A stretch of 60,918 bases of DNA. Source: a virus. Taxonomy: Duplodnaviria; Caudoviricetes. Both the position numbers and the translations under genes were made by a program. The stretch is taken from the IMG/VR virus record IMGVR_UViG_3300009180_000046, positions 1 through 60,918 of that record. One strand, written 5' to 3'. Below are positions 1-60,918 of this stretch, piece by piece (position 1 is the first letter of the stretch; every line of letters starts with the position of its first letter). A model generated the notes under the pieces. It was not told where the DNA came from. It saw only the letters and a list, made by a program, of their open reading frames with translations, and did not search any database.

Positions 1-281
1 CCAAGCAATAAATAATTATACAAATCTGCAAATCTTGATGACAAAGGTTCTGCTTGTTTTAGATCAGGATTCTTAATGTGTGCCTGAATAGAGCTCAATT
101 GCTTGTCAAAAAAGATTGACCAGACTTGTAATGGGGTGACACCTGCACGCTTTGCGGACTCCTTAAAATTGTTGAGGACATCTGCACTTTCTAGTGTGTA
201 CTCAGGTTGCTTTGCCTTTCTAATAGACATCGCATGATTTAAAAGAGTATCGTACTCTTCATTGAATTGTTCTTGTGTCAT
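1..281 (-). CDS. Nucleotide-modification-associated (Nmad1/DUF1599-like) alpha-helical protein, 3' end cut by window edge
   Basis: Manual translation from ATG at 281: MTQEQFNEEYDTLLNHAMSIRKAKQPEYTLESADVLNNFKESAKRAGVTPLQVWSIFFDKQ...RFADLYNYLLLG; K..EY....D.L.NF and D..NY pattern. Confidence 0.5.
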   Translation of the reverse strand, partial: MTQEQFNEEYDTLLNHAMSIRKAKQPEYTLESADVLNNFKESAKRAGVTPLQVWSIFFDKQLSSIQAHIKNPDLKQAEPLSSRFADLYNYLLL

Positions 282-283
282 GA

Positions 284-469
284 TTAAAATGTTATACCTA
301 ATATTTTTGTGCTACCTACTTTTATTGTTCCATTTTGCAATAGTCTTACTACCTCTAAAACCTTGTCCATTTCATCATTAGTAAGCATTGCTTGATGATA
401 ATCGCCATCTATTGTTTTTATTATTACGACCCCAGTTTCTAAAACCGCTTCATCTTTTTTTAGTTCCAT
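284..469 (-). CDS. hypothetical protein
   Basis: 61-aa ORF, tightly packed in the minus-strand early run. Confidence 0.65.
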   Translation of the reverse strand: MELKKDEAVLETGVVIIKTIDGDYHQAMLTNDEMDKVLEVVRLLQNGTIKVGSTKILGITF

Positions 470-475
470 TTTATT

Positions 476-607
476 TTAGTTTAAAAAGTCTTCACCCTTG
501 TAGTCAGGATGATTTTTGTTCATGTCATCTATGCCGTTTACCCACAGGTAAATAATTGGTGCAAGCACTAAAGCATGAATGATAAATAAAGCAATGTATG
601 TTATCAT
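476..607 (-). CDS. small single-TM membrane protein (43 aa)
   Basis: Manual translation MITYIALFIIHALVLAPIIYLWVNGIDDMNKNHPDYKGEDFLN; start overlaps upstream stop (ATGA). Confidence 0.7.
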   Translation of the reverse strand: MITYIALFIIHALVLAPIIYLWVNGIDDMNKNHPDYKGEDFLN

Positions 608-891
608 AGTGCGTAATCTACTGGTGCGTAAAATTTTTGTTGAATCCAACCTGACGCAATCTTGCGTCGTTTCTTGTGGTCTACGTATTTGTAAAAGCTA
701 AAATGCCCTTGCGTATGTCGGTGCAGTAGCACCTTCTTATCACAATCATCACATGTAGTGTACATGGTAGTCTTGTTGCCTGAGCGTTCAAAGACCTTAC
801 GCAAAACATTTACATCATGCGTGTGCCCACACCATGGGCATAGGGTGTTTGACTCCTCAAATCCCTTTCTTGATCTAAGCATATTTTTCAT
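604..891 (-). CDS. zinc-ribbon protein
   Basis: CPWC...CDDC motif pair. Confidence 0.65.
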   Translation of the reverse strand: MKNMLRSRKGFEESNTLCPWCGHTHDVNVLRKVFERSGNKTTMYTTCDDCDKKVLLHRHTQGHFSFYKYVDHKKRRKIASGWIQQKFYAPVDYAL

Positions 892-1136
892 TTATCTTCA
901 TGATTAAATCTATCTGACCTAGCCTCATGGTCTTGGTGTGGACTACCTAGTGCATACACCTCTATGCGTAATTTGTCTAGGTCATCAGTCGAAAGTTTAT
1001 TACTCAACCTATCCTCAATTAGTTCGTAAACTATTAGCCCAGCCATATCCTTTGCTGAGTCAAAATTAGGTACTACTTGATAGCATCTGCGTACCAAATC
1101 TTTTGCCTTATCATAAGGGCTTATTTTATTTTCCAT
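888..1136 (-). CDS. hypothetical protein, distant paralog of 8046-8258 and 59310-59540
   Basis: SPYDKAKDLV...SAKDMAGLIVYELIE resembles P.DKA.EL...AKQCALIAADEII. Confidence 0.65.
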   Translation of the reverse strand: MENKISPYDKAKDLVRRCYQVVPNFDSAKDMAGLIVYELIEDRLSNKLSTDDLDKLRIEVYALGSPHQDHEARSDRFNHEDK

Positions 1137-1270
1137 TAGTTATATTTGATTAAAAGGTAAATACTAATTACAGCACTAAGCGTGCCTGCTATGCCTACAA
1201 TAACACCGACAATAAATTGTCTAAAGGCGATCTCTGAGACCTCTTTGCAATTAAATTTCTCATTCTCCAT
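1136..1270 (-). CDS. small single-TM membrane protein (44 aa)
   Basis: Manual translation MENEKFNCKEVSEIAFRQFIVGVIVGIAGTLSAVISIYLLIKYN; stop overlaps next start. Confidence 0.6.
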   Translation of the reverse strand: MENEKFNCKEVSEIAFRQFIVGVIVGIAGTLSAVISIYLLIKYN

Positions 1271-1616
1271 CTAATTCCATTTGTTTAATGGCCCTCTCTT
1301 CTTGTCTTTGTTCAACAAGCGATAGCCCAGTGACTAAATTCTTTTTGCCTTTACTAATTAATTCCTGTTCAAACTCCTTCATCTTTTTAATTCCATAGAT
1401 CACCGTGGCATGCTCAACTGGGTATCCGTACCTCTCACAATATCTTTGTGTCTCAGAAATTTTAAAGCCGGCCTCATTCAGTAGAAAATAAAAATGTTGT
1501 CTGGCCCTAACCACAGAATGAATTCTGGTATTAAGAAAAATATCTTTCTTCTTAATTCTGTGACGATAGCACACCTTGCGTGCTATTACGTCCATTGCAT
1601 CTACGTCTGTTATCAT
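1260..1616 (-). CDS. DnaA C-terminal-domain-like HTH DNA-binding protein
   Basis: TRIHSVVRARQ...EHATVIYGIKK resembles DnaA domain IV (R.R..V.ARQ...DHTTVLH); probable start ATG 1616. Confidence 0.65.
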   Translation of the reverse strand: MITDVDAMDVIARKVCYRHRIKKKDIFLNTRIHSVVRARQHFYFLLNEAGFKISETQRYCERYGYPVEHATVIYGIKKMKEFEQELISKGKKNLVTGLSLVEQRQEERAIKQMELDGE

Positions 1617-1705
1617 GATAGAATTGTAATTAAAAAAACTACTAAGCAAACTAAAACTGATCCTAAAATTGACAGCACAATAGTGCCTTTTGTCTTGTAT
1701 GTCAT
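1613..1705 (-). CDS. 30-aa hydrophobic peptide
   Basis: MTYKTKGTIVLSILGSVLVCLVVFLITILS; ATGA-coupled at both ends. Confidence 0.55.
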   Translation of the reverse strand: MTYKTKGTIVLSILGSVLVCLVVFLITILS

Positions 1706-1803
1706 ACGTGTAAAATAAAATGTGAGTAAATAATTAAACCAATTGCCCAGGTTAACCACAAGGTTATGGAACTATAAATGATTATTTTTTCTTTCTTGTT
1801 CAT
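1702..1803 (-). CDS. 33-aa hydrophobic peptide
   Basis: MNKKEKIIIYSSITLWLTWAIGLIIYSHFILHV; ATGA-coupled to next gene. Confidence 0.55.
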   Translation of the reverse strand: MNKKEKIIIYSSITLWLTWAIGLIIYSHFILHV

Positions 1804-1984
1804 TGTTTCTATTTTTTAAATCATCTACATAAACACCCATAGATAACACAACTACACCGGCAGCAAAAAATAAAAATGTAGCAGTCAAGTATATTAAACA
1901 ACCTGAAATAAATGCAGTGGCAAAAAGCCCGTAGGAAATTTTAAATAGTGAATTCATAGTTTTAAAATAATAAGTCATAATCAA
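1772..1984 (-). CDS. small 2-TM membrane protein
   Basis: Hydrophobic ISYGLFATAFISGCLIYLTATFLFFAAGVVVLSMGV. Confidence 0.55.
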   Translation of the reverse strand: MIMTYYFKTMNSLFKISYGLFATAFISGCLIYLTATFLFFAAGVVVLSMGVYVDDLKNRNNEQERKNNHL

Positions 1985-2300
1985 TTAAGTTAATTGGAAT
2001 TGAAGGACGCACTTGATGAACCCACCATTCGGATCCGTCGTATTCACCACGATCGGACCAGGTGCCATCTTTGTACCATATAAAACCATATAATAATTGC
2101 CCCCCGTATCCAGAATCGTACGTAAAATTTAGTTCATGTAAAAAATTTTCGTACTCCTGATCTGAATAACCGGCCCTTAATTGAATTATCTTTTGTGTTT
2201 CATCTTCATCAAGGTTTGACCAATCGTCGCCATATTGTACATCCACGCAAAGTATTTCTTTGCCTTGTATCTCTTTTAAAAATTCATCTTTTGCATTCAT
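1962..2300 (-). CDS. conserved phage hypothetical protein
   Basis: Aromatic/Gly motif YDSGYGGQLLYGFIWYKDGTWSDRGEYDGSEWW. Confidence 0.75.
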   Translation of the reverse strand: MNAKDEFLKEIQGKEILCVDVQYGDDWSNLDEDETQKIIQLRAGYSDQEYENFLHELNFTYDSGYGGQLLYGFIWYKDGTWSDRGEYDGSEWWVHQVRPSIPINLIDYDLLF

Positions 2301-2581
2301 AGTTCTGTGTATTGATATATTATTTCATTAAAATCATTTAGTAATTGGCTTGATATATTTTCGTAGCTTGTCCATAGCCATTGAGGCCCGTCGAAGCATT
2401 GAAGTATATACTTTTTTGTTATAGGATCTTTGGTGAAGTGAAACTGTACCATTCTCCCGTTCGCTGTTGGTAGGTAAAATCTCCCACCCTTGAGTCCTGA
2501 TCTGATCAGCTCTCTGAATTGCTCTGTTCTTTCGTTCATTGTCCATGTAAGTTTGAAATGTTGCGTTGTTATACTGCTCAA
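2297..2581 (-). CDS. hypothetical protein (start uncertain; overlaps alternative ORF 2334-2657)
   Basis: Stop overlaps start of the 1962-2300 gene (ATGA). Confidence 0.5.
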   Translation of the reverse strand: MSSITTQHFKLTWTMNERTEQFRELIRSGLKGGRFYLPTANGRMVQFHFTKDPITKKYILQCFDGPQWLWTSYENISSQLLNDFNEIIYQYTEL

Positions 2582-2646
2582 TAAATTGATTTGTTCTATC
2601 GTCGTAATCGCAGGTACTCCCTATCTTAGTGTACTGAGTCCATTCG

Positions 2647-2799
2647 TTAAAATCCATGTTTTAATTGGTTTATGTGCCGGCCTATAGATATAATTCTTAG
2701 GGCCTTAATTAAATCTATTTCGTAATAATCCGCAAAGGCTTCAGCACTCAAAAAATTATTTAACCAGTGCAAATACATTTCTTCTATCTTATTTTTCAT
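2647..2799 (-). CDS. hypothetical protein (50 aa)
   Basis: Manual translation MKNKIEEMYLHWFNNFLSAEAFADYYEIDLIKALRIISIGRHINQLKHGF fills the gap. Confidence 0.65.
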   Translation of the reverse strand: MKNKIEEMYLHWLNNFLSAEAFADYYEIDLIKALRIISIGRHINQLKHGF

Positions 2800-2800
2800 T

Positions 2801-3010
2801 TTAAATTGCGTTTAAATGTTCTCTAACTTTTACCACACTCACGCCTACAGACGTGATATAATCTTCAAGCTCGTCATCCAGCGACGTATAGTAATTTTCC
2901 TCTACCAGGTCCCTGGTAACCTTATCTACCAGTTGCGTTTTAATTACGCCACCGATCGACGTAGTAAGGTATAGCGTGTATCCCTTTGTTTTAAATGATT
3001 TGCGTCCCAT
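2801..3010 (-). CDS. hypothetical protein
   Basis: 69-aa ORF in contiguous early run. Confidence 0.6.
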   Translation of the reverse strand: MGRKSFKTKGYTLYLTTSIGGVIKTQLVDKVTRDLVEENYYTSLDDELEDYITSVGVSVVKVREHLNAI

Positions 3011-3257
3011 GATATTTATTTAAAAATTGTTCTACGTTTAATTCTGAAACTATAGGCCGGTCTGTATTGGCGTAGCTGTACTCGTTTATGCCGCCGCCCA
3101 GGTCAGTTACTTCCAGGTTGTATACCTCGCTAAATGATCCGTCTAATTTAACCACGTGAGTATATAAACTCACATTTTTTTTGGTCCATTGCCTGTAAAC
3201 CAGGCCGTCGTAATATGGCCCTACTATTTGATCGCGATCTAAAATTTTATTTTGCAT
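2991..3257 (-). CDS. hypothetical protein
   Basis: 88-aa ORF with A-rich leader. Confidence 0.6.
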   Translation of the reverse strand: MQNKILDRDQIVGPYYDGLVYRQWTKKNVSLYTHVVKLDGSFSEVYNLEVTDLGGGINEYSYANTDRPIVSELNVEQFLNKYHGTQII

Positions 3258-3276
3258 GATTATTTTATTTAAATTA

Positions 3277-3660
3277 TTATCCGTATACTACTTCACCCAT
3301 TACAGCCAGTTGGAACCATACGTCTGAATCGTCCGCGTCATAATTTTCTGACAAAATATTGCCCAGTGTTTCTGGGTAATCTTTCGACATAATGCTAAAA
3401 GCATTTGTAATACTTTCATAAGTCAATTTTCCCAAAAGTTCTGGATCCTCTTCGTCTTCACTCTCAACATCAAATACTTCCAGGGCAAAATTTTTGTCCG
3501 CCAAAATCGACCTTGTTATGTTATCCACTAACGGATCACCTTTTATAAAATGCTTCCTGTCCATAGGTCCAACCATGTACCAGTAATTCGATCCGCCCTC
3601 CATTGCTGTACAAATTTGATCGTTAATAATTGAGTCTTTAATTTTGAATAAAAATTCCAT
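3277..3660 (-). CDS. conserved acidic phage early protein
   Basis: AMEGGSNYW...DADDSDVWFQLAVMGEVVYG motif. Confidence 0.75.
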   Translation of the reverse strand: MEFLFKIKDSIINDQICTAMEGGSNYWYMVGPMDRKHFIKGDPLVDNITRSILADKNFALEVFDVESEDEEDPELLGKLTYESITNAFSIMSKDYPETLGNILSENYDADDSDVWFQLAVMGEVVYG

Positions 3661-3662
3661 GA

Positions 3663-3881
3663 TTATATATTGTTTAAGATGAATGTTTCTATTTGACGGG
3701 CTCTAATATCCATTAGCCTAGTCGCTAAAAAATTATTTAAATATTCCTTTTCCGCGTTTACGTATCTAGGATTTCCCATAAAAAAATTTATTTCCTCGGT
3801 TCCCGTAGTTATATTAACTTTTTTGTTTTGGCTAATCAATACCTTGTATTTCATATTGCCCAGGTTAAATGTTTTTTGCAT
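3663..3881 (-). CDS. hypothetical protein
   Basis: 72-aa ORF abutting neighbours. Confidence 0.55.
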   Translation of the reverse strand: MQKTFNLGNMKYKVLISQNKKVNITTGTEEINFFMGNPRYVNAEKEYLNNFLATRLMDIRARQIETFILNNI

Positions 3882-3882
3882 G

Positions 3883-4104
3883 TTATAATTTTATTAAAGT
3901 TTTATTTAAATGATCCTTTGAAAATATTTTTGAATAGTCCAAAACGTCCCTAGTTATTTCCCAAAATCTGTACGTTTGCCCCTGGATCTTGCGCTCTAAT
4001 TGGATCGAATGCTCATTCATTTTTACTATTACATTCCATTCATACCGGCCCGTCCTGGTCCTTAAATATCCTACCTTGCTTCCAATTGTTAAATACCCTC
4101 TCAT
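3883..4104 (-). CDS. hypothetical protein (SH3-like beta pattern)
   Basis: 73-aa ORF, LTIGSKVGY... start. Confidence 0.55.
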   Translation of the reverse strand: MRGYLTIGSKVGYLRTRTGRYEWNVIVKMNEHSIQLERKIQGQTYRFWEITRDVLDYSKIFSKDHLNKTLIKL

Positions 4105-4106
4105 GA

Positions 4107-4298
4107 TTATTTTATTTTAACTATTTTAAATTCCGTTTCTGTATTGTCTTTTATTATCTGGTCGATCTTACCTAGGTTTTCGCCTGGTATCATGGTAGCA
4201 TAAATTAAATTTTCTACTTGAGATCCTTTAGATAGGTCCAGGGCTTTAAATTTATTTTGGCCCTCAAATTTTGCGTATAATCTGTAATATGTTTGCAT
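4107..4298 (-). CDS. hypothetical protein
   Basis: 63-aa ORF with A-rich leader. Confidence 0.6.
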   Translation of the reverse strand: MQTYYRLYAKFEGQNKFKALDLSKGSQVENLIYATMIPGENLGKIDQIIKDNTETEFKIVKIK

Positions 4299-4314
4299 TT
4301 TATTTTTTGTTTAT

Positions 4315-4338
4315 GGTCCAGGGTTTGACACCTGGACC
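4315..4338. other. intergenic perfect 8-bp hairpin (processing or termination signal)
   Basis: GGTCCAGG-gtttgaca-CCTGGACC. Confidence 0.55.
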
Positions 4339-4348
4339 TGGTGAAATT

Positions 4349-5071
4349 TTATTTTACTACGAAGCCGCTGGTATCAAACCGGGCCTTTCCTTTGGCCTTT
4401 AGTCCTATTATTACGCCGGTATTAGTTAGCATTAGATCGTCGGCCTGGTCGCCGTCAATTACCGGCGTGCCTAGGTATTGCGCCGGCATTGGTTTTTTAT
4501 GATCGAATACTACAGAAACATTATAGCCTAATTTCAGGGCCTCTATGCATTCGGCTTCATTAGTTTCTGATCTAGAAAAAGTAAGCGTATAACGGCCGGC
4601 ACCGGCGTATTTTTTGGCCTTGTTTAGGCTTTTAGTATAATCGTAATATTCCAGGTTTGGGAATTGCTCTATAATATCTACGCCGGTCCTGTTTTTTAGG
4701 ATCGCTATAAAATCCAGGTCGCTGGTTCCGTTTAATCTAATAGCTACCTTTTTACCTAGTTTAACGGCGCGTTTATTTATGTTCGTTAATTCCCGGACCA
4801 GTTGCGCGCTGAAATTGTCCTTATCATATAGATAAAAATTTGTTTTGTTGATCCGGGCCGCCTGGACGTTTGAAAAAATACCCATTCCGGCAGTATCCAG
4901 GCACACAAAAACACAGCCAGGTGAAGCGTCCGGGCAAATATTTATTTTGCGATCGTTTTTAGTAAACGGGGATAAATAAAGAATATTTGTTTCCAGGAAA
5001 TTTTTAGCTGTTTTGGCGTTTGTGTCTCCTTTAGATAATAATTTAGCTACTTTTTTAAATTGCGTTTCCAT
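4349..5071 (-). CDS. Gp88-family (radical-SAM-like Fe-S) phage protein
   Basis: ICPDASPGCVFVCL Cys cluster; IRLNGTSD, YYDYTK, LTFSRSE, IDGD..D, GLKAKG motifs. Confidence 0.75.
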   Translation of the reverse strand: METQFKKVAKLLSKGDTNAKTAKNFLETNILYLSPFTKNDRKINICPDASPGCVFVCLDTAGMGIFSNVQAARINKTNFYLYDKDNFSAQLVRELTNINKRAVKLGKKVAIRLNGTSDLDFIAILKNRTGVDIIEQFPNLEYYDYTKSLNKAKKYAGAGRYTLTFSRSETNEAECIEALKLGYNVSVVFDHKKPMPAQYLGTPVIDGDQADDLMLTNTGVIIGLKAKGKARFDTSGFVVK

Positions 5072-5098
5072 GTTTTTGTTTTTTTTAAGGTGATTAAT

Positions 5099-5386
5099 TT
5101 ACCAGGTAAGTTTTTCTATTTCGTATCCCATGTATTTGGCGATCGCTGTTAACTGCAATATTTGACTATTGCATATTTTTTGGCTGGTGCAGTAAGATTC
5201 GCCTAAAAAATATTTTAGCTCTCCAGATTGACGGCCTAAACATTCATATTTTGAATGATAATAGGCCAGGGAATTTTTTAGCTCTCTTAAATTTTCGCTC
5301 TCTTTTACAGCGCGGTGATTTAAGATGCTAAAGCCTTGTAATGCTTTTAATTCATTGAATAATTGCGTTTTTGTCTTGTTCTTCAT
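5099..5386 (-). CDS. hypothetical protein, first substantial early gene
   Basis: 95-aa ORF downstream of the early promoter candidate. Confidence 0.6.
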   Translation of the reverse strand: MKNKTKTQLFNELKALQGFSILNHRAVKESENLRELKNSLAYYHSKYECLGRQSGELKYFLGESYCTSQKICNSQILQLTAIAKYMGYEIEKLTW

Positions 5387-5442
5387 TAGTCTAGTATTTT
5401 AGTAGATTATTGCGTTTTTGTGGCTGTTTTTGTTCCACATTT

Positions 5443-5473
5443 CAAAGTAACAAAAAATAAATTTAATATACAA
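5443..5473 (-). promoter_or_regulatory. candidate early promoter (Bacteroidota sigma-A type)
   Basis: Minus strand TTG-N20-TTACTTTG, near consensus TTTG-N19-21-TAnnTTTG. Confidence 0.45.
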
Positions 5474-5782
5474 TACAAATAGTAAAAAACTTTTTAATCT
5501 TTTTTACGATATATTTTAAATATAGGCTATTTGATCGAATAGGGCTATTAACAGGCAAAAATATTTTGGCGGCTGTTTCCAGGTAGCTAAAAATAAATAC
5601 AGGGATTTAATTTTTGTTCCTGGTTCAGGTAGTGGTAAGGCGTCCGGCCTGGTTCCCTGGTTCCCTGGTTACATTCGATCGCCAGGCAATCGCGGGCCGG
5701 CTGGTCCGGCGTCCTGTTTACCTGGTAGCACCTGGAACCAAATAGACTAATCACCTGGAGAGATCCGGACGAGCAATCGGGT

Positions 5783-5805
5783 AGCACAGCATAGCACAGC
5801 ACAGC
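5783..5805. repeat. short tandem repeat (AGCAY)n at the strand switch
   Basis: agcac agcat agcac agcac agc. Confidence 0.6.
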
Positions 5806-5942
5806 TAGGGAAAAGCTAAAAATTCCAAAGCAAAAGTCTCAAACTCGACCCCCCACTACCAAAATGATCGCGTTTCCCCCGACGGGCCCGCAGTTTAAAA
5901 TGTGGTTGGTACCCCAAACCCATATTTATCTAATAAAATTTT

Positions 5943-5950
5943 TAACTTTG
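5943..5950 (+). promoter_or_regulatory. Bacteroidota -7 promoter element
   Basis: TAACTTTG 24 nt before ATG 5975. Confidence 0.6.
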
Positions 5951-5974
5951 CGTAAACATAACCCCACAACACAA

Positions 5975-6115
5975 ATGGCAAAAATGATGAAAGAGTATGG
6001 TGGCAAGGAGAAGTACGCTTCGAAGGCTGCTATGATGAAGCACGAGAAAAAGGAAGGCAAGAAGGTAGAGAAGATGGAAAAGAAAAATGTCTTTCCAAAG
6101 ATGAAAAAGAAGTAA
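5975..6115 (+). CDS. small Lys/Met-rich basic protein (46 aa)
   Basis: MAKMMKEYGGKEKYASKAAMMKHEKKEGKKVEKMEK...; own promoter and terminator. Confidence 0.7.
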   Translation: MAKMMKEYGGKEKYASKAAMMKHEKKEGKKVEKMEKKNVFPKMKKK

Positions 6116-6127
6116 TATTTTTCTTGA

Positions 6128-6160
6128 AAGCCCAGGTTCAAAAGACTTGGGTCTTTTTTT
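6128..6160 (+). terminator. intrinsic terminator
   Basis: cccagg...cttggg stem followed by T7. Confidence 0.65.
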
Positions 6161-6232
6161 GCCCAATTTTATCGTTGTACTTTTTCAAGATGAATTGTAC
6201 TATTTGTAAAGTTGTACACAAATGATGTTGAG

Positions 6233-6417
6233 TTGTGTACAAAATATTTTAAAGTTTACATTTATAACTTATTGATATATAACTAGTTATAGTTTATATT
6301 ATTCTTTTATGTACAAAATGAACAAAATATATAAGGAAAATAGAAAAATTTTTTTTTCTTAAAAAATAAAAAATATTATTTACGCAATGGGGGGTAAAGT
6401 TCTACATTTGTACACAA
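6233..6417. repeat. origin-like element, copy 1 (diverged direct repeat of 58811-58994)
   Basis: ttgtgtacaaaat.ttttaaagtttacatttataactta...catttgtacacaa aligns end-to-end with 58811-58994. Confidence 0.85.
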
Positions 6418-6436
6418 ATATATTTGTGGCATCATA

Positions 6437-6468
6437 TTTGTTTGGTGTTACTATTGTATATAAATTTG
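6437..6468 (+). promoter_or_regulatory. groEL promoter (-33 TTTG / -7 TAAATTTG)
   Basis: TTTG-N20-TAAATTTG, 18 nt before ATG. Confidence 0.65.
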
Positions 6469-6486
6469 TAACAAATAAAATCTAAC

Positions 6487-8043
6487 ATGATAGTAAAAGA
6501 CATCGTCTTCGGAAGTGAAGGCAGACAGAAATTAATCAAGGGTGTCAATACAATTGCTAATGCAGTTGGCTCAACCCTAGGAGCTCGTGGTCGCACGGTG
6601 CTTATTGAATCGGAGCAACACATTGGTGGCATCACAGTTACCAAGGATGGCGTGACGGTTGCTAAGTCAATTAACTTATTAGACCCGGCTGAGAACCTAG
6701 CGGTAATGATCATGCGAGAAGCGTCTGAGAAGACAGCTAACTCGGCAGGTGATGGGACTACCACATCTATGGTGCTGGCACAAGCCATCATCCATGCTGC
6801 GATGGGAACGCTGACAAAAGAGGACAATACCACACAGGTGCTACGTGACGTGCAGTCTGCTGCTCTAAAGGTGGCCGAGGAGCTGACGGCTATGTCGACA
6901 GAGATTACATCAGACAAGTTGGTGGATGTCGCAACTATATCCGCAAATGGCGACAGCGAGATTGGTAAGATTATAGCTGATGCGTATAATCAAGTTGGTC
7001 TAAGTGGCGTGGTGACAGTTGAGAGTTCGGCAACTGCCGAGACATATGCTGAGGTGATAAGTGGGATGAAGATAGACAGAGGCTTTGCAAGTAAGTACTT
7101 TGTGACAGACCACAAGAAGCAAGAGGCTGTCATGGACAAGCCATACATCTTAGTCACAGACCAACCTGTTACAAACATCAATGACATCTTGCCAATCCTA
7201 GAGTTTATACACCATGGCAGAGGCTCGCTAATTATTATTGGTGAGTTAGATGAGAATGCACTCAACACATTAAATGTGAACAAGATAAAGAGTGGTCTAA
7301 AAGTATGCACTATTATTCCTCCATCATTTGGCTATAAGCGTCATCAGATTATGCAGGACATAGCAATAGCTACTGGGGCTAAGTACTTCTCGGAGCAGAC
7401 TGGTGACAATTTGCTAATGGCAACAATTGACGACTGCGGGCGTGCAAGTAAGGTGGTGAGCTCTAGGTTCAATACTATTATATTCGACGCAGAGGGTGCA
7501 GGTGATGAGCGTGTGCAAGAGCTACACGAGCAGTTAGATGTGGAGACGCAGCCGACCGAGAAAGAATTCTTAAAAGAACGCATCGCTAATCTAGGTGGGG
7601 GCGTGGGTGTCATTAAGGTGGGTGCTAACTCTGACATTGAGCAGAAGGAGAAGAAGGACCGGGTGGATGATGCGGTGTGTGCAGTACGTGCAGCACTAGA
7701 AGAAGGCATCCTTCCAGGTGGAGGGGTGGCTCTAAAGGACATCGCAGCGAGCCTTGAGGTGGAGAACAAAGGCACCGAGATATTACAAATGGCTATGCTC
7801 TCACCTATGATCAAGATACTATCTAATGCAGGCATAGATGTGGATGGGTCAGACTTTGATGAGGGCAGACAATTATCTCAAGAAGGCATAGGGGTGAACG
7901 TGGCTACAGGGGCATACTGCCACATGATGAGCGTTGGCATCATTGACCCAACTAAGGTGACTAAAGAAGCTCTTAAGAATGCGGTGTCAGTAGCAACGAC
8001 ACTTCTATCAACTGAGACGGTCATTACCAACATTAGAGCATAG
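6487..8043 (+). CDS. groEL: chaperonin GroEL
   Basis: VTKDGVTVAK, AGDGTTT, ERIANLGGGVGVIKVGA, GILPGGG, GIIDPTKV motifs; no GGM tail. Confidence 0.97.
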   Translation: MIVKDIVFGSEGRQKLIKGVNTIANAVGSTLGARGRTVLIESEQHIGGITVTKDGVTVAKSINLLDPAENLAVMIMREASEKTANSAGDGTTTSMVLAQAIIHAAMGTLTKEDNTTQVLRDVQSAALKVAEELTAMSTEITSDKLVDVATISANGDSEIGKIIADAYNQVGLSGVVTVESSATAETYAEVISGMKIDRGFASKYFVTDHKKQEAVMDKPYILVTDQPVTNINDILPILEFIHHGRGSLIIIGELDENALNTLNVNKIKSGLKVCTIIPPSFGYKRHQIMQDIAIATGAKYFSEQTGDNLLMATIDDCGRASKVVSSRFNTIIFDAEGAGDERVQELHEQLDVETQPTEKEFLKERIANLGGGVGVIKVGANSDIEQKEKKDRVDDAVCAVRAALEEGILPGGGVALKDIAASLEVENKGTEILQMAMLSPMIKILSNAGIDVDGSDFDEGRQLSQEGIGVNVATGAYCHMMSVGIIDPTKVTKEALKNAVSVATTLLSTETVITNIRA

Positions 8044-8045
8044 AT

Positions 8046-8258
8046 ATGGAACCAATAGACAAAGCATTAGAGTTAGTTAACAAGTTTGCAATATATCTAA
8101 GAGCAAACTTAATGTATGATGAAGATGCTGACGAGGATGCTAAACAATGTGCACTAATTGCAGCGGATGAAATAATAGAATTTATGTCACCTATGGTTAA
8201 CAGTAAACAAGCTTATGATTATTGGGACGAAGTTAAAGAAGAAATAGAGAAGCTATGA
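8046..8258 (+). CDS. small acidic helical protein (P.EKA.EL...EVK.EIEKL family)
   Basis: Paralog of 59310-59540; flanked by 15-bp direct repeats. Confidence 0.75.
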   Translation: MEPIDKALELVNKFAIYLRANLMYDEDADEDAKQCALIAADEIIEFMSPMVNSKQAYDYWDEVKEEIEKL

Positions 8259-8283
8259 TGGGAAAGTTCAACATTAGAGCATA

Positions 8284-8577
8284 ATATTGCACTTAGTGGT
8301 AGAGAAAGCCGACAACTATATCATTAGGCATATAAAAGTATAATATATTGCACTTTTATATGCTATTTGGTATAAAATGTAAACTATAATTTACAAATTT
8401 GTAAATTATTTGCATGAATTTTTCCGAATTATCATGCAGAATTTGCCAAAATATGTAACAAAATGATGCCAAATTCGGAAGTAATACTACTGATATTGCA
8501 GAAAAAGTTAACTTATAAGTTAACATAAACTAAAAATACAAACCAATATTGGGATCAAAATGCTAAAAATACAAACC
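8284..8577. repeat. non-coding array of unrelated palindromes and short direct repeats
   Basis: Inverted repeats at 8328-8363, 8386-8409, 8411-8438, 8507-8524, 8543-8552; direct repeats 8284/8345 and 8530/8563. Confidence 0.8.
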
Positions 8578-8578
8578 G

Positions 8579-8740
8579 ATGGAAGAGTTATTTGAGTTTT
8601 ATTATGAACATTCTCACGAGTTTAAGGGCTACTGGCCTGATACACTTGAAGAGTTTTGCTATAAGTACGAAAATGACGATAACTTCCGAGATACTTGGAA
8701 CAAAAAATATATTGAACACTTAAATAAAATAAAAAAATGA
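8579..8740 (+). CDS. small acidic aromatic-rich protein (53 aa)
   Basis: Manual translation MEELFEFYYEHSHEFKGYWPDTLEEFCYKYENDDNFRDTWNKKYIEHLNKIKK; stop overlaps groES ATG. Confidence 0.6.
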   Translation: MEELFEFYYEHSHEFKGYWPDTLEEFCYKYENDDNFRDTWNKKYIEHLNKIKK

Positions 8741-8994
8741 AAGTCATTGGGAAAAATTTATTGATCGTTCCTCAAGAGGAGGAGACAAAGTCTAAAGGTG
8801 GGTTGATTATGACCGGTGTAGACGCAAATGAGCTACGTTACAAGAAAGCAACCGTGGTATCACAAGGCTCGTTAGTGGATGGCATCAAACCAGGCTCATT
8901 TATTTACTTCGACCGTGCAGCTGGCCACAGCATTCGCATCAATGAAGACCTATACACGGTCATCACTGAGAAAGATGTGGTGGTGGTGCTTTAA
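8737..8994 (+). CDS. groES: co-chaperonin GroES
   Basis: EETKSKGGLIMT mobile loop, ATVVSQG, IKPG, VITEKDVVVVL. Confidence 0.9.
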   Translation: MKVIGKNLLIVPQEEETKSKGGLIMTGVDANELRYKKATVVSQGSLVDGIKPGSFIYFDRAAGHSIRINEDLYTVITEKDVVVVL

Positions 8995-9000
8995 AATATT

Positions 9001-9124
9001 AGTCAGGTGGCGGAACGATTGCTCTAAAAGTTTAAAAGCCGATGGAGTTGTTTTGGTTAGACGCAATAAATGTAATAAGTCTATAAAGCATTTATTCTTA
9101 CAGGTTCGAATCCTGTCCTGACTA
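9001..9124 (+). ncRNA. tRNA-like RNA with inserted D-loop hairpin and non-canonical anticodon arm
   Basis: Acceptor AGTCAGG/CCTGACT; T-arm ACAGG-TTCGAAT-CCTGT; D-arm GCG..GG..CGC; 8-bp stem with 16-nt loop in place of a 7-nt anticodon loop. Confidence 0.75.
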
Positions 9125-9628
9125 AAAATCTTTATTAAGTCTATCAATGACCCTGTCATATTGTCGTTTGGCAAAGTGATGGGGTTTATTGTTAATAGGT
9201 TTGATGTCAGACAGATTAGGAATCTCTCTTTCTCCCTGCAACATCTCATAAACTTGCTTCATTAGCGACTTGGCCTTAAAGGATAGCTCAAAAATAGCCC
9301 GCTGACCAGGCTTAGGCTTTCTAAAGTGTATAATTAAGCCCTTATTCATCAAATCTCTCTTGCGATCCTGCGTAAATCCAAAGATTTGGGCATACTGGTC
9401 GAACTGATGGTTATCAAAAATGTGTTCAGAGTAGAGATAGCATAGCATCTCAAAGTCTTCTAGGCTCAGTCCATGCTTATGACGCACCCATGCACGCACT
9501 ACTTTAATGTATTTAAGAAAGTCTTTGTCAACCTCTGGTCGCACGGCAACTATTGGTTTTTTCTTGTATACACGCACTTTGATAGCCTTAGACTTTATAG
9601 CCCTTGGCTTCATATATGTTTTGATCAT
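9122..9628 (-). CDS. putative winged-HTH (MarR-like) regulator
   Basis: GLSLEDFEMLCYLY...LMNKGLIIHF...IFELSFKAK wHTH pattern; own promoter. Confidence 0.6.
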   Translation of the reverse strand: MIKTYMKPRAIKSKAIKVRVYKKKPIVAVRPEVDKDFLKYIKVVRAWVRHKHGLSLEDFEMLCYLYSEHIFDNHQFDQYAQIFGFTQDRKRDLMNKGLIIHFRKPKPGQRAIFELSFKAKSLMKQVYEMLQGEREIPNLSDIKPINNKPHHFAKRQYDRVIDRLNKDF

Positions 9629-9632
9629 TTGA

Positions 9633-9665
9633 TTTGATTTAATATTACAAAATTACTTATCTTTG
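9633..9665. promoter_or_regulatory. back-to-back divergent promoters
   Basis: Minus TAATTTTG (9648-9655); plus TTTG-N21-TATCTTTG (9658-9665). Confidence 0.6.
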
Positions 9666-9684
9666 TTGAATAATAAATAGTATT

Positions 9685-9882
9685 ATGGAAAAGCCAAAAA
9701 GCAAAAGAGTCAATATTTTAGTTGATAAATCTTTTAATGTACCATTAGACAGTCTTAGTAAAATTAATTCTGAAAAATTTTTTAATAATAATTTAGAAAA
9801 AACTAAAGATAGACTTAAAAAACAGTATTATGGAGTTCGTAATTCATCTATCCCATTAGCCCCAACACAATTCCCAGACTAA
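9685..9882 (+). CDS. small basic protein with C-terminal R..(S)IPLAPT motif
   Basis: 65-aa ORF after promoter. Confidence 0.65.
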   Translation: MEKPKSKRVNILVDKSFNVPLDSLSKINSEKFFNNNLEKTKDRLKKQYYGVRNSSIPLAPTQFPD

Positions 9883-9896
9883 TAATAAATAACAAT

Positions 9897-10208
9897 ATGG
9901 CAAAGCAAAAACCAAGTTCAATGACGACAGTTGGCGAACTAAAGAAGACAGTTCGTAATATGACTCGTGAAAATACAGAACGCGAAGATTATCGCACAAT
10001 GTTGCAAAAAAATATCAACAATGGAATGCCTGATCGAATGGCTATAGACGCTGTAAAAGATATGAAGCAGATGCGTAAAGAGAAAGCATATTACTATCCA
10101 ATCATTCAGAGATATCAAGGCTTAATTGATTCAAAAACAAAGGGTCGTGATACACCACTTCCTTCGTCTGAAGGATTGTTCGATAAAATTAAAGGATACT
10201 TTAAGTAA
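9897..10208 (+). CDS. small basic protein with GRDTPLP motif
   Basis: 103-aa ORF, MAKQKP start. Confidence 0.7.
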   Translation: MAKQKPSSMTTVGELKKTVRNMTRENTEREDYRTMLQKNINNGMPDRMAIDAVKDMKQMRKEKAYYYPIIQRYQGLIDSKTKGRDTPLPSSEGLFDKIKGYFK

Positions 10209-10588
10209 TGAAAAATGTTATTAAGAAAGCTACTAAGTTTGAATCCGCTAAATCTTTAGAAGGATATATGAGCTTTTTAAAAGGTAACGTAGGTAAAATA
10301 GATAATATGGAAAAGAAATCAAAGGTTACTCAAACAATTAAAAGCACTAAGGTTAATGCAAAAAAACTTTGGGGTTATGCTAATAATTTAGAAAAAGAAT
10401 CTGAGGCTAATAAGTTCATGAGCAATGTGCTAGATAAAGCGGGCATGAAAAAATCTTCTGATGGATACTTTCGTTTATCTGAAGAGCAAGGATCAAATTC
10501 TACTCGATATAGAGATAAGGCAATTAATGCAATAAATAAAGCAACAGGCAGGGATATTCCTTTGCCTGCAACCGAATGGAATAGTTAA
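10208..10588 (+). CDS. basic protein with GRDIPLP motif
   Basis: 126-aa ORF, TAATG-coupled. Confidence 0.7.
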   Translation: MKNVIKKATKFESAKSLEGYMSFLKGNVGKIDNMEKKSKVTQTIKSTKVNAKKLWGYANNLEKESEANKFMSNVLDKAGMKKSSDGYFRLSEEQGSNSTRYRDKAINAINKATGRDIPLPATEWNS

Positions 10589-10589
10589 T

Positions 10590-10733
10590 ATGAAAAATCA
10601 AGAAAAAACACCAATGACACGCCCAATGCCTAACACGTATATGGGCATCACTAAACTTTCAGCTGCTGGTAAAGCAATGAAAGTTGCTAAAGCAGTAAAA
10701 ACTGTGAAGGCAATTAAAAGAATGTCTAAATAA
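10590..10733 (+). CDS. 47-aa basic (histone-like) peptide
   Basis: Manual translation MKNQEKTPMTRPMPNTYMGITKLSAAGKAMKVAKAVKTVKAIKRMSK. Confidence 0.6.
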   Translation: MKNQEKTPMTRPMPNTYMGITKLSAAGKAMKVAKAVKTVKAIKRMSK

Positions 10734-10742
10734 AAAAATAAC

Positions 10743-11210
10743 ATGGCAAAGCAAAAACCAGGTAAAATGTCAGGTACTCTAAGAAGAATAGAGAGTACTA
10801 TTTTAAGTAAACCCAAATATCCTCAATCTGAATTAAAGATGATTGGACAACCGTACGATTACGATGCAATCGGATTTAAAAACTCTCAGATTGACATGAT
10901 TAAAAGTAAGATGTCCGCTCAAATGAATGAGATGAGTGATATTATTGATCCAAAGTATGCTCCTAAATCACCAGAAAAAGCAGGCCGTGATGTATGGACT
11001 CAAGATTATCCAGGTTCTGGTCGTTCAGAAGGTTTTTTTGAGCCTAATAAACGTAATGCAATTATAGGAGAAGTATATAATGCAAAAGGACCATTAACAG
11101 GCAAGACTGGTTATAGTAAATCTGCTGCTAGTAAATATGGTACAGATTTGGGTAAGATGCAAGGAGACTTATCTTACGGAACAAGAGAGCGTTTTAAGAA
11201 GAAAAAGTAA
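10743..11210 (+). CDS. basic hypothetical protein
   Basis: 155-aa ORF, MAKQKP start. Confidence 0.7.
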   Translation: MAKQKPGKMSGTLRRIESTILSKPKYPQSELKMIGQPYDYDAIGFKNSQIDMIKSKMSAQMNEMSDIIDPKYAPKSPEKAGRDVWTQDYPGSGRSEGFFEPNKRNAIIGEVYNAKGPLTGKTGYSKSAASKYGTDLGKMQGDLSYGTRERFKKKK

Positions 11211-11392
11211 TGCAAGGCTTAGGAGACGTAGTCACCAAAGTTACGCAGGTAACAGGAATAGCAGCCGCTGTTAAAGCCATAGTGGGTGATGACTGCGGCT
11301 GTGAAGCTAGAAGAGAACGCATGAATGCAATGTTCCCATTCCAAACAAAAAAGATAAAAGATGGCAACAACACCCGCCTGGACAAGAAGTGA
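11210..11392 (+). CDS. conserved small phage protein (GLGD...DCGC..R...N..FP)
   Basis: Recognisable motif of Bacteroidota-type phage late regions. Confidence 0.75.
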   Translation: MQGLGDVVTKVTQVTGIAAAVKAIVGDDCGCEARRERMNAMFPFQTKKIKDGNNTRLDKK

Positions 11393-11654
11393 AGGCAAAT
11401 CAAAATCTGGCGGCTTAAATGCGAAGGGTCGTGCATCTTACAAAGAAGGCACACTTAAAGCTCCTGTTAAAGAAGGCACTAATCCACGTCGTGTGTCATT
11501 CGCTGCACGGTTTGCAGGAATGGCTGGGCCAATGAAGAAACCAAATGGCGAGCCGACTAGAAAAGCCTTGGCTTTAAAGGCTTGGGGATTTGGTAGTGTT
11601 GAATCAGCAAGAAAATTTGCTAATAATAATAAGAAAGATGGCAAAACTAAATAA
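11361..11654 (+). CDS. conserved basic phage protein
   Basis: PAWTRSEGK..GGLNAKGRASY...RRVSFAARF...ALKAWG. Confidence 0.75.
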   Translation: MATTPAWTRSEGKSKSGGLNAKGRASYKEGTLKAPVKEGTNPRRVSFAARFAGMAGPMKKPNGEPTRKALALKAWGFGSVESARKFANNNKKDGKTK

Positions 11655-11772
11655 ATTAGGTGTTGAGAATTCCTTATGGGATAACATTCGGGCTAACAAA
11701 GGGTCAGGCAAGAAGCCTACCAAAGAAATGTTAAAGCAAGAGAAGAAGATTATTGCTAAGAAAAAGAAGTAA
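11638..11772 (+). CDS. 44-aa basic peptide
   Basis: MAKLNKLGVENSLWDNIRANKGSGKKPTKEMLKQEKKIIAKKKK. Confidence 0.65.
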   Translation: MAKLNKLGVENSLWDNIRANKGSGKKPTKEMLKQEKKIIAKKKK

Positions 11773-12047
11773 TGAAAGCAACTGCAAAATTTTACGCAAC
11801 CCATCCTGAGGCTCGCAAGAAAAGGCTTGAATATCAAGCTGACTATAATAAACGTCCTGAGCAACTAAAGAAACGCATTGAGCTAAATAAGATCAATCGT
11901 GACCGTGGGCAGTATGCAGACAAAGATGGCAAAGACATGAGCCATAAAAAGAATGGACGTGTTGTTGAGGAATCAGCTAGTAAAAACCGTGGATCTAAAT
12001 CAAATGCTCCAGGTGACAGACGTGCCCGAGGGACTAAAAAAAAATAA
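11772..12047 (+). CDS. basic protein with degenerate HNH-like motif
   Basis: DGKDMSHKKNG...ESASKNRG. Confidence 0.55.
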   Translation: MKATAKFYATHPEARKKRLEYQADYNKRPEQLKKRIELNKINRDRGQYADKDGKDMSHKKNGRVVEESASKNRGSKSNAPGDRRARGTKKK

Positions 12048-12048
12048 T

Positions 12049-12056
12049 TAACTTTG
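12049..12056 (+). promoter_or_regulatory. -7 promoter element
   Basis: TAACTTTG 20 nt before ATG 12077. Confidence 0.55.
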
Positions 12057-12076
12057 TTACTTAAACAAGATAAGAA

Positions 12077-12340
12077 ATGGGAGTTTTAAATTATATGCAG
12101 TCTGGCCGTGCGGCAGCTGTCACACCATCCAATACCGATAATATTCCTAGTGTATCAGGAGGAACAAATGATGAAGGATGTATCCTTTACATTGGGGGAG
12201 CTGGTAACTTAAAGGTGTTAACAATTGGTGGCGATGAGGTTATCTTCTACGCAGTTCCAGCAGGTACAACTCTTCAAGTTCGTGTAGTAAGAGTTTTCTC
12301 TACAGGAACAGCAGCTACCAACATTGTTGCTCTTTGGTAA
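12077..12340 (+). CDS. head spike-base / decoration protein (RcGTA Rcc01079-like)
   Basis: AAAVTPS...LYIGGAGNLKV...VPAGT.L.VRV.RV..TGT.AT.IVALW. Confidence 0.7.
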   Translation: MGVLNYMQSGRAAAVTPSNTDNIPSVSGGTNDEGCILYIGGAGNLKVLTIGGDEVIFYAVPAGTTLQVRVVRVFSTGTAATNIVALW

Positions 12341-12504
12341 TGACGGAAGACGATTTGAAAATAGGGATACTGAACATGACGAGCTTAATGCTGTCATTTA
12401 CAACTATCGAGACTACACTGCGTGTTCTCTTGTTAGGTATATCAATTGCGTACACAGGGTTTAAGCTATATAAAATTATAAAAGAAAGAAGTAAATGGCT
12501 TTAA
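12340..12504 (+). CDS. putative holin (54 aa)
   Basis: Manual translation MTEDDLKIGILNMTSLMLSFTTIETTLRVLLLGISIAYTGFKLYKIIKERSKWL. Confidence 0.55.
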   Translation: MTEDDLKIGILNMTSLMLSFTTIETTLRVLLLGISIAYTGFKLYKIIKERSKWL

Positions 12505-12740
12505 AAGATATTTTTAAAGACTCTAATGACATCAACGAGCAATCAGTTGCAGCATTTATTGCAATTGGCTTAGTTGTTATTATCACCATTGTGGATGTTG
12601 TAACAGGCGTACTTGGTCGTGAATTAGTTATTAAAGAGTTTATTTTTATTTCTCTTTTAACATTTGCTGCTGCAGCCTTAGGTATTGCAGGATATAAAGC
12701 ATTAAATAGTAAGTCAAATGGCGAAGGCGAAAGCGAGTAA
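12495..12740 (+). CDS. 2-TM membrane protein (holin-like)
   Basis: Two hydrophobic helices; lysis-region context. Confidence 0.65.
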   Translation: MALKDIFKDSNDINEQSVAAFIAIGLVVIITIVDVVTGVLGRELVIKEFIFISLLTFAAAALGIAGYKALNSKSNGEGESE

Positions 12741-12843
12741 TGAATCCAAGAAGATCACCTTTGGTGTAAGACGCAAGGGTAAGCATTCAAAGACAAGTGG
12801 CCCAAAAGACAGACGTACAAAAAAAAGTAGAGGCCAAGGATGA
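12718..12843 (+). CDS. 41-aa basic peptide ending RGQG
   Basis: Manual translation MAKAKASNESKKITFGVRRKGKHSKTSGPKDRRTKKSRGQG. Confidence 0.6.
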   Translation: MAKAKASNESKKITFGVRRKGKHSKTSGPKDRRTKKSRGQG

Positions 12844-12952
12844 TGAAAGCTGCCATATATATTGTTTCGTTTATCGTTGCTATTGCTCTGCTTATTGATA
12901 TTTATTTTGTGTATTTACATTTCTTTGACAATCAAAAAGCTAGACAAATAAC

Positions 12953-13213
12953 ATGGCACTACCAGTATCATTCAAAGACTTTGCAAAAAACCCAGTAGTA
13001 GGCACATTATTTCTTGCTTTAGCTGGGATTTCTTATTTATACATTGATGTTAGAAATACTTTTACGCAACAAATAGAAAGACAAAATGGCAAAATCGACA
13101 AAATGGAAATCAAAGTGGATGCGTGTACTAATCAGCTACGTCGCTCAGATTCTCTCCTCTCAGCTAGTGCGAGCAAAATCATGGTTCTACAACAACTTGG
13201 TCAAATAAAATGA
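12953..13213 (+). CDS. TM + coiled-coil lysis protein (holin or inner-spanin-like)
   Basis: N-terminal TM then heptad region. Confidence 0.55.
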   Translation: MALPVSFKDFAKNPVVGTLFLALAGISYLYIDVRNTFTQQIERQNGKIDKMEIKVDACTNQLRRSDSLLSASASKIMVLQQLGQIK

Positions 13214-13578
13214 GAAGTTTAGTTTTTATTTTTTTGGGTATGTTTTTATATTCTTGCTCAACAGCAGTTGCTGAACAAGATAAAAATGAAACAGACTTAG
13301 ATAATAAAAATGTTGTAGCTAAAGATGATGACTTTGCAGCCATTATGCTGCGTTCTAAAAATACAAGCACTTTTGCTTTTAGTGCTGCTAACAAAGCAGA
13401 CAAAGCTGTTGTAAATAAAATTGAGGTAACAGTTAGCAAGATTGACGAACTAGAAACCAAGGTAGAGGATTTAATAAAAACTAATGAAGAACTTAAGACT
13501 AAAGCCAATAGCATTGTTATTGAGTCTTATATTATTGAGCCAATTATCGATAGCACAATATCCAAAGAGGATAATTAA
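13210..13578 (+). CDS. putative lipoprotein (spanin-like)
   Basis: Signal peptide with lipobox LYSC; coiled coil. Confidence 0.55.
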   Translation: MRSLVFIFLGMFLYSCSTAVAEQDKNETDLDNKNVVAKDDDFAAIMLRSKNTSTFAFSAANKADKAVVNKIEVTVSKIDELETKVEDLIKTNEELKTKANSIVIESYIIEPIIDSTISKEDN

Positions 13579-13891
13579 TGGTGATACGTTGGTGGTTATG
13601 ACTGAAGGTCAGGCAATTAATATAAATAAGACTTTTAATAATTTAAAATCAGATAGTAAGCGTAGTAAATTACGTTCTGATTCGCTTAGTATTATGTTAA
13701 ACAAAGAGAGGTATAACTTCTCTAAGTCATTAGAGAATGCAGAAAACGCATATATGTTAAGTGAGGAAGAAAACCAAATGTTAAGAGAAACTCAAGGTTC
13801 GCTTAAGATTGGACGATTCGCAAAAGACATAAGTATAATTACATTTATGTTCACAATAGTAATGTTAATTAAAATATCAACAGGTAGATGA
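13484..13891 (+). CDS. signal peptide + coiled coil + C-terminal TM protein (spanin-like)
   Basis: Hydrophobic N- and C-termini; overlaps the lipoprotein gene. Confidence 0.5.
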   Translation: MKNLRLKPIALLLSLILLSQLSIAQYPKRIINGDTLVVMTEGQAININKTFNNLKSDSKRSKLRSDSLSIMLNKERYNFSKSLENAENAYMLSEEENQMLRETQGSLKIGRFAKDISIITFMFTIVMLIKISTGR

Positions 13892-14355
13892 AAATTTCAG
13901 AACACTTAGACCTTTCGGAGGTAACAAGATCAGAGACAGCAAAAAGAAAAGGAGTTAGCAATGAGCCAACACCTGAGCATTTGGAGAACTTTAAGAAGTT
14001 GGCAGAGCATGTGTTCGAGCCAATTAGAAAACACTTTGGTGTACCTATCCACATTAGTTCTGGTTACAGATCAAAAGCATTAAACGCTGCTATTGGTGGC
14101 TCGGCTACTTCTCAGCATTGCAAGGGAGAAGCTATTGACATTGACATGGATGGATCGTCTAACGGTGTGACTAACAAGATGGTCTTTGATTACATCAAGG
14201 CAAACATTAAGTTTGATCAGATGATCTGGGAGTTTGGTACAGACACGGCACCTGATTGGGTACACGTATCATATGATTCAGATGGTAAGCAAAGAGGTCA
14301 AATTTTAAAAGCAATCAAATCAAACGGAGCTACAAAGTACCTTCCATACAAATAA
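13888..14355 (+). CDS. endolysin, peptidase M15A family
   Basis: ISSGYRS..LN..IGG...SQHCKGEAID...WVHVS. Confidence 0.9.
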   Translation: MKISEHLDLSEVTRSETAKRKGVSNEPTPEHLENFKKLAEHVFEPIRKHFGVPIHISSGYRSKALNAAIGGSATSQHCKGEAIDIDMDGSSNGVTNKMVFDYIKANIKFDQMIWEFGTDTAPDWVHVSYDSDGKQRGQILKAIKSNGATKYLPYK

Positions 14356-14804
14356 TGAAAAAATTATTATTCTTATTATTGTTAATTATAACAATTTCTT
14401 GCCGTCCAACAAAAACGGTGACTGAGTACAAAGAAGTTATACGTGTAGATACGTTTAAAACTATACGTACAGAAAAGATATTTCAGGCTGTACACGACAC
14501 GATGACAATTGAGAATCCGTGCGACTCTTCTGGCATTTTAAGCACGTTCTATAGCAAGATCAAGATACCACAAGGGCAAGTAATAATTCGTACCGTACGT
14601 GGCAAGATTCAAGCCACAGTGGACATTGATTCAATCGCTCATGTGTACGAGGATAAGTACCGTAGCAAAAGCGAATTAAATACTCACAACAAGAGTGTAG
14701 AAGTTATTAAGTACAGAGTTCCAACATGGGCAATTATTGTTATACTAATAGAGACTGCTATTATTGTATTGTATGCTTATTTCAAGTTTCTAGTACTTAG
14801 ATAA
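14355..14804 (+). CDS. unimolecular-spanin-like lipoprotein
   Basis: Lipobox TISC plus C-terminal TM, directly after the endolysin. Confidence 0.6.
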   Translation: MKKLLFLLLLIITISCRPTKTVTEYKEVIRVDTFKTIRTEKIFQAVHDTMTIENPCDSSGILSTFYSKIKIPQGQVIIRTVRGKIQATVDIDSIAHVYEDKYRSKSELNTHNKSVEVIKYRVPTWAIIVILIETAIIVLYAYFKFLVLR

Positions 14805-14819
14805 ATTTGCGTATTTTTG
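14802..14819 (+). promoter_or_regulatory. tandem -7 elements upstream of tail fibre
   Basis: TAAATTTG and TATTTTTG. Confidence 0.5.
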
Positions 14820-14843
14820 CTAGATAATAAGCAAAGAATATAG

Positions 14844-17800
14844 ATGGCCCGGATATCAACTTATAGCATTGACACCTATGTAACAGGACTTGATCGTGTC
14901 ATAGGCTCAGACTGGAACACAGAATATAAGACAACTAAGAATTTCACTACCAATGATATTGCCGATTATTTTAATCGGGTAGGTATTATTGATACAGGTA
15001 GTTTCAACTGGACATACAGAATGTATGCCCCGACAGAATCTCAGCCTGCGAAGACGTTTGAATTAGTTGACCATCCATACGATACAGTAGATGTTATCGC
15101 TCTTGCGGGAACCATCAAGGTTTCTTTCTTAACCCTTGCTAATACAGAGCCGGGTGTATTCATTGAAGAAACGTGGTTAGATAAAATTATTCTTATTAAT
15201 CGTCCAGGATTCCCTAGCGAATACGGACTATATAAAGTAACTGCTGTCGTTCATTCAGGCGACTACTATTTCTTAGACTTAGACTTCATTGGCGGTAACT
15301 CAGGAATTATTTACGAAGATGAGTCTGTTTCATTTGGGTTATTCTCAGGCGTAAGTGGCACAAGTGGTACGACTGGTACATCAGGTACAAGTGGTACGAC
15401 GGGTACATCAGGCTCAAGCGGAGTAAACGGCACAAGTGGCTCATCAGGCACAACAGGAACTAGTGGAACCGCAGGTACATCTGGTACTACGGGTACATCT
15501 GGCACAACAGGCACATCAGGCTCTTCGGGCACAGGTGGAACCTCAGGAACTTCGGGAACGAATGGTTCAGGTGGTACATCAGGTACACGTGGTACGTCAG
15601 GCACATCAGGTATTGATGGAATTGATGGAACAGATGGAACTTCGGGAACAGATGGTACTGGTGGAACCTCAGGAACCAATGGTTCAGCTGGTACTTCAGG
15701 TACAGATGGTACAGGAGGTACATCAGGTATAGATGGAACAAGTGGTTCGTCAGGCACATCAGGTATTGATGGCACAAGCGGTGTTGACGGAACAAGCGGT
15801 ACTACAGGTACTTCAGGTACTGCAGGTACTGACGGAACAGGTGGCACTAGTGGAACTTCGGGTGTTAGTGGTACAAGTGGTATTGATGGTACATCAGGTA
15901 CAACAGGTACTAGCGGTTCATCAGGCACAGACGGTACAGGTGGAACTTCAGGTACTAATGGTACGGGTGGAACATCGGGAGTTTCAGGAACAGCAGGTAC
16001 ATCAGGAACAACAGGCACTAGTGGCTCAGGAGGTACTTCTGGAACAGGAGGTACATCGGGGCAAAATGGTGCATCTAATAACTTATTTCTATATAGAGCA
16101 CGCACAACAATTCAAACAGGTTATCCTAGTGATGGACATTTATTGTGGAACAATGCTACACAAATAAATTCAACTCAAATTAATATCAGTCATCTTACTG
16201 ATAATGGAATTGATATTGATATCTTTTTGGGATTGATTCAAGATTCACAACAGATTACAATACAGGATCAAAATCTTTCGGATAATTATCAAACTTGGAA
16301 TGTTAATGGTACGCCAACAGAAGTTTTAGGAGTTGATAATTATTGGATAGTACCTGTTACTTTAATATCATCAGCTGGTACAGGTACAACAAACTTTGCC
16401 AACAACCATCCATTATTCTTAGCTATTGTTTCCCAATCAGGAACCTCAGGCGTAAATGGTACTTCAGGAACCAGTGGTACTACAGGTACTTCAGGTACAG
16501 GTGGTACATCGGGTATTAATGGAACATCGGGTTCATCAGGAATTAATGGCACTAGTGGCATAAGTGGCACGTCAGGAGTTAGTGGAACCTCAGGTATAAA
16601 TGGAACTAGTGGTATTGATGGTACTAGTGGCGTAAGCGGTACAAGTGGCGTTAGTGGAACCGCAGGTACTTCAGGTGTAAATGGAACATCAGGAGTATCA
16701 GGTACCTCAGGAATTAACGGAACTAGTGGAATTAATGGTACGAGTGGCGTTAGCGGCACCTCAGGAACCGGAGGTACTAGTGGTACAGGTGGAACAAGTG
16801 GAACAACTCCTGACCCATCACTATATGTGTTGAAGTCAGGTAGTACAATGACAGGTGGTTTAGTTATTAATCCTGCAAACTCAGCAGTAATTGGACTTGA
16901 TGCTGCATCTGATACATTTAGATTGCGTTCAGATAGCACACAACCTTTTGCTCGTCAATTAACTACTACTATGGGTAGTGGTACAACTGTTAAGATTCAA
17001 GCGGCAGGATATACTGGAACGTATGTTACTGACATAGGATTGTACACATCTTCTAACTCGTCAGTAAATAGCACACCTAATATTTACTTAACAGGTGGCG
17101 ATAACCGTGTAGGCATTAATAACGTAACCCCTGCTTATACACTAGATGTAACAGGTACTGCAGGAGTATCAGGTCAGTTAACATTAGGCTCTACTATTAC
17201 TAATGGCACATATACTTATACATTGCCGGGTGCTACGGGTACACTTGCTTTAGTAGGTAGTTTAGGCTCTTATGTTCCTTATACAGGTGCAACTACAGAT
17301 GTAGTTTTAGGAACTAATAACTTGAAATCTAAGAGCGTTTATGTAGAAGGAGATGGAGCCTTTACAAGTGGTGCTTTATTTTTAAAGCAATACGCTTCAG
17401 GTGCTACAAACGTTACAGGTTACAATATAATTACAACGCAAACAAGTGGATTCTTATTTTCTGCTTCGGTAGCAGCTAGCTTTAAAAACTTTATTTTAGA
17501 TGCAAGCTCGCTTACAGATGTAACACAAAGAACATATACGCTTCCTAATGCTTCAGGCACTCTTGCCTTAACATCTAGTTTAGCTTCTTACGTTCCCTAC
17601 ACAGGTGCAACGGGAGCGGTAAACTTAGGTGCTTTTGATTTAACGGTAAATAGCATAAGAGTTGGTAGAGGAGCAGGAAGTATAGCGGATAACATAGCAG
17701 TAGGGGCTTCTGCTCTTAATTCTAATACAACAGGAACTTCAAATACGGCAGTAGGAAATCTTTCCTTATTTACTAATACAACGGGAGGAGGTAATTCTTC

Positions 17801-20294
17801 ATTTGGAGTTTTTTCTCTTTTATTTAATTTAACAGGAAGCAATAACACGGCAATTGGAGGGTCTACTCTTTATTCTAATACAACAGGAGGAGCTAATGTT
17901 GCAATAGGCTTAAATGCTCTTTATTCTAATACAACAGGAGGTGCTAACACAGCAAATGGTGTCCAAGCTCTTTATGCTAATACATCAGGTATTTATAATA
18001 CTGCAATAGGTAGTACTGCTCTTTATGCTAATACAACAGCAAACTATAATACTGCAGTAGGAAATAATGCCCTTTTAGCTAATACAACAGGAGAAAACAA
18101 TACCGCACTAGGAAATAATGCTGGGCAAAGTATAACAACAGGTAGTAACAATGTTATTATTGGTGGTTATGCTGGAACTGCAGCTATGGCTAATAACATA
18201 GTTTTATCAGATGGGGCGGGAAATATAAAATATCAATGGAACGGAACTACTAATACGCTTTTTGGAACTACCACACTTACGGGAGCTTTAAGCGGTACAA
18301 GTGCTACGTTTTCTAGTAATACTGGAGTAATAGTAGGGGCAAATAGTAGGGCATTTATTCGCCAAACGGTTGGAGGAGATGCTGAAATGGGAGCAGCAAC
18401 AGGAGGATTATTAAGTATATTTAGTAACAATTCTAGTGTTTTATCTTTTGCAGTAGGAGGAGCCGCCACGTTTTCGAGTAGTGTTACGGCAACTTATGCT
18501 AGTTTATCTCAAGCGGGTTCAGCAACGACAATAACACAGAATGCAAGATTTTCGAATACAACAACATCAACCGCTAATGGTTCAGGCGTAGGATTTGATT
18601 TTGCATTAACAGATGCGACAGGAGCAGGAAAACAAACAGGTCAAATAGCAAGTGTTTGGTCAGACAATAGTGCTAATGATGTTGCTGATTTAGCTTTTTA
18701 TACAAGACCGACAGGAGCAGGTATTTCTGAAAAATTAAGAATTACAGGAAATGGTAATGTAGGAATAAATATGACTTCGCCAAGTGCTAAAATGCAAATT
18801 TTAAGCACTTCAGCAGGATCTGCAACCGTAGGATTGTTTTTAAATAATTTCAGCACTACAATAAATACAGAAATTAGATTAGCTTTTGCAGCAAATACAA
18901 ATGATGATATAGCATCTAATAGATATTCCTACATTTCTGCTTTAAATACTAGTGGAAGCAATGGACAAGCTTTATTATTTGCAACTAATGAAGCGGGTGC
19001 TTCTGCGGTAGAACGTATGCGGATTGCTAGTGGAGGTACAGTAAGTATTGGAAATTCATCTCCACAAAATTTATTTAACGCAAACGTAAGAGGATTAGTA
19101 TTTGGTAATTATTCTTCTTTATCAAGTAATAGTTCTTCAGGATGGACAAGTTTAGCTAACAATGCAGCTCAAACAATAGGTTCATCTGAAACAAGTGGAT
19201 GGTCATATCAAAATACTGATGCAGCAGCAAAACTTTCATTAACAAACGGTGGATTTGCATTTCAAGTATCAGGTTCAGGAACAGCAGGAACCGCAATTTC
19301 GTGGACAACTGCTATGACAATTATGAATGCGGCTAATGCAGGAAAGGTAGGCATCGGAACAGCTACGCCAAGCTCATTATTAACAGTAGCAGGCACAACA
19401 GATTTAGCTTATACAAATGGTACTACTATTTTTAGAATTGATAGAAGTGGTTCAGTAGTTAGATTACAAAATTATAGTTCAGGTTCTGCGGCTAATATAT
19501 CTTTAGCTTACGATGGGGGCAACGTAGGCATCGGAACGACTTCGCCTGTATTTAAACTAGATGTTCGAGATACATCTACTAGTAATGTTGTCGTTTCAGG
19601 ATTTGTAAATACTTCTACTGCATCAAATACGACTAAATCAACAACCATTTCTTTATTGCTTACAGACACTGCTGGAACTGCTAAAGATGTAGCTTATTTA
19701 AGAGCATTTACTGATGGGGTCAACGTTTTGGCGGGCGGGCTAGCTTTTGATACTAGACGTACTGATACTACACCTGTTGAAGCGATGCGGATTACTAGCG
19801 GGGGTTCTTTATTAATTGGTCAATCAGCATCTAGTCTAACTGATAACGGTTGGAATTTGGCTAATAGTGGAGGAGGACATACTGCTTTTCAAATTACAAA
19901 TAATGAAGCATTTATATTTAATAATAGAACAGGTGGTACAACTTATCAAATTGATTTTAGAACTCTACAAGTAGAAAGAGGAAATATAACTGTTAGCGAT
20001 GTAGCGGTAGCTTATAACACTGTTTCGGATTACAGATTAAAAGAGGATTTAAAACCTATTAAAGGACTTGAAATTGTTAACAAAATTAATGTTTACGATT
20101 ATAAATGGAAATCCGAAAATACTCGAATGGATGGTGTTTTAGCTCACGAGCTACAAGAAATCCTTCCTTATGCGGTTCAAGGAATTAAAGATGGAGAAAA
20201 AATGCAAAGCGTAGACTATTCCAAAATCGTTCCCGTAATGGTGCAAGCAATTAAGGAGCTAACAGAAAAAGTAAAAACTTTAGAAAACAAATAA
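14844..20294 (+). CDS. long tail fibre: (G-T-S)n collagen-like tracts, beta-roll repeats, C-terminal S74 intramolecular chaperone
   Basis: GTSGTT repeats; NTA.G..AL..NTTG repeats; GNVGIGT motifs; SDYRLKE...GVLAHELQE...VDYSKIVPVMVQAIKEL. Confidence 0.9.
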   Translation: MARISTYSIDTYVTGLDRVIGSDWNTEYKTTKNFTTNDIADYFNRVGIIDTGSFNWTYRMYAPTESQPAKTFELVDHPYDTVDVIALAGTIKVSFLTLANTEPGVFIEETWLDKIILINRPGFPSEYGLYKVTAVVHSGDYYFLDLDFIGGNSGIIYEDESVSFGLFSGVSGTSGTTGTSGTSGTTGTSGSSGVNGTSGSSGTTGTSGTAGTSGTTGTSGTTGTSGSSGTGGTSGTSGTNGSGGTSGTRGTSGTSGIDGIDGTDGTSGTDGTGGTSGTNGSAGTSGTDGTGGTSGIDGTSGSSGTSGIDGTSGVDGTSGTTGTSGTAGTDGTGGTSGTSGVSGTSGIDGTSGTTGTSGSSGTDGTGGTSGTNGTGGTSGVSGTAGTSGTTGTSGSGGTSGTGGTSGQNGASNNLFLYRARTTIQTGYPSDGHLLWNNATQINSTQINISHLTDNGIDIDIFLGLIQDSQQITIQDQNLSDNYQTWNVNGTPTEVLGVDNYWIVPVTLISSAGTGTTNFANNHPLFLAIVSQSGTSGVNGTSGTSGTTGTSGTGGTSGINGTSGSSGINGTSGISGTSGVSGTSGINGTSGIDGTSGVSGTSGVSGTAGTSGVNGTSGVSGTSGINGTSGINGTSGVSGTSGTGGTSGTGGTSGTTPDPSLYVLKSGSTMTGGLVINPANSAVIGLDAASDTFRLRSDSTQPFARQLTTTMGSGTTVKIQAAGYTGTYVTDIGLYTSSNSSVNSTPNIYLTGGDNRVGINNVTPAYTLDVTGTAGVSGQLTLGSTITNGTYTYTLPGATGTLALVGSLGSYVPYTGATTDVVLGTNNLKSKSVYVEGDGAFTSGALFLKQYASGATNVTGYNIITTQTSGFLFSASVAASFKNFILDASSLTDVTQRTYTLPNASGTLALTSSLASYVPYTGATGAVNLGAFDLTVNSIRVGRGAGSIADNIAVGASALNSNTTGTSNTAVGNLSLFTNTTGGGNSSFGVFSLLFNLTGSNNTAIGGSTLYSNTTGGANVAIGLNALYSNTTGGANTANGVQALYANTSGIYNTAIGSTALYANTTANYNTAVGNNALLANTTGENNTALGNNAGQSITTGSNNVIIGGYAGTAAMANNIVLSDGAGNIKYQWNGTTNTLFGTTTLTGALSGTSATFSSNTGVIVGANSRAFIRQTVGGDAEMGAATGGLLSIFSNNSSVLSFAVGGAATFSSSVTATYASLSQAGSATTITQNARFSNTTTSTANGSGVGFDFALTDATGAGKQTGQIASVWSDNSANDVADLAFYTRPTGAGISEKLRITGNGNVGINMTSPSAKMQILSTSAGSATVGLFLNNFSTTINTEIRLAFAANTNDDIASNRYSYISALNTSGSNGQALLFATNEAGASAVERMRIASGGTVSIGNSSPQNLFNANVRGLVFGNYSSLSSNSSSGWTSLANNAAQTIGSSETSGWSYQNTDAAAKLSLTNGGFAFQVSGSGTAGTAISWTTAMTIMNAANAGKVGIGTATPSSLLTVAGTTDLAYTNGTTIFRIDRSGSVVRLQNYSSGSAANISLAYDGGNVGIGTTSPVFKLDVRDTSTSNVVVSGFVNTSTASNTTKSTTISLLLTDTAGTAKDVAYLRAFTDGVNVLAGGLAFDTRRTDTTPVEAMRITSGGSLLIGQSASSLTDNGWNLANSGGGHTAFQITNNEAFIFNNRTGGTTYQIDFRTLQVERGNITVSDVAVAYNTVSDYRLKEDLKPIKGLEIVNKINVYDYKWKSENTRMDGVLAHELQEILPYAVQGIKDGEKMQSVDYSKIVPVMVQAIKELTEKVKTLENK
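15348..16070 (+). repeat. coding G-X-Y (mostly GTS) repeat tract 1
   Basis: Gly at every third residue for ~240 aa. Confidence 0.9.
16439..16805 (+). repeat. coding G-X-Y (GTS/GIN/GVS) repeat tract 2
   Basis: Gly at every third residue for ~120 aa. Confidence 0.9.
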
Positions 20295-20295
20295 T

Positions 20296-20673
20296 ATGAC
20301 AACAACATATCAATGGGTCGTATCTTCAATGGATACCGCACCTTCTTTAGACGGATTAACAGATGTAGTGGTAACAGTACATTGGAGAAGAAATGCAGTT
20401 GCGACAGATGCAGACAAAACTTACTATGCTGACACGTATGGTGCAATGGGTTGCACAACTCCATCGGAGACTGACTTTACTGCTTATCCTGACTTGACAT
20501 TTGAGCAAGTATGTGGATGGTTAGATGCAGGTAATGATGTAGAGGCATTGAATGCAAATCTTGATGCTCAAATTGAGAATCAGATTAATCCGCCAATTAT
20601 TGTGCTACCAAATCCGTGGGCTACTCCTACAATTGCACAAGAAATTGTTGCAGGTGATCAACCTATTGCTTAA
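20296..20673 (+). CDS. tail-fibre-associated protein
   Basis: YQW....M......GL.DVV..VHW...FTAY.DLT.EQV.GW...LD.QI..Q.NPP...LPNPW. Confidence 0.7.
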   Translation: MTTTYQWVVSSMDTAPSLDGLTDVVVTVHWRRNAVATDADKTYYADTYGAMGCTTPSETDFTAYPDLTFEQVCGWLDAGNDVEALNANLDAQIENQINPPIIVLPNPWATPTIAQEIVAGDQPIA

Positions 20674-20695
20674 CTTTGTTAAAAATAACATAAAT

Positions 20696-20965
20696 ATGAA
20701 ACTAAACTTTAATTTTAATCTAGTCGATTTAGACGGCAAGGAAATTGACAATGCTAATGCAGGTAAGTTAGTAGCTAACTCATTAGTGCAACAATCTAAG
20801 GGCGATGCTCTTAAGTTTTGGGAATGGGCTTTAGCTCTTAATAAAGGAGAGGTTCTTGACCTTGACTCATCAGACCAAGAGACTTTGAAAAACTTTGTTA
20901 AGGACAGTGAGAACTTTGCTATCATTGCTAAGGCTCAGTTATTACAATTGTTCAAGAAGGACTAG
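20696..20965 (+). CDS. putative tail fibre assembly chaperone
   Basis: MKLNFNFNLVDLDGKEI...WA..L..G..LDL...D...LK..V; TAACTTTG promoter at 20671. Confidence 0.6.
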   Translation: MKLNFNFNLVDLDGKEIDNANAGKLVANSLVQQSKGDALKFWEWALALNKGEVLDLDSSDQETLKNFVKDSENFAIIAKAQLLQLFKKD

Positions 20966-22969
20966 TCTATCTATTACATCTTCAGCAACTATACTCCTCT
21001 GACACTCAAAATGTCGGGGAGTATTCTTAAAAATGGGGCACCAGTCAAAGTCCCCGGCATCGAATTTAAAGTTGGAGTTATTCCAACATCCATTGCAAAC
21101 ATTCTTATTTGTGATGCGTATGCAATCAAACTCGTGATCCTCTTCGGCAAAGTTATTAATCATCACTACTTGTTTACCTAGAGCCCAAGCCAACCAGCTC
21201 ACTCCACTGCCTAATCCAATGAAGAATTCACTATGGTGGATAATAGCCATCGTCTTTTGGATGTCAGTATTAATAATCTGCTCACAGTTATCGAAAGGAT
21301 TATGCTCAAGTGATACGTTAATTACTTTGTAGCCTTTCTCGTGCAAATAGTTTATCACCCCTTGCCATCCTTCTTTTGTCCAGAACTTACACCCAGCTGT
21401 AGAGTTAGTAGCTATCGTAACATATTTACCATAGTTATTGATGCCAGCATCATACTTTAACTTAGGCTTAATCTCCTCAAAGTCAAGTCCAAGAATATTA
21501 GTTGCTGCTTCTTGCAATTTAATTGTATTTGGCAACACCGGCTCTTTGTTAGTATCATAGAACCAACCTATGTTATACTGAGCATAAATATTAGGAACAA
21601 CTGTGCCAGGTTCCACTAACTCTATCTCAGGAATGTCCAGTATTTTATTTAAAAAAGTGGACAGAATTACTTTGCACTTATGCTTCTTTTGAAACTCTAA
21701 AGCATATGGTGCCCAGGCAATTGTGTCACCTAGTGACTTACTAGCAAGAGCAATGTACACACGCTTGCCTTCTAGGTCAAGTATATTGTGGTGTATGAGC
21801 TCATCGTTCATAAAAACTTTACTCTCCCACTTAGTGTAGTATTGCCTGTTTAGTTTAATCCAACTGTTTGATCCGATAGTATTCTCATATACCAAGTTGT
21901 CGCCATCAAAGTATTGCACTTTAAAGTCTGCTTTTAGCCCTGACTTAATTTCTAGGTATGGCTGACCAACAAAGTGTTGGATGATGGTTACATCTTGTTC
22001 TTGTTTGTCGAGTGTCATTACTTTGTTGTAGAAGTTAATTTGTTTCTCAGTGAATACCTCTGTGGTGTTATCTGTAGGTACATTGTAATTACATTGCACC
22101 GAGTTTAGGTCGGTGTCAATAGGTTGAATATACTTATCAAACATCGATCCATATTGTGGCAGGTTGCGAGCAATAATTGGCTTGCCAAAAGATATCGCCT
22201 CACGTAATACCAATGGATTGCACTCCCATGTAGAGTTAAACATAAATATGTCTGCCCATCTCATATACATTTCTACATTACCTTTCTCTCCCCATATCGT
22301 CACGTTGGAAGGAATGTCTTTCATTAAAGGTTCCCAGTAGTGTTTAAAGTTTATAGCTTGGTTGCCAATAAAGTGAAAGTTCATCTCAGGATACTTTTTT
22401 GCTATCTCAAGACCTTCGGCTTGATTCTTCCCTGGAGTCCATAATCCTACATTGACTACGTTTATTTTACTTGTGTCAAAAGGATTTAGATATAGGTCAT
22501 TTCTTTTATCATCAATTGGGAACTCAATCACCTCTTTGTAAGATGGCGATGAAGCAAATGTTTCTAAGTGATATGGAGTGCAGAAATAGTAGGCATCAGG
22601 GTGAAATATCTTTTCTTTGTCGTGGTTAAATGACACGTCATGGCACGTCTCTACAATCCGGTAGCTTCTGTCCTCACGATATAATTCAGATATCATATCA
22701 CGATTAAACCTTTCAGCAGGCTCGTGGATATGCACAATGTCAGGATTAAACTTAGTTATTATATTAAATAGCTCCATCTTGTCCTCATGTAGAGTATGGA
22801 ATGGAACAAGACTCTTAATGACATTACGTTGTACGACATAGTCTAAGCTATGGCATTGATACTCTACTACCTCAATGTCAAATGTCTTGTAAAGAGTTTG
22901 AATACTCTTCAAAACAAATGCCGGCATCCCGCCAGTCGAACAGTGAGCAATTAAGTATAGTATCTTCAT
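20942..22969 (-). CDS. two-domain glycosyltransferase: N-terminal GT4-like + C-terminal autotransporter O-heptosyltransferase (Aah/TibC)-like
   Basis: N: STGGMP, PDIVHIH, KNQ, STWECNPLVLREAISFG. C: SLGDTIAW.PY..EF, FFIGLGSGVSWLAWALG, VCNGCWN...WCP...FEC iron-finger Cys. Confidence 0.85.
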   Translation of the reverse strand: MKILYLIAHCSTGGMPAFVLKSIQTLYKTFDIEVVEYQCHSLDYVVQRNVIKSLVPFHTLHEDKMELFNIITKFNPDIVHIHEPAERFNRDMISELYREDRSYRIVETCHDVSFNHDKEKIFHPDAYYFCTPYHLETFASSPSYKEVIEFPIDDKRNDLYLNPFDTSKINVVNVGLWTPGKNQAEGLEIAKKYPEMNFHFIGNQAINFKHYWEPLMKDIPSNVTIWGEKGNVEMYMRWADIFMFNSTWECNPLVLREAISFGKPIIARNLPQYGSMFDKYIQPIDTDLNSVQCNYNVPTDNTTEVFTEKQINFYNKVMTLDKQEQDVTIIQHFVGQPYLEIKSGLKADFKVQYFDGDNLVYENTIGSNSWIKLNRQYYTKWESKVFMNDELIHHNILDLEGKRVYIALASKSLGDTIAWAPYALEFQKKHKCKVILSTFLNKILDIPEIELVEPGTVVPNIYAQYNIGWFYDTNKEPVLPNTIKLQEAATNILGLDFEEIKPKLKYDAGINNYGKYVTIATNSTAGCKFWTKEGWQGVINYLHEKGYKVINVSLEHNPFDNCEQIINTDIQKTMAIIHHSEFFIGLGSGVSWLAWALGKQVVMINNFAEEDHEFDCIRITNKNVCNGCWNNSNFKFDAGDFDWCPIFKNTPRHFECQRSIVAEDVIDRLVLLEQL

Positions 22970-23018
22970 ATGCTAAAATTAAAATATAATTAGTACTTTT
23001 ACAAAAAAATATAATACA

Positions 23019-23273
23019 ATGGATAAATTAACACAAGATGAGTTGGATCGTTTCAGAAACGCTCACACAGAAATCAGAAATCTTCGCAATGCTTTAGCAG
23101 ATGCTGAGATATCAATTCACAATTCCAAGCTAGAGAAACATTCTGTTTTAGCTCAACTAGATACAGCAGGGGCTACACACGTTAGCATTCAGCAAGAACT
23201 GCACGCTAAGTATGGAGATATAACGATTGACTTTGCTACTGGAGAAATCAAGAACAAAGATGGTAATTCGTAA
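23019..23273 (+). CDS. small coiled-coil protein
   Basis: 84-aa helical ORF ending KYGDITIDFATGEI. Confidence 0.7.
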   Translation: MDKLTQDELDRFRNAHTEIRNLRNALADAEISIHNSKLEKHSVLAQLDTAGATHVSIQQELHAKYGDITIDFATGEIKNKDGNS

Positions 23274-23478
23274 AATATCAGTAGGTGCAGACTATAAGAA
23301 TGCAATGAACTACATGCATAATCAAGCTGTACTCCAAGGGAACTATAATATACATTTGATTCGTCAGACTGAAGCTGGAGATGTTGAAATCTACATCGAG
23401 GCTAATGATGAGGTGGTATTATGGAAAAAAATTAATGGCAACATGCCATTCTTAATTGAATATAATATAGATTTTTAA
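23260..23478 (+). CDS. conserved phage protein
   Basis: MVIRKISVGADYKNAMNY...LWKK....MP..IEYNIDF. Confidence 0.7.
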   Translation: MVIRKISVGADYKNAMNYMHNQAVLQGNYNIHLIRQTEAGDVEIYIEANDEVVLWKKINGNMPFLIEYNIDF

Positions 23479-23481
23479 ATC

Positions 23482-24036
23482 ATGAAGTCGCCCTATTATT
23501 TTTTGGTAACACCAAAGGGGGGCAAACGGTATGATAATCAAAGAGGAGAACTTTATATTTCTACCTCCAAAGAAGATCATCGTGTAACGACAAGAGAAGC
23601 TGTTGTTATCTCAACCCCTATTAATTACACTGGCCCTATCGAGCCTGGAGACACAATTGTGTGCCATCATAATACTTTCAGGATATACTATGACATGCGA
23701 GGTAGAGAGAAGTCTGCTTGGAATTACTTCCGGGATGATTTGTTCTTTATTGATGACCCATATGCATACAAGAAACCAGGTGGTGAGTGGAAGGGGATAG
23801 GTAGATATCTGTTCATCAAGCCAATCGACAATGACTTTGAAGGCATTACATCTGCGGATGCAAAGAAGCCTCTTACAGGCACGATAAGATACACGAACGA
23901 TGAGATACTAGACTTGGGTGTAAAAGAGGGCGACACGGTCACGTTCGAGCCTGAGAGCGAGTATGAGTTCGACCTAGATGGTGAGATTTTATATCGCATG
24001 TACACCAAGAATGTAACAATAAAATTGAATGAATAA
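23482..24036 (+). CDS. tandem GroES-like co-chaperonin
   Basis: Two GroES-like halves: FLVTP...AVVIS...IEPGDTIV and YLFIKP...GTIRY...VKEGDTVTF...LDGEILYRM. Confidence 0.65.
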   Translation: MKSPYYFLVTPKGGKRYDNQRGELYISTSKEDHRVTTREAVVISTPINYTGPIEPGDTIVCHHNTFRIYYDMRGREKSAWNYFRDDLFFIDDPYAYKKPGGEWKGIGRYLFIKPIDNDFEGITSADAKKPLTGTIRYTNDEILDLGVKEGDTVTFEPESEYEFDLDGEILYRMYTKNVTIKLNE

Positions 24037-24310
24037 AATAACCGAGTTAAAGAAGCGTATTATTGAGTCGGGCTACAAAGCAGTTGAGGAGTTAATCAAG
24101 GTTGCTGAGGAGAAGATTGTCACCCACATGGAGGATGACTTGTCTGCAGACAAACTAAAGAATGCAGCCGCAGCAAAGAAGTTAGCTATCATGGATGCTT
24201 TTGAGATTCTTAAAAGAGTCGAGGAGGAGAATAATATTATTGAGGGAGTAGTTGGAAACTCTGCACCTACTAACCGTGGGTTTGCAGAACAAAGAGCAAA
24301 AGGAAAATGA
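24029..24310 (+). CDS. putative terminase small subunit
   Basis: Helical 93-aa ORF overlapping the TerL start. Confidence 0.55.
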   Translation: MNKITELKKRIIESGYKAVEELIKVAEEKIVTHMEDDLSADKLKNAAAAKKLAIMDAFEILKRVEEENNIIEGVVGNSAPTNRGFAEQRAKGK

Positions 24311-26520
24311 GTTTATTCTACATTGATGAGTCTAATGTTCCTGAGAAGATTCTTGCAAAAAGAAATGCAAAGAAGGATTGGGAGTATGGCTGGGATCCTG
24401 AGTACGACTTTGTGGTTATCTCTAAAGATGGCACAATTGGAGAGGTGTACAATATCAGCGGTTTAAGAATTGCTCTACCATTAGCTCCTGACAAGGTTGA
24501 CTATGATGGTAAAAGATGGCAAGCTACAGAACTACCCAAAGAACTATCTCGCATCAAGACCATCTTTGATTGGAACCGTCGTGACAATTCATTTAAGTCT
24601 CAATGGGTAGACTATATCGAAAAAGAGTTTGACAGACGTGAGTTAGGTTTTTGGTTCATAAATAGAGCCGAGAAGACTTATATCACAGGTGCACACTATA
24701 TGTACTTGCAATGGTCAAAGACCGACGTAGGTCATCCTGACTTCCGTGAATCAAACAGAGTATTCTTTTTATTTTGGGAAGCGTGTAAGGCTGACAGCAG
24801 ATGTTTTGGTATGTGCTATCTTAAGAACCGTCGTTCAGGTTTCTCTTTTATGGCCTCTTCTGAAGCTGTCAACATTGCAACTCTAGCCAAGGATGCTCGT
24901 ATAGGTTTAACATCTAAGACAGGTCTAGATGCTAAAAAGATGTTTACTGATAAAGTGGTTCCGATTGTAAATAATTACCCATTCTTTTTCCAACCGGTAC
25001 GTGATGGTATGACAACTCCAAAGACGGAGATTGCCTTCCGTGTACCAGCTTCTAAGATTACTCGTAAGAATATGGACGAGGAGAATGAGGAAGATATAGA
25101 TGGATTGGATACAACAATTGACTGGCGTAACACAGCAGATAACTCCTATGATTCAGAAAAATTATTATATTTGGTTGAAGATGAGGCTGCTAAGTTAGAG
25201 CGTCCCATGAACATACAGAACGGTTGGCGTGTCAGAAAAACTTGTCTTCGTTTAGGTGCTAGGATTATCGGCAAGTGTATGATGGGATCAACATCTAATG
25301 CACTCGATAAAGGTGGAGAAAACTATAAACGTATTTACTATGACTCGAACGTCAAGAAAAGAAACAAAAATGGTCAGACTATATCGGGTCTATATTCGCT
25401 CTTTATTCCAATGGAGTATAACTTTGAGGGATATATTGACGAGTACGGTCACGCAGTCCTAGAGACACCTGAGAAACCTGTGCGTTCAGCAGAGGGTACT
25501 TGGATAACACAAGGCGTAATTGAGTATTGGAATAATGAGGTAGCTTCATTGAAAGCTAACCCTGATGCACTAAACGAACACTATCGCCAGTTCCCTCGTA
25601 CAGAGTCGCATGCCTTCCGTGATGAGACTAAGTCATCTCTATTTAACCTGACTAAAATATATCAGCAGATAGATTACAATGACGGCATGATCCAAGACCA
25701 CGTGCTAACACGTGGATACTTTCACTGGGCTAATGGAGAGAAAGACACCAAAGTTATTTGGACACCTGATAAAAATGGTAGGTTCTTAGTATCTTGGATA
25801 CCTGGGCCACACATCAACAATAATTATATTACTAAAAATGGGAATAGGTATCCGGGTAATGAGCATATTGGTGCGTTTGGGTGTGACCCATATGACATCT
25901 CAGGTGCGACGTTTGGTGGCTCTAATGGATCACTTCACGGACTAACTAAGTTTAATATGACAGGTGCCCCGTCTAATACATTCTTTTTAGAATACATTGC
26001 TCGTCCACAGACGGCAGAGATATTCTTTGAAGAAGTGCTGATGGCTTGTGTGTTCTATGGAATGCCTATTCTTTGTGAGAATAATAAAGCACGACTGCTA
26101 TATCACTTTAAGAATAGAGGCTATCGTGGTTTCTCAATGAACCGTCCCGATAAGCATGCACATAAACTTTCTTTCACAGAAAGAGAGATTGGTGGTATAC
26201 CATCATCAAGTGAAGACATTAAGCAAGCACACGCCACAGGCATCGAGACATACATTGAACGAAATGTCGGATTAGACATGGAAGGCAACTACCGTCAGCC
26301 TGATGAGATAGGCGATATGCCGTTTAATAGAACACTTCAAGACTGGGCTAAATTCGATGTAAACGATAGAACTAAATTTGATGCATCAATTAGTTCGGGA
26401 TATGCTATTATGGCAAATCAAAAGCACGTATATTTGCCTGAGAAAAAAGAGTCAAAAATAAGCATTAAATTTGCAACTTACGATAACACTGGTTCCTTCA
26501 GTAGAATTAACAAGATATGA
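24307..26520 (+). CDS. terL: terminase large subunit
   Basis: YLKNRRSGFS (Walker A), LVEDEAAK (Walker B), MGSTSN, FGCDPYD nuclease motif. Confidence 0.9.
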   Translation: MSLFYIDESNVPEKILAKRNAKKDWEYGWDPEYDFVVISKDGTIGEVYNISGLRIALPLAPDKVDYDGKRWQATELPKELSRIKTIFDWNRRDNSFKSQWVDYIEKEFDRRELGFWFINRAEKTYITGAHYMYLQWSKTDVGHPDFRESNRVFFLFWEACKADSRCFGMCYLKNRRSGFSFMASSEAVNIATLAKDARIGLTSKTGLDAKKMFTDKVVPIVNNYPFFFQPVRDGMTTPKTEIAFRVPASKITRKNMDEENEEDIDGLDTTIDWRNTADNSYDSEKLLYLVEDEAAKLERPMNIQNGWRVRKTCLRLGARIIGKCMMGSTSNALDKGGENYKRIYYDSNVKKRNKNGQTISGLYSLFIPMEYNFEGYIDEYGHAVLETPEKPVRSAEGTWITQGVIEYWNNEVASLKANPDALNEHYRQFPRTESHAFRDETKSSLFNLTKIYQQIDYNDGMIQDHVLTRGYFHWANGEKDTKVIWTPDKNGRFLVSWIPGPHINNNYITKNGNRYPGNEHIGAFGCDPYDISGATFGGSNGSLHGLTKFNMTGAPSNTFFLEYIARPQTAEIFFEEVLMACVFYGMPILCENNKARLLYHFKNRGYRGFSMNRPDKHAHKLSFTEREIGGIPSSSEDIKQAHATGIETYIERNVGLDMEGNYRQPDEIGDMPFNRTLQDWAKFDVNDRTKFDASISSGYAIMANQKHVYLPEKKESKISIKFATYDNTGSFSRINKI

Positions 26521-28949
26521 ACAAACCTCCTGGAATATTAATGCCAGATACCCAATTCCCTTCGCAGTTAGCTACTGATCAAGAAAAGGCATCATGGGAA
26601 TACGGCTTAAGAATTGGTCAAAGCATCTCATACGAATGGTTTGCTAAAACAGGCACTGGATGCCGATACTATTCACAATGGATTGATTTTCACCGTACTA
26701 GACTTTATGCTCGTGGTGAGCAGCCAATCGCAAAATATAAAAACCAATTTGAAGTTAATGGCGATATGTCGCATATTAACCTAGATTGGACACCTGTCCC
26801 AATCATCCCTAAGTTTGTTGACATTGTTGTTAATGGTATGCATGACCGATTATTTGAGGTTAAGGCGTATGCTCAAGATGCCATGTCAATGGACAACAGG
26901 TTTGAATTTCAACAAATGGTTGAAAGAGATATGCTTGCAAAAGACATATTGGTTATGGGTAAGAAGGAATTGGGTGTTGATGCTTTTAATATTCCAGAAG
27001 AAGAAGTTCCTGATAACGATCAGGAATTGTCTTTATACATGCAGCTTAAATATAAGCCTGCTATTGAGATTGCGGAAGAAGAAGCAATTAATACTATATT
27101 AGATTTAAACCATTATCAAGACGTTCGTAAAAGGGTCGACTACGATATCACAACAATTGGCATAGGAGTAGTAAAGCACTCATTTGTACCAGGAACCGGA
27201 GTTCGTGTGGAGTATGTTGACCCCGCTAACATTGTTTATAGTTACACTGAATCCCCATCATTTGAAGATTGCTTCTATTGGGGTGAAGTAAAACAAGTAC
27301 CAATCACTGAACTAATTAAGATTAAGCCAGACATTACAAAAGAAGAACTAGCTGAGATTCAACAATTAGGTACAGCGTGGTACAATTATTATGGGATTAT
27401 GCGTCCCTACCGTAGCGACATCTTTAATAGAGATGTTGTTACATTATTGTATTTTAATTATAAAACAGACAAGACATTTGTTTACAAGAAGAAATATCTT
27501 GACAACAATGGTGTTCGTGTAATCCAAAAAGATGAAAGCTTTAATCCTCCTGAGGGAACTGAAGAAAGGTTTGAGAGAATTGAGAAGAGAATTGACGTAT
27601 GGTACGAAGGTGTTATGGTACCTGGATCTCCTTATTTACTTAAGTGGGAGCTTGCTCGCAATATGGTTCGCCCTAAATCTGCTTCTCAGTATGCATTACC
27701 AAACTACATCGCTGTAGCACCAAGAATGTATAAGGGTATCGTTGAGTCATTGACTCGTCGTATGATTCCTTTTGCTGACTTAATTCAAATGACTCACCTT
27801 AAGTTACAACAAGTATTACAACGTGTTGTGCCAGATGGTGTGTTTATTGATGCCGATGGTATTAATGAGGTTGACTTAGGTACTGGTGGTTCTTATAATC
27901 CAGAAGATGCTCTTCGTTTGTATTTCCAAACGGGTAGTGTTATTGGACGAAGTATGACTACTGATGGTGAATTAAACCATGGGCGTATTCCAATCCAAGA
28001 ACTTAATACAAATAGTGGACAAGGTAAGATTGCTGCATTAATTGGAGCTTATAATCAATACCTAAGCATGATCCGTGATGTAACAGGATTGAATGAAGCA
28101 CGTGATGGATCAAGTCCTCATCCTGATGCATTGGTTGGTGTTCAAAAATTAGCTGCATTGAATTCAAATACAGCAACTCGTCATATATTAGAAGGAAGTT
28201 TATTTATTACTCGCAAGTTATCTGAGGCGTTATCGCTTCGTGTTGCTGATATATTAGAATACTCTGATTTCAAAGAAGAGTTTACAATGCAGATTGGTAA
28301 ATACAATGTTGCTATTTTAGAAGAGATTAAAGATTTGTATTTACATGATTTTGGTATATTTATTGAAGTAGCTCCAGATGAAGAGGAGAAGGGGCAATTA
28401 GAAGCTAATATTCAAATGGCATTACAGAGGGATCAAATATCTCTTGAAGATGCTATTGATATTCGTCAAATGAAGAATATTAAAATAGCCAATGAATTAT
28501 TGAAATTAAAGCGGAAGAACAAAGAGAAGAAAGATATGGAGAATGAGCAAGCAAAAGTTCAAATGCAAACTCAGGGTAATATACAATCTTCTCAAGCAGC
28601 TGCTCAATTCAAACTACAAGCAATTCAAGCAGAAGCTCAAGCAAAAGCACAAATTGCTCAGTCACAAATGCAGTTTGATATTCAACGTATGCAAGCAGAA
28701 GCCCAGATTAAGGAACAACTTATGTCTGTTGAATTTAACTACAACATGCAATTAAAAGGCATGGAAGTAGAGAAGATTAAGCAGTTAGATATGGATAAAG
28801 AGAAAGCAAAGGATGATCGCACAAAAATCCAAGCTACTCAGCAATCTAAATTGATTGAACAGCGTCAAAAAGACTTACCGGCAATGAACTTTGAATCAGA
28901 AGAAGATTCATTGGACGGCTTCAGTTTGGAGCAGTTTAATCCAAGATAA
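26517..28949 (+). CDS. portal protein
   Basis: 810 aa directly after TerL; LDWTPVPIIPKFVDIVVNG; Gln-rich C-terminal barrel helix. Confidence 0.85.
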   Translation: MNKPPGILMPDTQFPSQLATDQEKASWEYGLRIGQSISYEWFAKTGTGCRYYSQWIDFHRTRLYARGEQPIAKYKNQFEVNGDMSHINLDWTPVPIIPKFVDIVVNGMHDRLFEVKAYAQDAMSMDNRFEFQQMVERDMLAKDILVMGKKELGVDAFNIPEEEVPDNDQELSLYMQLKYKPAIEIAEEEAINTILDLNHYQDVRKRVDYDITTIGIGVVKHSFVPGTGVRVEYVDPANIVYSYTESPSFEDCFYWGEVKQVPITELIKIKPDITKEELAEIQQLGTAWYNYYGIMRPYRSDIFNRDVVTLLYFNYKTDKTFVYKKKYLDNNGVRVIQKDESFNPPEGTEERFERIEKRIDVWYEGVMVPGSPYLLKWELARNMVRPKSASQYALPNYIAVAPRMYKGIVESLTRRMIPFADLIQMTHLKLQQVLQRVVPDGVFIDADGINEVDLGTGGSYNPEDALRLYFQTGSVIGRSMTTDGELNHGRIPIQELNTNSGQGKIAALIGAYNQYLSMIRDVTGLNEARDGSSPHPDALVGVQKLAALNSNTATRHILEGSLFITRKLSEALSLRVADILEYSDFKEEFTMQIGKYNVAILEEIKDLYLHDFGIFIEVAPDEEEKGQLEANIQMALQRDQISLEDAIDIRQMKNIKIANELLKLKRKNKEKKDMENEQAKVQMQTQGNIQSSQAAAQFKLQAIQAEAQAKAQIAQSQMQFDIQRMQAEAQIKEQLMSVEFNYNMQLKGMEVEKIKQLDMDKEKAKDDRTKIQATQQSKLIEQRQKDLPAMNFESEEDSLDGFSLEQFNPR

Positions 28950-28959
28950 AATTTATTAC

Positions 28960-28967
28960 TACTTTTG
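28960..28967 (+). promoter_or_regulatory. -7 promoter element for scaffold/capsid
   Basis: TACTTTTG 19 nt before ATG. Confidence 0.55.
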
Positions 28968-28986
28968 TGCAACTAAATTAAATTAA

Positions 28987-30093
28987 ATGGATAATATTCA
29001 AGTAAAACTTGTGGACTTTCAAGAAAAGTCCGTAGCGGAAGTTGAGCAACAATTGCTTAACGACCATGCTGAAAAGACCGCTCCAATTGAGGAGATGGCT
29101 GCAGAATTAAAAGCAACTACCGAGGAAACTCCGGCAGTTATTGAAAGTCAACCACAGTTTGGTGACAACGACGTTCTTTCATATTTGAAAACAAAATTCA
29201 ACAAGGAGGTAAACTCTTTGGATGAATTATTTACAGAAAAACCACAGCCTCAACAGGAGTTACTTCCTGAAGATGTTAATGCTTTCTTAAATTTCAAGAA
29301 AGAGACAGGGCGTGGTTTAGAAGATTTCTATCGTGTTAATCAAGATTTTTCTAAGATTACACCGGAAAGACTTCTAGCTGATTATATGCGTGAGAGTAAT
29401 CCTGATTTTGATGATGAGGATATCGCATTCGAATATGAATCAAAGTTTAGCTATGATGAAGATGAGGATGACGAGAAAGAAATCAAACGCAAAAAGTTAG
29501 CACTTAAAAAAGAACTTGGCAAGGCGTCAAAGTACTTTGAAGAACAAAAGGAAAAATATAAAACCCCCCTTGCGTCAAGGATGGAGTCTACTATTCCTGC
29601 TGAGGACAAAGAAGCTTTGGAATCTTACAAGCAATATATCAGCCAATCTTCTGCTATGCAGCAAGATCAGGCTAAAAAGTCGGAGTACTTTATTAATAAG
29701 ACTAACGATTTATTCTCTGATGAATTCAAAGGTTTTGATTTCAAAGTTGGAGATAAAGATGTTTCTTATAAACCTGGAACTCCAGAGCAGCTGAAAGCTC
29801 AACAAACAGATATTTCTAAATTCTTTAACAATTTTGTTAATGAAGATGGATACATTAAGGATGCTAAACAGTATCACAAAACAATTGCTGCGGCAATGAA
29901 CCCCGATGCAATGGCCAAATTCTTTTATGATATGGGCAAAGCAGATGCTATTGATGACAGCGTTCGTCAAAGCAAGAACATAGATATGAGTGTGAGGAAT
30001 TCTCCACAGAATATTGAGAAAGGTGGGTTTAAAGTTACAGCATTGGATAATGATCATGGTAGTAGACTTAAGATTAAATCATTTAAAAACTAA
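28987..30093 (+). CDS. capsid scaffolding protein
   Basis: Acidic, helical; between portal and capsid. Confidence 0.7.
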   Translation: MDNIQVKLVDFQEKSVAEVEQQLLNDHAEKTAPIEEMAAELKATTEETPAVIESQPQFGDNDVLSYLKTKFNKEVNSLDELFTEKPQPQQELLPEDVNAFLNFKKETGRGLEDFYRVNQDFSKITPERLLADYMRESNPDFDDEDIAFEYESKFSYDEDEDDEKEIKRKKLALKKELGKASKYFEEQKEKYKTPLASRMESTIPAEDKEALESYKQYISQSSAMQQDQAKKSEYFINKTNDLFSDEFKGFDFKVGDKDVSYKPGTPEQLKAQQTDISKFFNNFVNEDGYIKDAKQYHKTIAAAMNPDAMAKFFYDMGKADAIDDSVRQSKNIDMSVRNSPQNIEKGGFKVTALDNDHGSRLKIKSFKN

Positions 30094-30109
30094 AAACTAA
30101 AAAAAACAA

Positions 30110-31525
30110 ATGGCTGGATCAGTTCAAAGTACCCCTGGTTTTCAATTAGAACCATCAGCGGTAAAGGCAACATTGCCTACAAATTACATTACCAACTTCG
30201 ATTTCTTAAACCAGTATCTTCCTGATACTTACGAGGCAGAATTCGAGCGTTATGGTAATCGCTCTATTGCATCTTTCTTACGTATGGTAGGTGCAGAATT
30301 ACCTTCTAACTCTGACTTAATTAAGTGGGCAGAGCAAGGTCGTTTACACACTAAGTATGTAAACTGTACTTCAGCTGCTGCTGCAGGACAAGATACTGCT
30401 ACTTGGACAGTTGAAGACGTAGATGTTACTGTTAACTTCCGTGTTAACCAAACTGTATTCTTATCAGCTAACGCTGGTTCTGCTTCAGATCGTGCGGTTA
30501 TTACTGCTGTAGATACAACTGCTAACACGTTCACTGTTGCTTACTATGCTGCAGCTGGACAAGTAATTGCTGTAGATACTGCTTCTACTGCATTCGTTTA
30601 CGGTTCTGAATTCACTAAGGGTTCATTAGGAATGGAAGGTTCACTTGAGTCTCAAGATATTTTCTTAGAGAACAAGCCAATCATCATCAAAGACAAGTAT
30701 GCTGTATCAGGTTCTGACATGGCTCAAATCGGATGGGTTGAAGTAACTTCTGAGAATGGTGCTACTGGTTACTTATGGTACATCAAGTCTGAGCACGAGA
30801 CTCGTTTACGTTTCGAAGATTACTTAGAGATGTCAATGGTTGAAGGTGTTCCTGCAGAAGCTGGTTCAGCTGCTCAAACTTATTTGACAGTTGCTGCTTC
30901 TAACGTACAACCTGGTGCTGCTGGTACTCAAGGTTTATTTGATGCTGTTGCTACTCGTGGTAACGTATGGGCTGGTGGTAATCCAACTACTTTGTCAGAC
31001 TTCGATTCAATCATCCAACGTCTTGACAAGCAAGGAGCTATCCAAGAGAACGTGTTATTCGTTAACCGTAAGTTCTCTTTCGATATTAACGATATGTTAG
31101 CTGCACAAAACTCTTACGGAGCAGATGGTACTTCTTATGGTCTATTTGACAATAACGAGACTATGGCGTTAAACTTAGGTTTCTCAGGATTTAAGCGTGG
31201 ATATGATTTCTACAAGACTGACTGGAAATACTTAAATGATGCTACTACTCGTGGTGGAATCGTAGGTGGAGCAATCAATGGTATCTTGGTACCTGCAGGT
31301 TCTACTAACGTATACGATCAAATCTTAGGAAAGAATGCAAAGCGTCCGTTCTTACACGTTCGTTACCGTGCTTCTGAAACTGAAGATCGTCGTTACAAAA
31401 CTTGGATCACTGGTTCTGCTGGTGGTGCTCAAACTAGCGACCTTGATGCAATGGAGGTTAACTTCTTATCTGAGCGTGCTTTATGTACACTTGGTGCGAA
31501 TAACTTCTTCTTGTTCGAGAACTAG
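30110..31525 (+). CDS. major capsid protein
   Basis: 471 aa; strong codon bias; followed by terminator; IKWAEQGRLH, FYKTDWKYLND. Confidence 0.85.
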   Translation: MAGSVQSTPGFQLEPSAVKATLPTNYITNFDFLNQYLPDTYEAEFERYGNRSIASFLRMVGAELPSNSDLIKWAEQGRLHTKYVNCTSAAAAGQDTATWTVEDVDVTVNFRVNQTVFLSANAGSASDRAVITAVDTTANTFTVAYYAAAGQVIAVDTASTAFVYGSEFTKGSLGMEGSLESQDIFLENKPIIIKDKYAVSGSDMAQIGWVEVTSENGATGYLWYIKSEHETRLRFEDYLEMSMVEGVPAEAGSAAQTYLTVAASNVQPGAAGTQGLFDAVATRGNVWAGGNPTTLSDFDSIIQRLDKQGAIQENVLFVNRKFSFDINDMLAAQNSYGADGTSYGLFDNNETMALNLGFSGFKRGYDFYKTDWKYLNDATTRGGIVGGAINGILVPAGSTNVYDQILGKNAKRPFLHVRYRASETEDRRYKTWITGSAGGAQTSDLDAMEVNFLSERALCTLGANNFFLFEN

Positions 31526-31532
31526 TAAAGTT

Positions 31533-31562
31533 GGGGGGAGGCTTTATGTCTCCCCTTTTTTT
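31533..31562 (+). terminator. intrinsic terminator after capsid gene
   Basis: GGGGAG...CTCCCC plus T7. Confidence 0.8.
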
Positions 31563-31582
31563 AAAATTTAAAATCAAATAAA

Positions 31583-32329
31583 ATGTCAAATCCAAAAGAA
31601 TTCAAGGACAAGGTCTATGTCCTTAAAAGAAAAACATTCCCTATCTCATTTATGATTTCAGGTAGAAATACCAATCGTAAGCCTTTACTTCACTTTGATG
31701 AGACCAAAGGTATTAACCGTGCATTGCGTTATGCAGTTAATCAAAAATCTCCATTTGAAGATGAGCAAGATGGAAACTTTATTTTAGAACCAATCATCTT
31801 TGAAGATGGTTTATTAGCAGTTCCAAGAAACAACCAAGTGTTACAGTTGTTTTTACAATATCACCCAGAGAACAATGTTTTGTTTGAAGAGGTTGATACT
31901 CAGAGAGATGCAACTAATCAAATTGATGTATTAAATGCTCAATTAGATGCTCAGATTGCTGCACGTGAATTAGATATTAATACAGCAGATGCATTAGGTC
32001 GTGTGCTATTAGGTACCCGTGTGGATAGATTGACTAGCGAAGAACTTAAGCGTGACTTAATTCTTTATGCTCGTAATCATCCTGTTGGCTTCTTGAACAT
32101 GTTAAATGATCCGGAGCTTAAGTTAAATGATATTGCAGCTAAGTCATTGCAAGATGGTACGTTTGTATTGAAAAACAAGAAACGTGATATCTTCTTTAAC
32201 TTACCTGACAATAAGAATAAACTAATGGGTGTACCATTTGGTGAAGACCCAGTGAGGTTATTAGCATCGTTCCTACAAAGCAACGATGGTCTCGATATTT
32301 ATGAGACGCTAGTTAAGAAATACCGTTAA
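31583..32329 (+). CDS. conserved head-module protein
   Basis: 248 aa directly after MCP; LRYAVNQKSPFEDEQ, IIFEDGLL.VP. Confidence 0.7.
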   Translation: MSNPKEFKDKVYVLKRKTFPISFMISGRNTNRKPLLHFDETKGINRALRYAVNQKSPFEDEQDGNFILEPIIFEDGLLAVPRNNQVLQLFLQYHPENNVLFEEVDTQRDATNQIDVLNAQLDAQIAARELDINTADALGRVLLGTRVDRLTSEELKRDLILYARNHPVGFLNMLNDPELKLNDIAAKSLQDGTFVLKNKKRDIFFNLPDNKNKLMGVPFGEDPVRLLASFLQSNDGLDIYETLVKKYR

Positions 32330-32331
32330 TT

Positions 32332-32359
32332 AAGAGGGCACATCTAGTGCCCTTTTTTT
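32332..32359 (+). terminator. intrinsic terminator
   Basis: AGGGCAC-atcta-GTGCCCT plus T-run; followed by TATCTTTG promoter at 32362. Confidence 0.8.
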
Positions 32360-32374
32360 ATTATCTTTGTCATT

Positions 32375-33067
32375 ATGATAAATTCCGTACGAAATACTGT
32401 CCTAAATATTATCAATAAGGATAATAATGGGTTTATTACACCAGAAGAATTCAACAGCTTTGCAAAGCAGGCTCAGTTAGAATTGTTCATGCAATACTTC
32501 TTTGACTTTCAGCAGTCCAAAGTAAAGGACATGAAGGGCATGGAGACTAGCGGGTACTCAGATATCACCAAGCAAATAGACCAAACAATTGACTATTTTT
32601 CTAAAAATGAAGATTTGGTTTATAATGCAGGAACTGGTCAATTTGATTTACCGGTAAATTTCTTTTTATTAAATGTATTGTACTATAATGGTAAAGAGGT
32701 TACTCACGTTAATCAAGAGAAATTATATTATTTGCTTAATTCGAATTTGACAGCACCAACATTAACATACCCTACGTATGTTATGCAAGGTAATCAAGTA
32801 GCTGTGTATCCTGATACTATTGTAGATGATATTAATATTTATTACGTCAGATATCCGCAAGACCCTAAATGGACTTATACGGTAGTTGACGGCAGTCCAT
32901 TGTTTAATCAATCGGCTAATGACTATCAAGATTTTGAATTAGCAATATCCGACTTCCCTAAATTGGTAGTTAAGATTTGCCAGTATGCTGGAGTTAGTAT
33001 TAGAGAGATGGATGTAACATCAGCGGCACGTGCCGAAGAAGCGTACACTGATCAAACACAACAATAA
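32375..33067 (+). CDS. tail ring/adaptor protein
   Basis: INK.NNGFITPEEFN.FAKQAQ, YVRYP.DP.W; position after head genes. Confidence 0.65.
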   Translation: MINSVRNTVLNIINKDNNGFITPEEFNSFAKQAQLELFMQYFFDFQQSKVKDMKGMETSGYSDITKQIDQTIDYFSKNEDLVYNAGTGQFDLPVNFFLLNVLYYNGKEVTHVNQEKLYYLLNSNLTAPTLTYPTYVMQGNQVAVYPDTIVDDINIYYVRYPQDPKWTYTVVDGSPLFNQSANDYQDFELAISDFPKLVVKICQYAGVSIREMDVTSAARAEEAYTDQTQQ

Positions 33068-33963
33068 TGAATCAGGAAAAATATTACACCAATGATGGGG
33101 TTTCGCCCACCGATGCCAATTGGGGCACGTATCAAAATGTAACATTAGGTGATGTTGTTAATAACTTCATCTTAATGTATACAGACGATGGTGATTTATT
33201 GAATAACATCAATAGATACAAGATATTGTTTCACGCTAAAAGAGCTGTGCAAGAACTGAATTACGATGGAAATCGTCAGACAAATGCATTACAACTAGAA
33301 GTTGGGCATGATTTAAAATTCGTGCTACCTCCTGATTACGTGAACTATGTTCGTGTATCTTTATTTCATGGAGGTATTTTGTACCCTATGTCTGAAGATC
33401 CTCAAGCTAATACAGCTATTGAATTCTTGCAAGATGACCAGTATCAAATTTTATTTGATGACCAAGGTAATGCTTTGCAAGGAACGTCTAAGTTAGACTT
33501 ATCTCGTATAGATGGTATTAACTATCAGATATGCCCATTCAATAATCAGTGGGGATGGTATGTAGACGGACTATGGTATTTTGCTTATGGCTACGGAGCC
33601 GTGTACGGGCTTAATACAGAGACGGCTAATACTAACCCTACCTTTAGGGTAGATAAGGCTACAGGTGTCATTAATTTTAGTTCGGGCATGTTTAACCGGT
33701 CAGTGGTGTTGGAGTATATCTCTGATGGACTGTATCCAGGTGACGACGCTCAGATTACTATTGCAAAGTTAGCAGAGGAGTATATTTACTCATATATCAA
33801 GTGGGCTATTTTAAATACTAAGGCAAACCAGCCCGAGTATGTTATTAACAGAGCTCGTAAAGAAAAAGTTTCCAATTGGAGAAACACAAAGATTAGATTA
33901 AGTAATTTACACCCGGGTCGCTTGTTGATGAACATGAGAGGCCAATCTAAGTGGATTAAGTAA
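33067..33963 (+). CDS. tail ring/structural protein
   Basis: LPPDYVNYVRVS, VLEYISDG. Confidence 0.65.
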   Translation: MNQEKYYTNDGVSPTDANWGTYQNVTLGDVVNNFILMYTDDGDLLNNINRYKILFHAKRAVQELNYDGNRQTNALQLEVGHDLKFVLPPDYVNYVRVSLFHGGILYPMSEDPQANTAIEFLQDDQYQILFDDQGNALQGTSKLDLSRIDGINYQICPFNNQWGWYVDGLWYFAYGYGAVYGLNTETANTNPTFRVDKATGVINFSSGMFNRSVVLEYISDGLYPGDDAQITIAKLAEEYIYSYIKWAILNTKANQPEYVINRARKEKVSNWRNTKIRLSNLHPGRLLMNMRGQSKWIK

Positions 33964-36900
33964 ATGATAGAACTTCAAAGAAACTTCCTTTCAGGGGTCA
34001 TGAATAAAGACCTTGACCCTCATTTTTTACCAGATGGTGCATATAGAGATGCGCTTAATATTATTGTGGGTGATTCTGATGGGGCATTTGTCGAGGAAGA
34101 TGGCTCACGTAATGGCGTAGCTCAAAACTACTTAGGTAATATTTTAAAGGGAAGTGATTTAGAGTTAGTCAATGCAATGTGTATTGGGTCTCTTGCGTAC
34201 GAAACAAATAATTCAATTTATTGGTTAGTAGCATCCGATACCCTAGATGCTATATATGAGTATAATGAAACATTAGATACATTAACTCCAGTTATTCAAG
34301 CTACTAAACTAACATCTACCACGCCTTCATTGCTTGGCTTTAACAAGGAGTATTTTGTTACAGGCATAAATTATATCAATGGACTTCTTTTCTGGACTGA
34401 CAACTTAAATCCTCCCCGCAGGATTAATATTGATCGTGCAAAGAATTATGCGGTAGATGGGTTTACCGATGCGGACATTAATGTCATCTTGGCCCCACCA
34501 TTATCTGCACCAACAATTAACTTATATTCAGAAGGTGAGGCCAATAACTTAGAGAATAAGTTTCTTTACTTTTCTTATAGATATAAGTATTTAGATAACG
34601 AATATAGTGCCCTGTCTCCATTTTCTCCTGTAGCTTTCTTCCCAAAAGAATACGCATATGACTATGGTGTATCAGAGAATATATCTATGGTTAATAATTT
34701 TAACACAGCAGATATAACTTTTAATTCAGGTGATAAGAATGTAAAAGAAATACAATTAATATTTAGGGATACATTAAGTACAAATACCTATGTGATTGAT
34801 AATTTAGTTAAATTATTAAATGATTACACGGACAATACAGAATATTCTTTTCAATTTAAAAATAATAAAGTATTTACATTATTGCCAATTGAGCAAGTAA
34901 ATAGACTTTTTGACAATGTACCAATTAGAGCAAAGTCTCAAGAATTAATTGGAAGCAGATTGGTGTATGGTAATTATACCCAATTCTTTGATTTATTAAA
35001 GGAGAACAAGGAGCCCATCAATCCAGCCTTCTCTGTATCATTTATACCTAATTCGGTGGTTAGCGGTACTCCTACTCCTACATTTAAGAGTAATAGAGAT
35101 TACGAAATTGGTATTGTATATTTAGATGATTATGGCAGAACAACTACTGTAATTACGCCTACAGAAAATACTAATACAGTATTTATACCAGCATCGAGTG
35201 CCATTAAGGCAAATAATATTCGAATTACTATTGATGGGACATACCAACCTCCTGCTTTTGCTACGTATTATCGTTTTATGATTAAACAAGATAAGCAAGA
35301 GTACTATAATTTATTCCCATTGACTTATTTTGAAGATGGTCAATTTAAATGGTTCTTGATTAATCAAGCGGATCAAGACAAGATATCTGTAGGTTCTTAT
35401 TTGTATTTAAAGGGCTTGTCAAATAATACCAATATACAATATAAGGTATTAGACATTCAGTCTAAAAATGCAAACTTTTTAAATACGTCTAACGTAAATC
35501 AACCCGCAGGTGTATATTTTAGAATAAAAATTGATGATGCAGTCTTACCTCCAATTACATCTTATTCAGATGCTCAAGTAAGTGATAGCTCATCTACAGA
35601 CACACCTGTTTTTGATAGATTTAGTGTTGCTGAGAATGCAATATTTTATGGTATAGGGTTAAATGATATGACCACTGGTGCATCAAATGCATATAGTGGG
35701 GTAGATGATATTAGATTCTATGTTCAAATAGATAGCGCAAGTACATTTAAATATTACGCTACATATAAGGGAACGTATAAGAATTTAGTTGCATCAAATG
35801 TAGCCATAACGGCAGGCGTTGATCAAGTTTTGACATATTCGGGCCTTAGTTGTTCGATTAATTTTGTATCAGCAACAGGTCATACAATAGATGATTATTG
35901 GGTTGTAAACTGTGTTAGTACAGGAGGTTATAGTATTTTCGGTGGATCTACTAACGAAAGTACATTGCTTTATCCTACTGCATTTTTTACGTTTACAGAT
36001 TGGTCAATAAGCCCATCAGATGATGAGGACAGACCAATTAAAGCGGGTGCTATAGTTACCTTTAAATATAAGGAAACTGACAACACTGACCAGTGGATTA
36101 CTCAAACATTTATCTCAACAAAGGACTATGTTAACATAGAGGAATGGTTTGTTGAAGATTATGTATATAAAAAATGGATTCAATATGATGGTCAATCTAA
36201 AAATTTAGGTGCAAGAAATATTGTATTTAGAAGAGGTGTAGCATCTGCTATAAATCCATCTAGAATATCTCAAGGTGGATCTATAAGTACTGCTTCATTA
36301 GCTTATCCTGTCTATATGTATTTCTATACATATCAATCTACAACAAGTGGAGCTAACGTAGATACTAATTTTAATCTACAGCAATCTGATTATCCATCTT
36401 TGTTTGAGACAGTTCCAGTAGACACCAATCAAGATATATATTATGAGCTTTCACAAACGTATCCTATTATCAATGGCAATCACTATGGAAATGTTGATAA
36501 TCAAGATGTTGCGTTGGGGGCTCCGGCAATAATAGATTTAAACACCTTAAATTTTAATTCAGATTTTAATGCATTTACATTTGGTAACGGAGTAGAAAGT
36601 TTTAGAATTCGTGACGACTTTAATTCCGCAACAATGCAGTTTAGCCCACGAGCTAACTCAACTATTGAAGGATATAAGCAGGAAACGGTTGTTCAGGCAT
36701 TAACATATAGCGGTGTTTATACTCAAACAACCGGAATTAATAGATTAAATGAGTTTAATTTATCACTTGGTAACTTTAAATATTTAGATAGATTCTTTGG
36801 TTCTATTCAAAAATTGTATTCAAGAGATACGGATTTAGTTGTATTGCAAGAAAACAAAGTATCTAAAGTTCTTTATGGTAAAAATTTATTAAGTGATTCT

Positions 36901-38082
36901 ACTGGAGGTGGCGTGGTAACATCCGTTCCCGAAGTGTTAGGAACTCAAATTGCTTACATAGGGGAATATGGAATTAGTTTAAACCCTGAAAGTTTTACTA
37001 TATGGGGTAATGACTTATTCTTTACAGATGCAAGACGTGGTGCTGTTTTGGCATTACAACCTAATGGGCTATTTGAGATATCTTCTCAAGGAATGAAGAA
37101 CTGGTTTAAGGCTAACCTAGATACTAATACAGTAAAACTAGGAATGTTTGATCCGTATTTTGAAAATTATGTATTAGCTGCAGATAATGATAGAAAAATT
37201 AAAACTTGTTCTATATCTGTTACTCCTACAACATTAACATTTGACGGCACTGTTCAAAAGAAATCATTCTATATTGAGTCTAATACTGATTGGATAATAA
37301 CAGTCCCTGTTAATGATTGGTTAACAGTTAGCGATATATTTGGTTCAAATAATCAATTGATTTATGTAGAAGTTTTAGAAAATTTAGGAGCTCCAAGAGA
37401 TTTAGATATTACAATATCTGGTTGTACTGAAGATATTATATTAACTGTTGAACAAGATACGAGACCACCATTAGACGAATACTATGTAATGCATAAGTGT
37501 TCTGACGGTGCTGAAGCTAATTCTATTGCATACCCAGCTGACACATTTGAAATTGATGATAGAGTTACATCAGGTGGTAATACTTATGTTATAGATGGTA
37601 TTATTAATTATAATCCGGGAGGTTCATTGCTTGCAATTACTGCAACAGGATTAACAGGATGCCCTAGTGCTCCTAGTTATGAGTGGTATGTTTTATATAA
37701 ATGCTCTGATGGATCATCAGCAAACTCAGAAGTTTACGCAGGTAATACATTTGAGTTAGATGATAGAGTCACATCGGGTGGTAATACATATATTGTAGAT
37801 GGTATTATTAATTACAATCCGGGTGGTACTTTGCTTGCAATTACTGCGACGGGATTAACAGGATGTCCTAGCCCAACTACTTATTATGAGTTAGCTGAGT
37901 GTTCACCTGGTACAGGATACGCATATACCACAATTGTTCCAGGAGCAGTTGGAAGAAGATATGTATTACCTAGTGGAAGCCCTATTTTCTATACGTTTAC
38001 AGGAGCTACATTATCGCAATACTCGCCTCCTGTTGGGTATAATGGCTCAATTCAAATAACATCGTTCTATAGTTGTCCGTAA
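33964..38082 (+). CDS. tail muzzle/stabilisation protein with C-terminal BACON-like Ig domain and Cys-bounded repeats
   Basis: GVMNKDLDP..LP.G.YRDALN N-terminus, LFWTDNLNPPR.IN, FTDARRGAVL; BACON pattern near aa 1085-1165. Confidence 0.75.
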   Translation: MIELQRNFLSGVMNKDLDPHFLPDGAYRDALNIIVGDSDGAFVEEDGSRNGVAQNYLGNILKGSDLELVNAMCIGSLAYETNNSIYWLVASDTLDAIYEYNETLDTLTPVIQATKLTSTTPSLLGFNKEYFVTGINYINGLLFWTDNLNPPRRINIDRAKNYAVDGFTDADINVILAPPLSAPTINLYSEGEANNLENKFLYFSYRYKYLDNEYSALSPFSPVAFFPKEYAYDYGVSENISMVNNFNTADITFNSGDKNVKEIQLIFRDTLSTNTYVIDNLVKLLNDYTDNTEYSFQFKNNKVFTLLPIEQVNRLFDNVPIRAKSQELIGSRLVYGNYTQFFDLLKENKEPINPAFSVSFIPNSVVSGTPTPTFKSNRDYEIGIVYLDDYGRTTTVITPTENTNTVFIPASSAIKANNIRITIDGTYQPPAFATYYRFMIKQDKQEYYNLFPLTYFEDGQFKWFLINQADQDKISVGSYLYLKGLSNNTNIQYKVLDIQSKNANFLNTSNVNQPAGVYFRIKIDDAVLPPITSYSDAQVSDSSSTDTPVFDRFSVAENAIFYGIGLNDMTTGASNAYSGVDDIRFYVQIDSASTFKYYATYKGTYKNLVASNVAITAGVDQVLTYSGLSCSINFVSATGHTIDDYWVVNCVSTGGYSIFGGSTNESTLLYPTAFFTFTDWSISPSDDEDRPIKAGAIVTFKYKETDNTDQWITQTFISTKDYVNIEEWFVEDYVYKKWIQYDGQSKNLGARNIVFRRGVASAINPSRISQGGSISTASLAYPVYMYFYTYQSTTSGANVDTNFNLQQSDYPSLFETVPVDTNQDIYYELSQTYPIINGNHYGNVDNQDVALGAPAIIDLNTLNFNSDFNAFTFGNGVESFRIRDDFNSATMQFSPRANSTIEGYKQETVVQALTYSGVYTQTTGINRLNEFNLSLGNFKYLDRFFGSIQKLYSRDTDLVVLQENKVSKVLYGKNLLSDSTGGGVVTSVPEVLGTQIAYIGEYGISLNPESFTIWGNDLFFTDARRGAVLALQPNGLFEISSQGMKNWFKANLDTNTVKLGMFDPYFENYVLAADNDRKIKTCSISVTPTTLTFDGTVQKKSFYIESNTDWIITVPVNDWLTVSDIFGSNNQLIYVEVLENLGAPRDLDITISGCTEDIILTVEQDTRPPLDEYYVMHKCSDGAEANSIAYPADTFEIDDRVTSGGNTYVIDGIINYNPGGSLLAITATGLTGCPSAPSYEWYVLYKCSDGSSANSEVYAGNTFELDDRVTSGGNTYIVDGIINYNPGGTLLAITATGLTGCPSPTTYYELAECSPGTGYAYTTIVPGAVGRRYVLPSGSPIFYTFTGATLSQYSPPVGYNGSIQITSFYSCP
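37483..37872 (+). repeat. 204-bp tandem coding duplication
   Basis: Units start at 37483 and 37687: YV..KCSDG..ANS..Y...TFE.DDRVTSGGNTY..DGIINYNPGG.LLAITATGLTGCPS. Confidence 0.9.
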
Positions 38083-38109
38083 CATTAAAATAAGTAAATT
38101 TGTAAGCAT

Positions 38110-38838
38110 ATGGCTAACTATACAATAACATATTCTCCAAGATTATCAGGATGGACATCATACCACTCATATTTACCTGAGTGGATGGTGTCTATGAATA
38201 ATTATTTGTACACATTTAAGAACGGTAATTTATATAAGCACAATTCTAATACAACTAGAAATAGTTATTATGGCGTATTATACCCATCTAAAATAACTAC
38301 TATTTTTAATAATGAGCCATCGCAAACCAAATCTTTCAAAACCATAGCCACTAATTCAACTACTGCTTGGGAAACAGATATTTTATCTGACCAAGGGAGT
38401 GGTTATATTGATGCAGGATGGTATGATTTAAAGGAAGGCACATGGTATGGCTATATTAGAAGAACTGAATTATCTGCTAATAATATATCTATGACATCTG
38501 TCCAAGGTATAGGCAATGTGACTACTTATGTAGCAGGTGTACTTACATTTGCTTTTGACATTGGTCACATAATTAGTACAGGAGATACTCTTTATTGGGT
38601 GAATTCAGGCGTACTTACGCTTATTGGTACAATAACAGCGCATGCTGCAAATACGGTGACAGTAACTGTAACAGGAACTCCACCAACAAATGGTAGCTTT
38701 ATTCTTTATGAAAAAAGTCCAGTAGCTGAATCTAGTCCAACAAGAGGAACTTATCTAAGCGTAGAGTTTACTAATAGCGATACTACTTATACAGAAATGT
38801 TTATGGTAACTTCTGACGTATTCAAGAGTTATCCTTGA
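38110..38838 (+). CDS. tail protein (muzzle C-terminal-like)
   Basis: TITYS....GWTSYHSYLPEWM..MNN.LYTFKNG.LYKHN; TAAATTTG at 38095. Confidence 0.65.
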   Translation: MANYTITYSPRLSGWTSYHSYLPEWMVSMNNYLYTFKNGNLYKHNSNTTRNSYYGVLYPSKITTIFNNEPSQTKSFKTIATNSTTAWETDILSDQGSGYIDAGWYDLKEGTWYGYIRRTELSANNISMTSVQGIGNVTTYVAGVLTFAFDIGHIISTGDTLYWVNSGVLTLIGTITAHAANTVTVTVTGTPPTNGSFILYEKSPVAESSPTRGTYLSVEFTNSDTTYTEMFMVTSDVFKSYP

Positions 38839-38859
38839 TAATTTAATTATATTTGTAGA

Positions 38860-39267
38860 ATGGAATTTAATATTAGGTTGCTAAACGAAAGTGACTATGA
38901 TGACATTCTAGCTAAATGGTGGAAAGATTGGGGGGGAGAAATACCTCCAAGAGATTCATTAGCTAATAATGGCACTGGTGGTTTTATGGTTTCAAAAGGA
39001 GATGTAGACATTTGTGCTGGATTTGCTTATTATACCAACTCATCAATTGCATTTTGTGAATTTGTTGTTTCTAATTATAATTATAGAGAAAAAGATAGAA
39101 ACAAAGCTATTGAATTTTTAATTGAAAGTTTATGCTTAGCATGCAAAGAAGCCGGATATAAGGTTATGTGGGCTTCCGTTCAAAATAAAAACTTAATAAA
39201 TAAATATAAAAATACAGGGTATATTCAAACACAATCAAATTGTGTAGAATTAATAAAACATTTATAA
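38860..39267 (+). CDS. GNAT-fold acetyltransferase-like protein
   Basis: IRLL.ESDY..L..WW, ICAGF.Y, L...YK..GY; position before ejection genes. Confidence 0.6.
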   Translation: MEFNIRLLNESDYDDILAKWWKDWGGEIPPRDSLANNGTGGFMVSKGDVDICAGFAYYTNSSIAFCEFVVSNYNYREKDRNKAIEFLIESLCLACKEAGYKVMWASVQNKNLINKYKNTGYIQTQSNCVELIKHL

Positions 39268-39268
39268 T

Positions 39269-39985
39269 ATGGGTCTTGAAACCGCAGCAGCAATAGGTTT
39301 AGGAATATCAGCACTAGGTTCTGGTTATCAAATATTTCAAGGTGCTAGAGCTAAGTCAGATGCAAGTAGTGCAGCTGCACAAGCTGCGCAACAATATGCT
39401 TCCATTCAAGAAGGCAATAAGTTTAATGAATTACAAGTACCTACATTGGGGCTTGAATTGGCGCAACAAAACCTGCAAGCAAGACAAGCTAGTAATATTC
39501 AAGCATTACAAGAAGGTGGTGCTGCAACGGTTTTAGGCGGGTTAACTGCTGCAAACCAACAAGCTCAAGCTCAAGATTTACAATTAGCAGCACAAGCTCA
39601 AGAAGCGCAATATGCTCGTGATATGGCTCAAGCTCAGAACGCACAACAACTAGAAGCAAATCGTGTAAATCGGGGAGCTGGTTTAGCTCAAAGTAGACTA
39701 CAAGGTGCTCAAGTTGCTGCTGCTGAAGGAGCGGGTGCTATAGCTGCGGGTATTGGTGGGTTAGCTGAAGCTGGAGTTAGTGCTGCTACTTTATCAGCAT
39801 ATAAAGATATCTATGGAAACAAAAAGGGGACTTTAGGTGATACAGATTTTGGTCAATCAGTAAAAACTTATTCAAACCAATTAAAAACTGATCCTATCTT
39901 AGGAGCAGGTTATTTAGGAGTACCTATTGGATTGGGTGGATATTATATGAATCCAGCAATCACTCAATTACCCCAACCAAAATAA
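39269..39985 (+). CDS. internal virion/ejection protein
   Basis: Ala/Gln/Gly-rich with hydrophobic N-terminus. Confidence 0.65.
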   Translation: MGLETAAAIGLGISALGSGYQIFQGARAKSDASSAAAQAAQQYASIQEGNKFNELQVPTLGLELAQQNLQARQASNIQALQEGGAATVLGGLTAANQQAQAQDLQLAAQAQEAQYARDMAQAQNAQQLEANRVNRGAGLAQSRLQGAQVAAAEGAGAIAAGIGGLAEAGVSAATLSAYKDIYGNKKGTLGDTDFGQSVKTYSNQLKTDPILGAGYLGVPIGLGGYYMNPAITQLPQPK

Positions 39986-39987
39986 TT

Positions 39988-41490
39988 ATGGCAGAATACG
40001 CAGGATATGTAGCATCGCAGCCGGTAGATTATGGCAAAATAGGAACAGGACTTGTTTCTAACCTTATTTCTATACAGGAAAAAAAGGCTGAGTATGATGA
40101 AAAAAAACAATTAACTCTTGAAAAGCAACAAGAAAAAGAAGATGTATTATTAGATAGAGATAGCCAAAAAATACAAGATCAAATTAATAAAGATATTTCT
40201 AGTACAGGTTCTCAGAACTTGCAAAGAATAAGTAGTCAATCTGTATACGAAGCTGCTAATGCTGCAGCTCAATTAGGAAGATTAGCCAAGGCTGACAGAA
40301 AAAATGCATATGCATACACTCAAAAGGCCCAAGCATTAGCTAAAAATGTTGGCAGCTTAAGACAAACATTTAATGCCTACGCAAAAGGTTATGATGAAAT
40401 TTTAAAATTAAGTGCAGGACAAGAATTAGATGCATTAGGAGAGGCTATGGCTAAAGATTATGCGCAAGCTGGCGATTTAAATGATGTAAATGCTGGTGTT
40501 GCAAATGATCAAAAAATTGTTTTTTATAAAAAAGATCCAAAAACTGGAGAAGTTATTACTATGGATCCAGAAGTTTATACGGATTACAATAGATTTGTTT
40601 CTAAAAAAGTAGATTACAATAAACTTTTTAATGATTTTACGACCAATAGAATAGGCGAATTTGAGTCTACCTCAAGAGGAGGTGCTTTAACCAAGATTGA
40701 TAGCACTTCAATAATGAATAACCCTAATTTTGAGCCTGAAAAGAAAAAATTCGTTAGTAATTTAACTGCAACTCCATTCAGTACTGCTAAATTTTTAACC
40801 ACGGAAGATCCTAGTTATCAAATTTATCGCGATGAAACTGAGAAAAAACAGTTAATTGAAGATGGTTTTGATGAAAACAAATTAATTAAATTAGGTAAAG
40901 ATGCGGGTGGATACCCTAAGCCTATTATAACAGATGAGATGAAAACTGTTGCTGAGAAATTAGCATCAGATAAAATACAGGCATCTGTTTCATTTAAAAC
41001 AACAGAAAGAAAGAACCCTAATATTATTATTACAACACCTAAGGAGCCTAAGGATATACCAAGGATGGATGTAGTAGAAGCTAAGAAAAAAATACGTCAA
41101 ATTGAATCAAAAGATGATTCTGATGCTATATTTAGAAAAGCTCCAGGATCTGTAGTTAAGTTGGAAAATTTGGCTAAAAAAGCTGGATATAAAAATGTAA
41201 CAATAGTTGATTTACCTGGGGGAGGTCTGGGTATTAGAGCAACAGTGGGAGCTGAAAAAAGACCTTCTAAAGCTAAGGTAATTCAAGAATTCACTAATGG
41301 AGAATCCATTTATTCTTGGAGAAATGGTTTAGACCCTATTGTTGGATCAAATGAATATGCAGAATTAGCTCAAGAAAGAAAAGAAGATTATTTAGACATT
41401 GTTAATGCTGGTAAGGGGCAGATGTTAAAGAGAGCAGCAAAGAGTACAGGTGCAACAAGCACCCAAAAAAAACCAGGTAAATACGACTAG
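39988..41490 (+). CDS. internal virion/ejection protein
   Basis: 500-aa helical protein between ejection genes. Confidence 0.6.
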   Translation: MAEYAGYVASQPVDYGKIGTGLVSNLISIQEKKAEYDEKKQLTLEKQQEKEDVLLDRDSQKIQDQINKDISSTGSQNLQRISSQSVYEAANAAAQLGRLAKADRKNAYAYTQKAQALAKNVGSLRQTFNAYAKGYDEILKLSAGQELDALGEAMAKDYAQAGDLNDVNAGVANDQKIVFYKKDPKTGEVITMDPEVYTDYNRFVSKKVDYNKLFNDFTTNRIGEFESTSRGGALTKIDSTSIMNNPNFEPEKKKFVSNLTATPFSTAKFLTTEDPSYQIYRDETEKKQLIEDGFDENKLIKLGKDAGGYPKPIITDEMKTVAEKLASDKIQASVSFKTTERKNPNIIITTPKEPKDIPRMDVVEAKKKIRQIESKDDSDAIFRKAPGSVVKLENLAKKAGYKNVTIVDLPGGGLGIRATVGAEKRPSKAKVIQEFTNGESIYSWRNGLDPIVGSNEYAELAQERKEDYLDIVNAGKGQMLKRAAKSTGATSTQKKPGKYD

Positions 41491-41505
41491 TTATAATTAA
41501 TATTC

Positions 41506-44500
41506 ATGGATAACGGAAAAAGTTTATATAAACAATTGAGTTCGGATAAATTATATACAAAGTCATATGATGATTTTGTTAAACAATATGGTAACCCAGA
41601 AGGGCAAAAAGAACTGTTTAACAAATTAAGTTCAGATGATTTATATACTAAATCTGAAGAAGAATTTGTTAGTCAATACTGGTCTCCTTTAAAAAAAAAA
41701 GAACCTACGGTATCGAATTCCACTTTGCCGGCTGCTCCATCTACATTGGGATCAAAAGACTTGGGGAAGAAACTTATTTTGGAGTCTGCTTCAAAAGGTA
41801 CTAAAGAAAAGAAACCAAAGCCTGGTGAGAGTGAAGGGTTGCTATTAAAGGATCCTAGTAAATTCAACATAAACTACTTTGACCCATCTAAAAAAGATTG
41901 GCAAGGTCAGTTATATGAGGATGTTAAGATTGAGGATTTGTCTAAAAGTGTTACCACATCTGCTAATGATTTAGCTAAGATGAGTAAGGATTATAAGGCA
42001 AAACAAGATGCATTAAACAAAGAGATAGAAAGCCTAAATGGTCTTATTCAAACTGGATCTATTTCTCCACAAGAAGCTGCTCAAGCACAATCTGAATTAA
42101 AAAAACAGCAAGACTTAACAACTTTTGAGTCTGTTAAAATCTCTGAACTCGCAAGAAGAACAGAGGCTGATCAAGCACGTTTAAATAAAAATGTAGGAGT
42201 ATTAGCATACGAGAAAGCCCACGAAGGATCATTTGGTGGTGCTGCTTGGAATAGTATTGTTGATTCAATAAAAGGAATCGTTAGTGCATATGATACAATA
42301 GGCAATGAAATTTTCACTGAAAACCTAGCTTTATTTCAAGGTATAGGTGCTCTTGCATCTTCTAAATCTGCAAAAGATTGGGAAAAAGAAGCTTTAAAAA
42401 AGAATTTAAGTAAAGCACAAAAAGATAGGAGAGAACGTGTTTTTGAAGAAATAAAATCCTCAACAACGAAAGAGTATGCTGCTCGCATATCAAAAGAAAG
42501 CGATTGGGCCGCTGCTGCACTTGGTGTAACTGGATCTGTTGTACCAATGTTTACAGGTAGTATGTTTACTTCCACGTTTGGTTCCGCAAAAGAGGCTCTA
42601 GACGATATGGAAGGGTCTGAAAATATGACCGAAGGAGAGAAAGTAATCTATGCTACATCAGTGGGTTTGGTTGCAAGAAAACTTGAGAACCTTGGTTTGA
42701 AAGGAATTCAGGCCGCAGTAAAGGGGACAGCTGGTCCAGTAGCTAAATTTGCATCTTGGGTATTTAGATCAGTCCCTAAAAATGCACCAATAAGTATTAT
42801 AGAGAAAAAAGTAGCCGAGTTAGCTGCAACTACAGCTGGACAAAAAATATTACAATTAGCTGATACAAAGGTGGGTAAAGCTGCAGTTGGATTAGGTGAA
42901 TCTATAGTCAGTGAAGGGTATACAGGTGGTTCACAGAAAGCTGCTGAAATGGGAATACAAGAACTAGTTGATTCAGCTAATGGTCTTGATGTATTTAAAA
43001 ACCCAGAATTAACTTCGGCTGCAGCTGCAGAAGCTATTGTACAAGATGCTAAGTTAGAAGCCATGGGTTCTGTACTTATGTTTGGGGTTGGATATGGAGC
43101 AAAGACTTTATTACAAGCTTCCACATCTGGTAAACTATCAGACAAACAATATGCAGATTACAAAGCAATGTTATCTAGCCCAGAATTGTACCAGGCAAAA
43201 ATATCTGAAATTAGTAAGCGCATTTCTAATGAACAAATAACCGTAGAAGAAGGTCAGGTAGAAGTTGATGAGATTAATAAAGCAAGAGATATCATCAAAC
43301 AAATACCAGAAAATCTATCTGAGAACAGTCAAAAGAAAGCGTTCTTATTAATATCTGAGAATAATAAAGTACAAGAAGAAATTGATCAGTTATCAAAAGA
43401 AATAGCTGACAAAAACCCTCAACTTGTTACAGGTGTAACCGAGCAGATAAATAAGAAACAAGAAGTAATAAATAATAATAATCAAAAACTTTTAGCCCTA
43501 CCACAAAATGCCGTTCAAGAGCAAACAACAAGTGAAGTACCTGTACAGCCAGAAACCGGAGTTAGCGGAGAAGTGGCGAAAGGAGAACCCCAATCAGAAA
43601 ATCAAGTCCCTATCGAAGAAGGTAAAGGGCAAGAAGTAGAAATTAAAAATGAAGGTAAAGCGGAATCACCTACAACAGAAAATGTTGAAGTAAGATTGCG
43701 TATAAATAATCCTTTTTATCAAAAAGTTTCAGATGCCTTAGATAAACTTGGTATAATTAAAAAATTTAATCCAGAAACACGAGAGGGTGATATTATTGGT
43801 GGTGTTCAACAGCCGATGAAAAACGGAGGTATAGCTTCTGGAGATATGTATTTTAAACCTGACGGATCAATATCATATATAAAAGATGGATATATTGTTG
43901 AGTTTGATAAAAATGGAAACGTTATTAGTCACAATAAAACAGAGGTAGAAGAAAATAATAAAAAACTAAAAACTCAAGCAGTTAAAGAAACCATAGAAAG
44001 TCTTAAGAAACAACGAGATTCAGAAGATTTTAAATACAAAGAAGTATCTGAAACTTCGGATGTTTTTGGAAATAGAAAAAAAACAAAAAGATTAAAAACA
44101 GCAGAAGAATTAAAAGAAAGTACTGATAAAATCAATGCAGCAATATCTAAAGCTGAAGAAGAATTATATCAATTAGAACCTCAAGCATCCATAGAAGAAG
44201 TATCTCCTACTGAAGAAGTTAATAAAGAAAAAGAGTTAAGAGATACTACTATAAACAAAGTTGTTGACGAAGTAAAAGAACAACAAAGAATTTACCCTAA
44301 GAGGTCTTTACTTAAGCACTTAGAATCAGGAATTAATAGTCTGCAGAAAAGTGATGCTTACGTTAATGCTGACGACATTACTAGAGAGCAAATGGTTCGT
44401 GATGTACGTAAAGCTTTAGGTGTAAAAGAAACCCGTGTTAAATCAAAGGTGTTGGCTGCAAAACCTGCCTCTAAAACTACTGTTGTAAATGATGCGGAAG

Positions 44501-47500
44501 CATTGAAGTCTAAATTAAAAGACTTAGAGAAGACAGATAAAGAAGCTAAGAGTTTTGCTGAGTCTGCTAAGAAAATTGTAACTGATTATGTTACTAAAAA
44601 TCTTAAAGGTGCAGTTGATGCTAAAGGATTAAAGAAGATTCTTGATGGGTTAAGTGGTTCATTATTGACTGCTGCGGACAGAGCTAAAGCTATTAGCAAA
44701 GTGATGGAAGTGGTTAATCAGTCTGAGAACGTAATAGCTATTGATAAACTCAAGTTGCTTAATGCTCAGATTAAATCTGAAGCAAGGGCTGCCAAGGCTG
44801 CAAAAAAGGAAGGTGTAAAAGAGACTAAGCAGCAACTTAATGAGAAGGCTGCTAAGAAAAAGCAAGTATTTGAAAGTGTTGTTGCTGAGGTTAAGGCTAT
44901 GCTTGGAAAAGCCAAAGTCTCTGCTAAAAATATTAAGACATTACTTACTGGATTAACAGCTAATTTAGAAAACGATACCATTCGTGAAAGAGTTTTAGAT
45001 AAAATTCGCAAAGTTCTTGCTAAAGCGGATTACTTGGAGACTTTAGCTAAAGCACAAGAAACTAGAAAGTCTGTTGCCAAACTTAAGAAGGCAGATAACA
45101 TTATTATATCATTAAAGAATGCGGCTAATGCTTTCTTGAAACTTAACCCTGAGTTAGTAGAAGATATTGATGAATACCAAAAGGTAGCTGATCAATTAAA
45201 GGCTGCCTTAGTTGCTCCAGTAATTACAGAAAAACAATTACAAGAATTTGATAAACTTGAGCAACAAACAGGTGAACAACCCAAGTTAACTAGATCAAAT
45301 AAAAAGACCACAGAAAAATACGAAGTCCTTAAATCTAAGATACCGGCTACACTAAGTTATGTGAAAGCATATGCTCAAGAGCAACAAAAACTTCAAGATG
45401 AAATCTTAAAGGAAATGAAGCTTGCGGAATACCAAGACTTAGTTGACGAGGGTAAGATTAATAAAGATATGTCTTTGAAAGAAATTCAAAAGTATATCAA
45501 TGATATTGTTACAGATGAGCAGAAAGCTGAGAAGGCTGATGATAGAAAACAATTTGCAATAGAATATGTTCAAAAATCTTTTGACAATTTTAGAAACCAT
45601 GCAAGATTTATCTTAGATGGCTTTGCTCCTTTTGCTGGTCAAATTATTAAAACTTCTGACACTATTACTGGATTAGATAAGTTAGCTACAAATACAAAAA
45701 AAGTAGTAGATGAATTCTTAACTATTGATATATCTAAAGTTAAAGACATAAAGACTATGTTTGAAATGCAAGATGCATTAGCAAACTTTATTGTCAATGG
45801 TACTACAGATAGAATGGAAGCATTGTATGCCAGATATGAGGCAAATAAGGACGCTAAAGAGTTGTATGATTCAGGCAAAAGACTTCAGAATTTTAGGGCA
45901 ATATTTGGAGGCACAAATGCAGGTTCTTTAATGTGGGCTAAAAACATTACTCAAATAGATCAGCTATTTAGATGGGTAGGACGTGGTGCTGCTTTAGGTG
46001 ATTTAGTTAAGAAGTTATCAGGAATTACTGATTTTGAAAATCAGCAATCTCAAGCACAAGATAAGGTTAACGAAGTTAAAAAAGCATACTCTGATAAGTT
46101 TTTAAAAACTAAACCTAATGGCAAAAAGTTTTTAACTAAGGAGAATGTAAACGAAAGAGGTGTTTATGCAAGGCTTCTTCGTACTGTAGTTGGAGATTCA
46201 GATCAACAACAAAAAGAATTTGATAGAATGAAAAAACAAATTGATCAAACAATCAAGTTTCTTCTTCAGTCAAATGAAAAAGACTTTGTTAAAGAAGGCA
46301 AGGCTTATCAAAAGGTTTATGATAAAGTAAAGAATGCAAAAAACATACAGGAAGTACAGGCTATAATTGACCCAATAAATCAGCAAGCAGTCGAATTTAT
46401 TGCAGATGAATTTTCTTCACTATATCCTGAAATTAAAAATGTTGCTAGAAATGTTTACAATCTTGAATTAGAAGACGATTTATTCTACACACCTATATCA
46501 TATGCCGCAGTATCTGACAAAGGACGTCCGGGTACAGCAGGCAGAGGTACTTTTGGTTTTGGTCAAAACATATTAAGTACAGAAGCTAGTGGATCATTAC
46601 AAAAAGCTACAAGACCAGATGATTTACCAGGATATATTCCTGCAAAGAATGGTAAAGTAGAAGACTTTAGTGAAGTAGAAAGAGTTTTGGATTTGAATTT
46701 TGACACGACTGTATTTAATACAATGGAAAAGACATTGGCTGACACTTATACAGCCAAATCAGTGTCGAAGTGGGATGCATTTTCTAGTTCTAATGACTTC
46801 AAGAAAATGTTTCAATCGAATGCCGACTACGATGCCTTTGTTTCTGCTGTAGATTTTTATGTTAATAATTCGAGAGGGCGTGTCTTCAATAAGAGTACAC
46901 TTAAATTTGCTGTTGATGTATCAAATGCTCTGAAAACATATGCGGCAACTAGAGCCTTGGGATCTATTTGGGCATTTCCTAAGCAAGCTATTACTGCGTT
47001 ATTTAATACAGGTGTACAGTTAATTAATAATCCATCTGCATTTATGTCTGGTTTAGCAACGATGCGTAATGAAAAGGCAAACGAATTATTAGAAAAATCT
47101 GGACGCTCCATTAAATTACGTGGGTTAGAATCTACATCTGATTTAAAAGGAGAAGATGATTTAAAGATGAACTCCTTATTTGAAACAGCTACAAAACCAT
47201 CTCAGTTTATGGGTAAGTTTTGGATGAAAACATTCATGGGAGCTGGTGATAAGTACCCAGCAAGGGCGTCTTGGTGGGCATATTACTTCAATAAAATGGG
47301 TAATTTGGATAAAGATTTTAATGCAGGAGATATTGATTGGAATACTTATAAACTAAATGATGAGGCTGCTGATTATGCGAATACTCAAGTAAATATTGCC
47401 CAAAATGCTAGTGCACCTAATCAATTAGGCCAATTATTTACAAGTAAGGATCCGGTTAAGACTATAATTAGATCAATGGTTATACCATATGCTAGTTTTA

Positions 47501-48183
47501 TTTTCAATGCTAAAGATCGTATGAGACAAGACTTAACAGTTCTTACCTCTAAGAACTCTACTACTGAAGATAAATATGCTGCATCTAGATCATTTGCTGC
47601 AACTATGGGTGAAATGGTTATGTATCAGGGATTAGCATCTATGGGTAATTATGCATTAACCGAGTTAGCGGGCAAAGCAGCAGGCTTATTAAAAGACGAT
47701 GAAGAGGAAGCACAAAAGAAAATAGATATGTATCTTAAGTCTGCTTTAACACAGACAATTACTGATGTTGCTTCGCCTATACCCAACTTAGGTGATGTGG
47801 TTACTATTGCTACGGTAAACTGGCTTGCAGATATAGCTTCAGATGATGAAGAAGAAGATGCAGAAGGTAAGAAAAGTAATTACGGTTTATTATTTGAACA
47901 ACGTCCAGAGTCAATGATTGGTGCAATGACTAAGTTATTAGCATCTCCAATATCATCTATTGGAACAAGTGTTTATAGTATATATGATACATACGATAGA
48001 GCATACTCAGATGAATATAAAAATGCTAGAGGGCAGGTAATAGAGTTTACTCCTGAGCAAAGGGAGACCATGAAAGCTGTGTTAGCATTACAGGTTGCGA
48101 CAGCCTTGAATCTATTGCCGTCTGACGTTGATTCGTTCAACAGAAAAGTAATAAAGGCTATAGAAAAACAAGCTAAAGAGTAA
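41506..48183 (+). CDS. giant internal virion/ejection protein
   Basis: 2225 aa, helical, last gene of the structural module. Confidence 0.7.
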   Translation: MDNGKSLYKQLSSDKLYTKSYDDFVKQYGNPEGQKELFNKLSSDDLYTKSEEEFVSQYWSPLKKKEPTVSNSTLPAAPSTLGSKDLGKKLILESASKGTKEKKPKPGESEGLLLKDPSKFNINYFDPSKKDWQGQLYEDVKIEDLSKSVTTSANDLAKMSKDYKAKQDALNKEIESLNGLIQTGSISPQEAAQAQSELKKQQDLTTFESVKISELARRTEADQARLNKNVGVLAYEKAHEGSFGGAAWNSIVDSIKGIVSAYDTIGNEIFTENLALFQGIGALASSKSAKDWEKEALKKNLSKAQKDRRERVFEEIKSSTTKEYAARISKESDWAAAALGVTGSVVPMFTGSMFTSTFGSAKEALDDMEGSENMTEGEKVIYATSVGLVARKLENLGLKGIQAAVKGTAGPVAKFASWVFRSVPKNAPISIIEKKVAELAATTAGQKILQLADTKVGKAAVGLGESIVSEGYTGGSQKAAEMGIQELVDSANGLDVFKNPELTSAAAAEAIVQDAKLEAMGSVLMFGVGYGAKTLLQASTSGKLSDKQYADYKAMLSSPELYQAKISEISKRISNEQITVEEGQVEVDEINKARDIIKQIPENLSENSQKKAFLLISENNKVQEEIDQLSKEIADKNPQLVTGVTEQINKKQEVINNNNQKLLALPQNAVQEQTTSEVPVQPETGVSGEVAKGEPQSENQVPIEEGKGQEVEIKNEGKAESPTTENVEVRLRINNPFYQKVSDALDKLGIIKKFNPETREGDIIGGVQQPMKNGGIASGDMYFKPDGSISYIKDGYIVEFDKNGNVISHNKTEVEENNKKLKTQAVKETIESLKKQRDSEDFKYKEVSETSDVFGNRKKTKRLKTAEELKESTDKINAAISKAEEELYQLEPQASIEEVSPTEEVNKEKELRDTTINKVVDEVKEQQRIYPKRSLLKHLESGINSLQKSDAYVNADDITREQMVRDVRKALGVKETRVKSKVLAAKPASKTTVVNDAEALKSKLKDLEKTDKEAKSFAESAKKIVTDYVTKNLKGAVDAKGLKKILDGLSGSLLTAADRAKAISKVMEVVNQSENVIAIDKLKLLNAQIKSEARAAKAAKKEGVKETKQQLNEKAAKKKQVFESVVAEVKAMLGKAKVSAKNIKTLLTGLTANLENDTIRERVLDKIRKVLAKADYLETLAKAQETRKSVAKLKKADNIIISLKNAANAFLKLNPELVEDIDEYQKVADQLKAALVAPVITEKQLQEFDKLEQQTGEQPKLTRSNKKTTEKYEVLKSKIPATLSYVKAYAQEQQKLQDEILKEMKLAEYQDLVDEGKINKDMSLKEIQKYINDIVTDEQKAEKADDRKQFAIEYVQKSFDNFRNHARFILDGFAPFAGQIIKTSDTITGLDKLATNTKKVVDEFLTIDISKVKDIKTMFEMQDALANFIVNGTTDRMEALYARYEANKDAKELYDSGKRLQNFRAIFGGTNAGSLMWAKNITQIDQLFRWVGRGAALGDLVKKLSGITDFENQQSQAQDKVNEVKKAYSDKFLKTKPNGKKFLTKENVNERGVYARLLRTVVGDSDQQQKEFDRMKKQIDQTIKFLLQSNEKDFVKEGKAYQKVYDKVKNAKNIQEVQAIIDPINQQAVEFIADEFSSLYPEIKNVARNVYNLELEDDLFYTPISYAAVSDKGRPGTAGRGTFGFGQNILSTEASGSLQKATRPDDLPGYIPAKNGKVEDFSEVERVLDLNFDTTVFNTMEKTLADTYTAKSVSKWDAFSSSNDFKKMFQSNADYDAFVSAVDFYVNNSRGRVFNKSTLKFAVDVSNALKTYAATRALGSIWAFPKQAITALFNTGVQLINNPSAFMSGLATMRNEKANELLEKSGRSIKLRGLESTSDLKGEDDLKMNSLFETATKPSQFMGKFWMKTFMGAGDKYPARASWWAYYFNKMGNLDKDFNAGDIDWNTYKLNDEAADYANTQVNIAQNASAPNQLGQLFTSKDPVKTIIRSMVIPYASFIFNAKDRMRQDLTVLTSKNSTTEDKYAASRSFAATMGEMVMYQGLASMGNYALTELAGKAAGLLKDDEEEAQKKIDMYLKSALTQTITDVASPIPNLGDVVTIATVNWLADIASDDEEEDAEGKKSNYGLLFEQRPESMIGAMTKLLASPISSIGTSVYSIYDTYDRAYSDEYKNARGQVIEFTPEQRETMKAVLALQVATALNLLPSDVDSFNRKVIKAIEKQAKE
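43508..43639 (+). CDS. nested +1-frame micro-gene, MPFKS-type basic peptide (43 aa)
   Basis: MPFKSKQQVKYLYSQKPELAEKWRKENPNQKIKSLSKKVKGKK; A-rich leader cacaaaATG. Confidence 0.6.
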   Translation: MPFKSKQQVKYLYSQKPELAEKWRKENPNQKIKSLSKKVKGKK

Positions 48184-48184
48184 T

Positions 48185-48212
48185 AAAAATGGGGACCATG
48201 AGTCCCCTTTTT
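48185..48212. terminator. bidirectional intrinsic terminator at convergence of the two arms
   Basis: aaaaat-GGGGAC-catga-GTCCCC-tttttt. Confidence 0.85.
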
Positions 48213-48235
48213 AATTAATCACCTTATACGCAATT

Positions 48236-48589
48236 TTAATTTAAAAATCTTAGTTTGTAAAGTGTAGAGCTTATTAACTCCTGAGTATTGTCAACCATTT
48301 GTTGTAAGTAGCCGTCAGTTAGTGTAGAACGGTATCCGTCAAAAGCTGTCATTTTTTCTTTTAGATAAGATGCCATATCAACTCCTTCTTCTAATTTAAA
48401 AGACTTGTATCCTTTAATGATACCATACTTACCTTGGTAAGCCTCTACAAAAGCGTCAAACTGGTCAGCAATACCATCATATAATTCATTTAAAGCCTTA
48501 TGCTCCGAAAATGATGATGTCTGAAGGTGTGCAATGTGAGATATATTCTCAATCTCCATCAATGCACTAACGTATTCTTGAACTGTCAT
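48236..48589 (-). CDS. ferritin/Dps-like four-helix protein (DUF5856-like)
   Basis: HLQTSSFSEHKALNELYD...D.FVEAYQGKYG...TLYKLRFL; TAATTTTG at 48605-48612. Confidence 0.75.
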   Translation of the reverse strand: MTVQEYVSALMEIENISHIAHLQTSSFSEHKALNELYDGIADQFDAFVEAYQGKYGIIKGYKSFKLEEGVDMASYLKEKMTAFDGYRSTLTDGYLQQMVDNTQELISSTLYKLRFLN

Positions 48590-48612
48590 AACTTTATATT
48601 TTTGCAAAATTA

Positions 48613-49743
48613 CTAAAATATATTTACTAGTCTTGCAACCTGTCCATTCTCTTTGTGGTGGATAAATCCTTCAACCGCTTTAGGGCTATGGGCATAGCCA
48701 TTTCTATGGTGCCATGAATCGGTACCACTGGGAGATCGGAGAGACTCGACGCAAACGCCCATGTAATCTTTAGAAGACTTGTGGTGCACGTGGTGAGTAT
48801 ATACATAACGGTGTTTAGAGTCTGCCCACTCTTTGCTTGCTTCATGAGCCATTAATAAAGGTAAATCTTGAGTCTTCGCACCATCGCCATGCGTAGTCCC
48901 AATTAAATTGTTTCCGTATTTTGTATACTTTCTGTGTGCGATTGAACAGTCGAATGTAATGTTTGAGTTATTATGAAACCAAGACTCGATAGCATCTGCT
49001 AAAAAGAATCCGTTGGTGTAGTCGTGGTTAGATGGGTTGAACACAAAGTGAACGTCAGCAATACCAATCAACATCTCGATGACCTCGATATATAGCTTCT
49101 TAGCGATTCTAAAGTTATCGTACCACATTCCATCTGTATCTTGTGGAGTACCTGCCGTAGTCGTACGCTTTGGCGTGTCTATGTGAAGGATGTCATTGCC
49201 ACCTACAAAAAGAATCTTGTCGATATTAAAACCTGATGCTTTCTGAATAATTCCACGTACGCCATCAAGTACACGCTGAACAGCAATCTGATTATTATAA
49301 TCATCTCCTGTCTCAAAAGAGGAGGCTAACTTACCAATGTGAATGTCAGCTGGGTCAACCACAAGAAGGTGGCCATCAATGATATTACTGCGATCTAATT
49401 TTGGATATACGGGTGCATGATTTTGCATCTCAGCCACGATATCTGCTCGCATGTCATGGTAGGTCTCGACTGGGTCTTTCTTGTCAACCTTGACAAAGAT
49501 AGAGTGCTTGTCGGTCTTCAACCAGTAATGGGACACTTCCCCGGTTGGGGCTCCCTGCTCTTCACACTCACTATTTAAACTGCGGTGCTCAAACTTTAAA
49601 ATGTGGGCTGATATTCTTTTACGTAATGTCTCGACATTTCTGTCTTCCATTCCATAATGTTCTTGAACCTTTTTAGCAATGTCTGCTTTATTAAGGTCTC
49701 CTTGCTGGTGTAATTCTAGTGCGTATTCTAGGTAAGGTTTCAT
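48613..49743 (-). CDS. calcineurin-like metallophosphoesterase with N-terminal HTH-like region
   Basis: DIHIGK, GNDILH, SNHD, HGD, HHVHH motifs. Confidence 0.8.
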   Translation of the reverse strand: MKPYLEYALELHQQGDLNKADIAKKVQEHYGMEDRNVETLRKRISAHILKFEHRSLNSECEEQGAPTGEVSHYWLKTDKHSIFVKVDKKDPVETYHDMRADIVAEMQNHAPVYPKLDRSNIIDGHLLVVDPADIHIGKLASSFETGDDYNNQIAVQRVLDGVRGIIQKASGFNIDKILFVGGNDILHIDTPKRTTTAGTPQDTDGMWYDNFRIAKKLYIEVIEMLIGIADVHFVFNPSNHDYTNGFFLADAIESWFHNNSNITFDCSIAHRKYTKYGNNLIGTTHGDGAKTQDLPLLMAHEASKEWADSKHRYVYTHHVHHKSSKDYMGVCVESLRSPSGTDSWHHRNGYAHSPKAVEGFIHHKENGQVARLVNIF

Positions 49744-49891
49744 CACGTAGTTGATTTAATTTTTCGATTAGAATGTAAATAGAATCCTGAAGGTCTTCGT
49801 ACTCCTTGTCTATAAGAGCCTCGTATATCTCGTCTGTCATCTTATTGATGAAGCGAATAGTAGTATTTGTATAGTCAATATGTTCTTTCAT
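49691..49891 (-). CDS. hypothetical protein
   Basis: MKEHIDYTNTTIRFINKMTDEIYEALIDKEY... Confidence 0.6.
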   Translation of the reverse strand: MKEHIDYTNTTIRFINKMTDEIYEALIDKEYEDLQDSIYILIEKLNQLRDETLPRIRTRITPARRP

Positions 49892-50009
49892 AAACAAAAA
49901 AAAGAGGAAGTGTAAAACGATAAACACCTCCCCTTTCAAAAAATTATCACTTTAACCTTTGTAAATTTAGTTAAATATCTAATTACTTGTATATTTTATA
50001 GAAAAAACT

Positions 50010-51773
50010 TTATCCATCACATGAAACGCAGTCTGGATCGGTTGCACGTGTAGCAATGTCAGCACGCAAAACAGACTCAGTACGCATGTAGTATAATGTC
50101 TTAATGCGTTGTCTCCATGCCTCCATGTGCACCTGGTTTATCCACTTAGGTGTAGCCTGAGATGGGAATGCTAGGTTCAAAGAAACAGATTGGTCGATGT
50201 ACTGCTGACGAATACCTGCCTGCTTAATTAATTCTAATTGGTTTATCTCCTTAAATGTTTTAAATACATCTTTAACCGGAATGTGGTCATCTCCCTCAGG
50301 ATTCTCTGCCAATTTACCGTTCACATAGAACCAAGTATCTAGCTCAGGAATATCTTGAATTGATCCACCATCAGCAAGAATCTTATCCCATATCTCCTTA
50401 GTATTAATACCAATCTTCTTTAACACCTTCTCAAGTTCTTTGTTCTTGCGGATGAATGTACCCTTAGCTGATTGGTCTGTGAATACATTGGCCGCCCATG
50501 GCTCAACCCCAGCTGACACATTACCACTCAACTTAGAGTTAGACACCGTTGGTGCAATGGCACGAAGGTGGGTGTTACGCATACCTGTCTCCACGCACCA
50601 TAATGGCTCACCATATTCCTCAGCCATGTCACGTGATGCACGCTCAGACTCAATCTTAATCTGAGAGAATATCTTACGTGTCTCAAACTGAGCAAGAAGT
50701 CCTTCGAATGGAATACCTTTCTGTTGTAAGTATGTATGCCACCCTAGTACACCTAGTCCAATAGCACGACCTTTCTCAGCAAAGCGAACAACATTCTCAA
50801 AGCCCTTCATATTCTTGGCCTTCTGAATAAACTCTTCAAGCACGCCATCTAAGAACCAAGTAGCGATATAGATTAAGTCTGTGTCCTTCCACTCATCATA
50901 CCTAGCAAGGTTGACAGATGACAGGCAACAAACAAAACTATGGTTTTCATCTGTATGCAATACAATCTCAGAGCAGATATTGGTCATATAAACCTTTAAA
51001 CTATTCTTCTTGTATGCCTCAGGGTTCTGCTTATTAACATTACCTTTAAATAAAATGTATGGCTCGCCAGTAGCCTTACGCTTCTGTAGTAACTTACCCC
51101 ACTTACGTCGAGCATCTACATCACCATCCTCTAGCTTACGCATAAACTTATCACCCACCACAGCACATTGGTGTAGGTTCATACATTGGCGATTCACATC
51201 ACCCTTAGGCTCACGAATCTCCAACCAATCCTCAAAGTCTTTGTGCTCAATGTTAATGTTACTAGATGCCGCACCACGACGAACATTGCCTTGTGATGTA
51301 GCAAGAATAGTGGAGTCAAAGATTTTAGTGAATGGGATGACACCATCTGATGTTCCGTTCTTAGCTATCTTTGATCCTGCAGGACGTATGCGATTAAAGC
51401 CTACGCCTACACCACCCCCATGCTTGGCAAGTAGCATCATCTCTAAGTTCTTAGTACCAATATCAAACACTGAGTCAGCTATGTCAATGCCATAGCAAGA
51501 GATGGGTAGACCACGATCGGTGCCTGTATTAGATAACACAGGTGTGGCTAAGTTTAACCATCCATTCCAAATATATTGGAAGAACTTGTCTGCCATCTCA
51601 GGCTTACCAAGTCTGTCGGCCACAGAGTTTGCTACCCTATGGTATGCGTTGATAGGCTTTTCGCCTTTTAATAAGTATCCTCCGGATATTGTCTTTACGT
51701 ATTCGGGTGAGTTACCCCAAGCTGGGAAGTCTACATCTAGTTCCCATCCTAGGTTCTCTGCGTGATTAATCAT
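50010..51773 (-). CDS. nrdA: ribonucleotide reductase class I alpha subunit (no ATP-cone)
   Basis: ATPVLSN, ISC, GGGVG, QGNVRRGA, TNICSEI, IAPT, IDQSVSLN, TLYY, C-terminal CVSC. Confidence 0.95.
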   Translation of the reverse strand: MINHAENLGWELDVDFPAWGNSPEYVKTISGGYLLKGEKPINAYHRVANSVADRLGKPEMADKFFQYIWNGWLNLATPVLSNTGTDRGLPISCYGIDIADSVFDIGTKNLEMMLLAKHGGGVGVGFNRIRPAGSKIAKNGTSDGVIPFTKIFDSTILATSQGNVRRGAASSNINIEHKDFEDWLEIREPKGDVNRQCMNLHQCAVVGDKFMRKLEDGDVDARRKWGKLLQKRKATGEPYILFKGNVNKQNPEAYKKNSLKVYMTNICSEIVLHTDENHSFVCCLSSVNLARYDEWKDTDLIYIATWFLDGVLEEFIQKAKNMKGFENVVRFAEKGRAIGLGVLGWHTYLQQKGIPFEGLLAQFETRKIFSQIKIESERASRDMAEEYGEPLWCVETGMRNTHLRAIAPTVSNSKLSGNVSAGVEPWAANVFTDQSAKGTFIRKNKELEKVLKKIGINTKEIWDKILADGGSIQDIPELDTWFYVNGKLAENPEGDDHIPVKDVFKTFKEINQLELIKQAGIRQQYIDQSVSLNLAFPSQATPKWINQVHMEAWRQRIKTLYYMRTESVLRADIATRATDPDCVSCDG

Positions 51774-51903
51774 TTTCTAAAGATTTAATTAGTTCAAGTA
51801 AAAATTCTATCATTTGCACAGCACTATCTGAGCTACTGGCATCTATTGAAGCGGTTGACTTATCAGGCAACACTATCTCAATCTTTATTGGGGAATTTGG
51901 CAT
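51766..51903 (-). CDS. hypothetical peptide (45 aa)
   Basis: Manual translation MPNSPIKIEIVLPDKSTASIDASSSDSAVQMIEFLLELIKSLEND; overlaps nrdA start. Confidence 0.45.
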   Translation of the reverse strand: MPNSPIKIEIVLPDKSTASIDASSSDSAVQMIEFLLELIKSLEND

Positions 51904-52156
51904 AGCTAAATGATGTTAAAAAGGTTGTTAAAGGTTCTAATTCATCAAAGTAGAAATCATCATCAAATAGATACACCTGCCATCTACTAATTTTTGCTTC
52001 ATCATCAGCGTTAGTTATTAGCGTTGTGTGTTTGGATACTACATACACGTAGTAATAGAAATCGTGCTCATGTCCCGACTCATGTTTAGAGATAAGGACT
52101 TTCTCAAAACCCAAGTCTATTAGGTCTTGTTCATGGATTGGATGGTGTTTGATCAT
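51878..52156 (-). CDS. hypothetical protein inserted between nrdB and nrdA
   Basis: EQDLIDLGFEK...DFYYY...LITNADDE. Confidence 0.7.
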   Translation of the reverse strand: MIKHHPIHEQDLIDLGFEKVLISKHESGHEHDFYYYVYVVSKHTTLITNADDEAKISRWQVYLFDDDFYFDELEPLTTFLTSFSYAKFPNKD

Positions 52157-52179
52157 CGTTTTATTTAATTTAGTTAAAG

Positions 52180-53172
52180 TTAAAATACATCACTCCAGTC
52201 TTCGCCTTCATTGGCTTTACTGTATGCTGTTGGTCTTGTTGCAAAGAAATCAGAATGCTCAACGCCTGCTGTTAATTGGTAGAACCAATCTAATTGTTCG
52301 GCAGCCCCAGGGTCGTAAGCAAATACGGCATCATAGCCTAGCTCCACTAACTTATCATTGATGCGTTTGTGCATAAAATGTTTAAGGTCGTAAGCCTTTA
52401 GATTATCTAAGTCTCCTCTCTCAAAAATCTTGTCGATGAATTTCATCTCCATATCAAGAGTTAACTTAGCCGCCTCTAAAATAGCATCCTTTGCATCCGT
52501 CTTTAGTTCAGGGAACTCCTCACACATGTGTCGGAACAATTGACATCCCATCTTAGAATGTAGAGCCTCATCTCTTACAGACCACTTCATCTGTTGCCCA
52601 ACACCTTTTAGCTTGTTGTTCAATTGGAAAGAGTATAGCACAGCAAATGAGCTGTACAAGGCTACACCTTCAGTAAACGCTGAGAAGATTGCAAGTGATC
52701 GAGCCACATCTCTACGAGCCGGTGCACTAGTGCAAAGTATCTTATAGTTATAATGGTGTGGTACAGATGTCAACGCATCAATACGCCCAGCAATAGCAGG
52801 CTCATGCATGAACCCCTCGTAGTCATCAAGACCAAGAGTATCGTTCAAGTAAGAGTAAGCCGTTGCGTGAACAGTCTCTTGAGCCCCAAACAACATAGCC
52901 ATCTGAATGATTTCATACTTAGGAAACCAATCAGTGACCATGCCTGTCCAATAGTCGGACACAGCACATTCTGTCTGAGCAAAGCCAAGTAGGATATTAC
53001 CTACCACGTGCTTCTCATCATCTGTTAGATTCTCATTCCAATCCTTTACATCGGATGACATGGGAATCTCTGTATGTAACCAAAACGCCTGAGCTTGTTT
53101 AAGCCAACCTTCTGTGTAGTATTCAGGGTATTCAAAAGGTTTGTATGCAATTCTTTTTTCAAATAAGCTCAT
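52180..53172 (-). CDS. nrdB: ribonucleotide reductase class I beta subunit
   Basis: YKPFEYP, FW...E, E.VH..AY, EGV.LYSSF, RDE.LH, DFF..R.T.Y. Confidence 0.95.
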   Translation of the reverse strand: MSLFEKRIAYKPFEYPEYYTEGWLKQAQAFWLHTEIPMSSDVKDWNENLTDDEKHVVGNILLGFAQTECAVSDYWTGMVTDWFPKYEIIQMAMLFGAQETVHATAYSYLNDTLGLDDYEGFMHEPAIAGRIDALTSVPHHYNYKILCTSAPARRDVARSLAIFSAFTEGVALYSSFAVLYSFQLNNKLKGVGQQMKWSVRDEALHSKMGCQLFRHMCEEFPELKTDAKDAILEAAKLTLDMEMKFIDKIFERGDLDNLKAYDLKHFMHKRINDKLVELGYDAVFAYDPGAAEQLDWFYQLTAGVEHSDFFATRPTAYSKANEGEDWSDVF

Positions 53173-53551
53173 AAGATGCGATAAATCGTTTTATTGTTTT
53201 GTCTTTAATAATTTGATTGCCAGCTAGTACCTCGTCTAAAAATTCGTCGATGTCTATCTGCTCTAGTAACTCAACAGCTACCATATCTTCAGGAGGTTTA
53301 TCATCAAATGTTATTTCTCCTTTAGAAGCTAAGAACCTAAAATACTTTGGCTCATTACCTACCACGTTAAAGACGATACTTCTATCATCATTTTCGTTTA
53401 TTTCGTTTGAGAAGTACACCAATGCATCAGTTACCTGATCAAAAGTATCTTCCTTCATCGAGTTTATCCACCCAAAAAGACTCTTCGGTACTGCTACCAT
53501 CTGTCTCTCCTCGAAATACTTCGACTCTAAAGCCATGTTTTCTAAGTTCAT
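53159..53551 (-). CDS. acidic hypothetical protein
   Basis: 130-aa ORF overlapping nrdB start. Confidence 0.6.
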   Translation of the reverse strand: MNLENMALESKYFEERQMVAVPKSLFGWINSMKEDTFDQVTDALVYFSNEINENDDRSIVFNVVGNEPKYFRFLASKGEITFDDKPPEDMVAVELLEQIDIDEFLDEVLAGNQIIKDKTIKRFIASYELI

Positions 53552-53744
53552 CTAGTCTAAATTTTTGTAAGTCTGATACTTTTCCTGTTGGTGTTTTAAC
53601 CTCACTAAACAATACTCCTTTCTTCGGATGCAAAGCTATTAAATCTGGGATACCGTTCTTGTTAGTTTTAATTAACTTCAAGACATAGTACCCTTCTTTC
53701 TCTAGTTGCTTAATTCGTTTGGATTGTATTTGTTGTTCTGACAT
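53439..53744 (-). CDS. VRR-NUC nuclease
   Basis: SEQQIQ...GIPDL...FSEVK...GKVS.LQ. Confidence 0.85.
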   Translation of the reverse strand: MSEQQIQSKRIKQLEKEGYYVLKLIKTNKNGIPDLIALHPKKGVLFSEVKTPTGKVSDLQKFRLDELRKHGFRVEVFRGETDGSSTEESFWVDKLDEGRYF

Positions 53745-53748
53745 GGGG

Positions 53749-54984
53749 TTACGAATTTAAGAAATCTTTCTTGAAAAAATTTAGAGTGTAGTCCTTTTTT
53801 TGCTGAACCACTTCATAAATCTTTTCCTCGATTCCTCCAATCGTAAACACCCAAAACACCTTGTTAAACTTTCTGTCAATGGTGGTCATTCTATCCTTGC
53901 TTTGCCAATAAGATGTTGCACTAAAGTCTATGTTATAGTACACCAAGAAGTCAGCATTGCGGAGGCTAATGCCCTCACGGCCTGAGACAATCTGAAGAGC
54001 AATGTTCTTACTGGTTGCATTAAACTCCTCAAGGTCATCAGTCAACTCATCGCCAAACACAAACTTCAATGCATCCCACTCAGCCTTAAACTTATAAAAG
54101 ATTCCTATCTTCTTGTTTATGAACTGATCCTTAATGTAGGTAGCCTTGGTATAGTCAAATACTAACCTTCTGCCTGACTCAAGTATGATGGTGCCTGAAT
54201 ACATCTGATGAAGTTTGTTCATCATCTTGCCACCAGTGTCAGCAAGTATGGTGTCATCATCACCCTGCACAACTGAATCTTTCTTCAGTTTGTTAGCTAA
54301 CTTATAAGTCAAAGGACTCATCGCAACCCTAAGTACTGCCTCCTCTACCGAGGTGGTGAAGCCTGCCTTCTCTTGGGTGAATGATATCATTAGATGCCTG
54401 ATGGCATCCATAATCTTATCCTTCATAGCACCTGAGTAGTCATTAACTTTCATTGCACCGATGTATTTAATTTTAACCTTTACATAGTCATTAGCCCACC
54501 GGTAAAAGTTGACATGCGATTTAAATGGGTTGTTAGGATGCACATAGAATTGGTGGTATATCTGTGAGTAACTCTCAGGCGTCGGTGTACCCGACAGAAA
54601 TATAACCTTTGATTTACACTTATTCACCAAATCTTTTACCTGCTTCGCTCTTTTGCTAGGCTTTGGAAATGCCCCCATCGTGTGTGCTTCATCACAAATT
54701 ATGAGGTTCCAATTTGTCCCCTCAAGTTTATGAATTGACTCGTAGTTTATGCACGTAAGGTTAAAGGTACAACCTAAATCTTTATAATCTTTTTTGATCC
54801 CGGGGACTACCTTTAATTTAGTGATAAACAATACTTCTTTCACACTCAACTCTTCGCAGATTGCCAAAGATGTCATGGTCTTACCTGTTCTTACTTCCAT
54901 AGAAAGATACAGCAGTCCGTGCTCTTTAACGATGCCAAGCCCGTCGCTTACTATCTTCTTTTGGTAATTCCGTAGTTGTATCAT
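53749..54984 (-). CDS. SNF2-family helicase/ATPase
   Basis: LRNYQ, RTGKT, ICDEAH, LSGTP, SGREGISL, QSKDR. Confidence 0.85.
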   Translation of the reverse strand: MIQLRNYQKKIVSDGLGIVKEHGLLYLSMEVRTGKTMTSLAICEELSVKEVLFITKLKVVPGIKKDYKDLGCTFNLTCINYESIHKLEGTNWNLIICDEAHTMGAFPKPSKRAKQVKDLVNKCKSKVIFLSGTPTPESYSQIYHQFYVHPNNPFKSHVNFYRWANDYVKVKIKYIGAMKVNDYSGAMKDKIMDAIRHLMISFTQEKAGFTTSVEEAVLRVAMSPLTYKLANKLKKDSVVQGDDDTILADTGGKMMNKLHQMYSGTIILESGRRLVFDYTKATYIKDQFINKKIGIFYKFKAEWDALKFVFGDELTDDLEEFNATSKNIALQIVSGREGISLRNADFLVYYNIDFSATSYWQSKDRMTTIDRKFNKVFWVFTIGGIEEKIYEVVQQKKDYTLNFFKKDFLNS

Positions 54985-55201
54985 AATTATTTGCGTAGTA
55001 TTCTGATCCTGTCAGAGTGGTGTTTAATTCAAAAATCTCAACTATTTCTCCTGACATATAGGCTCTAATAATCTGTTCTTTTTCTTTTTCTAATAAGGAT
55101 TCAATCTTAGCTTCAATCATCTGTGGTGTGTCCAAGTCCATTGGTAATGTCCTTCTTGTCCACTCCAATAGTTCTTGCATTGCTGTGTTATTGCTCATCA
55201 T
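54926..55201 (-). CDS. hypothetical protein
   Basis: TAMQEL...LEKEKEQIIRAY..G...EYY pattern. Confidence 0.7.
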   Translation of the reverse strand: MMSNNTAMQELLEWTRRTLPMDLDTPQMIEAKIESLLEKEKEQIIRAYMSGEIVEIFELNTTLTGSEYYANNYDTTTELPKEDSKRRAWHR

Positions 55202-55319
55202 CTTGCTGTTTAATTATTGACATAATCTCTCTTGTTAATGAACCTGCTGTTCTTGTGCCATCAAGTGTCCAACGTATAATAGCAAGCTCTATAGCACTAT
55301 ATAGTTTATTCTCGTCCAT
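55188..55319 (-). CDS. hypothetical peptide (43 aa)
   Basis: Manual translation MDENKLYSAIELAIIRWTLDGTRTAGSLTREIMSIIKQQDDEQ; flanked by 15-bp repeats. Confidence 0.6.
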   Translation of the reverse strand: MDENKLYSAIELAIIRWTLDGTRTAGSLTREIMSIIKQQDDEQ

Positions 55320-55944
55320 CTTGTTGTTTAAATTCTGTCATGTATTTATAGTCCGTAGTATAGTTAGTCTTATTCTCAATAGAATAAACCGTCATATCAA
55401 TCTTGTACCCAGGATTTCCTGCTATACGATTGTATGTCCAAGCATTATCCATCCAAATGATTCTATTGTTAGGATAGATAAAATAGTTGCCGTTGTCCAT
55501 CTTAAACACGTGACCACACTTGTGCTCAGGTGTCTCAGAGAAGTTGGTGTCTAGCATCCCCTTATTCTCAAATGCCCAGTCTAAAGTAAACAAGTAAACT
55601 CCTTGTCTTTTTACTCCTGTAATTGAGATTAGATCAGCCCTAAGCCCCGACATCCTAGATCTAACTTGCACATCCACATACGAACTAAAGCAGTCCCAAT
55701 ACATGTACTCTGTCAGTGGTAAGTCATCGGCATCTTTTCTCCAACAGAATGCGTGGATAGGTCTTCTTGTCCAGTTCACTCCATTCTCCAAGAACGCCTC
55801 AAACAATGGCACTCTCTTCTCGATTGATGCCACCGAGTGCACATCACATAGTGTGTGTTCTCCGTGCCCCGATTCGTTGTTAAATAAAAACTCGTTACGT
55901 ATAAAACAAGTTAGTGTTGGTATGTTATGATTCAGGTATGGCAT
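55306..55944 (-). CDS. conserved phage hypothetical protein
   Basis: YLNHNIP, WDCFS, YLFTLDW, EHKCGH, PNNRI motifs. Confidence 0.75.
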   Translation of the reverse strand: MPYLNHNIPTLTCFIRNEFLFNNESGHGEHTLCDVHSVASIEKRVPLFEAFLENGVNWTRRPIHAFCWRKDADDLPLTEYMYWDCFSSYVDVQVRSRMSGLRADLISITGVKRQGVYLFTLDWAFENKGMLDTNFSETPEHKCGHVFKMDNGNYFIYPNNRIIWMDNAWTYNRIAGNPGYKIDMTVYSIENKTNYTTDYKYMTEFKQQDGRE

Positions 55945-56137
55945 CGTCTTCTAATTTAATATGAAACACTCCCTCAGCAGGGTATCCATCGTTTAACCAA
56001 AAATAGTCACATACGCCATCCTCTTTCATAGGTGGGGTCATAAACATTAATTGATATTCACTAGCTTTTGCTGTGAACCTGTAGCAGTTCTGCTTGTCTA
56101 AGCATCCCTCGCCTGAGCATTTTGATATATCTGGCAT
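55925..56137 (-). CDS. small Cys-rich (Zn-binding) protein
   Basis: MPDISKCSGEGC..K..CYRF...C.YFW. Confidence 0.7.
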   Translation of the reverse strand: MPDISKCSGEGCLDKQNCYRFTAKASEYQLMFMTPPMKEDGVCDYFWLNDGYPAEGVFHIKLEDDAIPES

Positions 56138-56138
56138 G

Positions 56139-56399
56139 TTAAAAAAAGTCTGTGTAAATTAAAATAGGTGAGTTCGGCATGTATGGAACAGCTCTTGCAG
56201 TATTATATTCATAATAGTCAATAGCCTCTTCATCACTCATGCCTTCTTTCATTAAGCAGTCAACAATATCGTTGATAGAGTAAACTAATCTAATTGGTTC
56301 TGAGTAAGCGTCTACTCCAATAATTGCATCATCAAATCCATCAATGATGGTAAATGTTTCATCTGGGAAGTTGTTAAGTATCTCCTCTAATTTGCTCAT
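56139..56399 (-). CDS. conserved acidic phage protein
   Basis: DGFDDAIIG...VYS...GMS.EEA.DYYEYN. Confidence 0.7.
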   Translation of the reverse strand: MSKLEEILNNFPDETFTIIDGFDDAIIGVDAYSEPIRLVYSINDIVDCLMKEGMSDEEAIDYYEYNTARAVPYMPNSPILIYTDFF

Positions 56400-58774
56400 A
56401 ATAGTTCTAATTGTTTATCTTCTTTAAATGGGAACACCATCCACTTGCCTGCACCATCACGCCCCTCTACTGGGTTGCTACCGGTCATGTGCAATGAATA
56501 GGTACGTAGCCACGAATTAAATCGTTGCTTAGATAACATACGGAACATGCCGTTATTATCCGCTATAAACTTATCAAACACATCATCAGGTCTGAATCGC
56601 TGATTCATTGGTATGAATGCCGGTCCGAACTCTTGTGCCCACTCAGCAAACTCAGCGTTAGTCTCTGCCCTGAACTTACGTTCTTTAAGGTTCACAAAGT
56701 TACATTTGACTAGACCGGTGTTAAGATAAGATTGTAGCACCTTGATCATATAATTGTCGAACGCACACCAATCATCTTGACTCCAATCGTTGAACAATAG
56801 TCTACCAAACTCATCCTGAGGTGTGAAGTCTTTAGAATAAAACTGCTTGAACTCCATCTCCCACTTACGCCTCTCAAATGAATTACCCTTACCTTGTATG
56901 GCGTAATTGGTTGTGATGACCACCTTGGGTGACTTGTGGAATGGAATCTTAATAGCATCTTTATTCTTGCGTTCAACCGTGATACCCTCGGTAACCACCG
57001 AGAATAATCGCTCGAAGTCAAAGTTTTTCTTCACGTCATCGAACACCAACACCTGCGTGTCTGTGCTCACTAACTGATAAGCAAATGACTTGTCAAATGA
57101 GAATGACTTACCATCAATGGTGACTGCCTTCTTCATTCGGCTGATGCCGTTCATGAACAAACCCTTACCAGTACCACCCTCAGGGTTCTCTGATATCACC
57201 TCATCATTAATGATTACCGCAGGGCAATAGCCACCATTCTTAAATGCATGAAGAATGAAGCCAATGGTCGACTCAATTGATGCCACACGTTTGTCATCAG
57301 CACCGCCAATGTTACGTATGAAAGTCTTGTAGTCGCATTCATCCGCAGGACAGAATACAAAGTCACGTTGGATAACTTGGTCTGACCACACGTAGCCACC
57401 CAAGTCCTCGTAGTTTAGTAGCACCGCCTGATCCTTGGTCACCTTGACTACGCCATTCTTAAAGTATAGGTACGCCTCATCCTTTGTGTCCTCTACAAAG
57501 TATATACTAACCGAGTCAAGCATAGACAAGAAGTCTTCTCTAAAGAATCTAGTCTTGTCAGCAAAGTAATTGTACACACTGAGGTCTTGGAAGTTATCAA
57601 GGATGTGGTTTAACACAAAGTCCTTGATGTCATCCTCTGTACACATCTCAATTAGATTCTGATTGATGCGTACAAATATGAAACCCTTGTTACCCTCAGG
57701 CACGTACTTACGATACCCATGGTTCTCTAAGAATGTCTTGAGTTCGTAGTGAATTAATGTCACCACACCCTTGTCACTCTTAGTCCAGAATGTATTCTTA
57801 CTTTGTTCCTCCTCGATTCGAGTTAGTACTGAATCAATAGTTCCGTCCTCTACACCGGAGGCTTTAAGTTGAGAACGGATGTCCTTTTTTGGCACACCAC
57901 GACTAAGTTGATTCTTTGCAAAGTCAACACGAGATGTATCCTCAAAGTACTTAGTAGCATACTTGTCAGTATGGCGATACGCTGAGTCAATAATGGACTG
58001 AATTTCTTTGGTCGTAAAGTCCTCAGATGCAAATGCCATCATGCGATACATCGCCTCAGACTTAGACACGCCATACTCATTGAACGCCATAACTAACACG
58101 AACAGATTATTGTTGCGTGCTCCTGACACAAAGCCAAACTTATTGTCCCACCATTTAGCCAAACGATTAATGATTTCGTTCTCATCATCGATAGGTATGG
58201 TTGGTCGCATGTCCTTGGTCACGTGATCAATCTCCGCATCATCTATCTTAGTCCACTCAATAGAGTTGACATTGACAAAGATGGTCGGATCGTATGACTC
58301 ATAGCACACACGTGACACATTCTTGGATGTCTTATCAAACTGCTCGCAGTTATAGTGAGCCTCTAGTGCATTAAAGAATGCCTTGTGTTTGTTAGTGTCC
58401 TTTGGTATCTTAACCAACACCTTCAAGCCGTTACCTGATGGTGAGATGAACACCGAGAACGTATAGGGGTCATTAGCCAATTCATCTTTCTTTGCTAGTA
58501 TCTCATCATTGGATGGGAAGTTATCAAAGTCTAAACATATCAGACCGCTATGCTCCATAAGAGCCGAGTCTTCACGTTTAGAGAACGTGCCTGAGAAACA
58601 TATCGCAGGCAACTCTTGCTTGAGCTTGTTACGAAGCTCCTTGTCTTTCTCCAATCTAATCTTGCGGACTATGTCTTTGGACTTACCCTCCTTAACTCTG
58701 GATAGTATAGCCAAGACATCCCGATAGAATGGGACAGACGTCTCTTTTATATTTGAGAATATAGTTACTTGCAC
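56396..58774 (-). CDS. primase-helicase (VirE-N/BT4734-like primase + PriCT + SF3-type helicase)
   Basis: LKQELPAICFSGTF, HSGLICLDFD, FISPSGNGLKV, G.RNN.LF, GGTGKG Walker A, VFDDV, ITTNY; GTG start. Confidence 0.85.
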   Translation of the reverse strand: MQVTIFSNIKETSVPFYRDVLAILSRVKEGKSKDIVRKIRLEKDKELRNKLKQELPAICFSGTFSKREDSALMEHSGLICLDFDNFPSNDEILAKKDELANDPYTFSVFISPSGNGLKVLVKIPKDTNKHKAFFNALEAHYNCEQFDKTSKNVSRVCYESYDPTIFVNVNSIEWTKIDDAEIDHVTKDMRPTIPIDDENEIINRLAKWWDNKFGFVSGARNNNLFVLVMAFNEYGVSKSEAMYRMMAFASEDFTTKEIQSIIDSAYRHTDKYATKYFEDTSRVDFAKNQLSRGVPKKDIRSQLKASGVEDGTIDSVLTRIEEEQSKNTFWTKSDKGVVTLIHYELKTFLENHGYRKYVPEGNKGFIFVRINQNLIEMCTEDDIKDFVLNHILDNFQDLSVYNYFADKTRFFREDFLSMLDSVSIYFVEDTKDEAYLYFKNGVVKVTKDQAVLLNYEDLGGYVWSDQVIQRDFVFCPADECDYKTFIRNIGGADDKRVASIESTIGFILHAFKNGGYCPAVIINDEVISENPEGGTGKGLFMNGISRMKKAVTIDGKSFSFDKSFAYQLVSTDTQVLVFDDVKKNFDFERLFSVVTEGITVERKNKDAIKIPFHKSPKVVITTNYAIQGKGNSFERRKWEMEFKQFYSKDFTPQDEFGRLLFNDWSQDDWCAFDNYMIKVLQSYLNTGLVKCNFVNLKERKFRAETNAEFAEWAQEFGPAFIPMNQRFRPDDVFDKFIADNNGMFRMLSKQRFNSWLRTYSLHMTGSNPVEGRDGAGKWMVFPFKEDKQLELL

Positions 58775-58810
58775 GTCGTTTTAAGTTAAAGTTTACATTT
58801 GTACACGATT

Positions 58811-58994
58811 TTGTGTACAAAATGTTTTAAAGTTTACATTTATAACTTACTAGTATATAGTTAGTTATATATTATATTCTTTATTTATGTACAAAGTGAA
58901 CAAAATATATAAGAAAAGTGAAAAAAATAATTTACCTGTAAAAGAAAAATATATATTCACGCAAGTCCCACATATTTTGTTCATTTGTACACAA
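58811..58994. repeat. origin-like element, copy 2 (between SSB and primase)
   Basis: TGTACA/TGAACA 9-bp-spaced motifs, TATAACT-N15-AGTTATA palindrome, A-tracts. Confidence 0.85.
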
Positions 58995-58996
58995 GA

Positions 58997-59296
58997 TTAG
59001 AATGGAAGATCAGTCTCTTCCACTGTTAGACTAATAGCAGGAGCCGGTGCTTTCTTAGCAGTTGACCCGCCTTCAGATGTCCAAGCAATCTTGCCATTGC
59101 CCAAGTAGTTCTTCTTGGTCTTAGCCTCACGCTCTTCCTTCGACTGAGACTCGTAGATACCTGCTTGGTTTCCGTACTGGTCTATCTCATCATTTATAGA
59201 GATTGTAATGTTAAGGTAATTACCCTTCTCTCCTTTAACTAATTTGTCCTTAGAGATTTTTGATACATCAATAGATGCTGAAATTAATTGTGCCAT
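58997..59296 (-). CDS. putative single-stranded DNA-binding protein
   Basis: IDVSKI.K....GEKG.YL...DQYGN...YLGNGK; acidic tail ending DLPF. Confidence 0.7.
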   Translation of the reverse strand: MAQLISASIDVSKISKDKLVKGEKGNYLNITISINDEIDQYGNQAGIYESQSKEEREAKTKKNYLGNGKIAWTSEGGSTAKKAPAPAISLTVEETDLPF

Positions 59297-59309
59297 AATT
59301 GTTTTTTGT

Positions 59310-59540
59310 TTAATTGTTTAACTTTTCTAATTCTTCTTTAACTGATTCGTACCAAATTATTTTCCATTTAAGTTCTAAATGATCAATCTTTTCATTCAAT
59401 TCATTTAATGCTTCTAAAGTATTATTTACATCTATCAAAGCTGAATCTTTTGACCATTTATCGTTAAAGACACCATCCCAATCATAGTTTAGACGCCAAT
59501 ATTTGTTGTCTATTTCTTCTGCTTTTTCTTTCGGTGTCAT
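59310..59540 (-). CDS. small helical protein, paralog of 8046-8258
   Basis: MTPKEKAEEI...SALI.V...WYESVKEELEKL. Confidence 0.7.
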   Translation of the reverse strand: MTPKEKAEEIDNKYWRLNYDWDGVFNDKWSKDSALIDVNNTLEALNELNEKIDHLELKWKIIWYESVKEELEKLNN

Positions 59541-60268
59541 AACGTTTCTAATTTAAAATACTGAGTAATGTCATCGGTCGCATTTGGCCCGAAGAACTTT
59601 TGCCACACCTCGATAGCCTTGTAGACCTTCTCTCTGCCACGATCAAGGAACTCATCTGAGCACTCAAACAAGCCCGTACGGCAACTATCTTTCTCTACTG
59701 CGATAAATACCATAGGCTTGCCAAATAACTGGTTGTAGATGTAAGCCTGTGAGTCGTAGTTATACTTGCGTGCCGAGAACTTAAAGTCATCTAAGTTTGC
59801 CGTGGTCTTGAGGTCAATAAGAATCTCATCACCGACAATATCCGACTTACCTTTCCACTGGATACCACCAATCTCTCCGATGGCAGGCACTTCGTACGCA
59901 TTAGCTGAGTCACGGATCATGTCGTAAAACGTGAGGTTGCCCATCAACGCCTTAGCCATTCTTTCACTATCATCAATTTCTTTCTGAAGCAAAAGCATAT
60001 CCGTTCCGTGTGCAAGTAATGCATCCTTGTAAATGTTAGTCGTGCGTGTCGAGCAGTCTATTGCCACAAAGTTTTTTAACTTCTCAGGCTCAAGAATGAA
60101 CGTGTGAAAGTAAGACCCTAAAAGCATAGCAGGAGTCTTCTCTTTTGGTACGCCATATTGCGATGGGTTGTACAATAACGCTCCGATGTCGGAGTTTGAT
60201 AGGTAGTTCTTACCGATACCTGAGTAATACTCAGTATCATTTTTTAATGTTTCTAAGATGGTAGTCAT
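59537..60268 (-). CDS. RecE/ExoVIII-like PD-(D/E)XK exonuclease
   Basis: YLSNS, AM.LGS.FH..ILEP, KGKSD, IDLKTT, Y.Y..QA..Y, FIAVEK. Confidence 0.85.
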   Translation of the reverse strand: MTTILETLKNDTEYYSGIGKNYLSNSDIGALLYNPSQYGVPKEKTPAMLLGSYFHTFILEPEKLKNFVAIDCSTRTTNIYKDALLAHGTDMLLLQKEIDDSERMAKALMGNLTFYDMIRDSANAYEVPAIGEIGGIQWKGKSDIVGDEILIDLKTTANLDDFKFSARKYNYDSQAYIYNQLFGKPMVFIAVEKDSCRTGLFECSDEFLDRGREKVYKAIEVWQKFFGPNATDDITQYFKLETL

Positions 60269-60452
60269 TGAATATAAGTTTTGCTTTGTGAATTTTATCC
60301 TCCCTTTGTGAGACGATAGCATTAATAATGTAAATGTGTTCCCAGTATGTACACTCGTAGATGACCTTGTTGAATTCTTTTACCTTCACCCCAAGTTCAT
60401 CAGCCATGAGTATATCAATAAAGATGTCCACATTAGGATTCTTTATTTTCAT
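60237..60452 (-). CDS. hypothetical protein
   Basis: 71-aa ORF coupled to the upstream gene. Confidence 0.55.
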   Translation of the reverse strand: MKIKNPNVDIFIDILMADELGVKVKEFNKVIYECTYWEHIYIINAIVSQREDKIHKAKLIFNDYHLRNIKK

Positions 60453-60918
60453 TTCTTCAGCTTGTTAATCGCTGCCTTGACCTGATCCGATAACTCATAC
60501 TTCTTGGATAGGTTCTTGAACACATCCTCAGATTTGAGGCCAATGTTATCAACCACATAGTTGACCACCTTCTCCCAGTTAGCATCACCAACGGCTAATG
60601 TAATCTTACCCGCAGGTTTAGCCACCACCTTTGCAGGTGTGCCATCAGATGCCTCAGGGAAGTCCTCCTTGTTGTACACGTTAAGAGCCAAGCCATGTAA
60701 GGCTAATGCCTTCACCATTGAACGCTGAATCGTTTTGTTCACATCGAATGATGTAAGACTTGCTAATGGGATCGACTTGTTCATGTGATTCATCACCGGT
60801 AAGTAGTCAATACACTCCAAGCCATTGATGGTTACACCCACCTTGACCCAAGCCGTAGCACCATCTGAGAAATAGTTCATACCGGTCTCAGATTCATAAA
60901 CCGTACGGTTCATGTCAG
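60449..60918 (-). CDS. Sak3/DUF1071-type ssDNA annealing protein, 5' end cut by window edge
   Basis: YF.DG.TAWVKV.VTI.G.....LPVM...N.SI......FDVNKTIQR..VKALA.HGL.L.VY..ED. Confidence 0.8.
   Translation of the reverse strand, partial: DMNRTVYESETGMNYFSDGATAWVKVGVTINGLECIDYLPVMNHMNKSIPLASLTSFDVNKTIQRSMVKALALHGLALNVYNKEDFPEASDGTPAKVVAKPAGKITLAVGDANWEKVVNYVVDNIGLKSEDVFKNLSKKYELSDQVKAAINKLKK

Follow-up and report, generated by a model that had tools for sequence, protein, structure and literature searches.

The closest described counterparts of the locus reported here are methylation switches at Dam sites, namely E. coli oriC with SeqA and the pac and oriR elements of phage P1, in which the total number of sites matters more than any single site and the phage times by the mark. 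These clusters are 100-250 bp long, non-coding, and built from one motif. A second group comprises partial-modification self marks, such as Dnd/Ssp phosphorothioation at GATC and GGCC and DISARM methylation of CCWGG, where a logic in which some marks suffice rewards many sites. Iteron and terminase-binding arrays form a third, with oriented short repeats in divergent intergenic regions and array lengths that vary among close relatives. Work on restriction-site avoidance in phages (PMC6286503) treats the same class of short palindromes, and its site-representation passages mention no local enrichment. For the leading regions of conjugative plasmids, palindromes are reported as neither depleted nor enriched (PMC13478746). 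Such leading regions, like the early ends of T7-like phages, are the first DNA exposed, as our locus may be, and they resemble it in small early or anti-defence genes and in deviant composition. We know of no explanation for palindrome saturation of the kind described below. No prior description of such islands was found in the literature searched (titles and abstracts; papers beyond these may exist).

The window, that is, the whole 60,918-nucleotide stretch of viral DNA that was analyzed, contains an early operon whose start (∼3 kb) is respelled synonymously toward many methylase/restriction-type palindromes, with the proteins unchanged. This site island (2900..5770) holds 32 CCWGG, 23 GATC, 17 CCGG, 16 GGCC, and 10 GGWCC, and all enriched motifs together give 98 distinct site starts, about 1 per 29 bp. 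A recount returned exactly the hand counts of the original prediction (CCWGG, 11 in 2900-4300 and 21 in 4301-5770; CCGG, 15 and GGCC, 11 in 4301-5770; GATC, 23 in 2900-5770). The density climbs toward the strand switch and drops suddenly at ∼5770, as had been described: CCWGG per kilobase, counted from position 1, runs 0, 1, 3, 6, 13, 11, 1, 1 and so on, the final island CCWGG is at 5754, and the following one only at 6132. A gradient tail at 2000..2899 has CCWGG near background and GATC still elevated (7 in 2001-3000). Codons and non-coding DNA both carry sites, with 20 of the 32 CCWGG in eight CDS, 9 in the non-coding stretch 5387-5863, and 3 in the gap at 4299-4348, so that this is not a short non-coding element of the oriC/P1 type.

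The sharp edge of the island falls in a divergent control region (5387..5863), from which the early operon runs leftward and the GroEL-side genes rightward; the region also contains the cumulative GC skew minimum. At the head of the early operon lies a non-coding array with 9 CCWGG in 180 bp (5579..5758), including three copies of CCTGGTTC (TRF 5648-5670); an ORF overlapping it (5587-5802, minus strand) has no family match. Directly outside the boundary is a GC-rich element (5840..5930) in which an RNA-fold signal was absent (z -1.2 and -0.35). By eye, not aligned, similar G/C runs can be seen at the island edge of the related loci L032 and L034. Leftward from the control region, all on the minus strand, follow the first early gene (5099..5386; 95 aa, all-helical, no family match), the GP88 gene (4349..5071; PF17338, 240 aa), which is densely recoded with sites, an intergenic gap of 50 bp (4299..4348) with 3 CCWGG and 2 overlapping GGWCC, and six small early genes with recoded sites (2801..4298; 4107-4298, 3883-4104, 3663-3881, 3277-3660, 2991-3257, and 2801-3010). 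The product of 3277-3660 is strongly acidic (D+E 26 vs K+R 9). Assembled contigs from 24 short-read runs, which give no molecule ends, bridge the island boundary (5382-5939 and 3838-5937). The virus record is linear and has no end repeats; those of the relatives, at 55-127 bp, are of assembly size. Elsewhere in the window, a crAss muzzle C-terminal domain is matched by profile at 38110-38838. The injected-RNA-polymerase mark of crAss-like phages, DFDxD, is absent from the 2225-aa ORF at 41506-48183, which matches no solved chain at E≤0.01.

Against 300 dinucleotide-preserving shuffles of 2900-5770, CCWGG (32 vs a shuffle mean of 3.0, z 17.1) and GATC (23 vs 5.2, z 8.6) were matched by none, and GGWCC (10 vs 2.8, z 4.5) by one. 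The excess is smaller for CCGG (17 vs 8.1, z 3.3, 0/300) and GGCC (16 vs 8.7, z 2.7, 4/300), and there is no enrichment of CGCG (7 vs 6.0) or GCGC (6 vs 6.5). To call every classic palindrome saturated was thus too broad: a strong excess over the island's own composition is limited to CCWGG, GATC, and GGWCC (the last mostly overlapping CCWGG), while CGCG and GCGC are merely unavoided. The non-coding stretch 5387-5863 alone has 9 CCWGG where 0.8 are expected (z 9.6), so that, as at oriC and in P1, a control region is locally enriched in a methyltransferase target. The island differs from those clusters in its length of 3-6 kb, its recoded genes, its several motifs, and a motif that changes between related phages.

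The remaining 55 kb, compared with 30 shuffles, behaves like the phages of the avoidance literature: CGCG (3 vs 34.5), GCGC (8 vs 59.4), and GGCC (30 vs 80.7) are avoided, and the island-versus-rest contrast of these three owes much to that avoidance. In the island the sign is reversed. All palindromes tested are at or above expectation inside it and site avoidance is confined to the other 55 kb, which bears out the description of the island as the opposite of site avoidance. Two features of this contrast count against reading the island as a set of modification targets. GATC is mildly avoided in the remainder of the genome (108 vs 169.5), yet enriched in the island; and CGCG, GCGC, GGCC, CATG, and CTAG are avoided outside and at expectation inside, unlike in L032 and L026, so that cutters for these motifs, if present in the host, should make the island lethal.

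Within the genes, the sites come from synonymous codon choice. Three kinds of codon control (500 draws each) were applied to the 8 island CDS, which contain 20 CCWGG vs 4.2 under synonymous permutation inside the island (z 9.5) and vs 2.2 when codons are drawn at the frequencies of 15 long genes from outside the island (z 18.8). The 20 GATC compare with 8.6 when the island's own codon usage is kept (z 4.8). Where the protein permits a CCWGG, it is present at 19/41 places in the island vs 1/25 in the early genes at 284-2799 and 22/489 (∼4.5%) in the 15 long genes; for GATC, about a third of the permitted places are filled (20/64) vs 73/776 elsewhere. The leucine codon CTG is chosen at 12/14 places in C_G contexts and 0/39 where neither flank fits, and permitted xxC-CTG-Gxx positions are filled at 12/24 in the island vs 0/238 elsewhere. 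An identical Asp-Leu pair reads gaC CTG G in this phage and GAT Cta in GATC-type relatives. The enrichment proposed earlier therefore survives every dinucleotide and codon control. The sites are also conserved. Between L026 and L028, 18/21 coding CCWGG are kept vs a fraction of 0.48 for other 5-mers, and coding GATC are conserved at 35/49 vs a background of 0.49. Sites that are enriched, kept at synonymous positions, and conserved in relatives imply selection at the level of DNA, as had been proposed for the island. Chance, composition, codon adaptation, and repair-driven mutation of the very-short-patch (VSP) type were each ruled out as a full explanation.

Comparison with relatives had been suggested as a test of whether the gradient recurs with the same or different motifs; the island recurs in the same position, spanning the divergent control region and the DNA beyond it up to and including GP88, and its motifs differ by lineage. 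L025-L028 have 33-41 CCWGG per 2.5 kb and an intergenic array, L032 and L034 are of the GATC type (L032, 69 GATC vs 18.5), and MW202828 has CGCG and CGWCG. Island length ranges from 2.9 kb in this phage to ∼6 kb in L032, and intergenic site arrays are present in L026, L032, L034, and L049. A strong cluster covers the GP88 start in 10 of the 17 non-redundant loci that have one, vs 3.5 expected, and CCWGG recurs in at least 3 separate branches of the GP88 tree. Under a strict threshold, a motif exceeds the island's own composition in only 19 of the 75 loci, which counts against the reading we favor below, and two of these 19 (L055 and L056) owe their signal to one 29-bp tandem array. Neither of the two cultured GP88 phages that were examined has an island. 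In the island-bearing genomes, the enriched motifs have, outside the island, a median O/E of 1.15 vs 0.80 for other palindromes (Mann-Whitney p 2e-5); being unavoided, they fit marks without a cognate cutter. Motifs avoided genome-wide in L032, L026, and MW202828 are missing from their islands too (GATC 0 and CCGG 0 across 36 kb in MW202828; GCGC 0 in the L032 island; GGCC 0 in the L026 island).

The statement that no methyltransferase is visible in the window agrees with a Pfam scan of 70 of its 72 ORFs, which found none. Six-frame searches with PF00145, PF02086, and PF01555 in G000, G002, and G003 were also empty, the search covering this window and two complete GATC-type relatives, and no methyltransferase was present among 66 ORFs of ≥130 aa in six island loci, within 10 kb on each side of GP88. 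GP88 itself belongs to PF17338 (125.7 bits, cutoff 24.4, residues 11-238) and matches PHROG 1617 (E 2e-60). The gene is an early one and very widespread, represented 4219 times at E≤0.001. In cultured T7-like phages, including pelagiphages, and in other phages, only 0.2-1.8 kb separate its homologues from the beginning of the linear record. This gives circumstantial support to the proposal that the island may be the first-entering end of our phage. Three Cys are invariant in 61 sequences (C46, C53, and C57, as CX6CX3C), a spacing other than the CX3CX2C of the radical-SAM cluster motif. The predicted structure (pLDDT 95.4) has as its best VIA match the spore photoproduct lyase 4fhc_A (Z 7.0, 180 aligned, rmsd 4.7), where Z below 8 may reflect a common arrangement. 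The first 20 VIA rows (Z 4.8-7.0) are all named as what we take to be radical-SAM enzymes, and Foldseek returned nothing at E≤0.001. From the model, GP88 appears to be a radical-SAM-like enzyme.

Taken together, the enrichment, the synonymous origin of the sites, their conservation, the same place with lineage-specific motifs, and the failure to find a phage methyltransferase lead us to a tentative reading: the island may be a cis-acting array, kept by selection, through which the start of the early operon offers putative targets to DNA-modification enzymes of the host. Type II and solitary methyltransferases classically act on 4-5-bp palindromes such as these, and the marks could be written by solitary enzymes of the Dcm-/Dam-type or by the modifying component of a defence system. 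We infer that the sites would be modified, that some reader would be involved, and that island DNA would be exposed first. With many sites, the patch could keep host-type marks despite only fractional modification in a fast-replicating phage, and it would be placed where reading of the infection begins, under an any-of-many logic. It might present modified self to a reader that checks DNA near first contact, or it might let the early operon distinguish parental DNA, which would be marked, from replicated DNA, which would not. The likeness to Dnd/Ssp and DISARM is one of motif overlap, for hosts hinted at by only one prophage match in Spirosoma and one Bacteroidia MAG contig. Against this reading, we know of no reader in Bacteroidota that uses any-of-many marks on CCWGG or GATC. 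A bolder and more doubtful extension would make the island an evolvable epigenetic passport of kilobase scale, continually respelled in codons and spacers alike to maximize targets of the modification enzymes of the current host lineage. Partial modification of the progeny would still leave many host marks on the first-read DNA, which would defeat or inform a reader asking "any mark?" and not a cutter asking "any unmarked site?". The radical-SAM-like GP88, at the island center, may then act on island DNA.

An unlikely rival, unrelated to modification, takes the island as an array of binding sites for a protein, of phage or host, that recognizes specific DNA sequences. The protein could be an early regulator, could serve replication or packaging recognition, or could nucleate on the non-coding array and spread into genes. 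The island does sit in a divergent control region, and its intergenic arrays look like protein-binding iterons, which speaks against modification targets: each consists of oriented repeats whose unit extends beyond the palindrome, CCAGGTAAA in L025-L028 and in the 29-bp array of L055 and the triple CCTGGTTC here, and array length varies among close relatives. MW202828 bears extra ATCGACATA repeats beside its CGCG array. The island stretch is also the fastest-diverging one between the close relatives L026 and L027 (identity 0.76-0.87 vs 0.91-0.99 in other 500-bp bins). The 95-aa first early gene would be a candidate for such a protein, its homologues among the fetched loci being confined to L026 and L027, CCWGG-island phages of another clade (L113 and L114 also match, and are the same two contigs). 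However, L025 and L028 have a CCWGG island and lack this gene, and fold comparison of the 95-aa model (pLDDT 81) was uninformative. A single protein would not recognize all the unrelated palindromes that are co-enriched in single islands (CCWGG, GATC, and CCGG here; CCWGG and CTAG in L026). The motifs are perfect 4-5-bp restriction/methylase-type palindromes and not longer operator-like sites, the same two recur independently, and, unlike in iteron or terminase arrays, the same word continues through kilobases of coding DNA.

It is less probable still that the sites are functionless, a by-product of a mosaic, recombination-prone segment of different composition, in which codons tend to end in G or C, avoidance is relaxed, and GC-biased conversion or an adaptation of codons to fast early expression may have played a part. 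No other part of the genome deviates as far as the island in dinucleotide signature (delta* 278 at 4001-5000 vs a genome median of 96), and CpG rho is 1.1-1.3 inside vs 0.5-0.9 outside. GC-ending codons (Ala GCC, Gly GGC, Pro CCG, Arg CGG/CGC) are all elevated, the CGCG and GCGC counts match the island's own dinucleotide expectation, and DNA identity to L001 is 69-77% in the island vs 74-85% in most flanking matches. Plasmid leading regions are likewise reported to be GC-rich, codon-adapted, and not consistently palindrome-depleted (PMC13478746). This account nevertheless already fails to explain CCWGG and GATC in full: both exceed expectation even when the codon usage of the island itself is preserved, CTG is nearly confined to contexts that complete a site, and sites are conserved above other words. 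Non-coding arrays share their motif with the recoded genes, and GATC-type islands have no GC-rich shift, with CGCG and GCGC still avoided.

The original prediction had also offered a decoy or loading array for a host DNA-binding protein. Such a decoy would have dense sites on the first-entering DNA occupy the host's restriction enzymes, or load its methyltransferase, while the remaining genome enters. The very high density falling from one fixed boundary, the scarcity of several motifs in the rest of the genome, and the leading-end position of GP88 homologues in cultured T7-like phages are in its favor. We consider it highly improbable, since a single cut is enough to destroy a genome wherever its DNA is unique; in phage T5, a restriction site in the first-step-transfer DNA confers sensitivity. 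A CCWGG cutter would kill anyway through the 33 sites outside the island, the strongly enriched motifs are unavoided elsewhere, as their background O/E attests, and the motifs truly eliminated from relatives are lacking in their islands as well. Scarcely credible is a mutational drive by VSP-type repair turning near-cognate sequences into methyltransferase sites, for although most island motifs contain C and E. coli, a species with Dcm and Vsr, has CCWGG in excess, the expected CTWGG/CCWAG depletion is absent (8 vs 7.2 expected), GATC islands are not explained, the sites are conserved, and the drive would act genome-wide rather than on 3 kb.

Our results highlight that the textbook loss of restriction-type palindromes is reversed in a defined 3-kb module, with recoding strong enough to dictate codon choice. 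This recoding, together with the motif swap between relatives, points to a selective agent other than a classical enzyme that cuts whatever is unmarked. If that agent is host modification, the island would be a sequence-only readout of host methylomes and modification repertoires. It would then provide a new host-linking route for uncultured freshwater Bacteroidota phages and would hint at readers that follow an any-mark logic, in defence or in regulation. The finding also draws attention to GP88, a widespread early protein that is radical-SAM-like by model.

Site counts in the island at window positions 2900-5770 agreed exactly, on recount, with those of the original prediction, and the abrupt end that it placed near 5770 is equally real, the last island CCWGG lying at 5754 (CCWGG per kb, from position 1: 0, 1, 3, 6, 13, 11, 1, 1 and so on). 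The island was compared with 300 dinucleotide-preserving shuffles of 2900-5770 and the other 55 kb with 30 shuffles, and the two sets of counts separate the proposed saturation with classic palindromes into two layers. In the first, CCWGG (32 vs 3.0 in shuffles, z 17.1) and GATC (23 vs 5.2, z 8.6) are truly enriched; the island counts are 10 vs 2.8 for GGWCC, 17 vs 8.1 for CCGG and 16 vs 8.7 for GGCC. The second is a lifting of avoidance: CGCG and GCGC, only at shuffle expectation inside the island, are avoided in the other 55 kb (3 vs 34.5 and 8 vs 59.4), as are GGWCC (5 vs 37.8), GGCC (30 vs 80.7) and GATC (108 vs 169.5), while neither CCGG (46 vs 45.8) nor CCWGG (33 vs 47.2) is avoided there. 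The island is also the genome's largest dinucleotide-signature outlier. A longer motif around its 32 CCWGG sites was rejected, as the flanks show only a weak W-CCAGG-T preference that is equally present outside. Elsewhere in the window, 62 GTAC occur in the 3 kb at 14251-17250, within a gene for an 1816-aa collagen-like tail fibre; this reflects repeats in the coding sequence, and two complete relatives (G001, G003) have these clusters as well.

The original prediction had named codon-shuffled controls as a check, and the excess survives them: the eight island coding sequences hold 20 CCWGG (15 of them in the frame xxC-CWG-Gxx), against 2.2-4.2 under three protein-preserving null models. Leu is spelled CTG in 23% of its island codons vs 3% elsewhere, with CTG chosen at 12 of the 14 Leu codons preceded by C and followed by G, and at 0 of the 39 with neither flank. 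Because CTG is confined to places where it completes a site, codon adaptation was rejected. Among permitted places, meaning all positions where some synonymous spelling could yield the motif, CCWGG is realised at 19/41 in the island, 1/25 in the early genes at 284-2799 and 22/489 in 15 long genes elsewhere; for island and long genes, the figures are 20/64 and 73/776 for GATC, 13/47 and 36/797 for CCGG, and 14/39 and 16/804 for GGCC. A codon alignment of GP88 (PF17338; 4349-5071, minus strand) depicts the same choice, with Phe-Leu-Glu written ttC CTG Gaa in the window vs ttt ttg gaa in the closest relative, and Asp-Leu written gaC CTG G vs GAT Cta in GATC-type relatives. Together, these lines of evidence exclude codon adaptation and composition as sources of the CCWGG/GATC excess, and chance is likewise ruled out by the dinucleotide shuffles and the three codon controls.

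The window is the entire record, a linear virus contig that is complete per CheckV, with genes running leftward left of ~5400 and rightward right of ~5860. Its gene products include GroEL/GroES, a large terminase of 737 aa, portal and virion proteins, ribonucleotide reductase, a primase-helicase, a Sak/exonuclease pair and one protein carrying a crAss muzzle C-terminal domain (38110-38838, plus strand). Its terminase shares 67% identity with that of MW202828, an uncultured freshwater podovirus, and 44% with the terminases of Flavobacterium and Cellulophaga phages. Of the 24 public runs listed, 6 contain at least half of the words sampled from 2000-9000; all six are freshwater metagenomes, and two of them are marked as a possible source. 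All 24 are available as contigs, and those of four runs, aligned to 1-14000, revealed no molecule starts or ends. Scans for nearer kin returned six metagenome loci at 55-59% identity, none above the closest relative (L001, 82%), and, from genomes, one Spirosoma prophage and two MAG fragments. A 2225-aa ORF near the muzzle-domain protein (41506-48183, plus strand) has no family match, DFDxD motif or solved relative, and the absence of the latter two leaves its candidacy as an injected RNA polymerase unsupported. A preprint on a crAss-like polymerase (10.1101/2020.03.07.982082) reports that an injected polymerase transcribes early genes, with no early promoter motif detected, and that long non-coding early transcripts occur.

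As a query, the GP88 protein matched four viral contigs, and a profile built on five sequences gave 262 confirmed relatives, of which the best 80 were used; three complete genomes were also analysed whole. An unbiased scan for local palindrome clusters (p<1e-8, at least 3 kb on both sides, n=17 non-redundant loci) found the strongest one located over the start of GP88 in 10 loci, against 3.5 expected by chance. The original prediction had looked to relatives for the same feature with the same or other motifs, and relatives do carry an island at the same place, built from lineage-specific palindromes. The island begins abruptly within the divergent intergenic region, 1.0-1.5 kb upstream of GP88, and its core extends to ~+1.5 kb, with tails to ~+5 kb in the GATC type. 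Four loci (L025-L028) hold 33-41 CCWGG per 2.5 kb and a non-coding array of ~13 CCAGG at 11-17-bp spacing; the GATC type (L032, L034) has cGATCc arrays, with 69 GATC vs 18.5 in L032; in L048 and L049 every CCGG of the locus (10/10 and 15/15) falls inside the island; and further loci have islands of CGCG, GCGC, GCSGC or CGWCG. Measured against the dinucleotide make-up of the island itself, with a strict cut-off of z≥5 and a minimum of 7 sites, 19 of 75 loci passed: 8 for CCWGG, 4 for CCGG and 3 for GATC. Four of the eight CCWGG loci are near-copies and two share one tandem array, and the GP88 tree needs four changes for the CCWGG label, one being the tandem-array pair. The CCWGG cluster of L055 was rejected as a dispersed island, being a 29-bp unit repeated 11.4 times directly downstream of GP88 (5769-6100, same in L056); the extended word of the L025-L028 arrays, CCAGGTAAA, is present in every unit. 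Likewise rejected was the TCSGA cluster of L058, where eleven pairs at 9-bp spacing recur along the early region (4611-14980) and look like a repeated regulatory element. In L032, two genes resembling NUMOD4/HNH homing endonucleases (5331-5834 and 7493-8032, minus strand) lie on either side of GroEL; none is there in the window. Two cultured GP88 phages of marine alphaproteobacteria, Pelagibacter phage HTVC134P and Puniceispirillum phage HMO-2011, have no island. The first early gene of MW202828 is not a GP88 homologue, yet the divergent intergenic region of this phage (17700-18200) carries a CGCG/CGWCG/GGCC cluster and a (ACGCG/CGACG)n array, and the island is therefore tied to the control region and the early-operon head, not strictly to GP88. 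Five ATCGACATA repeats lie beside that array, and the whole 36-kb stretch has only 2 CCWGG.

GP88 is very common as the first early gene. Its predicted structure is confident (pLDDT 95.4), and the nearest solved folds are radical-SAM enzymes, with spore photoproduct lyase, a DNA-repair enzyme, ranked first (Z 7.0). The scores are middling, and the cysteine motif of GP88, CX6CX3C, differs from the canonical radical-SAM motif. A sequence search against solved structures gave no match, and an atlas search gave only DUF7227 and unnamed clusters. Homologues lie within 0.2-1.8 kb of the start of linear records in several T7-like pelagiphages and in Roseobacter and Mesorhizobium phages; in L5-like mycobacteriophages they are close to the right end. 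This placement is the one piece of evidence, and circumstantial, that the island may occupy the leading end. A 95-aa first early gene (5099-5386, minus strand) is common only to the window and L026 and L027 (9354-9632 and 9348-9632), CCWGG-island phages of another GP88 clade; L001, L025 and L028 lack it, a viral-contig scan returned only the two known contigs, and its predicted structure gave no informative fold match. Other early elements were noted. A 127-aa protein (3277-3660, minus strand; PHROG 2355, homologue in L037) has 26 acidic and 9 basic residues, a charge pattern of the kind seen in DNA-mimic anti-restriction proteins. Small early proteins at 1260-1649 (minus strand; a match under the Pfam cut-off) and at 5400-5801 of L047 resemble the DnaA DNA-binding C-terminal domain. 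The first rightward gene past the control region is a small, very lysine-rich frame (5976-6115, plus strand), followed by a terminator-like hairpin at 6130-6152. No Rfam match came near gathering score in 5000-6600, no tRNA was found in the window, and the GC-rich boundary element at 5840-5930 gave no RNA fold signal.

As originally noted, no methyltransferase is encoded in the window: a Pfam scan of 70 of its 72 ORFs found none, and neither C5, Dam-type nor N6/N4 enzymes appeared in six frames of the window and two complete GATC-type relatives. Nor did one turn up among the 66 ORFs scanned (130 aa or longer) from six island loci, taken with up to 10 kb on either side of GP88; G001 has one C5 enzyme far from its island, which is weak.

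Between close relatives no stretch diverges faster than the 1.5 kb upstream of GP88, where array length varies too. Coding sites are retained: 18/21 CCWGG between L026 and L028 (0.48 for other 5-mers), 19/21 between L026 and L025 (0.58) and 35/49 GATC between L032 and L034 (0.49). The evidence shows an island that is selected at the DNA level, fixed in position and variable in motif, and full-text searches listed no paper with a title or abstract on restriction-type palindromes locally enriched in the early region of a phage. We favor island sites as putative targets of host modification enzymes, since the motifs are perfect 4-5-bp palindromes, which we take to be of the modification-enzyme class, several unrelated motifs are raised within one island, two of them recur independently, and they behave as if no cutter existed for them.

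Chief among the rivals is an array bound by a protein, given the iteron-like look of the non-coding arrays. A by-product without site function covers part of the pattern, the CGCG, GCGC and GGCC contrast of the window, but leaves the CCWGG and GATC excess unexplained. The decoy offered in the original prediction conflicts with the evidence: motifs that exceed what the island's own composition predicts are unavoided in the remainder of the same loci (median O/E 1.15 over 17 locus-motif pairs, vs 0.80 over 1225 pairs for other palindromes), and those eliminated genome-wide stay out of the islands too (GCGC 0 vs 11.7 in L032, GGCC 0 vs 6.5 in L026), with GATC 0 and CCGG 0 in a 36-kb stretch of MW202828. 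The window is the exception, every avoidance being lifted inside its island; since it remains collinear with L001 but differs more from it within the island, a mosaic history may be superimposed on the general phenomenon. A drive by VSP repair was rejected because near-cognate sequences are not depleted.

A high number of sites is senseless against a Type II cutter, to which each added site is a risk; it makes sense only for a reader content with some marks, or for a bulk property. Who that reader would be, and that island DNA would enter first, we infer.

Follow-up and report, generated by a model that had tools for sequence, protein, structure and literature searches.

The locus described here raises the question whether a reading frame of 43 codons, lying wholly inside a giant phage gene, is a gene in its own right and, if so, how it came to lie there. 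It is part of the window, by which the whole stretch of DNA analyzed is meant, 60,918 nt of the IMG/VR virus record IMGVR_UViG_3300009180_000046 (Duplodnaviria; Caudoviricetes). Nested phage genes are already known, and the usual view is that they are young genes born inside older ones. At this locus the roles appear to be reversed, as the nested frame is old, shared and constrained and the giant host gene merely tolerates it. The features discussed below are summarized in Table 1.

Table 1. Features of the nested gene and its surroundings (positions refer to the window)
Feature	Position	Strand	Description
Giant host gene, 2225 aa	41506..48183	+	Last gene of the structural block; no family match
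Leader of the nested gene, -25..-1	43483..43507	+	A-rich, G-poor, weakly structured; putative internal initiation site
TAG in the small gene's frame	43493..43495	+	Four codons 5' of the ATG; closes the frame upstream
Host-frame reading of the overlap, residues 668-711	43507..43638	+	Acidic linker rich in E, Q, P and T; stop-free, apparently a passenger
Nested small gene	43508..43639	+	MPFKS..Q family; basic, predicted two-helix product; based on ORF, conservation, selection, family and AlphaFold2 model
G+C hairpin with T runs on both strands	48191..48207		Just 3' of the giant gene's stop

Nested frame and giant host gene

According to the sequence and the ORF list, the small frame runs from ATG to TAG over 43 codons plus the stop (132 nt) and lies entirely within the giant ORF, on the same strand and offset from it by 2002 nt, i.e. 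1 mod 3, which places it in the +1 frame. A micro-gene reading cacaaaATG...TAG had been proposed here in the first-pass annotation, and the translation obtained is identical to the one given there, 43 aa. The same annotation had characterized the host frame as a spacer rich in E, Q and P; the giant reads NAVQEQTTSEVPVQPETGVSGEVAKGEP... at this place, in agreement with that description. The two readings of the overlap carry opposite charge, with a pI of 10.3 and a net charge of +10.5 for the small protein and a pI of 4.05 and a net charge of -7.2 for the host-frame segment. In the AlphaFold2 model of the small protein (pLDDT 84.9) helices are predicted at residues 6-15 and 17-26. Two other alternative-frame ORFs on the plus strand between 42000 and 45500 are 38 and 52 aa long.

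The giant protein has no family match and no match to a solved structure in a PDB search. Neither blastn of the gene against phage records nor a search with the C-terminal 525 aa as bait revealed a relative. The label 'ejection/internal protein' follows from the position and size of the gene only. The equivalent gene of elemoC, a cultured Flavobacterium phage, encodes 3694 aa and is annotated as 'structural protein' in GenBank. Comparison with the 2227-aa gene of the related genome G001 gave no BLASTP similarity, and orthology of the two is proposed from position and size only.

Conservation and selection on the two frames

An alternative-frame ORF of 43 codons is in itself unremarkable, and it is the conservation of this one that goes beyond chance. 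Of about 790 related loci in IMG/VR, the analysis covered the best 80 out of 395 in one set and the best 80 out of 394 in the other. In 80 of 80 loci (the best 80 of about 395) the ORF is intact with its ATG, nested and without exception offset by +1 from a long ORF; the sample is biased to intact copies since the main locus sets were fetched with the peptide itself. Two of three metagenome loci (L085 and L087) have the ORF as well, and the third, L086, stops short of that part of the gene. The elemoC copy of the ORF is intact, too, and lies within a long ORF at an offset of +1; altogether 68 records of cultured Flavobacterium phages gave a tblastn match under the 'structural protein' gene, with elemoC being the one record read in detail. 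Loss of the ATG or the ORF in related giant genes, together with a lack of free-standing homologues, would have contradicted the first-pass annotation; ATG and ORF are kept in the 80 IMG/VR loci, in L085 and L087 and in elemoC.

A less biased sample of ten related records was drawn via the capsid gene. The small gene is present in seven of them, and in five of the six that are at least 90% complete; start and frame are conserved in G006, G007, G008, G010, G014 and G015. No copy was detectable in the complete relative G011, so some of the kin, at least, can do without the gene, and a single search gave no match in two incomplete records. The nested ORF is 41-68 aa long in the relatives, and each whole record searched holds at most one intact copy, short decayed copies aside.

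Among 72 unique sequences the flanks of the giant gene have an amino-acid entropy of 2.5-3.3, and codon position 3 is the most variable there (1.65-1.85). Within the overlap the entropy of the host codons is 0.80-0.82 at position 1, 0.32-0.46 at position 2 and 0.15-0.17 at position 3. The synonymous sites of the host, which had been suggested as a check, are the most constrained positions of the overlap. The 132 nt are a conserved island within a fast-evolving gene, and the most conserved part of a 6.7-kb gene belongs to an unannotated one.

The variation left in the island has a three-base period and falls on the wobble positions of the small gene. In a Nei-Gojobori test of 71 unique sequences, pS was 0.60, pN 0.09 and dN/dS 0.08 in the small frame, against 0.07, 0.22 and 3.5, respectively, in the host frame, values to be read with the bias of standard dN/dS for overlapping frames. 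Of the possible synonymous changes, all 47 were observed in the small gene and 21 of 72 in the host, in related sequences whose counts are not independent events. A T at a wobble position of the small gene was found at none of 802 sites where a stop in the host frame would result and at 54 of 704 harmless sites. Among 24 free-standing relatives of the small gene, 21 have the second, host-equivalent frame interrupted within the ORF. The dual coding claimed in the first-pass annotation thus agrees with strong constraint on the small frame and a giant frame held free of stops. As judged from these comparisons, the giant frame, which reads the overlap as an acidic and disordered linker, is a passenger there that is simply kept open, and it is the small protein on which purifying selection acts. 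The stretch 43508..43639 is very probably a real nested gene under selection.

Family, genomic addresses and origin

The earlier description placed the peptide in a widespread family of free-standing small basic phage proteins and proposed a check for free-standing homologues. The family is indeed large, and nameless: a profile search gave 905 clusters at E<=1e-3, mostly free-standing, the majority being proteins of 40-90 aa matched from residue 1. Free-standing homologues were found in three phage records, namely an annotated 39-aa CDS in 023Pt_psg01 and unannotated ORFs of 36 and 34 aa that lie between genes in Synechococcus phage S-CBS2 and phage C75C1. Eleven small called proteins share 60-86% identity with the nested product.

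No named family was found in Pfam, nor in NCBIfam with 95 members. Two families of small proteins with a similar start motif, phrog_1375 and DUF3008 (PF11450), neither of which has an assigned function, come closest, but matches to both stay short of a firm threshold. The window's small protein (P0001) matches phrog_1375 at E 0.0028 and 19 bits over residues 3-28, below the firm threshold; 10 of 12 relatives have a match at E<=0.1 (1.3e-4 for the best, likewise not firm), the elemoC peptide has no match, and among the three free-standing phage homologues only that of C75C1 matches (E 0.0047). With DUF3008, for which Pfam sets a gathering cut-off of 24 bits, P0001 has no match at E<=1 and five relatives have none at E<=10, while one of 18 wider relatives reaches 14.6 bits, under the cut-off; atlas neighbours carry DUF3008 in 14-15% of their members (scores 0.85-0.86). 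A PDB profile search with the small family returned only chance repeats in designed propellers, and a fold search with the AlphaFold2 model returned nothing from PDB and only unnamed 44-aa phage proteins from BFVD. Pfam searches of 29 longer proteins that begin with the domain gave no informative fusion partner. A family of longer relatives occurs in MAGs of many phyla (hhalign 98.5%, where the first 8 columns match by construction); genome contigs were searched by a degenerate DNA motif.

Among the kin of the window the gene has several addresses: it lies in the giant gene, in the gene at the scaffold position, in a small HTH gene adjoining the terminase genes, or free directly after the giant's stop. 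In at least 46 loci it occupies the +1 frame of a gene of 383-439 codons between the portal and capsid genes. This is a second, independent nesting, with a dN/dS of 0.24 in the small frame versus 1.44 in the host frame. Within a single syntenic phage group, one family is found both as a free gene and inside several hosts unrelated to one another, a natural series for studying how genes come to live inside others.

Contigs of other phages in metagenomes align with the window over the ORF only, where the depth rises from 6 to 148, from 49 to 647 and from 19 to 757. Dissimilar sequence sets in at 43505-43508 and, in many contigs, at 43638; replacement joints begin right 3' of the island, at 43639-43640. 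The left limit of the conserved block is the start codon and its farthest right limit the stop codon. The island also disrupts metagenome assemblies, and because the contigs break at it some of them could be chimeras joined at this point; that the arrangement is real is supported by the isolate genomes.

Since so many different phage contigs share this block alone and diverge at its edges, and since the joints at 43639-43640 resemble a recombination hot spot, the island might be conserved as nucleic acid, for example as a recombination linker between modules, a structured RNA or a site for packaging or regulation, with the ORF being incidental. This is highly unlikely in view of the three-base period in the small frame, all of whose synonymous changes are seen, and of block limits that coincide with start and stop codon. 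In addition, homologues recognizable at the amino-acid level are free-standing genes in unrelated phages with different DNA, and around the start there is less structure than in control windows. A role of the island in recombination may be a by-product.

Concerning the origin of the nesting, the earlier reading was of a gene captured out of frame and retained. Its retention in the nested state is borne out; the direction of capture is an inference, as the family tree is unrooted. Capture is favoured by the breadth of the free-standing family and by the arrangement in G009. In this phage lineage larger genes would then have incorporated the small gene into their coding regions. A fusion of two flanking genes was also considered as the origin of the giant-nested form. 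The giant of G009 aligns with the portion of the G007 giant downstream of the nested gene, but the upstream 671-aa gene of G009 has no similarity to the N-terminal part of the window's giant, and this origin is not asserted.

The opposite course, de novo overprinting inside a structural gene with later escape to a free-standing family, would follow what passages of two papers give as the usual origin of viral nested genes (PMC8227390, PMC3494269), and a tree that is unrooted and poorly resolved leaves room for it. We regard it as improbable given the great breadth of the family, whose 905 clusters are joined by cyanophage, sea-water and other phage records and by the longer relatives in MAGs. 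Free forms moreover have no open second frame, and a rough tree groups the giant-nested forms in one derived clade (65 of 66 rows, support 100/84).

Carrying the capture reading further, the gene could tentatively be seen as a 'stowaway' cassette, an idea that we hold with considerable doubt: an old small gene, cleared of stops in its second frame, which fits tolerant disordered stretches of translated genes, relocates repeatedly and serves as a crossover point. One register would let the host gene read the cassette through. Its addresses would include the scaffold-position gene, the HTH gene, different places within the giant gene and the free place after it. As the sole block common to many co-occurring phages, it would offer a crossover for exchanging halves of the giant gene. 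Nesting would then have arisen by capture and relocation rather than by overprinting, with the host linker as a by-product.

Different sites in syntenic genomes, presence in some kin and absence from others, and a conserved block equal to the ORF would also fit a selfish mobile insert that persists by its own mobility and is of no use to the phage. There is a precedent in the out-of-frame HNH endonuclease inserts, which according to parts of PMC11855218 share with the present case a stop-free host frame, an insert ORF in another frame that nearly fills the insert, and variable presence among related phages. The window's ORF differs from these in having no endonuclease or known mobility: searches of Pfam, NCBIfam and PDB gave no nuclease match, and Pfam and NCBIfam gave no recombinase domain either, for a product that is predicted to be a two-helix hairpin and at 43 aa is too small. 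With at most one intact copy per record, strong purifying selection on a tiny basic protein and a steady position of the family in head and packaging modules, a purely selfish insert is quite improbable, slightly more so than overprinting.

Initiation, function and comparison with known systems

No Shine-Dalgarno sequence is present in the leader of the nested gene, and none is obvious at the window's own listed gene starts either. Among 73 unique kin, A occupies position -2 in 93%, -3 in 84%, -5 in 88% and -8 in 82% of the leaders, compared with 35% A at host third positions elsewhere. The A fraction of the leader is 0.57 and its G fraction 0.10, and the MFE is -1.1 kcal/mol versus -4.7 kcal/mol in control windows. 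An A at -3 and weak structure are named as determinants of initiation in Flavobacterium in passages of PMC6847099. By analogy with what is described for Bacteroidota, initiation of the nested frame from its own start would be independent of a Shine-Dalgarno sequence and would proceed via the A-rich, unstructured leader with its A at -3. Ribosomes starting independently at the internal ATG would produce a basic two-helix protein of 43 aa with a Lys-rich tail.

The message for the nested gene would be the late structural mRNA; a look-up of RNA runs listed none that contains this part of the window. There was no sign of an internal sigma-70-type promoter in a scan that gave 19 sites versus 24.7 expected, with a consensus that may not fit the host. 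The hairpin 3' of the giant gene probably marks where the late structural transcript, which would include both frames, terminates, although it is weak evidence alone, as the terminator scan by consensus only gave 4 sites versus 3.5 expected.

An upstream frameshift was mentioned in the first-pass annotation, and one database protein, P0014 (1075 aa), has the peptide in frame at its C-terminus. Both would fit a programmed +1 frameshift from the giant frame, yielding a shortened N-terminal portion of the giant protein that ends in a basic tail. The shifted frame is not open from upstream, however: only 12 nt are open ahead of the ATG in the window, and in 84 loci, all of which have the ATG, the nearest in-frame upstream stop lies a median of 5 codons away (range 0-57), in three cases directly before the ATG. 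The free-standing homologues start at this very Met. P0165, a cluster mate of P0014, carries the motif in nested form some 170 residues later, and contigs break at the island, so P0014 is probably a deletion variant or a chimeric assembly; a search of viral contigs gave no relative of P0014, and the metagenome scan did not yield its own contig. A programmed frameshift is accordingly very unlikely, and independent initiation at the internal ATG is preferred.

The family is placed in head and packaging modules, though its neighbourhoods vary, and searches at the level of family, fold and fused domains gave no functional lead. From neighbours, charge and predicted fold, the small protein could possibly be an accessory of head assembly or DNA packaging, which we offer as a tentative suggestion. 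Docking on a component of the head or the packaging machinery would fall to the conserved N-terminal hairpin, binding of nucleic acid to the basic tail. The J protein of phiX174 is a very small, highly basic DNA-binding virion protein encoded among morphogenesis genes. It shares with the predicted nested product its tiny size, its highly basic nature and its place among morphogenesis genes, an analogy of mechanism only; no sequence or fold relation to J-like small virion proteins was found in the searches.

Overprinted genes of small viruses, such as B, K and E of phiX174, likewise use one DNA stretch for two coding frames under asymmetric constraint. These are generally regarded as born in place and are not known to have free-standing kin. 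In the present case, by comparison, it is the nested frame that is old and conserved, and the host frame is a young passenger.

A further parallel is provided by embedded o-spanins (lambda Rz1 in Rz; Kongari et al. 2018, PMC6139136), in which, as described in parts of that paper, a small phage gene also lies wholly in the +1 frame of a larger one, is usually missed by gene callers and has a product rich in disorder-promoting residues. They differ in being lysis genes, and the host gene of the window belongs to a virion module and is not a known partner. The 43-aa product has no cysteine, hence no lipobox, and no hydrophobic signal, as would mark an o-spanin lipoprotein. The same parts of the paper distinguish embedded, overlapped and separated spanin architectures, discuss loss of a stop codon with extension as one route to embedding, and state that no spanin family combined embedded with overlapped or separated members (PMC6139136). 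Unlike the spanins, one sequence family is here both free-standing and nested in at least three unrelated hosts.

Giant 'hypothetical' phage genes may thus hide small genes dropped by gene callers. As cultured Flavobacterium elemo phages carry the arrangement, translation, presence in the virion and effect on fitness are directly testable. Changes that are silent for the giant and yet knock out the small gene exist.

Small ORF and its genomic setting

The structural block of the window, a complete record of 60,918 bp, ends with a giant gene encoding 2225 aa as its final gene. Inspection of the sequence and of the ORF listing places an ATG..TAG ORF, with the product MPFKSKQQVKYLYSQKPELAEKWRKENPNQKIKSLSKKVKGKK, wholly within this gene at an offset of 2002 nt, corresponding to the +1 frame, while the giant gene's own (host) frame is rich in E/Q/P/T over the same stretch. 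Both features, the complete micro-gene and the E/Q/P spacer of the host frame, had been described in the first-pass annotation and are found as described. Two further alternative-frame ORFs occur nearby; because such lengths arise by chance, the case for the small gene depends on comparison across sequences.

Searches with family profiles and against the PDB delivered no match for the giant protein to any family or solved structure, so the designation 'ejection protein' is conjectural, being drawn from position and size only. The hairpin following the giant gene (Table) is located between its stop and the convergent genes and is likely a bidirectional terminator. Gene starts listed in the window are A/T-rich with no evident Shine-Dalgarno sequence. 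As the closest cultured relatives infect Flavobacterium, the host of the phage is probably a member of the Bacteroidota.

Features of the window (gene names from PHROGs matches)
Feature	Positions	Strand	Basis
Tail fibre with collagen-like repeats, 1816 aa	14844..20294		phrog_1806 and tail-fibre PHROGs
Large terminase	24307-26520		PHROGs
Portal	26517-28949		PHROGs
Homologue of scaffold-position gene	28987-30093		
Capsid-type virion protein	30110-31525		PHROGs
More virion proteins	as far as 41490		PHROGs
Giant gene, 2225 aa	41506..48183		ORF listing
Small ORF	43508..43639	+	sequence and ORF listing
Perfect G+C hairpin, T runs flanking on both strands	48191..48207		consensus scan
Replication genes		opposite	PHROGs

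Conservation and selection in the two frames

A tblastn search of phage records with the small peptide matched 68 records of Flavobacterium 'elemo' podoviruses, every match lying under a 'structural protein' gene. In phage elemoC an unannotated 42-aa ORF (8001..8129) lies inside a gene of 3694 aa (4340..15424) at offset 3661, again in +1. The whole giant gene gave no blastn match in the same records; the remainder of the gene has therefore diverged past recognition at the DNA level. A protein search with the peptide yielded 11 called proteins of 42-54 aa (60-86% identity), and the same nesting recurs in two of three metagenome loci, inside frames of 3548 and 3361 codons, the third stopping short of the region. 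A scan of IMG/VR produced 395 loci; in the best 80 of these, all retrieved with the peptide itself, the small ORF is intact (41-60 aa) and in the same register within a long ORF in every case. The ATG and ORF are thus kept in related giant genes, and the nested +1 ORF is conserved.

In a codon alignment of 72 unique host genes, the flanks of the giant gene follow the pattern of an ordinary fast-evolving gene, with entropies of 1.4-1.7, 1.2-1.7 and 1.65-1.85 at codon positions 1, 2 and 3 and an amino-acid entropy of 2.5-3.3. Within the overlap the order is reversed (0.80-0.82, 0.32-0.46 and 0.15-0.17), host position 1 being the wobble position of the small gene, so that synonymous sites of the host are strongly constrained there. 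Nei-Gojobori counts on 71 unique sequences gave pS 0.60, pN 0.09 and a ratio of 0.08 for the small frame, and pS 0.07, pN 0.22 and a ratio of 3.5 for the host frame in the overlap, values to be read with the bias that overlapping frames impart to dN/dS and with the kinship of the sequences in mind. Of the possible silent changes, 47 of 47 were observed for the small gene versus 21 of 72 for the host. The small ORF is under purifying selection.

Synonymous wobble T in the small gene occurs at none of 802 sites where it would create a host stop and at 54 of 704 other sites. Free-standing relatives have the equivalent second frame interrupted inside the ORF at 21 of 24 loci, often as early as codon 3. 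Both frames are thus preserved, the small protein being the dominant one, and the dual coding proposed in the first-pass annotation is supported.

Family and locations of the small gene

Free-standing homologues comprise an annotated 39-aa gene in phage 023Pt_psg01 and unannotated ORFs within intergenic gaps of Synechococcus phage S-CBS2 and phage C75C1. A profile from 12 members, searched against 1.84 billion representatives (E<=1e-3), matched 905 clusters, most of the listed hits being 40-90 aa long and matched from residue 1. The small gene belongs to a large family of small phage proteins, judging from these profile matches, in agreement with the first-pass annotation. Pfam, NCBIfam and PDB searches gave no named family or structure; phrog_1375 matched weakly, and DUF3008 is a lead below threshold only. 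Prokaryote assemblies scanned for the motif gave more than 120 sites, the majority of them in a longer relative family from MAGs of many phyla; hhalign links this longer family to the small one at 98.5%, the first eight columns matching by construction. These relatives (L178-L257) are small basic proteins of 49-90 aa with identical first eight residues and LPERV plus a basic tail; they are absent from Pfam and are often met with in MAGs of Gemmatimonadota, Acidobacteriota, Chloroflexota and other groups, in some cases on contigs of Mb size.

A second IMG/VR scan, seeded with divergent free-standing members, gave 394 loci; among the best 80, 56 are nested, all in +1; giant ORFs host 10 of them and a gene of 383-439 codons the other 46, in which the small gene starts 67-184 nt past the host's ATG. 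This host gene lies between portal and capsid-type genes that belong to the same PHROGs as those of the window, i.e. in the scaffold position, and selection again falls on the small frame (0.24 vs 1.44 for the host frame). The window's homologue holds no copy of the small gene. The complete record G001 (64,064 bp) is syntenic with the window (identity of terminase 63%, portal 52%, capsid 55%) and carries its sole copy in the scaffold-position gene, even though the giant position is occupied by a gene of 2227 aa. That giant gene (33457..40140, minus strand) is nearly equal in length to the window's, and each is preceded by a gene of 501 or 500 aa; BLASTP detected no similarity between the two giants at E<=1, an extreme divergence at this position between syntenic phages. 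In two further loci the small gene is nested in an HTH-like ORF of about 125 codons adjoining a small-terminase gene. This ORF (L165, 2208..2597; also L164), HTH-like in its C-part, also covers the beginning of a small-terminase-like ORF (2383..2979, phrog_1482) that runs in a different frame, which may reflect a terminase frameshift or two genes. Free-standing copies adjoin portal, terminase or scaffold/major-head genes.

Relatives were also sampled via the capsid gene, independently of the small gene. Seven of the ten longest contigs carry it (two incomplete records being judged from the first search only), six nested in the giant gene and one, G009, free; the complete record G011 gave no copy. 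Three of the six nested carriers have a divergent Cys-bearing form resembling that of elemo, two of which the first profile missed. In G009 a 57-aa small gene starts 2 nt past the stop of a 2404-aa giant gene and already stands in the +1 frame relative to that gene, so that loss of the stop would read directly into the host-frame motif of the nested forms. The G009 giant aligns, however, to the portion of the G007 giant downstream of its nested gene (E 3e-84); simple read-through is thus not the whole account, and relocation or module shuffling is required. In a rough unrooted tree of 40 columns, 65 of 66 giant-nested peptides form one clade (100/84) and the scaffold-nested peptides a separate group. 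The small gene has several addresses among related phages and was probably captured rather than born in place.

Short decayed second copies of 10, 13 and 25 codons occur in elemoC (7605..7637), G007 (plus strand, 8206) and G014 (826..903 of L382), each preceding the intact gene by a few hundred nt, in the same giant gene and +1 frame; the host frame's motif is repeated there, which points to a local duplication that later decayed.

Contigs of four freshwater metagenomes were aligned to 42900-44300 of the window. Their depth rises over the small ORF only (6 to 148, 49 to 647 and 19 to 757); contigs become unlike the window at 43505-43508 on the left and at 43552-43557 or 43638 on the right, and replacement joints begin at 43639-43640. 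The block common to many phages is therefore the small ORF itself. Public metagenome contigs break within it because many co-occurring phages have this block alone in common, and giant genes are assembled in chimeric or fragmented form as a result. Such breakage may account for database protein P0014, a truncated giant of 1075 aa ending with the small peptide in frame, which is a deletion variant or else an assembly chimera formed at the conserved island; in its 90%-cluster mate P0165 (3577 aa) the motif is nested and comes about 170 residues later.

Start signals, product and known nested genes

The ATG of the small gene is present in 84 of 84 loci, and a stop closes its frame at a median distance of 5 codons before the ATG (4 in the window), which makes a frameshift fusion of the giant and small frames unlikely. 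The 25 nt upstream hold 57% A and 10% G, with A at -2, -3, -5 and -8 in 93%, 84%, 88% and 82% of sequences against a baseline of 35% at host third positions. The region -25..+15 folds at -1.1 kcal/mol vs -4.7 in control windows taken from the same genes; just 12% of these controls are equally open. For Flavobacterium, where initiation does without Shine-Dalgarno sequences, Baez et al. (PMC6847099) identify weak structure and A at -3 as its determinants. The small protein would be translated from an internal, SD-independent start. A promoter scan of the window with a sigma-70-type consensus, which may not fit the host, revealed no prominent promoter-like site, and a search of RNA runs gave none containing the small-gene stretch.

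An AlphaFold2 model from 95 sequences (pLDDT 84.9) has its two helices at 6-15 and 17-26, with the basic tail extended; fold searches with it returned unnamed family members only. The small protein has a pI of 10.3 and a net charge of +10.5 versus 4.05 and -7.2 for the host segment, an opposition due to the genetic code. For its function, a part in the head or in packaging that involves binding of nucleic acid would be a tentative, rather doubtful assignment.

Nested phage genes are a class already known, and a literature search that left aside the primary elemo-phage paper returned nothing on the MPFKS motif or this nested arrangement. Among known kinds, the embedded o-spanin gene comes closest, with Rz1 lying within Rz. 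Kongari et al. (PMC6139136) count embedded, overlapped and separated o-spanin architectures in 182, 228 and 118 phages and state that no family combines embedded members with overlapped or separated ones. An out-of-frame HNH insert in a phage methylase gene, through which the host gene reads (PMC11855218), resembles the small gene in its cassette-like behaviour but differs in encoding a nuclease.

Follow-up and report, generated by a model that had tools for sequence, protein, structure and literature searches.

A conserved A10 run in a giant phage virion gene is very probably a programmed shift site that also gives rise to a ~99-aa protein with a predicted beta-sheet tail

The window (the whole stretch of DNA analysed, 60,918 nucleotides) originates from a freshwater phage. 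Its virion module comprises genes for terminase, portal, virion structural proteins and a protein with a crAss_MUZ_C domain, all located 5′ of a giant ORF that closes the module. The gene with the crAss_MUZ_C domain lies two genes upstream of a ~500-aa gene, which directly precedes the giant ORF. This order matches that of the virion-carried giant proteins of Bacteroidota podophages, whose genes likewise come last in the virion module, and the product of the giant ORF is probably an internal, ejected virion protein. The following features were assigned to the locus:

41506..48183, plus strand: giant ORF (0 frame), 2225 codons (2225 aa), last gene of the virion module
41506..41691, plus strand: N-terminal module, residues 1-62, common to both putative isoforms, two copies of a ~20-residue motif
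41673..41804, plus strand: stop-to-stop ORF in the -1 frame, opening 6 codons before the run, with no ATG, GTG or TTG
41691..41700, plus strand: A10 run, candidate slip site, present in contigs of other runs and in relatives
41700..41804, plus strand: tail in the -1 frame, 34 codons plus TAA (41802-41804), conserved, predicted three-stranded beta meander
41701..41801, plus strand: Ser/Thr/Pro-rich linker of the 0 frame, residues 66-99, overlapping the -1 tail, putative dual-coding stretch

For the giant ORF, 35 homologs with a length of 1600-3400 aa were found. It gave no Pfam, PHROG or PDB sequence match (the PDB being searched with the single protein and the A1 profile), and Pfam searches with the giant family and the short isoforms yielded nothing meaningful. 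DNA and protein searches of the phage collection with the giant gene returned nothing or only weak tape-measure-like matches; a weak tape-measure-like stretch is present inside the giant protein itself. In the protein atlas, only unnamed viral clusters were hit, plus one at rank 27 in which 55% of the members carry LPD39 and which is no more than a lead. No phage RNA polymerase was detected among the 52 window ORFs scanned. According to passages of PMC10172136, the large virion-carried cargo proteins gp45-gp50 of PhiCrAss001 are encoded just after the muzzle gene, and the N-terminal segments of crassvirus cargo proteins reside in the tail, poised to exit first. The giant ORF resembles them in that it is also located downstream of a crAss_MUZ_C gene, but its product has no sequence similarity to any solved chain or family. 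No recoding of crassvirus cargo genes is mentioned in the PMC7886860 passages on frameshifting and slippage.

The first 62 residues of the giant protein contain the motif LSSD.LYTKS..F..QY in two copies, as the earlier note had described. In the database protein P0054, this module is predicted to form two helix-loop-helix repeats. Close relatives possess unrelated two-repeat modules in its place, and among 58 distinct junctions, 15 groups of N-terminal modules were distinguished. The run follows 62 codons into the giant ORF. Its surroundings read CCT TTA AAA AAA AAA GAA in codons, so that it is an A10 at 41691-41700, which is the sole A or T run of at least ten nucleotides in the 60.9-kb window, and the heptamer T_TTA_AAA is in frame there; the A10 run and the in-frame heptamer had been described in the earlier note and were confirmed. 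Contigs X3 (41300-41829) and X4 (41679-41829) from two other DNA runs match the window with zero indels. Moreover, contig X21 from an RNA library, belonging to a relative with a different N-terminal module, is identical over 41687-41717 and contains the run as A10. Thus, the A10 length does not stem from a faulty assembly of a single sample. The four sequencing runs were compared as contigs, which drop minority variants and are unable to reveal slippage. Position 41682 is an end point of both X18 and X4.

Of 74 related IMG/VR loci, 72 have a run of A9 to A12 at this junction. The remaining two lack the 5′ end of the gene, so that the run is present in 72/72 loci with this end, in agreement with the conservation that the earlier note had expected. 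Among the 58 distinct junctions, 48 have A10, four A12, three A11 and three A9, and the run is never shorter than nine in any in-frame allele. All three codon phases are represented (KKK, EKKN, QKKN or KKKN in translation), and the length of the run does not depend on the phase. The codons preceding the run are GTA, ATA, GAA, CAA and others. Hence, of the slippery heptamer plus A run that had been proposed, the run of at least nine A is conserved, whereas T_TTA_AAA is not. Residues K63-K65 are invariant in 15/15 aligned homologs. None of 106 other KKK triplets in the giant ORFs is encoded by AAAAAAAAA (pure A), although ~18 would be expected from an AAA usage of 55.6%. Other A runs of at least nine are limited to two in 441 kb of the giant ORFs, and 1.04 Mb of related loci contain, junction runs excluded, six A runs and two T runs of this size. 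Judged by codon choice, the run is evidently selected as DNA, against synonymous alternatives. Scanning of metagenome contigs for the exact pattern gave 0 matches, and a protein-based scan of them recovered one locus, L082, whose run has an in-frame length.

Downstream of the run, the -1 frame reads RTYGIEFHF...FKRY from 41700 and is, as stated in the earlier note, devoid of ATG; it stays open for 34 codons. In the 58 junctions, its opening lies no more than 19 codons ahead of the run; these segments contain 0 ATG and three GTG/TTG in total, and in 13 junctions a stop codon adjoins the run. By this distribution of start and stop codons, entry into the -1 frame is evidently possible only via the run. 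The frame is open over 18-51 codons in 58/58 distinct junctions, the range of the +1 frame being 4 to 74. When the 0-frame peptide of the window was synonymously recoded, an equally long open -1 frame arose in 2.4% of the trials; over the junctions, recoding of the same 0-frame peptides gave a median probability of 0.067 for a -1 frame that long. The Fisher p over 23 clusters (<50% identity) was 8e-12. Hydrophobic-Gly-hydrophobic motifs, which were defined after the data had been seen, number 2.19 per tail versus 0.19 after synonymous recoding, a 12-fold difference with p<=0.05 in 53/58 junctions. Because the loci share ancestry, these p-values overstate independence. G7 and G20 are invariant in 49/49 tails, and the -1 frame has a pairwise identity of 0.29, compared to 0.23 for the 0 frame and 0.22 for the +1 frame. 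All these comparisons indicate that the -1 frame is selected as a protein.

AlphaFold2 modeled the 37-residue peptide of KKK plus tail as a three-stranded beta meander (pLDDT 87.4; strands 5-12, 15-24 and 27-36), which bears out the beta-sheet tail of three strands suggested earlier. Hydrophobic and polar residues alternate along the tail, as in amphipathic beta strands. In this respect the predicted fold is like an outer-membrane beta-barrel, but neither a closed barrel nor the terminal aromatic residue was found as a common feature. Most tails end in basic residues, their ends being mostly Lys, Arg or other non-aromatic residues, so that the aromatic ending, part of the likeness to barrel strands drawn in the earlier note, does not hold in general. 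A fold search with the full model of the short isoform (98 aa) gave no match at E <= 0.001; the best two BFVD rows were viral proteins of considerable length (1314 and 1386 aa).

In the 0 frame, the gene continues after the run as the linker EPTVSNSTLPAAPSTLGS... Residues 63-97 are identical at 34/35 positions in 9/9 close homologs, and the identity falls at residue 98, the point at which the -1 frame ends. A 0 frame that is nearly invariant across the overlap in the close clade is a dual-coding signature. In 18 related pairs, which overlap one another, substitutions at the three 0-frame codon positions amounted to 44/56/58 within the overlap versus 791/622/1616 downstream; the excess at the third position is lost and evolution is 2.2 times slower. 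In L082, a change of ACG GTA to ACG GAA replaces V by E in the 0 frame and is silent in the -1 frame. Among distant homologs the 0-frame linker varies. The expectation of a conserved -1 pattern beside a variable 0 frame therefore held for the hydrophobic and Gly positions and for the distant homologs, but not for the close clade with its nearly invariant linker. Judging from these substitution patterns, both reading frames of the overlap are evidently under selection.

A HMMER scan with the tail profile gave 20 matches, 19 of which are proteins of 67-115 aa. They consist of an N-terminal module, KK(K)(K) and the tail in a single ORF, and P0054 is of the window type. A word-based search for proteins with the -1 ORF of the window had found none of those that the full profile scan detected. 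The ten fused short ORFs that were looked up are all singletons, mostly on contigs of 0.6-5.8 kb, and may be homopolymer errors instead of products. In the GenBank records of four Cellulophaga phages (phi18:3, phi19:3, phi46:3 and phi13:2), the run is A9, the N-terminal module and the giant ORF are in different frames, and the annotation divides the gene into two CDS, a small and a giant one. A similar layout exists in the cultured phages Cellulophaga phi38:1, Calle and Tenacibaculum Gundel. Alignment of the A1 profile with the giant proteins of phi18:3, Gundel and phi38:1 by hhalign revealed no detectable homology. With the tail HMM, the junction frames of cultured phages ranked near the top of their loci, but at 8-9 bits (E 0.3-0.6), which does not establish family membership of their tails; the Gundel locus gave no match. 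Virion MS/MS is on record only for the giant proteins of cultured phages with this layout (phi18:3 gp123).

The A run is very probably a programmed shift site, which lets the gene also make a ~99-aa protein with a beta-sheet tail. A product of this size had been predicted from a -1 shift, and the conserved run and -1 frame support it (65 residues from the 0 frame and 34 from the -1 frame). Most expression would be read-through of the A10 run yielding the 2225-aa virion protein, and a fraction would shift to the -1 frame and terminate 34 codons later. The short protein would comprise the two-repeat N-terminal module, the Lys stretch and the amphipathic three-stranded beta meander. As the likeliest route, RNA polymerase slippage would add one A to the mRNA, followed by normal translation, and a ribosomal -1 shift on A_AAA_AAA may contribute. 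We have moderate confidence in this reading as a whole, in which A10 is a programmed slip site working mostly by polymerase slippage and placing a short protein beside the 2225-aa virion protein, with both frames selected. According to passages of PMC5009743, slippage has a threshold of at least nine A/T, and the RNA-DNA hybrid measures 9-10 bp; the absence of any in-frame allele with fewer than nine A matches this threshold. The indifference of the run to codon phase and the failure to detect a phage RNA polymerase among the 52 ORFs scanned also speak for polymerase slippage. The sequence thus has what polymerase slippage would call for, an A/T run of at least nine that is conserved as nucleotides. 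Folding of the RNA at the 58 junctions gave no signal, with mean MFE z values of -0.31 upstream, -0.49 downstream and -0.44 for the control, based on mononucleotide shuffles and a model that does not include pseudoknots. Of the features of a ribosomal -1 shift, an in-frame X_XXY_YYZ heptamer and a conserved -1 ORF without start codon are present, whereas no signal of a stimulatory structure (5-9 nt downstream, or upstream of the site) was detected. A programmed shift, as the earlier note had it, was thus retained; for its mechanism, the pattern of run lengths and the lack of an RNA structure signal favor polymerase slippage, which is at least as likely as the ribosomal route.

It is conceivable, though rather doubtful, that both products arise from mRNA of templated length by a classical ribosomal -1 frameshift or by sliding on A_AAA_AAA. 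Every run of at least nine holds this heptamer in frame, making a ribosomal shift possible in all 58 junctions; T_TTA_AAA is found in some of them, including the window. The conserved alternative frame is always -1, and ribosomes slide on A stretches of Lys codons, as PMC4363877 describes. On the other hand, such a shift needs only seven A, yet in-frame alleles never have fewer than nine. A G follows the run but is out of phase in 46/58 junctions, so that the efficient A_AAA_AAG is not in frame there, and A_AAA_AAA is much less shift-prone than A_AAA_AAG in E. coli according to passages of PMC5009743. Nor was a stimulatory structure signal observed downstream.

A DNA contingency locus, at which replication slippage would generate A8 or A11 genomes encoding the short protein and A10 genomes encoding the giant one, is very unlikely. 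The fused short ORFs form 19 clusters and correspond to run lengths of +1 or -2, and the four GenBank Cellulophaga phages with A9 have an out-of-frame N-terminal module. However, the in-frame length was found in 72/72 IMG/VR loci with the 5′ end, in L082, in the window and in contigs of two other runs, and the fused forms looked up were singletons on short contigs. Homopolymer miscalls explain rare run-length variants, and a genome that lacks the giant virion protein is probably not viable on its own. We give equally little credence to the run being a poly-A attenuator that throttles the giant protein, with the -1 peptide as a functionless by-product. A-rich Lys stretches lower protein output according to PMC4363877, and runs of this kind are avoided elsewhere in the giant genes. 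Such an attenuator contrasts with a -1 frame that is open, has invariant Gly and a hydrophobic pattern, suppresses wobble substitutions of the 0 frame and encodes a tail folding confidently in the prediction, while the +1 frame is free of such constraint. Chance or artefact, a -1 frame rich in Phe, Tyr and Ile merely because a Ser/Thr/Pro-rich linker is read out of frame, next to an A run due to sequencing error, is scarcely credible: by the genetic code, TCN and ACN codons read one base early become xTC and xAC (Phe, Ile, Val, Tyr), so that some hydrophobicity is automatic, but recoding with the 0-frame peptide kept reproduced neither the open frame nor the motif, and the run length was confirmed in independent contigs and 72 loci. 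Tested by these recoding controls and contigs, this reading was not supported.

The programmed slip site, as we prefer to read the run, can be compared with known systems. T7 gene 10A/10B is a morphogenesis gene in which a programmed shift leads to a pair of proteins that share their N-terminus and are made in a fixed ratio. In T7 10A/10B and lambda G/GT, a ribosomal -1 shift near the 3′ end extends the protein, whereas the phage shift would occur 65 codons into a gene of 2225 codons. Lambda G/GT, likewise a morphogenesis gene whose programmed shift yields two products that begin alike and stand in a fixed ratio (passages of PMC5009743), is located upstream of a tape-measure gene; the podophage-type module of the window contains no such pair. 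The same passages (PMC5009743) report that the tau and gamma products of dnaX are generated in Thermus thermophilus by transcriptional slippage on a run of nine and in E. coli by a ribosomal -1 shift at A_AAA_AAG. The phage gene is similar to dnaX in that the long 0-frame product would be accompanied by a shorter protein with the same N-terminus, in the A/T run of hybrid length and in a ratio that would be set by slippage (PMC5009743). The shifted frames of dnaX stop almost at once and add no domain, whereas the -1 frame of the phage provides a conserved tail of 18-51 aa with a predicted fold. Unlike in dnaX, the shift lies 3% into the giant gene, making the short product a mini-protein, and no stimulatory hairpin was found. 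In Shigella spa13/mxiE and Citrobacter tssM, polymerase slippage on an A/T run similarly opens an overlapping frame in genes of injection machines, as described in passages of PMC5009743 and in PMC4256274. There, slippage joins or extends ORFs to a longer functional product; in the phage gene, which unlike these is a virion gene, the templated product is the long one and slippage would yield the short one.

Through its N-terminal module, the short isoform may attach to the partner or site that the giant protein uses, and its beta tail may self-associate or dock to a different surface, which would determine how much giant protein is present, or where, in assembly or ejection. Thus, a small partner protein may set the loading or release of giant cargo proteins. 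A more specific proposal, which we regard as improbable, is a pilot or gate subunit dedicated to the ejection machine. Its lineage-specific two-repeat module would dock on the partner of the giant protein in the tail or host envelope, and its Gly-striped amphipathic tail would self-assemble into a membrane-inserting or channel-lining beta structure that clears a path for the giant protein. If true, a large group of Bacteroidota phages would possess an essential virion component whose sole coding sequence lies in an overlapping frame accessible by polymerase slippage.

No published description was found. Under this reading, aquatic phages of Bacteroidota, a widespread group, would have one more conserved protein, which is missing from their annotation. 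The reading would also explain the split into a small and a giant CDS in the four GenBank genomes. Annotators could apply a simple rule and look for giant virion genes that begin with a short two-repeat module followed by an A run of at least nine. Since RNA-seq and proteomics of phi38:1 infections have been reported in print, the locus may serve as a clean natural case for telling polymerase slippage from ribosome slippage; RNA reads of these infections are described in PMC5335546.

The giant gene closes a virion module on the + strand of the window which comprises terminase, portal, several PHROG 'virion structural proteins' and a gene with a crAss_MUZ_C domain. Residues 1-62 of its product contain a ~20-residue motif twice; codons 61-66 read CCT TTA AAA AAA AAA GAA, and past the A run in these codons the 0 frame (that of the giant protein) encodes a linker rich in Ser, Thr and Pro. 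The following features were located:

41506..48183, + strand: giant ORF, 2225 codons, last of the virion module
41691-41700, + strand: A10 run, the sole A or T run of at least 10 in the window
from 41673, + strand: stop-to-stop -1 ORF without start codon
from 41700 to the TAA at 41802-41804, + strand: -1 frame, open for 34 codons

Both the run and the start-less -1 ORF are as described by the earlier note, which had proposed a -1 frameshift here. The length of the run was confirmed by contigs from two other DNA runs, which span it without indel, and by an RNA-library contig that matches 41687-41717 exactly and comes from a relative whose N-terminal module differs.

The giant protein has 35 database homologs. 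When 15 of these are aligned, very few columns of the N-terminal 100 residues are invariant, K63, K64 and K65 among them. For the DNA, 74 loci of related phages were compared, L002-L074 from a profile-based IMG/VR scan (20-60% identity in the best matching segment) and L001 from an earlier one. In 68 of the 74, the giant ORF has an A run of at least nine in its first 750 nt; L001, L020, L038 and L055 also carry such a run, while in L033 and L047 the 5' end of the gene is outside the locus sequence. Thus the run, expected to persist in homologs, is kept in all 72 loci that include the 5' end. At the junction, where the run joins the N-terminal module to the remainder of the gene, 58 distinct sequences were distinguished (window included), with A10 in 48, A12 in four, A11 in three and A9 in three. 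Its first A occupies codon position 3 in 44 junctions, position 2 in seven and position 1 in seven, and therefore the peptide varies (KKK, EKKN, QKKN or KKKN) while the A's persist. Elsewhere in the same 1.04 Mb, six A runs and two T runs of at least nine occur, and AAAAAAAAA encodes none of the 106 other KKK triplets of the giant ORFs, where about 18 were expected because AAA makes up 55.6% of the Lys codons. Such runs are thus avoided throughout, save at this single site, where they are obligatory.

All 58 junctions have a -1 frame that stays open for 18-51 codons; in the +1 frame the open stretch varies between 4 and 74 codons without any pattern. The -1 peptides (tails) share a motif of an aromatic or aliphatic residue, Gly, and an aliphatic or aromatic residue, which occurs twice in short tails and three times in long ones such as that of the window, and their C-terminal residues are basic. 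Two Gly are invariant in an alignment of 49 tails. The hydrophobic pattern predicted for the -1 frame of homologs was indeed found. That the open frame and the motif simply follow from reading a Ser/Thr-rich linker one base early, which by itself makes a peptide rich in Phe, Ile and Tyr, was rejected, since synonymous recoding fails to reproduce them. When each 0-frame peptide was rewritten with synonymous codons drawn according to the codon usage of these genes, the median probability of a -1 frame open as far as observed was 0.067 (range 0.003-0.64), and motifs per tail fell from 2.19 to 0.19; the observed motif count was reached in at most 5% of recodings at 53 of the 58 junctions. For 23 tail clusters (<50% identity), each represented by a single member, Fisher's combined p was 8e-12 (openness) and 8e-35 (motif), values that are upper bounds on significance because the motif was defined post hoc and the lineages share ancestry.

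Compared over the same nucleotides, the sequences agree more in the -1 frame (pairwise identity 0.29) than in the 0 frame (0.23) or the +1 frame (0.22). In 18 related, non-independent pairs, substitutions in the overlap are distributed 44/56/58 over 0-frame codon positions 1/2/3 (0.094 per site), compared to 791/622/1616 (0.21 per site) in the 900 nt downstream. The overlap lacks the usual third-position excess and changes at about half the downstream rate, as would be expected if two frames are read. Nine close homologs with an overall identity of 75-90% share 34 of the 35 residues from 63 to 97, and 0-frame identity falls at residue 98, the point at which the -1 frame ends. In L082, a related locus, a change silent in the -1 frame replaces Val by Glu in the 0 frame.

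The -1 open frame starts at most 19 codons upstream of the run. No ATG occurs in this frame in any of the 58 junctions, GTG or TTG is present in three, and in 13 a stop adjoins the run. The run is the only way into the -1 frame.

Very probably the run is a genuine recoding site, on which both polymerase and ribosome would be able to slip. Slippage by RNA polymerase, where one A added to the mRNA would bring the tail into frame, is the leading mechanism and somewhat more likely than not. A ribosomal shift at the run, though rather unlikely, is the main rival, and a ribosomal contribution is plausible enough to be named. Seven A's would suffice for the ribosome, yet in-frame alleles always have at least nine; its efficient site, A_AAA_AAG, is out of frame in most junctions, and no RNA folding signal adjoins the run. 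These points, together with retention of the run whatever its codon phase, argue for the polymerase. For bacterial RNA polymerase slippage, PMC5009743 gives nine to ten as threshold and as hybrid length. No phage RNA polymerase was detected among the 52 window ORFs scanned, and therefore the giant gene is probably transcribed by the host enzyme. A description of this recoding was not found in searches of the literature on crAss-like/Crassvirales, Pachyviridae and Cellulophaga phages or on phage transcriptional slippage.

Between relatives, the N-terminal module is replaced exactly at the A run. Proteins 75-90% identical to that of the window possess three unrelated modules, each an internal duplication, which also occur in the database proteins P0002-P0009:

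window, 41506-41691: first module
L001, 2864-3002: second module
L082, 136-285: third module

The pattern suggests an exchange of modules whose right-hand boundary is the run together with the dual-coded stretch. The 58 junctions comprise 15 module groups, and the tail type does not track the module type, which suggests that module and tail act independently.

The three beta-strands proposed for the tail reappeared in an AlphaFold2 model (49-tail alignment), in which KKK plus tail of the window (37 residues) forms a three-stranded antiparallel meander with a mean pLDDT of 87.4. When 1.84 billion representative proteins were searched with the tail profile by HMMER, 20 matched at E <= 0.001. Of these, 19 (67-115 aa) are built from an N-terminal module with two repeats, a stretch of two to four Lys and a tail, and by this layout each is the predicted product (about 99 aa in the window) written as a single ORF; the one other match is a repetitive protein unrelated to them. 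P0054, one of the 19, is of the window's type. Folded with its 19 relatives, it gave four helices forming two helix-loop-helix repeats (pLDDT ~80-86), followed by three strands (pLDDT ~60-68). Ten short ORFs looked up were singletons, nine on contigs of 0.6-5.8 kb, and for one cluster a second member lies on a contig of 27.9 kb. The fused ORFs are therefore rare variants in run length, or errors in the homopolymer. They show that the frame encodes a sensible protein and are no proof of its expression. Short isoforms matched no Pfam family, and a fold search with the short-isoform model returned nothing at E <= 0.001. In P0047, a database protein of 115 aa, the Gly-motif tail follows KKK and about 20 residues of 0-frame-like linker in a single ORF; its contig changes frame downstream of the run, through another indel or because the parts are arranged differently.

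Some cultured phages have a similar layout. The N-module of database protein P0041 has counterparts of 46-48% identity in Cellulophaga phages phi18:3, phi19:3 and phi46:3, and phi13:2 has yet another N-module. Their GenBank records carry A9:

L075, L076 and L077 (phi19:3, phi46:3, phi18:3), 7180-7188: A9 run
L081 (phi13:2), ~1375-1383: A9 run

In all four, the N-module is out of frame with both the giant ORF, which needs one more A, and the Gly-motif frame, which needs two more or one less. It is therefore annotated as a separate CDS (88-103 aa) ahead of a giant CDS whose start is doubtful. A9 is either a homopolymer miscall or marks a lineage where both products need slippage. The phi18:3 giant is a virion protein by MS/MS. 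A10 in frame with giant structural proteins occurs in Tenacibaculum phage Gundel_1 and Cellulophaga phages phi38:1 and Calle_1, whose -1 frames of 24-30 codons contain two Gly motifs each. Between the giants of phi18:3, Gundel_1 and phi38:1 and the window's family, hhalign detected no homology; the tail profile scored only 8-9 bits on the cultured phages' junction frames and did not match that of Gundel_1. The link to the window's family consists only of layout and N-modules.

The giant protein also has a hypervariable central insert at residues ~701-900 (43606-44205), with unrelated sequences in different phages and a column identity (share of the commonest residue) of 0.41-0.55 against ~0.9 on both sides in nine close homologs; this is reminiscent of the payload regions that vary in large polyvalent virion proteins. 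Other features of the window are:

6487-8043: phage-encoded GroEL-like chaperonin gene (PHROG E 1e-128)
14844-20294: tail-fibre-like protein, 1816 aa, with collagen repeats and a C-terminal Peptidase_S74 (intramolecular chaperone) domain
23482-24036: phage-encoded GroES-like chaperonin gene (PHROG E 8e-21)
33964-38838: muzzle-like region, a 1372-aa virion protein (phrog_14478), then a 242-aa crAss_MUZ_C protein

The 242-aa protein matches the C-terminus of a 1783-position PHROG profile, and the muzzle-like function seems to be split over the two genes. A T9 run (6349-6357) lies ~130 nt upstream of the GroEL-like gene. An A9 run at 12036-12044 (ACT AAA AAA AAA TAA) directly precedes the stop codon of ORF 11772-12047 (phrog_6437, function unknown), where slippage would give an extended protein.
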